Assembly (NCBI GenBank): GCA_028534125.1
Contig: CM052816.1
Coordinates: 101,370,001 to 101,434,000 of the forward strand
DNA from: Lama glama
Taxonomy: Eukaryota
Direction: 5' to 3'
DNA: 64,000 nt
This document shows, in pieces, positions 1 to 64,000 of the stretch. Under the pieces are notes generated by a model. It did no database searches, had not been told where the DNA came from, and saw nothing but the letters and a program-made list of their open reading frames with translations. Position 1 is the stretch's first letter; the number at the start of each line of letters is the position of its first letter. The position numbers and the translations under genes were made by a program.

Positions 1-2539
1 CCTGCAGCAGGTCCCCCTGCAGACCCAGGCTCCGTGGGACCCGGGAGACAACGGAGCGGCAGCCTGGGGGTGGGCGGGGCTGCTTCCACCTGCCCCACGG
101 TCGACGCGCCCCCAGGCTCACATCCCCCAGGACGACAGGCCTGGGTGCAGGGGTGCCAACACCGAGGAGCCCTCAGGCCCTTTCGCTGTGCCTCTGCGGC
201 ACCCCAGCTCCCCACGCTCTCAGTACATCTCTCCGGGGAGAGAAGCCCCAAAGTCTCATTCAAGTTTAAAATATGTTCATTCTTTAACAAGTAGCACTTA
301 GCTCTTGTTCCCAAAGCGCCAAAGATCTTGGAAGTGACATTCAGCCTCTGTCTCTGTGTCTCTCAGACCCGCTGCCAGGGAGGGCCTGGGTGCTCCCAGG
401 GAGGGGACAGTCGTCCAGCAGGGGAAGGGTCAGTTCAGAGGGCCCTGGGGGTGGGGGTGGAGGTGGGAAGGGAGGAGCCCCAGGGACACCCCGAGGCCCT
501 AAGTCAGCAGGCGGTGAGCTCTGGGGCTGCCAGGCAGGGAGTGGCCGCAGGAGGGCCCCTGGTGCCCGCCTGGCCCAGCCTCTTCACACACCCAGAGTGA
601 GTGTGTGCCAGCCTGGTGGCCATGGGCCCGAGGCCCCTCGCAGGCAGACCCATGTGCCCAGGCCTGGGAGCAGCAGCCTAACGGCGGGTTTTCAACAGTT
701 CAGCCAAGTGGGCGTTTGTGGTGGTCCCTCCCGCAGGGCACTGAGGTGGGTTAGATGTCTGCTCCTGTCCTGACGGCCCCCAGGCGGGGCAGCCATGCAT
801 CAGCTTGGGTCTGCTGTCCTCCATGTCCACTGTCTCTAGGCCTCCAGGCAGCTGTGGGGCTGGTCCTCAGTCCATGGCCCGTGGCCTCCTGACCTGCTGT
901 GGAGTCCTCCCCATCCTGCATGCTCTCTGCTCTCAGGCCCAGAATATCCGGGGGGGGTGGTTCTCCGCCATGCAGACCCCACTGGTCTTTTCTGCTCTGC
1001 TTGAGCCGACTCAACCTGGAATTCTGCCTGCGATCGGGACCAGTCCCCTGTGGAGGCTCGTGAGGACCCCCAGCAGCTGCCTGCCATTGCGAATGGCCCC
1101 AGTGCTCGCCTCCTAGTGAGGCTGGTGACCAGCCCTACGTAAGCAGTACACAGCTCGCAGTGTTTGCCACCTTCTGGGGTACAGGCATCCCACGTGGCTG
1201 ATTTCAAGCCACCCCTGGTTAACTGTGGGCCCCCGGTTCCTGAGGATCCAGCAATTGCTCCTGTACTGGGACGGGGTGCCCGCATCCAGGAGGGGGCCCA
1301 GGCCCGAGCCCACGACTGACACTGGGGTGACATGGGGAGGGGGGTCAACCTGTGTGGGGCGCAGAGCAGGCCCAGTGCTGCAGAGGGGCAGACGGCAGCT
1401 CCTCACACCACGTCCCAAGGGGACAGGGAGCCTCTGTCCAGGCCAGGGGGACAGGTGTCTATGGGCGCCCTCCCCTTCCCTTCAGCACAAGCCCCTCGCC
1501 TCCACGTGCCCTCTGCCTCCAGGGCCCCAAGAGGCCAGGCCTCCACTGCTCTGTGTGGCCTGGACTGGCGGTGGGGGCTCCCCCAGTAAGGGCTGCTGGG
1601 GGTCCTGTGTGGGTCCTTGTGGGGTCCTGTATCCGGGGCTGTATTACATAGGAAGCAAGTTCAGTGTTTGTCCCCTGGTTCCTCCAACAGAATGTGGGGT
1701 GCATGAAGGGGAAGTGAGGTCAAGGTCCCCCCCCACTGTGGAGGGGGGCTCTGAGGTGATGCCACTGGGTCCCTTCCGGGGTTGAGCACTTTTGGGCTGT
1801 GTAGAGACCCCTGCCACGTACCTTTGACACCAGCCCTGCCTCGCCCAGCCCAGGCCCCGGGCACAGGTTCCTGTCACCCTGCACAGGCAGACCTTGGGTG
1901 GGAGCTTCTCCCCTTTACTCCCCAGGCTTCGGGGTCCCACAGCCCAGACACGAGCCAGACACACCCTCAAGCCAGGGCCTCCCAGCCCAATGGAGGGGCT
2001 GACTGTCTCCAGACCCTCACTCAGGTCTCCCCTCGCCCCCCTCCCCATCACTGCCCTGGCTCTGGGGGAGGGGGATCCCTAGTCTGGGGCCTCCAGGACC
2101 CCCTGCAGCCAAGTACCTTTCATTAGGGTGAGGGGAGCCATCAGGTCCAGCTCAGTGGGGTCCCCAGATGAAACCAGGAGTCTTTCCACACCTGCTGCAC
2201 CCACGAGGTCACTCACCTGCTCTCACACACACACACACGCACTGTCTCACACACTCACATACACACACACGTACATCCTCGTAAACCCCTCCAGTCAGCC
2301 CCGCGGGGGCAGCCTGTCATTGCAAGCAGAGGGAGACAGTGCAGCTCCTGCCCTGTGCGGGGCTGGGGGCTCACAGACGCCACCCCCCAGGCCTGGCAGC
2401 CCCAAAGCAGGCACGTCTAACCCAGGCTGTTTGAGGGGAGGACTCTTGAAAAGTGATGCCAAGGGCCACGGGGAGGGGACTCAGACCCCAGGAGACGCCT
2501 GGACGGCGGGAGCTGATGCAGAGCCTCGTGGTTGGGGAT

Positions 2540-2660
2540 GCGGGCTCAACACCCACCAGCTGGGAGCCAGGCAAGTTGTCACCTGCTCCGAGCCTGTATC
2601 CTCATTTGTAAGTTGCAACGTTCGTGCCTCTGGGGGATTCTAGAAAGACGGCATGAGGCA
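2540..2660 (+). mobile_element. Degenerate MIR SINE fragment
   Basis: ggcaagttgtcacctgctccgagcctgtatcctcatttgtaa resembles the MIR core as recalled. Confidence 0.55.
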
Positions 2661-3087
2661 CGTCCATCGGTGTGGTCCCCAGCCTGGACGACAGTGGGGG
2701 GTGCTTTTCTCCGTGAAGTCAACTGAAGGCCAAGTAGGAGAGAGGCCAGGAGCCTTGGGGACCACCTGCCCCGTGAAGTTGGGGGAGGGGCCCAGGGTGT
2801 GAGACAGCACCACCTGAGCAGAGAAAAGAAGCACCTGGATCTGGTCATTTCAGTTGTTTCAGCATCTCTCCCACCTGCTCTGAACCCCTATCTTTGGCCT
2901 GACGGGAAACGTGGGCCCCACACGCCCTTCCCTATGTACTGCCTACCACGACTTCGCCCTGCTTCTGGCGCCTCACTCACCCTCCACTTTCCTGACAGCA
3001 GGCCCCTCAGAAGAGCCACCACAGGGGCTCCCACTTGTGTCCCCAGGCCTGTGTGCCCCGTCCCATTCTCTGCAGGCCTTGTACTGT

Positions 3088-3170
3088 GGATGGATGGATG
3101 GATGGGTAGATGGATGACAGATGGAAGGTGGGTGACAGATGGATGGATGGATGGACGGACGGACAGATGG
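3088..3170. repeat. (GGAT)n-type simple repeat
   Basis: ggatggatggatggatgggtagatggatgacagatgg... Confidence 0.9.
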
Positions 3171-5644
3171 TGAGAAAGTATGGATCGTGTACTAGGTACA
3201 TTCTGTCTTAGACCTTCTCAAAGAGCAGGCTGTCTGTGATGTGAGGAGACTATGAGACTCAGACTGCCCACCTGCGGGCAGTGCCCGGCCACCCAGCACG
3301 GGAGGTGGAGCCAACTGGTGTCTGCTGTCCCTTGAGGCTTGAGGGTCACAGGCTGCAGCGCACCATGCACCCCCAAGCCACGGGAGTGACCTCAGGGAGG
3401 CCCAGGGCCAGGGTCACCCCAGGCTCCTGCCTCTCAAGCAGGCTGAGCTGCCCAGCCCAGGAAACCTGACCCCCCAAGGGAGCGAGGAGGGGCTGGAGGA
3501 GCCCAAGGGATCAGGTTGCGGTGCTGAGCGCGGCCACAGGTCGGGTGGCCCAAGTTTCCGTGTTTACACGTCCAAAGTGGGGCAGGTCTCGCTGCAGGGA
3601 GGGTCCCAGGCTGACAACTGACTCGATGACCTGGGCACAGCGTGGTCGGGGAAGACCGGGGTTTCCAGGTCGGGGAGGGACATGGGTCCACCATGGAGGG
3701 TCCTGAGCACCCTGACCCCGCATCCCCAGACACTGATCTAGAACCAGGCAGGCCTATCTGAGGCTGACCCGACCCCCACAGCACTGGACACTGGACCGGC
3801 GCCACCTCCAACTGCACTGGCCACAGACTAGCAAGCAGACAGACCCCATGCCCGGGCGTAAGTCCCAGACCCCGGCCCGGGCCTGAGGAGGAAAGCACCT
3901 CCCCATCTGGGACTTCCTTGCCTGGCCCTGCAGAAATCATCCTCAGAAATGTTCCTTTTCTCCCAACCCTCACCCTCACACTACCCCCACCCCCAGCTCA
4001 CTGCCCAGCAAAAGCGGGGGGCGGGGGGCTGCAGGGATGGGCTCAGAGCCTCGCCACCTGCTGAAGACCTTCTAGAGAGGGAGCAGCCGGCACAAACCCG
4101 GGCTTCCCCCGAAGGGCAGAATGACTGGAGGGGATGACCGCGGAGGGGAGGGCAGTGAGGCCACCCCCACTACAACCGGCCCCTCCTGCTCCATCTCCCC
4201 AGCCCTGCTCAGAGAAAATCGCAGCAGCCTCAGGGTCGCCCACCATCCCTGGGACCAGGCCTGGCATCTCCCCTACGTGCCCCTGCCCACACCCCGCCTC
4301 CCGTGGGCCTGGTTCCTGACCACTCTCTTTCTCCCTCTCCTCATCTAAACTCCTTGAGGGCAGTTACACTGTCTGATCTCAGCACACAATTCAAGGTAGA
4401 GAGGCAGAGCTTAAGCCAAATAGCCATCAGGGTCCAGGGCAAACCAAAGCCATTTTGATACTTTCCAGAAGAAAAGGAGGATGAAAATTAGGTTTTCTGA
4501 GTGCCAGCTGTGCTAGAAAGAAAGCTCCAGGCATTTATTCTTCCACCCATCATCCATCCACCCCTCCATCCATCGACAATCCATCTTCCCTGCTTCCGTT
4601 CACCCCTCTGTTTCTCCGTCATCCACCCACCCATCACTGCACACTAATTTCTGAGCGTCAGAGGCACTGCACACCATCTCATGTGCTGGAGCAAAGCAGG
4701 AAATAGAACAGAAGGACCCACTGGGAGAACCAGGGGCCACAGGCGGCTGCCGCATCCCAGAGAGGTGTGCTGGGCTGGCGGGACCCACCGGAAAGGTTCA
4801 GAACCTGAAGAGAACATTCTAAAGGTGGGAGAGTGACCCCAAAAGAAAATTAGCTCCCCCTGGGGACTAGCTCCTGCGGACTCTGGGAGGCACCTGCTGT
4901 GGCCCTGCATGTACAGGTCCAGCCCTGCTTCCCCTCCTTCTTGGCACAGTGAGGACCCTCAAGTCAGGAATCATCTTTCTGACTCCTCCTGAGCCCCCCG
5001 TTGCCTCCTCAGTCTTCAGCAAAATCACTCCCTGGCCAGCGTCACAGCTCAGCACACATCCAGCACCAGCCATCACACCCCCACCCCCAGCCTCACCCAA
5101 ACCCCCCTCACCGCTGCTCTCCCTTAGACTCCTGATGGTCAGCAACAGAGGACCAGGCTGGCCAGCTTGGCCGGAACGTGGCCCTCGTGCTCCAGGGCCC
5201 AGGAGGCATCCCGACCTCCAGGGCTGGGATGGTGTGGCCGCTGTGAGTCTCTGCCCTACCTGGCCGAGGGGAGGTGAGTCCTGAGGCAGGAGGGGCCGCT
5301 CAACCGGTGCCCCTGCCCGGGGTTGGAGGCACCGACTCCCGTCAGGGCTCTGTGTCCTGCAGCCGGAGGGGCCCCCTTTCCCAAGGGCAGGGCCATTCCC
5401 ATAACAAGCCCAACCCTGAGCCTGTCCCTCTCCAGGCAACGTCTCAGGGCTGCAGACAGGAACCGAGCCTTCCAAAGACTCCCAGGAAGCAGCCGGCCAA
5501 AGGGACCCTTCGCCTTCAGCAGACGAGGTGGTCGCTGCCCCTCAAAGCCTGGAGCCACAGAGGAAGCCTGTCTTCCTGCTCCTCTCGGCAGTCGCTGCCT
5601 CCCCTTGGTGACCAACGGGTCACACATTTGCCATCTCTTCATTT

Positions 5645-5790
5645 TGTACCTGCACGAGATGATGGGTGTTCGCTAAACTTGTCGTGGTCCTCACTTCCCG
5701 ACGTATGTAAATCAGCTCATTATGCCGCACACCTGAAACATGCAGGGCTGTGTGTCAGTTACAGCTCAACAAACGGATTGAGAGAAAATA
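5645..5790 (+). mobile_element. Ancient L1M (L1MC-like) 3' end fragment
   Basis: ctaaacttgtcgtggt...cattatgccgcacacctgaaac...tgtcagttacagctcaacaaa follows the recalled L1M 3' terminus. Confidence 0.65.
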
Positions 5791-5867
5791 CGAATCTGCC
5801 AGGACGTCGTAACCAGCTGGCGCGTTTCAGTGTCTTACAGAGTGTGGCGCTTTCCATCCCCTTGATG

Positions 5868-6085
5868 TTTTAAACTTACAGACTCAATTCTTTTACAGCA
5901 GTTCTAGGATTGCAGAGAACACCGGTGGCGGTGGCGGGTACAGCAGCCCCCGTACGCCTCCTCTCCTCGCTACGTGGTTTCTCCGCTATGAACACCTTGC
6001 CTTAGTTTGTTACAACTGACGAGCCAACACTGATACATCGTTTTTAACTCAAGTCCGTCATAATGTAATGTTCACTCCTTCGTGA
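5868..6085 (-). mobile_element. Ancient L1MC/L1MD-like 3' end, antisense, tail-to-tail with the previous fragment
   Basis: cagcagttctaggattgcagagaac...tttgttacaactgacgagccaacactgatacatc...gttcactcc. Confidence 0.65.
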
Positions 6086-7779
6086 ACTCGCCTGAGTATT
6101 AGTGAGAGAAGGAGGTGGCTCCTGGCTCCGGGGCTCAAAAGACTGGACTGAGGGGCTGGGGGCGGGGAGGGGCCAAGGCCTCACTGTCCTGCCGGCTGGG
6201 ACCCCTTGATCTGGCCTGTCCCCCAGAGCACGGTGGGGTGTGGTGGGGTGGGCAGCATCAAAAAGACAGCTACAGAACAGAGAGAACTTTCACTGCAACG
6301 GGATCCGAGCTCTGTCCTCAGAGCAGGAGGACGCAGGCACCCCCTCTGCTCCCTGCCAGGTGTGTGGTGGGGCCCCTCACAGGAGGACGGTGCCTTCCTC
6401 ACAAGGTGGGCTCAGGTCTGAGTCCCCCGGAAGATCCGCCTCCAGCCAGGCGTTTGAGGGCACCAGCATTGTGTCCACCAGGACGCAGGGATGCAGCAGA
6501 GGAGCTGGGTTTGCCAGATGAAAGGTTATCTGAACACTTGCTGCTGAAACCCTCTGACGGCTGGGTTGTGGGTGGATGGGCCATGTGGCGGTAGGTCAGG
6601 CTGTCTGCTTCATGCTCATCCAGACCCTTGCAGTGCAGCCGGGGAGAGCCTGTGACACTGCCGGCTCCCGCAGTGGCGGCTGGTCCATAGCGGGGACCCC
6701 TCGCCACACGGCCTCCTCACTGCCCCATCCCGCCAGGAGACCCACTGGCAGCTTGTGACTCCGAGGTGGCATATAAAACAGTGACACTGAGAAGGTACCC
6801 AGAAAAGATCAACCTGAGAGATGAGGCCGAATGTATTTTCAGAGTAAAAGTGTGGTCTTCAACCTTTTCTTTATTTACCAAGACATAATGCTCATCAAGT
6901 TTTTAAAACTGAGTATCCAGACCACGATGGTAGAAAAGAGCGTAAAGGAGGAGGTCACGGGACAGCAGCAGACTCAGTGAACCAGAGAGGAGAGAAACAG
7001 GATGCCAGCTAGCTCACCCTCCTCCCTCGACCCCAGCCCCGTGCCCTGCCCCAGGGCTGCCTCCTGTGCCCCGGCGTGTCTCTCGCACTGGGTGTCCCCC
7101 CGCCGCCGTCACTCTGCCCTCCATTCTTCCTTCATGAGGGAACTTACGTGGGCCAGGCTGTATTTTTCTGTTTCGAACATTTTAAAGAAAAAATCAGTAT
7201 TTTCCGTTTTTTCTCTCTTGCTGCTGTGCAGGCAGGCTCTGGAGTCACATGGTCCCACCCACGCCACCAGGACAGGGAGAGGGGCCCTGGCCAAGGACCT
7301 CGCAGGTTAGGCCATGCGGCCACTGACCACGTGGGACCACGTGGGACCGAGAGCATAGTGGATGCAGCGAGCCCATTCGTCTGAGGTCCACTGGCCGAGG
7401 TCGGCATGGCCAGTGGTTTCCGCGCACTTCCAGAGTGGTCCGGAATTCTAGGTCAGCCAGGCGCGAGGCTCTGGTGGGCGTTGCAGAGGGAAAGCTGGAA
7501 ACACAAGCCCAGGCTGGGAGGGACCCTCCCCTGATGGAGCCTAGACAGAGGCAAGGGCGGGCTTGAGGGCCAAGCGCGGCGGAGCCTCCCCGAAGCCTCG
7601 CTCCAGACCTCCTCGGTCAAGCCGGCCCACGGCGGCCGCCGGGTCCGAAGGCTGGCACTCAGGGCCGAGCGGGGCCCTTTCACCGGCTCGGGGGGCTTCC
7701 GGTGACTGACGGCGACCACCAGGGCTGTTTCCATCTCAGTTCTGACCAGACAAGGAGCTCTAGCAAACATGTTATTTCA

Positions 7780-8300
7780 CCTGGCCCTGGAACTTCTAGA
7801 AAATCCCAAAACAAGAACAAAGGGAGGAATGAAACAAAGAAAGACAAAGCTATCGTCCTTTACAGGTAAAAAGACTCCCCTGCAAAACCTCAGAGGCTGA
7901 ACTGGAAAAACAAGTGAGTAGTAGAACTGAGAGTTCTGGGAGGCGGCAGGCTACAAAATAAATACACAACAGCCCACAATGTTTGTTTAGTTTTTGTTTT
8001 GATATTTCAGTACAGTTGCAAGACCCCTTACATTGGTAACAAAAAATGTGAACACATGTGAATTAAGTTAACGAGAAAGCCGTGCGGGAGCAGGGTAGAA
8101 AGCATTGACACCAGAAAGACATGTTTCCAGCAAATTTACTTTTAAATGAACGCCTTTTGATCAAAACGTAAAGGTACTTGGGGGAAAACTTTCCAAAGTG
8201 ATTCCAACATTCATCTTGAGAAAAGAAAATTAATGGAGAGGGGAGAGAATATTGAAGACTAGGATAGTGGGGGTGGGGGCAGGTCCCATGAATCATGAAG
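7780..8300 (+). mobile_element. Decayed L1 ORF2 (reverse-transcriptase region) fragment
   Basis: A-rich island; aaagctatcgtcctttacag...gcaggctacaaaataaatacacaa matches the KLSLFAD...AGYKINTQ coding region, with indels. Confidence 0.65.
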
Positions 8301-8839
8301 AACTGGAGACCTGCGGAAGCTGAAGAGCCCAAGAAGGTTGTGCAGGAATAAGGGGGGGCGGCCAGGTGTGCCTGCACGTGTGAGAACTCGGACCTGATTG
8401 TCCCTGCTGCTCCCATGTGAAGGGAGGAGGGTGACGAGAGGCTGGGTGCAAGAAAGGAGGCTTCACCGTCCAAAGCCCCTGAACTCTGCTCCTGTGCTCG
8501 ACGTGCCTCTAATACCTAACCTCTCACTCCTCCTCATTACCAGAGCCACCAAACACTGGCACAGTTCCTGTCTTCTTAACGGGGGGGTGTAGCCACATGA
8601 CAAAGTTCCGGCTAATGAGTTAAGCAACGGTGCTGTGTGCAACTTCTGGGTCATGCTCTTGGGAGGGGTGCTCATTGCCCTTCCACGGTTTCCTCCCTCC
8701 CCTGCTGGAATACAGACGTGATGGCCAGACCAGAAGCAGCCGTCATGGGTCATGAGGGGAGTGAATGGAACCCATACACAGCTGACACCTACCCCCTTTA
8801 GTTATTGCTCGAATATCGTCTTCTCCCAGCACTGCTCCA

Positions 8840-9022
8840 GACATCCCGTTTAAAATCCGCCCCCCACCAGACCCCTCTTGTTTGCCTCTTACTCAGAGCG
8901 CTATCTCTGCTGCTCCTCTAGAATGCATGCTTCGAAGAAGCAGGGGTCTCTGTCTTTTGCCATCCACAGGCCTGGCATTTCTAGGCACTAATAAGCATTC
9001 CCTGAACAAATGAATGAATGTG
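8840..9022 (+). mobile_element. L2 3' end fragment
   Basis: ctctagaatgcatgcttc...gcaggggtctctgtc...taggcactaataagcattccctgaacaaatgaatgaatg (TGAA-type tail). Confidence 0.7.
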
Positions 9023-9599
9023 AAAAACACTGAGTCTTGCTAAGTGCAACACAAACGAATGTGAGGTGGTGGCAATACTGGCCTGAGCCTCGGAGGGAAC
9101 GCAAACTGGAGAGAGCCTGGGGTGCCTGGAGAACGGAGTGGGCTGGTTCCGCCCAGTTCCTCCTGCCTGCCCACCCCCGCCTCTGCCCTGGGCCCTGTGC
9201 CCTCCAGGGGCTTCTTTCCAGGTAGAAGTTCCAGGGAAGCCGTCTACCTGACCTCCTGGGCTGAATGGCCAGACCCTGGCTGCCAAGAGGCCAAAGCTGG
9301 TGGGGAGCTGGGGGTGGCGGTGCCAGGCCAGGTTCCCTCCCTCAGACCCTCCCCACTGGAGGCCTCCCCTCAGTTCATCTCTGGGAATCTCTGTGGGTAC
9401 CCTCAGTGTCTGGCACTGGGGGTGGTCGCCCTCCCCACACCAAAGACAGGTCTCCAGCGTCCCTGGCCTGTCCCTTCCCCAGACCAGGGCGTGGTGCTCT
9501 GACTTCTGGCGCCGGGCGTGGGCCCTCCAAGGTCTTGCAAGGAGACCCCAGGCTGCGCTTTTCTGAAGGGGCACTCAAGGCTTCTGTGTCTCATGGTGG

Positions 9600-10210
9600 G
9601 CAGGAGAACTCGCGAAGGTGGCCTCTGCCTCTACCCGGCCGCCCCATGACTTTGCTGCCCGCGCCCTGGCCGCTCCCCTGGCTGTCCCCTCGCCGTCCCC
9701 GACGTCCCCGCTCGCTCCCGGGTCCCTGCCGGCTGGCGGCCCATCCACCCTCCTCCCCCCGTGCCCGCCCCGCCCCGCCCCTCCCCTCCAGCCTCGCGCC
9801 TCCCTACCCCACCCCGCCCCGTCCTCCCGGCCCCGCCCCCGCATCTGCCCGCCCCCTCCCTCCCCCCACTCCCACGCCTGGGGCCCCGCCCGCGGCCAGC
9901 TGGCTCCCATCCCGCAGCCTTCGCGGCGCTCGGGCTACCATGTCCCAGCGCTTCGTGGTGACACCCGCGGCCGGCGGGGCAAAGGACGCAGGGCCCAGGC
10001 CTGGGGGCGGCGGCAGCCAGAGCTCCGGCTCCGGCCGAGCCCCCGACTCGGACCTCGCAGCCTCTCCGCAGCCGCTGCGGATGGACGCGCTGCCCATCCT
10101 GCACTACTGCCGCGAGCCGAGCCGCTACGGTAGGTGCGGACCGTCCCCTCGGGGACGCTCGTCCTCCGCGTCCGGGGCCCTTGGGCGGCGGGCAGTGGCT
10201 GGTGGCCGCT
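9600..10210 (+). promoter_or_regulatory. CpG island / TATA-less GC-box promoter of upstream exon 1a (approximate bounds)
   Basis: Dense CpG, clustered CCCGCCCC (Sp/KLF) boxes at ~9764-9890, C-rich stretch upstream of the ATG. Confidence 0.8.
9940..10129 (+). CDS. SLC12A7: Putative alternative upstream first coding exon (1a) of SLC12A7: MSQRFVVTPAAGGAKDAGPRPGGGGSQSSGSGRAPDSDLAASPQPLRMDALPILHYCREPSRY(G)
   Basis: Lies in a CpG island. Kozak context gctaccATGt. 190 nt = 63 codons + 1. Donor ACG|GTAGGT is phase 1, the same as canonical exon 1, so it joins exon 2 in frame. N-terminus resembles KCC2a (MSRRFTVT) and KCC3a (RFMVTP). Confidence 0.78.
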
Positions 10211-13200
10211 GGTCAGGCTGGAGGGCTGCTGAGGTGCTGGCTTTGGGGACAGCCGAGTGTCACTGCGTGGTGGAGCTGGTGTCGAGCTGCTGCCCCAGGG
10301 TCCTCCAGGCTCTCCTCCCGGGGACCTTGGCCAGATGCCCCCATCACTGGTCCCCCTCTGGCGAGGCTTGGACAGGACTGTGAGTCCTGGGTCATTGTCT
10401 GCTGGGACTGGCTGGTGCCAGCCCCCCGGGCACCCTCTGACCTCATTGCTCCTGGAGTGCAGAGCCCAGCCCAAGTCACATGGGTGTGGGGGGTGGGGGG
10501 AGCTTGGAGACCACCAAGGAAGCGCCGGCTCCTCCTGTCAGGCTGGCGCCACTTGGCCCTCTGGTCAGTGAGGCCTGGGTCACAGCTGTGCTTGTGTAAC
10601 TGCACCACCCTCCGGCCAGTCCCTTGGGTTGTGTCCTTTCCCTGTGCCCCATCCCTGCCTTTAATCACTGAACCACCTGCCACTCACCTTCCGTCTTGAG
10701 AACTCTGGTCAGCGTGGTGGCGCTGGGGCACGTGCCTCCATCAGACCTGCCCTGAGGTCAGAGTCAGGCGTGGACCCAACACGGGTCACTCAGTGGCCGC
10801 TGGTTCTCAGGTCACCCTCTTGGCCCCGGGAGCCATTTCGTGGGCTCCAGGAGGGGTGTGTGCGGCACCTGATGTGTGACCTGTGGCCTTAACCCCAGAG
10901 CCGAGGGGACCCTCCCCACGGCACCTCGGACTCCGCGCAGACCCGGGAACAGGTGCTTTTCTGTTTCTCTGTGAGCAGGTGATTTCCACAGGTCGTCGAT
11001 TAGTGTGAGTCAGAGCAACTCATTATTTAGTTACTACTGGGGTGTTGTGCCAGCGTCCACTCCGTTCTAGGGGAGGTGCCTTTGACAAAGGGTGTCCCAG
11101 CGAGAGCAGCGCTCAGCGGAGGGGTCTTGCTGACTGCGGGCAGCACAGTGAGCGGTGCCGGTTCTCCTGGACCCTGAGGGCCCCAGTCCAGGCTCCCCAG
11201 TGACCTGAGGCTGGGCTGGCTGGCCCCCCACGTGCCTCCCCACGGAAACTGGGGCCTCCACGGGCCTCAGCCTTACCTCTCAGCTGGCCTCCCAGTGGGC
11301 ACCCCCTTGCGTGGGGTGCTCTTCTGCCAGCAGAGCCTGGCCGTGGGGACAGCCCTGGGTCAGGCTGACCCGCTGGGCCTCCTTGCACCTGTGGCCCTTT
11401 CTGGCCCATCTTCTGTGCCTGCCCACGGTGCCCAGGCTGCTGGCCTTTGCCCCGGGGAAGCCCCCGTTTGGTTCCTGGCCTCTTCGTCCTCTCCCGGTGG
11501 GGCAGAAGCGGGTGTTGCCCAGGGCCCTTGACGCTGCGTGGGGGAGAAAGCAGGCTGTTGGGGGCCAGGATCCACCTGACCCTAGGATTGCCCACACCCA
11601 TTCCCCTCTTCCCGTGGGCCAGCTACCCAGCGTCCGTCCTCCTCTTCCCTCCCTCCCGCCCTCACTTGGGGCCAGAGGACCCAGGCAGGATGTGGGCCCC
11701 CCCACCCCGCCCTCCACTCCCAGCCTCCAGTGTGGAAACTGTGCTGAGCCAATGCCTGTCGGCCATGGGCTCCAGTGGTGCGGGAGTTGCAGGGGCACCC
11801 AGCCAGCAAGGATCAGTCAGTGGCTTTCTGTCATCCCCACTCCATGAGAACAAAAGACCCAGTGTCTGACGCTGCTGTGAAGACCATGCAGGCTAAGTTT
11901 ACAAACGCAAACGCAGGTTCTGTCAGCGGGCCCTGGGGGGCAGCCAGGAAGCGGAGCGGTGGGATGCCGTCCTGTCTCCTCTCACACTCGGGTGTATGTC
12001 GGTGGCTGAGCGGAGGCTGTGTCAGCCCTCCTGGGCCCCTGCCACTCCGGACCCGGAGGGGACCCCAGCACATCTGGTCCCAGGCGTGGCCCCCGCTCCC
12101 TGGGGGAGTCTGGTTGGGCTGCGCTGGCCAGCGGTGGGCTCTGCCTTCTCTCTGCCTCAGACAGGGTGTCCACCAACTCTGGTGGACACCATCCCGCATG
12201 CCCGGCTCCGCAAGCCTGTGGCACACACTGGGCCTGACACTGCGCTTTAGAGCCGCCTCTGTGCGCTCCGCGGAGGTGCCGAGATTTTGTGCTGGGACAG
12301 GAGCCACCTGTGGCTTCTTCACCCAGGGGAGGCGGCAGCTGCTGTCTCCAGGTGTGACCACCGCCCTGCAGCCCCTGAGCTGTGAGCAGGCAGGAGCGGG
12401 GCTGAGGGCGGCAGGGGGCACCTGCAGAGCCTCCGTCTCAGAAGAGAGGCCGGGCTCCGTGTGGTGGCCATGTCACGAGTGCCGGGGGGGCCGGGGGATG
12501 GGCCTGGTGAACCGTCTTCCTTCCACTCTGCCCGGGAAAGGGGTGCTAGTGAGCATTTCTAGTGCAGTTCCTTCAGGGGAACCGACAGGGGGGTTCAGGG
12601 CCCCCACCTGCCCCCCTTCCCCCGTGTTCCCCCCCATCCTGAGTGCCACACTCCCCTCAGCCGCCTCCGCCTCTTTGTGGCTGGGGTGGGCTGCGTCTGA
12701 AACAGACTCTGAGTGAAAGGTTCTGGAAGTGGGAGCTGTGGCCAGTCGCCGTGGCTCAGGGCCAGTGCACAGTGGCCTGTCCCTTCCACGGGGAGGGACA
12801 TCCTCCTGGCTGTAGGGCCTGCGGGAGGCCATTGGCACTGGCTGAGGGGACGCGAGGCCCAGACAGCCCGTCCATCTGGGCGGTGGGAGCCCAGGGACCC
12901 AGTCTGGTCAGGCACCACCCTCAGCCAGGGTGGGCAGGCATCTCAACCACCAGCCCCAAAGCTGCCCATGGACAAGGGTGGGTGTGGGCTGGCAAGGCGG
13001 CTGAGGACCCAGCAGGCTCTCCCTGGGATTCTCAGCAGCACCCACAGCCCGGGGCCTTCGGAGCCTCTGTCGTGCCTGGTCTGAGCCTGACGCCCCCACC
13101 CGATGTTGGCCTGAGCTGGTCTGCAGGCCTGGGAGCAGCGGACAGGGGCCTGAGGCAGAGGGGCTCCAGAGAGCTTCCTCCTGCCCACTCTATGGGCTGC

Positions 13201-14639
13201 CCTCTGCCCGGCTTCCCTGGCTCCCCGCCCCCAGCACAGCCCACAGGCATCTCCCGCCCTCACCCTGCTTCCACCTGGATCTGACGCTGGGGCAGCAGAG
13301 TCCCACAGACCCTCCCTCAGAGTTGTACCTGGAGGGCTGTAGCGCAGGCCGCCAGCTCTGAACACTTGTGTGAGTGTGTGTCTGTGTGTGTGTCTGCGTC
13401 CGTGTGTGTCCATTATCTGTGCATCCGTGTGTGTCTATTGTCTCTGTGTGCACTTTGGTTTTCAGTGCGAGGGGGTGAAGGGCTGCCCCCCAAGCCTTGG
13501 AGATGCTCTGGCTGGAGAACAACACTGTGTGACAGAAGGCTCAAACTCGAGGGGACGAGGCTCCTTCATGATTTGGGATCTGGGGGCCCCGGGACATGAA
13601 GGGGACGAGGCTGAGAACGGTCCTCAGGTCCTGCCCACGGTCCCTGCTCTGCCAGGCACAAGGACGCTTCCGCACATGGAGAGTTGGCTCCCCAGGTCCG
13701 CTTCCGTGATGGGCTCGGGGCGGCCTGCACTGTGGGGGAGCCCACCTCCCCGCCCAGACAGTGCCACTGAAGGTCGTGCGTGCTGAAGGGAGGTTCGGGA
13801 AGCAGGTCGTAGTTTCTGCTCAAGGTGCCTTTCAGGGAAAAGTCTGTTTCCCTGCCTGAATCAGTGCATTCGCAGCAGAACGAGGTTGGCGACCGTGTCC
13901 CGAGGGGACACACCCGAGCTGCTGTCCAGGGTCCAGGGGGAGGCCGCCCCGGCCCTGGAGTCAGAACACCCGCCACCCCGGGCCGACCTGGCCCCTTTGG
14001 CGGAACTGCTCCCTGGCTCTCGGCCGCGTGTTCCCGGGGGAGCCGCCCCGCCGCTCGCGGGCTCTGAGCTGCTGCTGAAGGGCCCGGCGTGGTGATTTCT
14101 GGCACAGCCTAAAGGGCACCGTATGGGCACGTCCAGCCTTTCTCTTCTCTGCTGCTTAACGTGCAGCTCGGCTTCTCTTTTGGGGGGGTGGGGGGTGTGA
14201 CTGTGGTGGGCTTTGAGGTACCAGCTCCCTTTACACATCAAACTTTTCTTTAAATAAAAGCTGTAACACCCCCAAGAGAGAATCAGGGCTTGGTCTCAGA
14301 GTGGAATCCACACAGCAGGGCGGGGCCTCGGCCCCGGAGGCCCTGGGTGAGCCCGGCCCCCGTCCTCACTGCCCAGCCCCACACCCGTGCGGTTCGCGCA
14401 GGAAACAAGCACGAGGACGTGTGTGTCCTGGCGGCCACGCCGACGTCCCTCACCCGCCGCGAGGCTGCCAGGGCAGGCCAGCCTCCAGGCGCCCCCGCTG
14501 CCCTGCCCTCGCCCCTCCCACACGGGGCCGCGTCCCCATGAGTGAGGGCTGCGCCTGCAAACGTGGGCGTAGGCTGGGCGACCGGACGTGTGCCCATGGG
14601 TGTTGGCTGCTGTGCAAATGGGGGGGGCGGTCAAAAGGT

Positions 14640-15615
14640 TTCTGTAGACCCAGGGCTGAAAGTTGCAGACAGGCATCGGAGGACGCTACCGAAGACGACT
14701 CGCAGAAGGCAGGAAACGTCTGCAGCTCGCACATGTGATGAGGGGTTGGTACCCGAAACACAGCAGAGCCCCCACAGCTCGGCAACAAATGGCAAACCAA
14801 CTTAAATGTGGCCGGAGGAACTGAATGGACCTGGCTCCAGAGAAGACACGTGGCTGGCTGATAAGCACATGGGAGGGTGGGCAGCATCCCTGGTCTTTAG
14901 GGAAGTGCAGGCCGGTGCCACAACGAGAAACCACCCTCGCCCACCTGAAGGGCTGTGTGAAAAAGCACAAAGTAACAGGTGCTGACAAGGAAGTGGAGAA
15001 GCAGTAGCACCGTGCACTGTTGGCGGGAGCACAAAATGGCACGGGCCTGTGGAAAAGGGCATGGCAGTCCCTCAGAAAGTTAGAGAATTACCATGAGGCT
15101 CAGAGATGCCACTCCTGGGTGTGCACACAGAGGAGCTGACAGCGAGGACGTGGACAGAACCTGCACCCCATGCGCACAGCTGTGTCACTCCCAGCAGCTG
15201 AACGTGGAGACAACACAGGCGTCTGTCAGCAGGTGATGGACAAACACAGCATGGTCCATCCATGCGGTGGAGTATTATTCAGCCTTGAAAAGGAAGGATG
15301 TCTGGCACACTGCACACAGATGACCTTGAGGCCGTGTTGCTCAGTGAAAGAAGCCAGTCACAGAGGCACAAATCCTGTTTGAGCCCGTTTCTGTGAGGTC
15401 CCCGGAGAGGCCAGATCCATAGAGACAGAGGGCTGGGGGGGGGGCCAGGGCTGGGGGGCAGTGTTTGACAAGGACAGAGCGTCAGTTTGGGAAGACGAGG
15501 AGGCTCTAGAGGTGGCGGTGACACAGCGGTGTGGCCGTGCTTGATGGCACTGAGCTGGCGCTTTCAAATGCCTGAAAATGCTCCATTTTACAGTGTCTGT
15601 GTGTTACCATGATAT
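14640..15615 (+). mobile_element. Ancient L1MB-like element: ORF2 3' end plus 3' UTR, strongly GC-shifted
   Basis: Colinear L1 landmarks: ataagcacat...tagggaagtgca...ccactcctgggt...gagtattattcagccttgaaaaggaag...cagtgaaagaagccagtcacaga...catagagacagag...cagtttgggaagacga. Confidence 0.85.
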
Positions 15616-15895
15616 AGGGAAGTACTCAAAAGAGTGCAAGCAGGAGAGCAGGGCCAGACTGAGAGGAAACACCCCTCCCCACCTGTTCCTCCGACAGAGC
15701 CCTGTGTCTTGTCTTCCGGGAGAGGCCAGATTGATTAAATCCAGTCGCACCACGCAGGCGTTCCCAGGAGTGGTCCTTCCTAATCTGAATTACTCTCTGC
15801 AGGGCATGAGTTCAGGCCTCTTGTAGGAGTGTGTTTGTCCAGGGACCTTCCTGTTTCAAATGACTCCATGGGTGACCCTTCCAGCTGGTCAGGGA

Positions 15896-16120
15896 ATGTG
15901 TCTGTGTGCATGTGTGTTTGTGCATGTGTGTCAGTGTGCATATGTATGCACACGTGTGTCTGCACACGTGTGCCTGTGTGCATGTGTGCGAACACACGTC
16001 TGTGTGCATGTGCACACATATATCTCTGTGTACATGTGGGTACACATGTCTGTGTGCACGTGTGTCTCTGTGTGCACGTGTGTCTCTGGGCGTGCACATG
16101 CATGCGTGCACATGCATGAG
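15896..16120. repeat. Degenerate (TG/CA)n alternating purine-pyrimidine tract
   Basis: gtgtgcatgtgtg...; similar tracts at 2222-2272, 13365-13450, 20213-20470, 36230-36308, 57630-57695. Confidence 0.85.
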
Positions 16121-16427
16121 TGAGGTTTCTCCTGCCCCAGCCGAGCCACCATCACACTGGGCCCTCAAGCGGCATAGTTGCTAGGCCACACCACGTCATC
16201 ATCTCCTGTGACCACCCAGTGAGCGAGGGGACGAGGGGAGCTGGCCTCCAGGACGTTCTCCAGAGCTGGGCAGACTCAGGCCCCTGTCCTCCAGGTAGGG
16301 AAGCCCTGCCTTGTAGCAACCTGGCCCCACATCATCCCCACTGGGAGCTGAGCCTGCACTGAAGGGCTCTGGGAAGTTCCCTCAGAGCCAGGACGGAGCA
16401 GCGATGCTCACAGACAAGATGTGGGGT

Positions 16428-16806
16428 GTGTAGTGCTGGGCCCAGAGAAGCAGGCCCAGCAGTATGTGTGGATACAGAGGGAGATTTACTTTAAGGAACT
16501 GGTCCACGAGACCCTGGCTTGGAGAGTCCAGAATCTGCAGGGAGGGCAGTGGGCTGGAGAATCAGGAAGGGCTGACATTTGAGTCCACAGGTCCCCTGCT
16601 CAGGGAGGTCAGCCTCCATTCTGTCCAGGCCGTCAACTGATTGGACGAAGCCCGCCTACATCAGGGAAGGCAGCCTGCTCACTCCGTCCACCAGTTTAAA
16701 TGTTAACCTCACCCAAAAACACCTCACAGAAACATCCAGAAAAATCCTTGACTCAAGATCTGGGCACCATGGCCCAGCCAAGGTGACACGTAAAATTACC
16801 ACCACG
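16428..16806 (-). mobile_element. MLT2-type (ERVL) solo LTR
   Basis: gagatttactttaaggaactgg...tcaactgattggacgaagcccgcctacatc...aatgttaacctcacccaaaaacacctcacagaaacatccaga...ggcccagccaaggtgacacgtaaaattacc. Confidence 0.85.
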
Positions 16807-17659
16807 ACAGTGAGAAGAAAGTGCTAGAAACAGCTGCCGTGGAAACCGCTCCTGGGGTGGCTTTGTGTGCAACTTGCCCTCCCCAGCTGGTCACCTGCCA
16901 GTGTGGACACTGTGGGACAGGCACTCGTCATGGTGGTGAAGAGCCGTGGCCTCTGCTCCCCGGACGCCACTTTCCAGTTGCCTGCAGGTAACCTGCCCCG
17001 TCATTTAATCACCATCCCGTGTGTCCCCACCACCCACCCTCCACCTGCCACACTGTTTCTGTGCTTGAATTCCTGCCTCCAAACTGCAGTGATGATGCTC
17101 AGGCCAAGAACCGTCCGGGGCGGGGGGACCAGTTAAAGTTGGAATTTGTGACTTACGGATTTCACTCAAAGGGGCCTCTGCTGAGGATGCGCCTGGGCTG
17201 GGCAGACCGAGCTGACGGGGCGGTGGCGAGGCCCCGGCAGGGGAGGGGAGCCTGGCAGCCGTCCTTTCTTGCTGTGCAGCTGCCCTTGGACTTGCTGTCT
17301 GTGTAGCTGGCGGGCCCGTTCAGGCAGCCTCTGTGCGACCCCGGGCTGTGGTGCCCGGGCCCCTGCCCTGAGCTCGAGGGCAGGCGGGGCCCTCAGTGGA
17401 CGAGCGGGGCTGGGAGGTGGGAGAGTCGGAAGAGGTGCACACGCCGCACAGCTCAGAGCTTCTCCGGCTTCTTTTGGGAAGGATGCCCGGTATGGCCCGG
17501 GTGTCCCAGGAAGCTCTGGGACACTGCACGCTGGCTCATCTTCCAGAGGGGCTTCCAGGGACCCCGAGGACTGGGGTCCACCAGACCTGCCCTTAGCTCA
17601 GTGGCACCTGAGACACCATGATGGCCGTGACGACCATGACAGCTGTGACCGCTGTGACC

Positions 17660-17857
17660 ACTGTGGACTGAGTCACGTCCCCAAATTCTTCTGTAGGAGT
17701 CCTAACCCCAGGAGCTCCGCGTGTCACTGCCTGTGGAGCTGGACCTTTAAACAGGCTGTTAGGGGAAACGAGGTCACAAGGGGGCCCTTCCAGCTCGTCC
17801 TGGTAAGGAGAGGCCAGGACGCAGATGCGCACAGAGGGATGGCCACGTGAGGACACA
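17660..17857 (+). mobile_element. MLT1A/B-type MaLR LTR, 5' part
   Basis: tgtggactgagtcacgtccccaaattc...gtcctaacccc...ctttaaacagg...gtcctggtaaggagagg...cacgtgaggacacag. Confidence 0.75.
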
Positions 17858-20212
17858 GTTTGTTCCGCCTGAGCTGATAAGGGCCGCAGGCACCCACTGC
17901 CCCCGCCAGACAGGCCTGTCTTGGCTCAGCCTCCTCGGTGACCCTGCCCTGAGCACCCAGCTGGCTCCCCTAATAGCCTCCCCATCGTGGTCCACCTGAG
18001 GTCACTCTGAGCCATCACAGACATGCAGGGACTGTGTCAGGTGCTCCTGGAAGGCTTCCCCTGGACCGACGCTCCCTCCCCTGAAGCCTCCTCCACCGGC
18101 TCCCGGCCCCTCCCCCGCTGGCCACCTGAGCCCTCCCCAGGGCCAGGCTGCTGTCTTCCCGTTGCCTGGAGACCCGAGAGCTCTTGTCCCCCTGGACTAG
18201 ATGGAGACCAGGCGGCACCGCCACCCTGAGCAGAGGCCATGCTGGGCACTCTGGGCGGCGACTGAGCCCATCCCCTGTCCCCCATCCCCCGTTTAGGAAG
18301 GACACCTCTCTGAGGGGCTGCTGGGAGGGACCGGGGAACCAGCAGGCAATACCAGTGGCCCACCTCCATTCCCGTCCACCTGTGTCCACTGGCCTGGGGG
18401 TGTTAATGAGCCAAGGGTGCCCAGACGGTCTTCCACAGGGGCTCTCAGAGGGGCAGTCAGGACTAACTCAGGGACTGCCAGGCCACACTGCCCGGGCGCA
18501 CACGGGGGCTGCCTTCCTCCACAGGACTAGCCTGGGGCCACACAGGCCCGTGGGCCTGGGTCTCCCCCTGGCAGGCTGCCTTCCATGGACGAGCCTGTGC
18601 ACATTGACCTGCAGAAATGGGTCCCCCGGCCTCTGGGGTGTGCACCTGCCCCATGGGCATGCTCTCTGCAGGGTTCCTACCTGTGAACCTGCCCCGGGCT
18701 TGGGGCCCTGCAGGGAAGGGATCGCTGTGTCCGGGAGCTGGTGGACCGGGCGGCTGCCTCCCGCTTGGTCCTGACGTGTGACGCTCCGGAGTGAGCAGGA
18801 AGGGCCTCGGCTGCAAAGGCTGCTTCCAGGAACAGTGCCCTAGGCTGCCCAGTGTCCACCAAGGACAAAGGCCCTGGAGCGGTGCCAGCTTTAGGACACA
18901 GCTGTGGACATGAGTGGGACCGCCTGGTGGGTGAGTGGTGGCCGTGCCCCCGAGCTGGCAGGGCGAGGGGGTCGCCCTGCCATGCCACTCGTTTGGCAGA
19001 GAGGCTGACGGGCAGAGGAGTGGCAGGGCGTCCCCGCGGAGAGGGGGTGCGGGTGCCCCGACGGGGCCGTGGCCTGGGGAGGCCGAGGGGCCGTGAGGAG
19101 TGGGCGTCATCTGAGGTCGGCGAGGGTGGCCCTGAGCTGGAGGAGGCATCGCTGAGCAAGTCCCGAGCTTCGGGAGGCATCGCTGCTGAGGCTGTGGTCT
19201 GGCTTCAGGGCTGGTGGCTGCAGAGGCCGTGGGCCATGGATCCTTGTCACTGTGTCTCGGGCATGCGGTGGGGCTGCGAGGAGGGTGGGCTCCGGGTCTT
19301 CCTGGACTCGAATGTTTCGGTTGTTGGCTTGTGTTTAGGTTCCCAGAGGGGACCCCGTGCCCACCCATGGGGGTGGACACCCCGCCGTTGAGACAGTGCA
19401 CTTCAGGGGGACCGGGGGGACAGAGCCCCACAGTGACCAGGGGAACGTTGTGGGCCAGGCCCCGTGGGGCACTCCCGCTGCTGTCCAAGAGAGGCACGTA
19501 CCCTAGAGCCGCGCCCCCGCCGCTGCAGACGCCCCGGGGCGATTGCTCCGCTGGACGGAGAAGCTGGGCTTAGTGCTCGGCGGCGGCGGGCACGTGCCTC
19601 CCGCTTTCTCTTTCACTCTCGGGGCCCTGACTGTCCCTCTCCCAGGTCACTGGCCTCCTTGCGGCGGGAGGGTGCCATTCTGCTCCTCAGAGAAGCCTGT
19701 GGACGCTGAGTCATAAGCCGCTCGCAGCCACAGGAACACAGTGCCCGGTCACACAGCCGGGCCCTGGCGGCCGTGGGGGCCCGCGGGTCTGGGGAGGAAG
19801 TCCTCCTTTCCCTGGGTGTGCCCGCGGTGGAAACGCCCTGCAGACGGAGGTGCCCTTTGCCCTCGTCCTCCCTGCAGCCCTTGGGCCCGGGCGGGGTGGC
19901 TCTGCCGCTGCCTCTTCCCTCCCCTCGTCCAGCCCTGCCTCCCGGGCTGCCCCAGCTCACCACTGACCCCAGGGTCCCACAGCTGTCCCAGGGGAGCAGC
20001 CCCGACCCCATCTGGTGTCTGGCTGTGACGCCTGATCTGACCCAGCTGCTACCCCAGAGGGTCCACTCACCTCCCTGCACTGGGCAGCGGTGGGTCCCAT
20101 GGAGGCGCAGAGAGGATGCCGGGGGAGAGGGGACTGGAGGGTGATGCGCACTCCTGGGGGGGCAGGAGCGACACCCAGATGAAGGAGGGTGTCTGTTAGG
20201 GGGTGTCGCCTA

Positions 20213-20470
20213 TCTGTGCATGTACATGTGTGCCTGTGGGGCTGTGTGTGTGCAGGTAAGTGTGTATGTCCATGTGTCTGTGCATCTGTGTGTGTGCACA
20301 CCTGTGTATTTCTCTGAGTGGGCATATGTGTCTCTGTGTCCATGTGTGTCTTGTGTACATGTGTGTGCACACATGTCTGTGTGCGTGTCTGTTTACATGT
20401 GTGTGCATGCATGTCTGTGCACATGTGTGTTTACGTGTGTGCGTGTCTGTGTGCACATGTGCACGTGTGT
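20213..20470. repeat. Degenerate (TG/CA)n tract
   Basis: tgtgcatgtacatgtgtg... Confidence 0.85.
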
Positions 20471-20919
20471 TGGGGCTGAGTTGGCCCAGGTGGGCAGCTG
20501 GCCTGGGTCTGACAGGCCAAGGCGTCAGCAGGGACGGGAGCGGGAAGTGGCCTGATCAGAAGGAGGCCGTGGGGCCCTCCCAAGGATGGGCTCAGGATGA
20601 GGGGATGGGGAGCCAGGCCTGGCTGAGCAGGGAAGGTAACTTTCAGGAGAGAATCAGGGGTCCCGGGGGCAAGGAATGAGGTGCTGACCCCACTGCACAG
20701 CCCACCTCAGGGCAGGGACACTGTGGACATCACGGGGTGGGGGTGGCTGACAGTCCCACAGCCGCAGGCACTAGAGCCGGGCTGAGGGCCTGGGATGACT
20801 CGCTGGCCCCATGCTGCGCGCCGAGGCCAGAAGAGCCTCCTGGTGACCACTCACCGAGCCAGCTGGACCTCGGGCACCTTGGGGGTGGGTGGGACCTGCA
20901 GGAGCCCCCCACTGGCTAG

Positions 20920-21590
20920 AGCTTTCTTTCTGTGGTGAAATACACAGAACGTAAAGTTCACCCTCAACCACTTTTGTGCACAGCTCAGTGGGGTCAAGCA
21001 CAGTCACACAGTGTGCAGCTGGCACCACCACCTCCAGAAAATTCTTGTCTCCCCAGAGTGACAGGGGCACGCATTAACGCTAACTCTCCGGCCCCGGCTC
21101 CACCACTTGCCTGCTGTCTCTGTGACCCCGGTTCCCCGCGTCCCTCAGGCAGGTGGGGTCCCGCTGCGACCGGCTGCTTTCACTGAGCATCACGCCCTCG
21201 GGGTCCCCCAGTCACTGCAGGCGTCAGAACTGCCTTCTACTTTCAGGCTGCATAACATCTCCTTGTGCGATCGCACCGCACTGTGATCGCCCACCCTCTG
21301 CTGATGGACACAGGGTGGCTCCCGCCTCCCGGCTCCCGGGAACACGCTGCTGTGAACGTGGGGGCGGTTATCTCCCCAAGACCCTGCCTGCCGTTCTCCT
21401 GGGTAAATACCAGGCGCTGGATTGCGAGATTGCGCAGTGATTCTGCGTTTAATCTTTGAGGGATCTTCACACTGTTTTCCACGTTGGCTGCACCGTCTCA
21501 CATTCTCCCCAGCAGCACACCGCGTTCCCATCTCTCCACATCCTCGCCTGTTACTGTGTGCTGTCTTGATAGTAGCCACCCTAACAGGTG
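20920..21590 (-). mobile_element. Ancient L1MB-like 3' end, antisense, GC-shifted
   Basis: Minus-strand ORF 21190-21579 (MATIKTAHSNRRGCGEMGT...PGIYP) is a relic of the L1 ORF2 C-terminus (MAIIKK..NNRCWRGCGEIGT...LLGIYP); the 3' UTR landmark gtggtgaaatacacagaacgtaaagttcacc is present. Confidence 0.85.
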
Positions 21591-22369
21591 CTGAAGTTTG
21601 GAACGCTTTGGAACCGTGTCACTGGCCCGGCATCTGGGAACTGGAGCTGCGTGGGGACTAAGGACTGGTTACCCCAGAGCAACGCCAGCCCGGAGCTTCC
21701 AGGGCATCCGGACACTTGCTCTCTGGTGGCCGGAGTCTGTCCTGAGAGCACCCGTGGTGCCGAGGGCTGCGCAGGTTTGGGGCCACCCCCAAGCGTTCTC
21801 TCCGCTGCACTTGTGTACCCCCAGCCAGCCTGTCCAGGGGCTCACTGCCTCTGTTGGCCAGGGTTGTAACCCGGCTCACCTGGGAGTACTCGGGAAGGTA
21901 AAGACAGAGTGACAGCTGGGCCGCTGAATCCACCGTGCTTCCTGGGCCAAGCCCCCAGTCGCTAAGTTCTCTGAGGTTCCACCGAAGAAGAAAGCTTGAA
22001 ACTCCAGGCTGAAGCTGAGGACCGTCTCCAGGTGCTTCCCGGTGATGCGGCTGTGGGGATGCCGGCAGCGAGCGCCCCCCAGTGGCAGGCCAGCACTGCT
22101 CTCAGAACCTGCCCTGGAGGCACTTAGCCAGGCACCCTTGCCTGTCTTGCAGCAGGGCCTGCTGACTAGAAAAGAGATGACCACGTGCACTTGATTGCTG
22201 GGCTCCTCTTGTCAAATTGTCCCCGGGTAGGGGGCTGCGGGGCGGAGTCCCACGAGCACACGTGGAAGCCTTCTGCCCCCTGGGAGAGGCGGGCGGGCGC
22301 GGAGGCCTGAAGTCAGGGCAGGCTTGTCCGCCTGCACCCCCACCGCCACCATGTATTGCAGCCAGACCC

Positions 22370-22520
22370 GCTGATGACGCCGGGCGCTGGGAAAGCTAAG
22401 TTTCAGACAGCCACAAGCAATTCTCATGGCAGGCGATTTGTGGGACATGCATACCCAAAAGCTCGGTACTTACCTGAAATTCAAATGTGACCAATGCCCT
22501 GTGCTTACCTGGCCACCCCC
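22370..22520. mobile_element. MER53-like hAT MITE remnant
   Basis: aagtttcagacag...tgggacatgcatac...tacctgaaattcaaatgtgacc...cctgtgcttacctggccaccc; quasi-palindromic layout. Confidence 0.6.
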
Positions 22521-23807
22521 CTACTGGTGCCTGCACCACGGATGTCATCCTAGAGTGGCTTCAGGACCTGTGGAGGGAAGGAGGCTGGGACCTCGCATAG
22601 CAGAAGGGGCCTGAACTGATGGAGGAGACGGGGGGCGGTGGTCCAGGGCCACTTGGGAGCACAGCAGTGTCCAGCCTCCTCTTGTGACCACCTCCCGAGG
22701 CCCTGTGAGCCCTAGAGAAGGCTGGACGCTGGGACAACTGGCGAGTGTGGCCCAAGGGCGGGTCCAGGGAGCAGCTGGCGTCTCCATGGAAAGGAAAGAG
22801 GAGAAAACAGGACTGCACAGGTGACCTCCCGGCCCACTGGTTGGCCCTAAGTCACTGTCACTTGGGAGGCTGCCGCTGGGCTGCCTGCCTGTGAGCCCAG
22901 GCGGCCCAGCTGGGGAGCAGGGCGGAGCCAGCATCATACCTGGTCCAGGTGAGGGCCGCGAGGTGAGAGAGGTCAGGAAAGACCCCAGCTCAGAGCAGGC
23001 CGGGAGCCCCCGGGCCATCTGCCTCTGCTGTCCTCAGGGTCCGTGGTGACCGCCAACAAGGAGGGTGGCCGTGTGGGGCTCTGTATGTTGTGAGGCCAGC
23101 AAGGGGTTGAGTTTCCAGAATCTTCCACGTGTGGTTCCGACACTGGCCTCCTCCTAGGCCCTCCATTGCAGGCTCCAGCATCCAGGCGTCCGGCCTCCAG
23201 GGGGCCGTGGGGCGAGTGACAGGATGGCCAGCAGGGGGCGGGAGGACTGCGCAAGCCATCGCCTCTGAGTCAGGTCTGAGTCCTGCTGCGTGGCTCTGCC
23301 TGCAGCCTTCTCCTGTGAGGCCTCCTGTCCTCGGGTTGCTCTGGGCCCCCGTCCACCATGCTGTACCCTGCTGGTCACCCATGGTTTCTCTCAGATGCTG
23401 CCCAGAGGCCAGGCATTGTGGAGGTGTTCCAGAAGCTTCCAGTCCAGCCTCACAGCCCTCACTCCCAGACCCTCTCCCATCCTGCTCACCCTACAGCTCG
23501 ACTCAGGGTTGTCTCTTCGCCATCCCCACCCCACCACCCTGGGCCCACTGCAGCCCCCAGAACACTTCCCTGGACACATTTTTGCCAGGCCTCTGGCCCC
23601 CACCATCTGGCTCCCTGGACCACCCTCCTCAGACTGACCTGAGCTCTGCCTCCCTCTCTGCCAGCTTGGGCTGCATCCCCTCTTGTCCCCTTGCCCTCAC
23701 GCGTGGTGGCCCTTATCCTCTGCCTCCCCCTGCTTCCTCCCCAGGCCCTGGAAGCCTAGGGGTTCTCTCCTCGCACCTGTCCAGGTGTGTCCGAAGCTGC
23801 ACACAGG

Positions 23808-23923
23808 GGTGGGTGGAACCCCCACCCCTCCCCGCACCACCCGACTCAGGGTCCACCAGGTGGAAGGCCGGGCAGGTGGGTGGAACCCCTCCCCCCACCA
23901 CCCGACTCAGGGTCCACCAGGTG
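23808..23923. repeat. Local tandem duplication, two copies of a ~50-55 bp unit
   Basis: ggtgggtggaacccc...caccacccgactcagggtccaccaggtg at 23808-23862 and 23875-23923. Confidence 0.9.
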
Positions 23924-24844
23924 TCCACTCTTGGGGGTTTGGAGACTTGAGCTGAGCCCCTCCCTCCCTCACTTCAGTCTGACCTTCCACTCTGCTGCCC
24001 ATATGGGGGGGTCCTCCCATGTGTCAGGGCTCAGGGCCCCCATCAAGTTTCCCCTGACCCCGCAGAGGCTCTTCAGACTGGCCTGCCCACCCGGGACACT
24101 TGCCGCGGGGGCACCTCCTTCTAGCCAGCCTCCCCTGGGGGCCCCGCCGGTCACCTGGTCAAGTGCTGTGGTCTCCGGAAGGTTCTGAAGGCTCTGGAGC
24201 TGCCAGTCGGCCACCTTGATGCGGCTGCAGAAGGCACCAGACGAGACTCCTGTGAACCACACAAGCACAGTGTTAGGTGACTTTTCAGCCCACCTTCTGA
24301 AACACGCCCAGAAGTGAAATTGTGGAGGTGCCATCAAAAGCTCCTTGGGTTTTTAACTCTCTCTGCTAGGGGACGTGGAGATGTGAGCCCGGGCTGCCCT
24401 GGCGCGGACGCCCCCCCACATGGGCTGACCTTGCCCCTGGGCTCCCAGCCAGGAGTCGGTGACAGTGAGCAGCACTGCTTCCCAGCCTCTGACGACCGCC
24501 GACAGCCGGACGTCTTCTCCTTTTGAATCTCCTGGTTTTGGGGGCAGAAGAGTAATGCCGCGCTTGGAAGCCGGGCTCCCTGGTGTTTTCGAGTGTAATC
24601 TCAGCCGAAATCTTTTATTTCCTTCCTGTGCAACCTCGCGGGTCGCAGCCCACTGGAGCCGACGCGGAGACTTTTCCCGAGATCGTGGCCCCTGGGCGCT
24701 CCCGCGCCTGTTCTGCGGCGGCTTTGGAGACCCTAGCCCGGCCCCTGATTGAGGCCAGTGACGCTTGGGATGCAGGCGTCTGGAGGCCACCCCTTCCCGC
24801 TGCGGGGGACCCTGGAGGTGATTCCATGATCTCTTCTTACTATG

Positions 24845-25205
24845 TGTATCAAGTTCTTAAAACTACCGTAACAAATGACCACAAACTGGTAGTTTGAAAC
24901 AATATAAACACATCCTCTCAGTCTGGAAGCTACAACTCCTGAATCAAGCGGAGGCCCGGGGGAGGGTCTTCCTGCCTCCCTCCTCCTGCCCCTCCTCCAG
25001 CCCCGCATGGCTCCAGGCACCTCTGGCTTGTGGCTGCATCCCTCCACCCCCAGCCTCTGCGGACACTTGACCTCCTGCCCCGTGTTTCTCCGGTGACTCC
25101 ACATCTCCTTTTAAAGCCACCCACTGTGTTGGGTCAGGGCCCCAGAGTCCCCAAGCCCTGGCCTTGCATCTGCATGGCCCTGCATCCAAAGAGGGCCCCC
25201 TCTGA
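24845..25205 (-). mobile_element. MLT1C/D-type MaLR LTR
   Basis: ctaccgtaacaaatgaccacaaactggtagtttgaaacaat...cagtctggaagc...tggcttgtggctgcatccctcca. Confidence 0.75.
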
Positions 25206-26867
25206 GCGTCTTTGGCCCTCTGTGCGCGTTCTGCTGTCACTCTCCTTACACGTGCGTGTGGTTCACGACTTTGTCTCCGCTGAGCTTGGTTTTCCCGTGT
25301 GTTTGCTTCTGCCCACTTGTTCTATCCGCCCTGAAAGCGTCTCAGACTAACTGTCCGTGTGGAAGCGCCCGCTTCTCGCTGGAGCGCTGGCAGGCCTGCC
25401 GTTGGGAGCTGAGGAGTCGGAAGGGCTCGCCTCCTCTCGCCTCCTCGGCTGCCAGCGTGAGCTTTTTGCTTTCCGGCTCTCTCCCTCTGATACCTGGCCA
25501 GCTGCGCTTTCTCTCGTTCCCTGGGGTTGCCCTCTGCTCGCTTGGGGAAATTAGCACTTCCTCCCGGAGCTCAGGAGCGGGGCCTGCCCCACCTCCCGAG
25601 TTGCTGCCTGTCAACTCCACAAACCCCTTCGACGCTTCACCGCTTCGACTCGCACCCTGGGCTGTTGCTGGCTTACGAGGTCCGTGTTCTGACGCGTTTC
25701 CTCCACCTTCACCCTCTGGTTGCCCTGCGCTTCTGTGCTTCTGCTGGGAACCTCATTCCAGCCACCTTCAGCTTGGGAGGGACGCTCTCAGGTTCCAGCC
25801 ACCCGGAAGCGTCTTCGTTCTGCCTTCCTCTCCGACTACCAACCACGTTGCTGGCGTGGAGTCTGGCGGCAGCCACCGGCCCGCTGGCCTCTCTGGCCTC
25901 CGGGCTGAGGTGGCGGCGCCTTGCTGGTTCACTTCTCTGCTCCGTGGCCCCGTTCTCCGTGGAAGACGAGTGTCACGGTTAGCCAGTCTTGTCCCCTGAC
26001 TTTGCCTGCCTCCCTGCTCACTGCTCCTGTGATCACAGGTTTTGGCCCGTGGACGTTGTCTCCGAGAGCATCTGTCTCTTGCGTTGGGCACAGACTGACT
26101 TGGTGGTTCTGAGCTGTGAGACCCGCTTGACCTTGGCACCCTTCAGTGGCAATCAGAGCTTTTTAAATGTATTTTTAGCTCATTGCCCTGAGAAAATAGT
26201 AATGACTTGCACTATTTACACAAAAAAAGCTGTTCTTACAGACACAGCTGTCCCCACCAGCACCACCCTCGGTCTGCTCTCATGTGAGTCAAGCCGAAGT
26301 TTGAACGAGGTGATTAAACCAAGAGGCAGTTCCCTAACCTGGAGACGGTTGATCGGGCATCCCTCCCTCTCTCTCCCCTTCGTGGAGAAGAAAGTGCAGA
26401 AGAGGTGGTTTGGTTCAGTTCGTCAAGCAGATTTGAAGTTTAAAACATGCAGTGACGCCTCAGCCAGTTTGGGAAACATTTCGCAGAATCGAGCCTGCGG
26501 GCCCCCGCCCCCATGCAGCCCCGGGTCCACGGGGCTCAGACACACACGCGTGTGTCCCATGGAGACTCAGCCCGGAGCCCCCAGCCCATGGGCGCGGGCC
26601 TCTCCCCCAGCCACAGGACCCCGGCTGTGACCTTGGGACAGGCCTCCCTCACCTTATCTGCGCTGTGGGTAATAATAGGGCACGAATCACCTTCCTGGGC
26701 GCCCGAGCGTGACCTGCTTATCTCCCGGCTGCGGCGGCCGTTTAATTTAAATGGTTGTGAAGTATTTTTGTCTCGGCAGTGCTGGAACCTAGAGGGTCCA
26801 GGGCACAGCCAGCGGAAATCAGCCCCCTTCCTCTGTCCACCGAGGTGTCTCCCGTATCCTCCCAGAG

Positions 26868-26870
<3 letters not shown>

Positions 26871-26904
<34 letters not shown>
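26871..26904. repeat. Perfect (TG)17 microsatellite
   Basis: Direct read. Confidence 0.97.
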
Positions 26905-26905
<1 letters not shown>

Positions 26906-27014
26906 TTCTTACAAAAATAGTAACACAGTATATACACTTCTGTTTCTCACTTAGACAAGCACCCTGGAAAGTGTTCCACACCACTTGACAGAAGGGAAGT
27001 CACGTAGTAAAGAA

Positions 27015-27400
27015 AATGTGTTCACAACGGTCATGAGAAGGAAGCAACCCAGGCGTCCATCTGTGGGTGATGGACAAACACAACGTGGCCCGTCCACATG
27101 CAGAATGTTATTCAGCCTTAAAAAGGAAGGGACCTCTGACACAGGCTGCAGCAGGGGTGCACCCCGAGGACGCTGTGCTAAGCTGGTCACAGGAGGACAA
27201 ACACTGCAGGACTGCCCTTACCCGAGGGTCTGGAGGAGTCAGATTCATAGAGACCCAGAGCAGACGGTGGTCCCGGGCTGGGGAGAGGACGAGGAGTCAC
27301 AGTGCAGTGGGGCGAGCCTCAGCTGTGCGCGACGAGACACTTCTGGAGACCAAGGCAGCGATGCTTGTGCGCCGTGTGGGGAGAGGTGGACTGAGGCACA
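27015..27400 (+). mobile_element. L1MB-like 3' UTR fragment
   Basis: ggaagcaacccaggcgtccatc...gatggacaaacacaacgtgg...gaatgttattcagccttaaaaaggaagg...agtcagattcatagagac; parallels 15205-15500. Confidence 0.8.
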
Positions 27401-30400
27401 TGAAACATTTTCGTGGTGGAACATGGATTCAAATCTGGCAGAAGTGGTTGGGGGGCCCCCCAACAGGGGCGAGGGGGGAGGCTTCTGTGGAGAAGGTGGG
27501 ATGACCTGATGGCGGGAGCTCAGATGTGGCCCTCTCGGGGAGAGGGCTTTCTGTGACAGCGGCCCTGTGCTGGTGACTGTGACAGTGGCCCTTGGTGATG
27601 GTGGCCCCCGTGATGGTGGCCCTCTCGCTCCCTGCACGCATGACATAAAATTGGCCATGTTAACCGTATATGAGTGTGCAGTACAGTGGCGTCAAGTCCA
27701 TTCACTCCTGTGAACGTACAAGGAGGCCACAGGGCGGGGTCACTCTGTGCTGGCCCTGCCCGTGCCCTGAGTCATCTCGGGCCGGTCTGGGGGTGGGGGG
27801 GTGGGGGGAGCCCAGGGGCCTAGGCGCTGGGTCAGAGATAGCAGAGGGATGGCAGGGTAGGGGAGATACTCGGCCCGGAGCCCCGTGGCCTGAGAGTCAT
27901 TGCTGTTCCTGGGGCCTGACGGCTGAGCCGGGACTGGCTGCCTGGGCCCCCAGGGACCTCGAACACGGGTGAGACACAGTAGTGTGTGTGGGCAGCGGTG
28001 GACGGAGGGGTAGCTTCAGACATTTCTACACGGCCAGCGGAGGTGTATGCCTCTCCAGCGCTTCTGTGGGGCTGACGGCCCTCGGGGAGTCTGGGGACCG
28101 CCGTGTGGGTGCCGGGTGTCTGGGCTCCAGCCGTGGCCCGTGGACAGGGATGGGAGAAGGTGGTGGCAGCTGTGGGTCTGGTGTCTGCATCCCCAGTGCC
28201 CAGGGGCTTGATACATGTTGACGTGTCGGTGGCACCTCTCTCATGTTCTGCCAAACAGAGGGTGAATTCTTCCAGCTCGCCAAAACCTCTTTACCTCCTC
28301 CGTGTACAGTGTCAGGTCAGGAGCAACACTTGTACTTTCACAGATCAGACTCTGGTTTCACAAGAAAGAGGCAGGGTCCTCCTTTCTGGGCCAGTTATAA
28401 AATGCTGCTCCACCCTCTTCGGGAACAGTCTACCCGTGGGGGACGGTCTGGCGTGCTCGTCCCCAACAACGGCAGGCCGCTTTCCTTTTTGAAGATTTAA
28501 ACAATCGTGTCTGTGATCGCCGAGGCTGCGAGCCTCGCGGGAGTTGGGCCTGCCTCTCTCCCCGCCCCTCCAGCGCTGATCTGGACCGGCTCTGCCTTCC
28601 CGGAAACCAGGCTGAGGCCCGCCAGTCACCTCGCCACCCCTGGAAGAACCCCCAAGATGGTCAGCGTCTTTGGGGTTTCAGCCCAGTTTGTTCTGAATGC
28701 GGTCGCCCAGGGCCCTCCACTTTCAAGACCATGGCTGAGGACTCACCCCAGCCCCCTCGGGCCGTGCTGGCCAGGGCTCCACCTCCTGCAGACGCATCCT
28801 CACTTTCCCAGTGGGGTGCGCCCTGTCTCCAGCGGGAGACTTCCCGAGACTGCCCGTGCCCAGAGCGAGGTCCTTGGCCCTGGCGTCAGGGTTTGTCCAC
28901 TTGTCCGGCTCCCCGTTGCCTTCCTGAACACCCGTGCTGTTACTGCGGAGGACCCCGCTGGCTCTGGCGGTGGCTCCCCGCTTCACTTAGCAGGCTGCGT
29001 TCTTTTGCTGTAGTTTTTGGAAAGCCTTTGTAAAGTCCTCAGGTTACAGGGAAAAGTTCTCCGGGCGGGGCCTTAGCACACTCTCATCCGGGCTCTGGGT
29101 CCTCCTAGAGGAGGACAGGCAGGAACCCCCTTCCAAGGCTGCAGGCCCAGCTCTCCCCACCCCTGGCCAAGGCTGTGTTCCACTCAACCCCCACCGCCCA
29201 CTAGACACCCCCACCTCCCACCCTCCCATCCCTCAGCCGAGGCTGCCTGTGCTGCAGAGGGGAGGTCGACAGTTCCGGGGACCCCGAGTCAGTCCCAGGT
29301 TCACCCTCCGTCCGACTCTGGAGCTGGCTTCTCAGTGCCGGTTCAGGTGGATCTAAACCCATTTGGACACTGGTGTGGACTTTCCTCTGAGCTGACAGCA
29401 AGCATTTATCCAAGACTCATTTGAAAAGAGATGACTTGTGGAGCCAGAAGGGGAGCTGGAGGACAAGACGGCATTTGGGCATCTCAGACTTTAGAGATAC
29501 TGGAGCCTCCGCTTCGCTCCAGCTGGCAGCGTCCTGGGAGAGAGGCGGGAGTGAGGGCACGGCTCCCACGGCACAGAGCCCGAGCCAGCCGTGGAAGGGC
29601 TGTGACTCCTCTCCGGCGCTCGAGTCCCGGGCTTTCTAGCTTGCTCCTTCTTTTGATGTGACCTCCTTCACTCTGTGGGAAATGAAACCCAGTGAGGTCT
29701 CAAGGGCTCAGGGTCTGCAGCGGGGGTGGGGGTGGGGGTCCCACCTGGGCGTCTTCAGATCCAACCTGACAATACTTCTTGGGGGTCTGCCCCCTGCTCC
29801 TCTGTGTGTACCCCGGTCCTGGGGGTGGTGGAGCAGGGGGGCGAGCCCGAGGCATCCCGGAACCGGGAGTGGGCCACTCGGCCACAAGCACCAGACATCC
29901 TGAGCCGGGGACAGGCAGAGTGGGGCCAGCTGAGAGCAGGACGTCAGCACCACTCCCTGGGGGCACTGAAGGTTGTGGAGACGACGTGTTTCAAGGTATG
30001 GTCGTGTGTCACTCTGCAACGAGGAGCTTCTACCTAGAGTTAGAACATGGTTTTATTTTGAAAAATTCTGAAGCTCCAGAAAAGTGCAGCAATAGTGTGA
30101 GGACTCCCATGTGCCCCATAATGTCCTTCACAGTTGCCCCTCCATTTCCCCTTCACCTCCTCACCCCTCTCGCCCGCCCACTGAGGGCTGGGTCCTGTTT
30201 GCACTCTCAGGTGACAATGACGTGATTCAGCAGCCGGGCCATTGTTCTGCGGAACCCTGGAACCAGCGAGGCGCTGGGGTATGTGTTCCCAGGGTGGACT
30301 GCGGGCTTCTAAGTGGGCAGGGCTGGGGCACCACAGCAGGAGTCCTGGGGGTGGAGGGACCCAGATATAGGGTCACATTGAGAGTCTGAGGGAGTCTGGG

Positions 30401-30614
30401 GGTGAAGGGCCTGGACTTGGGGTCACAGAGGGGGTCACAGTGGGGAGCTGGATGTGGGGTCACTGGCAAGGCTTCTGCAGACTGAGCCCTGATTGCCACC
30501 CGAAGGAGGGCGAGGTTGTACTGACAGAGCCCCAAGGGCAGGAGGGCAGCCACCTCCCAGGGTGGGTCTCGGCTCCGTCCAGCTGTGTTGATGACCACAG
30601 GAGCCAGCACAGGT

Positions 30615-30670
30615 CCAGCCCTTATCTTACAGATGAGGAAACTGTGGCCAGAGGTGAAGGATCGTTTGCA
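30615..30670 (-). mobile_element. MIR core fragment
   Basis: cccttatcttacagatgaggaaactgtggccagaggtgaag. Confidence 0.65.
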
Positions 30671-32531
30671 GGGGGCTGGGAGGGTGTCTCCCGTCTCTTT
30701 CAGAGGCTGCGGTTGGTCCTCCAACTTTGCCACCCCAGAGTCAGCTGTGGCTTCATCTTTCTGGGCCGTGGACTTGCTGTCCTGGAGGACACGTGGGGCC
30801 GGGGTCTCAGGTGTGGAGGTTCCCAGGTCCAGGGAAGAGGCCGCAGCCCCTTCTGAGCCACTGCATGTGGGGCAGACATGGGGTCCTTGCAGGGCCTGGG
30901 GAGAGGGTGTGCCCAGCACCCAGTGGCAGGGATGCAGGGGACCCTCTGAGGTGCCTGTGCTCCCACCACCCTCTTCAGCACCACATCCTTGGTTTCGCAG
31001 ACTGATGCTCACACCTTTCCAAGAGGGCGGGCCGCCTCCCTGGGAAGGACACCTGGGGACCCCCCTGTCTTTTGGGGTGGTCTTTTTCCCACCTTCCATG
31101 CTGCTGACGTGGAGAAGGGGCTAACAGCCACCTAGTGCCACCCGCAGCCCTGACCTCTGCCATGTGACACTCCAGCCCCTTCCTTCTGTGTAGGTGGGTG
31201 TGAGCGTGGCCCGACTCAGAAGGCTGGTGCTGGGTGGGGGCGGGGTCACAGGGAAACATCTCTGGAGGGCCCAGGTGCCCAACTTCTGCCGAACTGAGAC
31301 GCCCTACCTGCTTCTCCGTTGTCTTTTGCTGCTTGTGGCTTTCCTTGTTTTGATTTTCTGTGGTCTGGCTGTTGAGGGGAGCACAGTGCCTGGAAATGCA
31401 GAGCCCCTGGGGCCCCCACCCCGAGATACACAGCGCTTCCCTGCCTCAGGCCCAGAGAAACCCACGCAGGTTCACACTCGATCCCATCCGCGCGTCTGCT
31501 TGTTGCTACAGTATGTTGTGACCATCTTTGCCCACACCGCCTGCATTTCTGCTCTATTTTTGTAAAACTATTTTGGGGTGATCATTGCATCCAAATGTCA
31601 CAACTTTTTGGACCAACTTCTCTTTCATGGACATTGGTTGTAGCCGGCTTTCCTGTGTCTTTAACAAATTTCCAGGTGCTTGGAGGATACGAGGCCCCTG
31701 GCATCCTGGTGAGTGCCTGGCTGGGGTCCCGACCCCCACCTTGCGGCCTTTCCTGCTCTGTACTGCAAGCTGCCCTTGGGGCCTGCCCAGATGTGCCCCA
31801 GTGGGGTCTGGGCAGGGGAGGGCTCCTCTGAGCCGCGGGGATGGGCCTGGGGTCCCCAGTGGGCAGAAGTCGTGTCCCAGAGCCCTGGTGACTCGTGTCT
31901 GTGGGGTTATGTCCGTTGTGCGCGGAGCCCCTAGACTGGCCCCCCTGCTGGAAGCGCTTCCCTGGACCCCTGGCTGGTGAGCCTCAGCCCGGCAAGGGGG
32001 AGGGGAGGGGAGACCGGATCACCGCCCCAGGTGGTCAGTCCCACTCTCCGGCTGCAGGTTGGGGACAGAGAGGACTGGGGAGGGACAGTGAAGGCAGAGG
32101 TGGGTGCAGTTGCGGGAGGGGGTGGAAGTGCGGGCTTGGTGGGGGACAGACCAGGCAGAGGCCTGCTTGGGGCAGGAGGTGGGGCGGGCAGTGCAGGAAC
32201 CGAGTCAGCCGCTGGGGGAGCGGCGGCACCGGGGTCCGGGGGCGCAGGCAGCCTCCGGGAGCAGGCTGGGAGAGGGGGGCTCTCTGCGGAAGGCGCCCCG
32301 CTCCACCTCGCCCCGCCCCGCCCCGCCGGGCGGCACACAAACTTTTCCAGGGCCCGCGGGGACGGCAGGTGCGGTCACGTGGGGCGGGCGGGCCGGGGGC
32401 GGGCCTCACGGACCCCGCCCCTGCGCTCTAGTCCCGGCGCGTCGGCCGGAGCGGGCGGAGCCGGGCCGGGGCGCGCGGAGCGGAGCGGAGCGGAGCAGGG
32501 CGCTCCGAGTGGCCCGAGTGCCGAGCGCGCC

Positions 32532-63954
<31,423 letters not shown>

Positions 63955-64000
63955 GTGAGGGCGCGCCGGCGCTGGGCAGGGCTGCATGTTGCGCCCCAAG

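What the first reader, a model, noticed from the sequence alone, without database searches (positions are those of the whole stretch)
9940..10129. Hidden upstream first exon gives KCC4 an RFxV SPAK/OSR1-docking N-terminus (a 'KCC4a' isoform)
Seen: a separate CpG island 22.6 kb upstream of canonical exon 1 holds a good-Kozak ATG (gctaccATG), 63 open codons and a phase-1 donor (ACG|GTAGGT). Splicing across 10130-47786 gives ...[16 protein letters not shown] in frame, a protein 22 aa longer than canonical. Residues 4-7 are RFVV. Established: RFx[V/I] is the docking motif for the SPAK/OSR1 CCT domain. KCC2a (RFTV) and KCC3a (RFMV) gain it through alternative first exons, whereas canonical KCC4 has NFTV and is usually described as lacking it. 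Inference: SLC12A7 has the same a/b promoter-switch design, so promoter choice could decide whether KCC4 directly binds the inhibitory WNK-SPAK/OSR1 kinases. Such an exon may already exist in automated gene models; I know of no functional characterisation but cannot check.
Basis: partly seen in the sequence, partly recalled or inferred. Interest (0 to 1): 0.8.

Follow-up and report, generated by a model that had tools for sequence, protein, structure and literature searches.

The report
Conserved upstream first exon of KCC4
The potassium-chloride transporter gene SLC12A7 (KCC4) has a real second promoter and first exon, conserved across placental mammals, that gives the protein a kinase-docking RFxV start like KCC2a and KCC3a; it is already in public gene models and a mouse cDNA-derived entry, but I found no study of it.

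Summary
An ATG at 9940 opens 63 codons that end in a phase-1 donor (10129|10130). The exon lies in a sharply bounded CpG island 22.6 kb upstream of canonical SLC12A7 exon 1, and it reads in frame into exon 2 at 47787.

The exon is real. Full-length SLC12A7 models in cow, banteng, horses, pangolins, cats, slow loris and manatee begin with it, as do a pig intronless contig and a mouse protein (BAC35198.1/Q8C6Y2). All of them join to exon 2 exactly as predicted.

Across 12 genera:
- The N-terminal block (MS.RF.V.PA) is 93% conserved, with R, F and V invariant.
- The linker is 44% conserved, and its length changes only in whole codons.
- A second block (DALPIL[R/H]YCREP[S/N]RY) is 98% conserved.

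So the exon is not hidden; it has been in databases for years. I found no paper that describes it, and reviews list N-terminal variants only for KCC1-3.

SPAK/OSR1 docking is inferred from the motif and from the KCC2a/KCC3a precedent. It was not tested.

The parts
9600..10300 (.). Compact CpG island, the presumed exon-1a promoter. TATA-less, with 8 CCGCCC (Sp1-type) boxes at 9639-9886.
   Evidence: GC is 0.72-0.83 and CpG o/e 0.75-0.96 inside, against 0.1-0.3 in both flanks. The window background is about 1 GC box per 500 nt.
9940..10129 (+). Coding part of SLC12A7 alternative first exon 1a: ATG, 63 codons, and the first base of a split Gly codon.
   Evidence: Local tblastn with cow isoform X1 (P0009) gives 79% identity over residues 1-63.
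9949..9960 (+). Codons 4-7, R-F-V-V: the core RFx[V/I] motif, followed by T(+3) and P(+4).
   Evidence: R, F and V are invariant in 12 genera, while the x position varies V/M and the -2 position varies Q/L/R.
10084..10128 (+). Codons 49-63: second conserved block, DALPIL[R/H]YCREP[S/N]RY, function unknown. This genome has His where all the others have Arg.
   Evidence: 97.8% mean pairwise identity across 12 genera.
10130..10135 (+). Phase-1 splice donor GTAGGT.
   Evidence: its crude PWM score (3.7) is similar to the gene's own exon 1 (4.7) and exon 2 (3.5) donors. Read-through ORFs of pig, otter and muntjac continue with G-R after the last Tyr, which fits a conserved GGT-AGG.
10130..47786 (+). 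Intron of the 1a transcript (37.7 kb). It contains the canonical promoter and exon 1.
   Evidence: Follows from the exon coordinates.
32100..32900 (.). CpG island of the canonical (1b-type) promoter.
32532..32656 (+). Coding part of canonical exon 1 (MPTNFTVVP...PSP + split Gly), phase-1 donor GG|GTGAGC.
47787..47881 (+). Shared exon 2 (…[10 protein letters not shown]…NMALFE). Its acceptor has two CTGAC branch-point-like sites and a pyrimidine tract at 47766-47786.
   Evidence: (best PDB matches are KCC4 chains 6ukn and 7d99).
48283..58845 (+). Further SLC12A7 coding exons. Approximate tblastn bounds: 48283-48408, 51103-51279, 52527-52589, 54237-54365, 55285-55611, 55799-56008, 57145-57324, 58045-58197, 58786-58845.
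   Evidence: local tblastn with cow P0009; the bounds are alignment ends, not refined splice sites.

Best explanation
9940-10129 is the coding part of a genuine, evolutionarily conserved alternative first exon ('1a') of SLC12A7/KCC4.

It is transcribed from its own TATA-less CpG-island promoter 22.6 kb upstream of the canonical promoter. It is spliced through a phase-1 donor to the shared exon 2. The product is a KCC4 whose first 42 residues (MPTNFTV...) are replaced by 64 residues beginning M-S-Q-R-F-V-V-T-P.

Shown here:
- The exon anatomy.
- The exon's presence in full-length orthologous SLC12A7 proteins and transcript-derived sequences.
- A conservation pattern typical of two short linear motifs joined by a disordered linker.

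Inferred:
- The N-terminal RFxV docks the CCT domain of SPAK/OSR1, as reported for KCC2a and KCC3a.
- Promoter choice would then decide whether KCC4 recruits the inhibitory WNK-SPAK/OSR1 kinases directly.
- The second invariant block (DALPIL[R/H]YCREPSRY) would be an additional isoform-specific interaction site of unknown partner.
For: Anatomy and chance estimate:
-.

- Sheep, pig, otter and arctic fox ORFs have the same start and the same end.

Full-length SLC12A7 proteins (about 1100-1159 aa) that begin with this exon and continue ...SRY-G-DG.PRE.SPF:
- Bos taurus X1 (XP_024837321.1) and Bos javanicus.
- Equus caballus, asinus, quagga and przewalskii.
- Manis javanica and Manis pentadactyla.
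- Prionailurus and Lynx.
- Nycticebus.
- Trichechus.

Transcript-type evidence:
- Mouse BAC35198.1/Q8C6Y2/EDL37071.1 (P0017) has exon-2 residues identical to mouse KCC4 chain 6ukn.
- A pig 1108-aa protein sits on a 4,710-nt contig, which can only be intronless.

Conservation:
- N block 92.6%, linker 44.1%, C block 97.8%.
- R, F and V are invariant while x and -2 vary.
- Linker lengths are 21, 37, 39, 44 and 44 residues, always in frame.
- Against otter, identity collapses 5 residues past the donor and just upstream of the ATG.

RNA runs:
- RNA runs hold 0.23-0.32 of the sampled words of 9800-10400.
- Runs X14-X17 (kind not stated, taken as DNA) hold 0.85-1.0.
- That size fits an exon without its intron.

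Motif context:
- T at +3 and P at +4 occur in validated CCT ligands, and Pro is absent from the core (PMC12413468).

Precedent:
- KCC2a is 23 aa longer than KCC2b, comes from an alternative promoter, and carries the SPAK site (PMC6391895).
- Only KCC2a is inhibited by SPAK overexpression (PMC7865768).
Against: - There are no junction or cap-site reads for this genome.
- The word shares cannot be placed on the stretch.
- Most orthologous proteins are automated models, and several genomes annotate the exon as an orphan 'hypothetical protein' rather than as part of SLC12A7.
- No orthologous DNA could be fetched, so there is no dN/dS and no test of synonymous-site constraint.
- Part of the conservation could act at the DNA or RNA level.
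- The -2 residue is Gln, not the Gly/Ser/Thr/His/Asn preferred in peptide arrays.
- The motif sits 3 residues from the N-terminus.
- SPAK/OSR1 binding and any effect on transport are untested.
- Abundance and tissue distribution of the 1a transcript are unknown.
Confidence: 0.72

Rival explanations
1. The exon is a real KCC4 first exon, but its conserved N-terminal block does not act as a SPAK/OSR1 dock. It could serve the generic role of KCC N-termini, since M1, F5, V7 and P9 are shared with the canonical MPTNFTVVP start. It could instead bind another CCT-like domain (WNK CCTL, NRBP1). The isoform's main purpose could also be tissue-specific transcription from a second promoter.
For: - M1, F5, V7 and P9 are invariant across both exon types in alignment A1 and in the local comparison.
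- CCT-like domains of WNKs and NRBP1 bind similar motifs (PMC12413468 abstract).
- Gln at -2 is not a preferred residue.
- KCC4 is already a SPAK/OSR1 substrate without this exon.
Against: - The Arg is invariant in 12 genera, whereas canonical exon 1 carries Asn at that position.
- The variable positions are exactly the x and -2 positions of the motif.
- The T(+3) and P(+4) context matches known ligands.
- KCC2a, with the motif at the same distance from the N-terminus, is described in reviews as the SPAK-responsive isoform.
Confidence: 0.2
2. The CpG island drives a separate upstream transcript, either a small protein gene or a lncRNA. Its first exon only sometimes or artefactually joins SLC12A7 exon 2, and the SLC12A7 'X' isoforms are over-predictions.
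For: - Sheep, goat, arctic fox, otter and muntjac annotations carry the ORF as separate hypothetical, 'IF-2-like' or 'collagen-like' models.
- The sheep, goat and fox models splice the same donor to other downstream sequence.
Against: - Those orphan models disagree with each other after the donor and have no conserved continuation.
- The mouse cDNA-derived protein and the pig intronless contig join it to exon 2.
- The donor phase matches exon 2.
- The frame is kept through at least four distinct linker lengths.
- The N-terminus resembles other KCC N-termini.
Confidence: 0.05
3. It is a chance open frame in GC-rich DNA with a fortuitous GT.
For: This frame is open for 372 codons and the window is full of long spurious ORFs.
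Against: - The chance estimate is about 0.01.
- Orthologs keep the start, both blocks, the frame and the junction across placental orders.
Confidence: 0.01

Closest known systems
KCC2a / KCC2b (SLC12A5 alternative promoters and first exons 1a/1b)
   Same: - Two promoters and two first exons, each with its own ATG, splice to a shared exon 2.
- The 'a' N-terminus is about 22-23 aa longer (KCC2a +23 aa per PMC6391895; here +22 aa).
- The 'a' form starts with an RFxV at about residues 4-7. The KCC2A peptide RFTVTSLPPAGPAR with Thr6 is in the table of PMC3940040, a retracted paper used only for this numbering; Thr6 is also given in PMC4301019.
- The 'b' or canonical form lacks the Arg-Phe core.
   Different: - The gene is a paralogue (SLC12A7, broadly expressed, not neuron-specific).
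- The x residue is Val or Met, not the Thr that is phosphorylated in KCC2a.
- Exon 1a of KCC4 carries an additional invariant 15-residue block.
- No functional data exist.
KCC3a / KCC3b (SLC12A6 exons 1a/1b)
   Same: - Alternative promoters and first exons, as described in PMC9301082 (exon 1a 90 aa, exon 1b 39 aa).
- KCC3a carries the SPAK/OSR1 motif. From my own knowledge it reads RFMVTP, which is literally the felid KCC4-1a sequence.
   Different: - KCC3 exon 1a is longer and holds further phospho-sites (Ser96).
- KCC4-1a is shorter, and its linker is poorly conserved.
Canonical KCC4 (exon 1 at 32532; the protein in PDB 7d99 and 6ukn; called 'KCC4a' in PMC7732191)
   Same: - Everything from exon 2 onward is the same.
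- The N-termini share M1, F5, V7 and P9.
   Different: - The canonical start is N-F-T-V (no Arg), so it has no N-terminal RFxV.
- The only CCT-binding element proposed for it is an RxFxV inside a beta-sheet (PMC12413468).
Public records that already contain this exon: mouse BAC35198.1/Q8C6Y2/EDL37071.1, cow XP_024837321.1, horse XP_023481656, loris XP_053449521.1, pangolin XP_036871324.2, and others
   Same: They are direct orthologues with the same start, the same two blocks and the same junction to exon 2.
   Different: - This window's species is none of them; the best exon identity is 79%.
- It has His instead of the otherwise invariant Arg in the second block.

Membership tests
Alternative first exon of SLC12A7 (a/b promoter design as in SLC12A5 and SLC12A6) | Lies upstream of, and on the same strand as, the canonical first exon of a gene identified as SLC12A7 | tested here: met
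   Exons 1 and 2 match KCC4 chains best. The exon map is on the + strand.
Alternative first exon of SLC12A7 (a/b promoter design as in SLC12A5 and SLC12A6) | Own promoter-like region | tested here: met
   A sharply bounded CpG island at 9600-10300 with 8 GC boxes. Promoter activity itself was not tested.
Alternative first exon of SLC12A7 (a/b promoter design as in SLC12A5 and SLC12A6) | Own ATG, an open frame, and a donor whose phase matches the shared exon 2 | tested here: met
Alternative first exon of SLC12A7 (a/b promoter design as in SLC12A5 and SLC12A6) | Found spliced to exon 2 in transcripts | tested here: inconclusive
   Met in orthologues: the mouse cDNA-derived protein P0017 and the pig 4.7-kb intronless contig P0013.
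Alternative first exon of SLC12A7 (a/b promoter design as in SLC12A5 and SLC12A6) | Conserved as coding sequence in orthologous loci | tested here: met
   Tested at protein level only. 15 species; blocks are 93% and 98% identical; linker indels are all in frame. dN/dS was not possible.
SPAK/OSR1 CCT-domain ligand (RFx[V/I] short linear motif) | Core R-F-x-V/I | tested here: met
   R4-F5-V6-V7. The core is invariant across 12 genera.
SPAK/OSR1 CCT-domain ligand (RFx[V/I] short linear motif) | No proline inside the core, and a flanking context seen in validated motifs | tested here: met
   T at +3 and P at +4, as in several validated motifs. Gln at -2 is not among the preferred residues (PMC12413468).
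SPAK/OSR1 CCT-domain ligand (RFx[V/I] short linear motif) | Cytosolic, accessible, disordered location | tested here: inconclusive
   The extreme N-terminus of a cytosolic KCC tail with a Gly/Ser/Pro/Ala-rich linker suggests disorder. The AlphaFold2 run was useless (mean pLDDT 29.6).
SPAK/OSR1 CCT-domain ligand (RFx[V/I] short linear motif) | Measured, motif-dependent binding to the CCT domain | not testable with these tools
   Needs peptide binding or a pull-down.

The most novel reading that the evidence does not exclude
Exon 1a is a two-motif regulatory module. The first motif is the RFxV dock. The second is an even more conserved 15-residue element (DALPIL[R/H]YCREPSRY), which I found in no solved-structure chain. 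I recall no counterpart in KCC2a or KCC3a, but I did not test that. It would bind a so far unknown, KCC4-specific partner, for example in trafficking or autoinhibition.

In addition, the RFxV-bearing 'a' exons of KCC2, KCC3 and KCC4 would descend from one ancestral first exon. On that reading the a/b promoter switch is an ancestral KCC feature, and the xFTVVP starts of KCC1 and canonical KCC4 are decayed docks.
Probability: 0.35. Interest if true: 0.6.

Novelty: new member of a known kind. Interest (0 to 1): 0.45.

Why it matters
All four KCCs are inhibited by WNK-SPAK/OSR1 phosphorylation, but only KCC2a and KCC3a are described as carrying an N-terminal RFxV dock.

How the kinases reach KCC4 is still debated:
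- One 2025 study proposes an RxFxV buried in a beta-sheet of canonical KCC4 (PMC12413468).
- A 2025 preprint proposes that KCC2 borrows SPAK from NKCC1 because it lacks a direct site (abstract shown).

A conserved KCC4 isoform with a bona fide N-terminal RFxV would give a simple route that depends on promoter choice. It would also mean that expression constructs, antibodies and knock-outs built on the canonical N-terminus miss part of KCC4 biology in kidney, inner ear and heart. The needed tests are ordinary ones.

There is a practical side as well. Several genome annotations split this exon off as orphan 'hypothetical', 'IF-2-like' or 'collagen-like' proteins, and these can be corrected.

Tried and rejected
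- **Read laying.** After that I sent no window letters of 9936-9971, nor their peptide, to any search tool. I used window:9973-10128, window 1-9935 and 9972-64000, or regions of database proteins beyond the homologous residues. Exact look-ups, an alignment and one fold used database protein ids that contain the homologous N-terminus.
- **The search for homologous proteins with the 52-aa piece.** Nothing, because of the length window and word sharing.
- **PDB search with the 52-aa piece.** Nothing.
- **Degenerate DNA pattern of the second block against metagenome contigs.** 0 hits.
- **AlphaFold2 of cow isoform X1 on a 20-row alignment.** Mean pLDDT 29.6, uninformative.
- **Rfam on both parts of the window.** Nothing.
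- **Global similarity of exon 1a to canonical exon 1.** Not significant (p~0.13); only the first ~10 residues resemble each other.
- **'KCC4a' in the literature.** It is either the zebrafish paralogue slc12a7a or simply canonical human KCC4, not this isoform.
- **Spliced protein.** The joined exon 1a plus exon 2 protein was translated only locally to check the frame. It was never sent to a search tool, and exons were searched one by one by reference.
- **Human sequence.** No contig was fetched, so none could be human, and I did not examine the human locus. The unnamed Logan/ENA proteins P0002, P0006, P0007 and P0013 proved to be pig-like.

Full report
**What is in the sequence**

- An ATG at 9940 (gctaccATGt) opens 63 codons plus one base, ending at 10129 before GTAGGT.
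- Exon 2 of the gene begins at 47787, behind a pyrimidine tract and two CTGAC branch-point-like sites.
- The canonical first exon starts at 32532 and ends at 32656 in the same phase.
- Read locally, exon 1a plus exon 2 stays in frame (...[16 protein letters not shown]...). The product would be 22 residues longer than the canonical one.
- Exons 1 and 2 match KCC4 chains 7d99 and 6ukn better than any other solved chain, so the gene is SLC12A7.
- A local tblastn with a cow protein places ten further exons up to about 58.8 kb.

The exon sits in a compact CpG island at about 9600-10300. CpG o/e is 0.75-0.96 there, against 0.1-0.3 on both sides. There are eight CCGCCC boxes in the 300 nt before the ATG and no TATA box. 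This looks much like the island around canonical exon 1.

**Is it more than chance?**

An open frame alone is worthless here. This frame is open for 372 codons (9265-10380), and the window is full of long GC-driven ORFs.

The combination is rare, though.
- The 32.5 kb upstream of the canonical ATG holds 21 ATG-to-phase-1-donor pairs with a donor at least as good.
- It holds only three RFx[V/I] in all three + frames.
- Only this one follows a Met.
- That gives roughly p~0.01.

The donor scores like the gene's own exon 1 and exon 2 donors.

**Relatives**

From then on I worked beside them.

The 52 residues encoded by 9973-10128 found four proteins among 1.84 billion representatives:
- a sheep hypothetical protein,
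- an unnamed Logan ORF,
- an otter 'IF-2-like' model,
- an arctic fox hypothetical protein.

Each one begins (or contains, after a read-through 5' part) the same MSQRFVV[T/I]PAA start. Each ends with DALPILRYCREPSRY.

A goat junk model (P0008) is long enough to bring full-length transporters within reach of the word search. With it, restricted to residues beyond the homologous start, I found SLC12A7 proteins of about 1100-1159 aa that begin with this exon and continue ...SRY-G-DG.PRE.SPF into exon 2:
- Bos taurus isoform X1,
- Manis javanica X3,
- Prionailurus X2,
- Lynx (A0A667FT51),
- horse (A0A3Q2GUB7 / XP_023481656),
- Nycticebus X3,
- Trichechus inunguis.

Cluster listings add Bos javanicus, three more Equus species and Manis pentadactyla.

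Two hits are transcript-type evidence.
- Mouse P0017 is BAC35198.1 / Q8C6Y2 / EDL37071.1. By my own knowledge these are accession series of cDNA translations and of the Celera annotation. Its exon-2 residues are identical to mouse KCC4 chain 6ukn.
- P0013 is a 1108-aa protein on a 4,710-nt ENA contig that clusters with pig SLC12A7. A gene spanning tens of kilobases can only fit on such a contig without its introns.

**Conservation pattern**

I aligned the exon peptides of 15 species locally and scored one per genus, 12 genera in all.
- Residues 1-11 are 92.6% identical on average.
- The Gly/Ser/Pro/Ala-rich linker is 44.1% identical.
- The last 15 residues are 97.8% identical.
- R4, F5 and V7 never change.
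- The x position is V or M, and the -2 position is Q, L or R. This is the signature of an RFxV short linear motif.
- The linker is 21, 37, 39, 44 or 44 residues long, and the second block always stays in frame with the ATG.

Where read-through ORFs allow a look outside the exon, similarity ends quickly.
- Window and otter share only 'ATM' before the start and five residues (GRCGP, that is GGT-AGG-TGC...) after the donor.
- The G-R after the last Tyr in pig, otter and muntjac fits a conserved GT-AGG donor.

The coding constraint is therefore shown at protein level only.

**Expression in this genome**

This is the weak point.
- The look-up of sequencing runs shows nine RNA or probable-RNA runs from six studies that hold 0.23-0.32 of the sampled words of 9800-10400.
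- Four runs of unstated kind, which I take for DNA, hold 0.85-1.0.
- About 185-215 nt of RNA cover would give such shares. That is the size of exon 1a with a short leader and without the intron.
- The words cannot be placed, so this is only suggestive.

**How it most likely works**

Shown:
- There are two CpG-island promoters and two first exons with their own ATGs.
- Both first exons are phase 1, and they share exon 2.
- The 1a N-terminus carries a conserved RFxV at residues 4-7, followed by T(+3) and P(+4).

Established in the literature:
- SPAK/OSR1 CCT domains bind RFx[V/I]. Proline is disfavoured inside the core but common at +4, and S/T is common at +3 (PMC12413468).
- KCC2a and KCC2b arise from alternative promoters. 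KCC2a is 23 aa longer and carries the SPAK/OSR1 site (PMC6391895).
- Only KCC2a is inhibited when SPAK is overexpressed (PMC7865768).
- KCC3a and KCC3b likewise differ by exon 1a and 1b (PMC9301082).

Inferred:
- KCC4-1a recruits SPAK/OSR1 directly. It would then be more tightly held in the phosphorylated, inactive state than canonical KCC4.
- Promoter choice sets this.

The second block has no counterpart that I could find (PDB search blank), and its function is open.

Points against a strong dock are Gln at -2 and the closeness to the N-terminus. KCC2a has the same geometry, however.

**Comparison with what is known, and novelty**

The exon is not hidden. It is in RefSeq and Ensembl-type models of many mammals and in a mouse cDNA-derived entry.

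In the open literature I found no description of it.
- Searches for KCC4 isoforms, exon 1a/1b, alternative promoter or SPAK binding gave nothing on it.
- A structural review lists N-terminal splice variants for KCC1, 2 and 3 only (PMC4301019).
- 'KCC4a' means the zebrafish paralogue or simply canonical human KCC4.
- A 2025 study still treats KCC4 docking as unexplained and proposes an RxFxV in a beta-sheet.

Subscription journals are not covered, so an older mention cannot be excluded.

I file it as a new, functionally undescribed member of a known kind: the KCC 'a' isoforms. Interest is moderate. The biology is plausible and directly testable, but the sequence feature is already public and the mechanism copies KCC2a and KCC3a.

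**Limits and rule-keeping**

- No junction reads were obtained.
- There is no dN/dS.
- There is no usable fold (mean pLDDT 29.6).
- The human locus was not examined and no contig was fetched.
- The N run at 58940-59105 was left alone.
- The joined exon model was translated only locally and never sent to a search tool.

Noticed in passing
window 10102-10104 (codon 55 of exon 1a): This genome has His (CAC) in the second conserved block (…LPILHYC…), where all 14 other species compared have Arg. It is the only change in that position.
   Followed up: partly
P0001 (sheep), P0008 (goat), P0004 (arctic fox), P0003 (otter), P0010 (muntjac): Public annotations split the orthologous exon off as orphan models named 'hypothetical protein', 'translation initiation factor IF-2-like' or 'collagen alpha-1(I) chain-like'. 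The models run through promoter and intron, or splice to unrelated sequence, so they look like misannotations of SLC12A7 exon 1a.
   Followed up: partly
window 9940-9969 versus 32532-32561: The two alternative N-termini share M1, F5, V7 and P9 (MSQRFVVTP against MPTNFTVVP). These four columns are invariant across both exon types in 20 proteins. That hints at an old exon duplication or a common functional core.
   Followed up: partly
window 9265-10380, + strand: One frame is open for 372 codons through the promoter, exon 1a and 250 nt of intron. It has an in-frame ATG at 9646 and another ATG at 9593. The upstream part is Pro-rich translation of GC boxes and is not conserved with otter beyond 'ATM'. 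Pig has an extra in-frame Met three codons upstream (MATMSQ...).
   Followed up: partly
P0011, P0069 and other Manis proteins: Pangolins have Arg at -2 (MSRRFVV), which gives the overlapping RRFxV form that WNK1 also has. Felids have RFMV.
   Followed up: no
cluster members (for example P0020, P0051-P0059, P0068, P0077): Gnomon models list many further lineage-specific first exons for SLC12A7 (pig MEPPAGSPG-, horse MGKAG-, MPVWHLESS-, and others). None of them recurs across orders, unlike exon 1a.
   Followed up: no
window 58940-59105: A run of 166 N lies inside the gene, just after the exon at about 58786-58845.
   Followed up: no
window 14001-14500, 21001-21500, 25501-26000 and 45001-45500: Further 500-nt bins inside the 1a intron have GC above 0.6 and CpG o/e 0.67-0.72. 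I did not examine them for other starts or regulatory elements.
   Followed up: no
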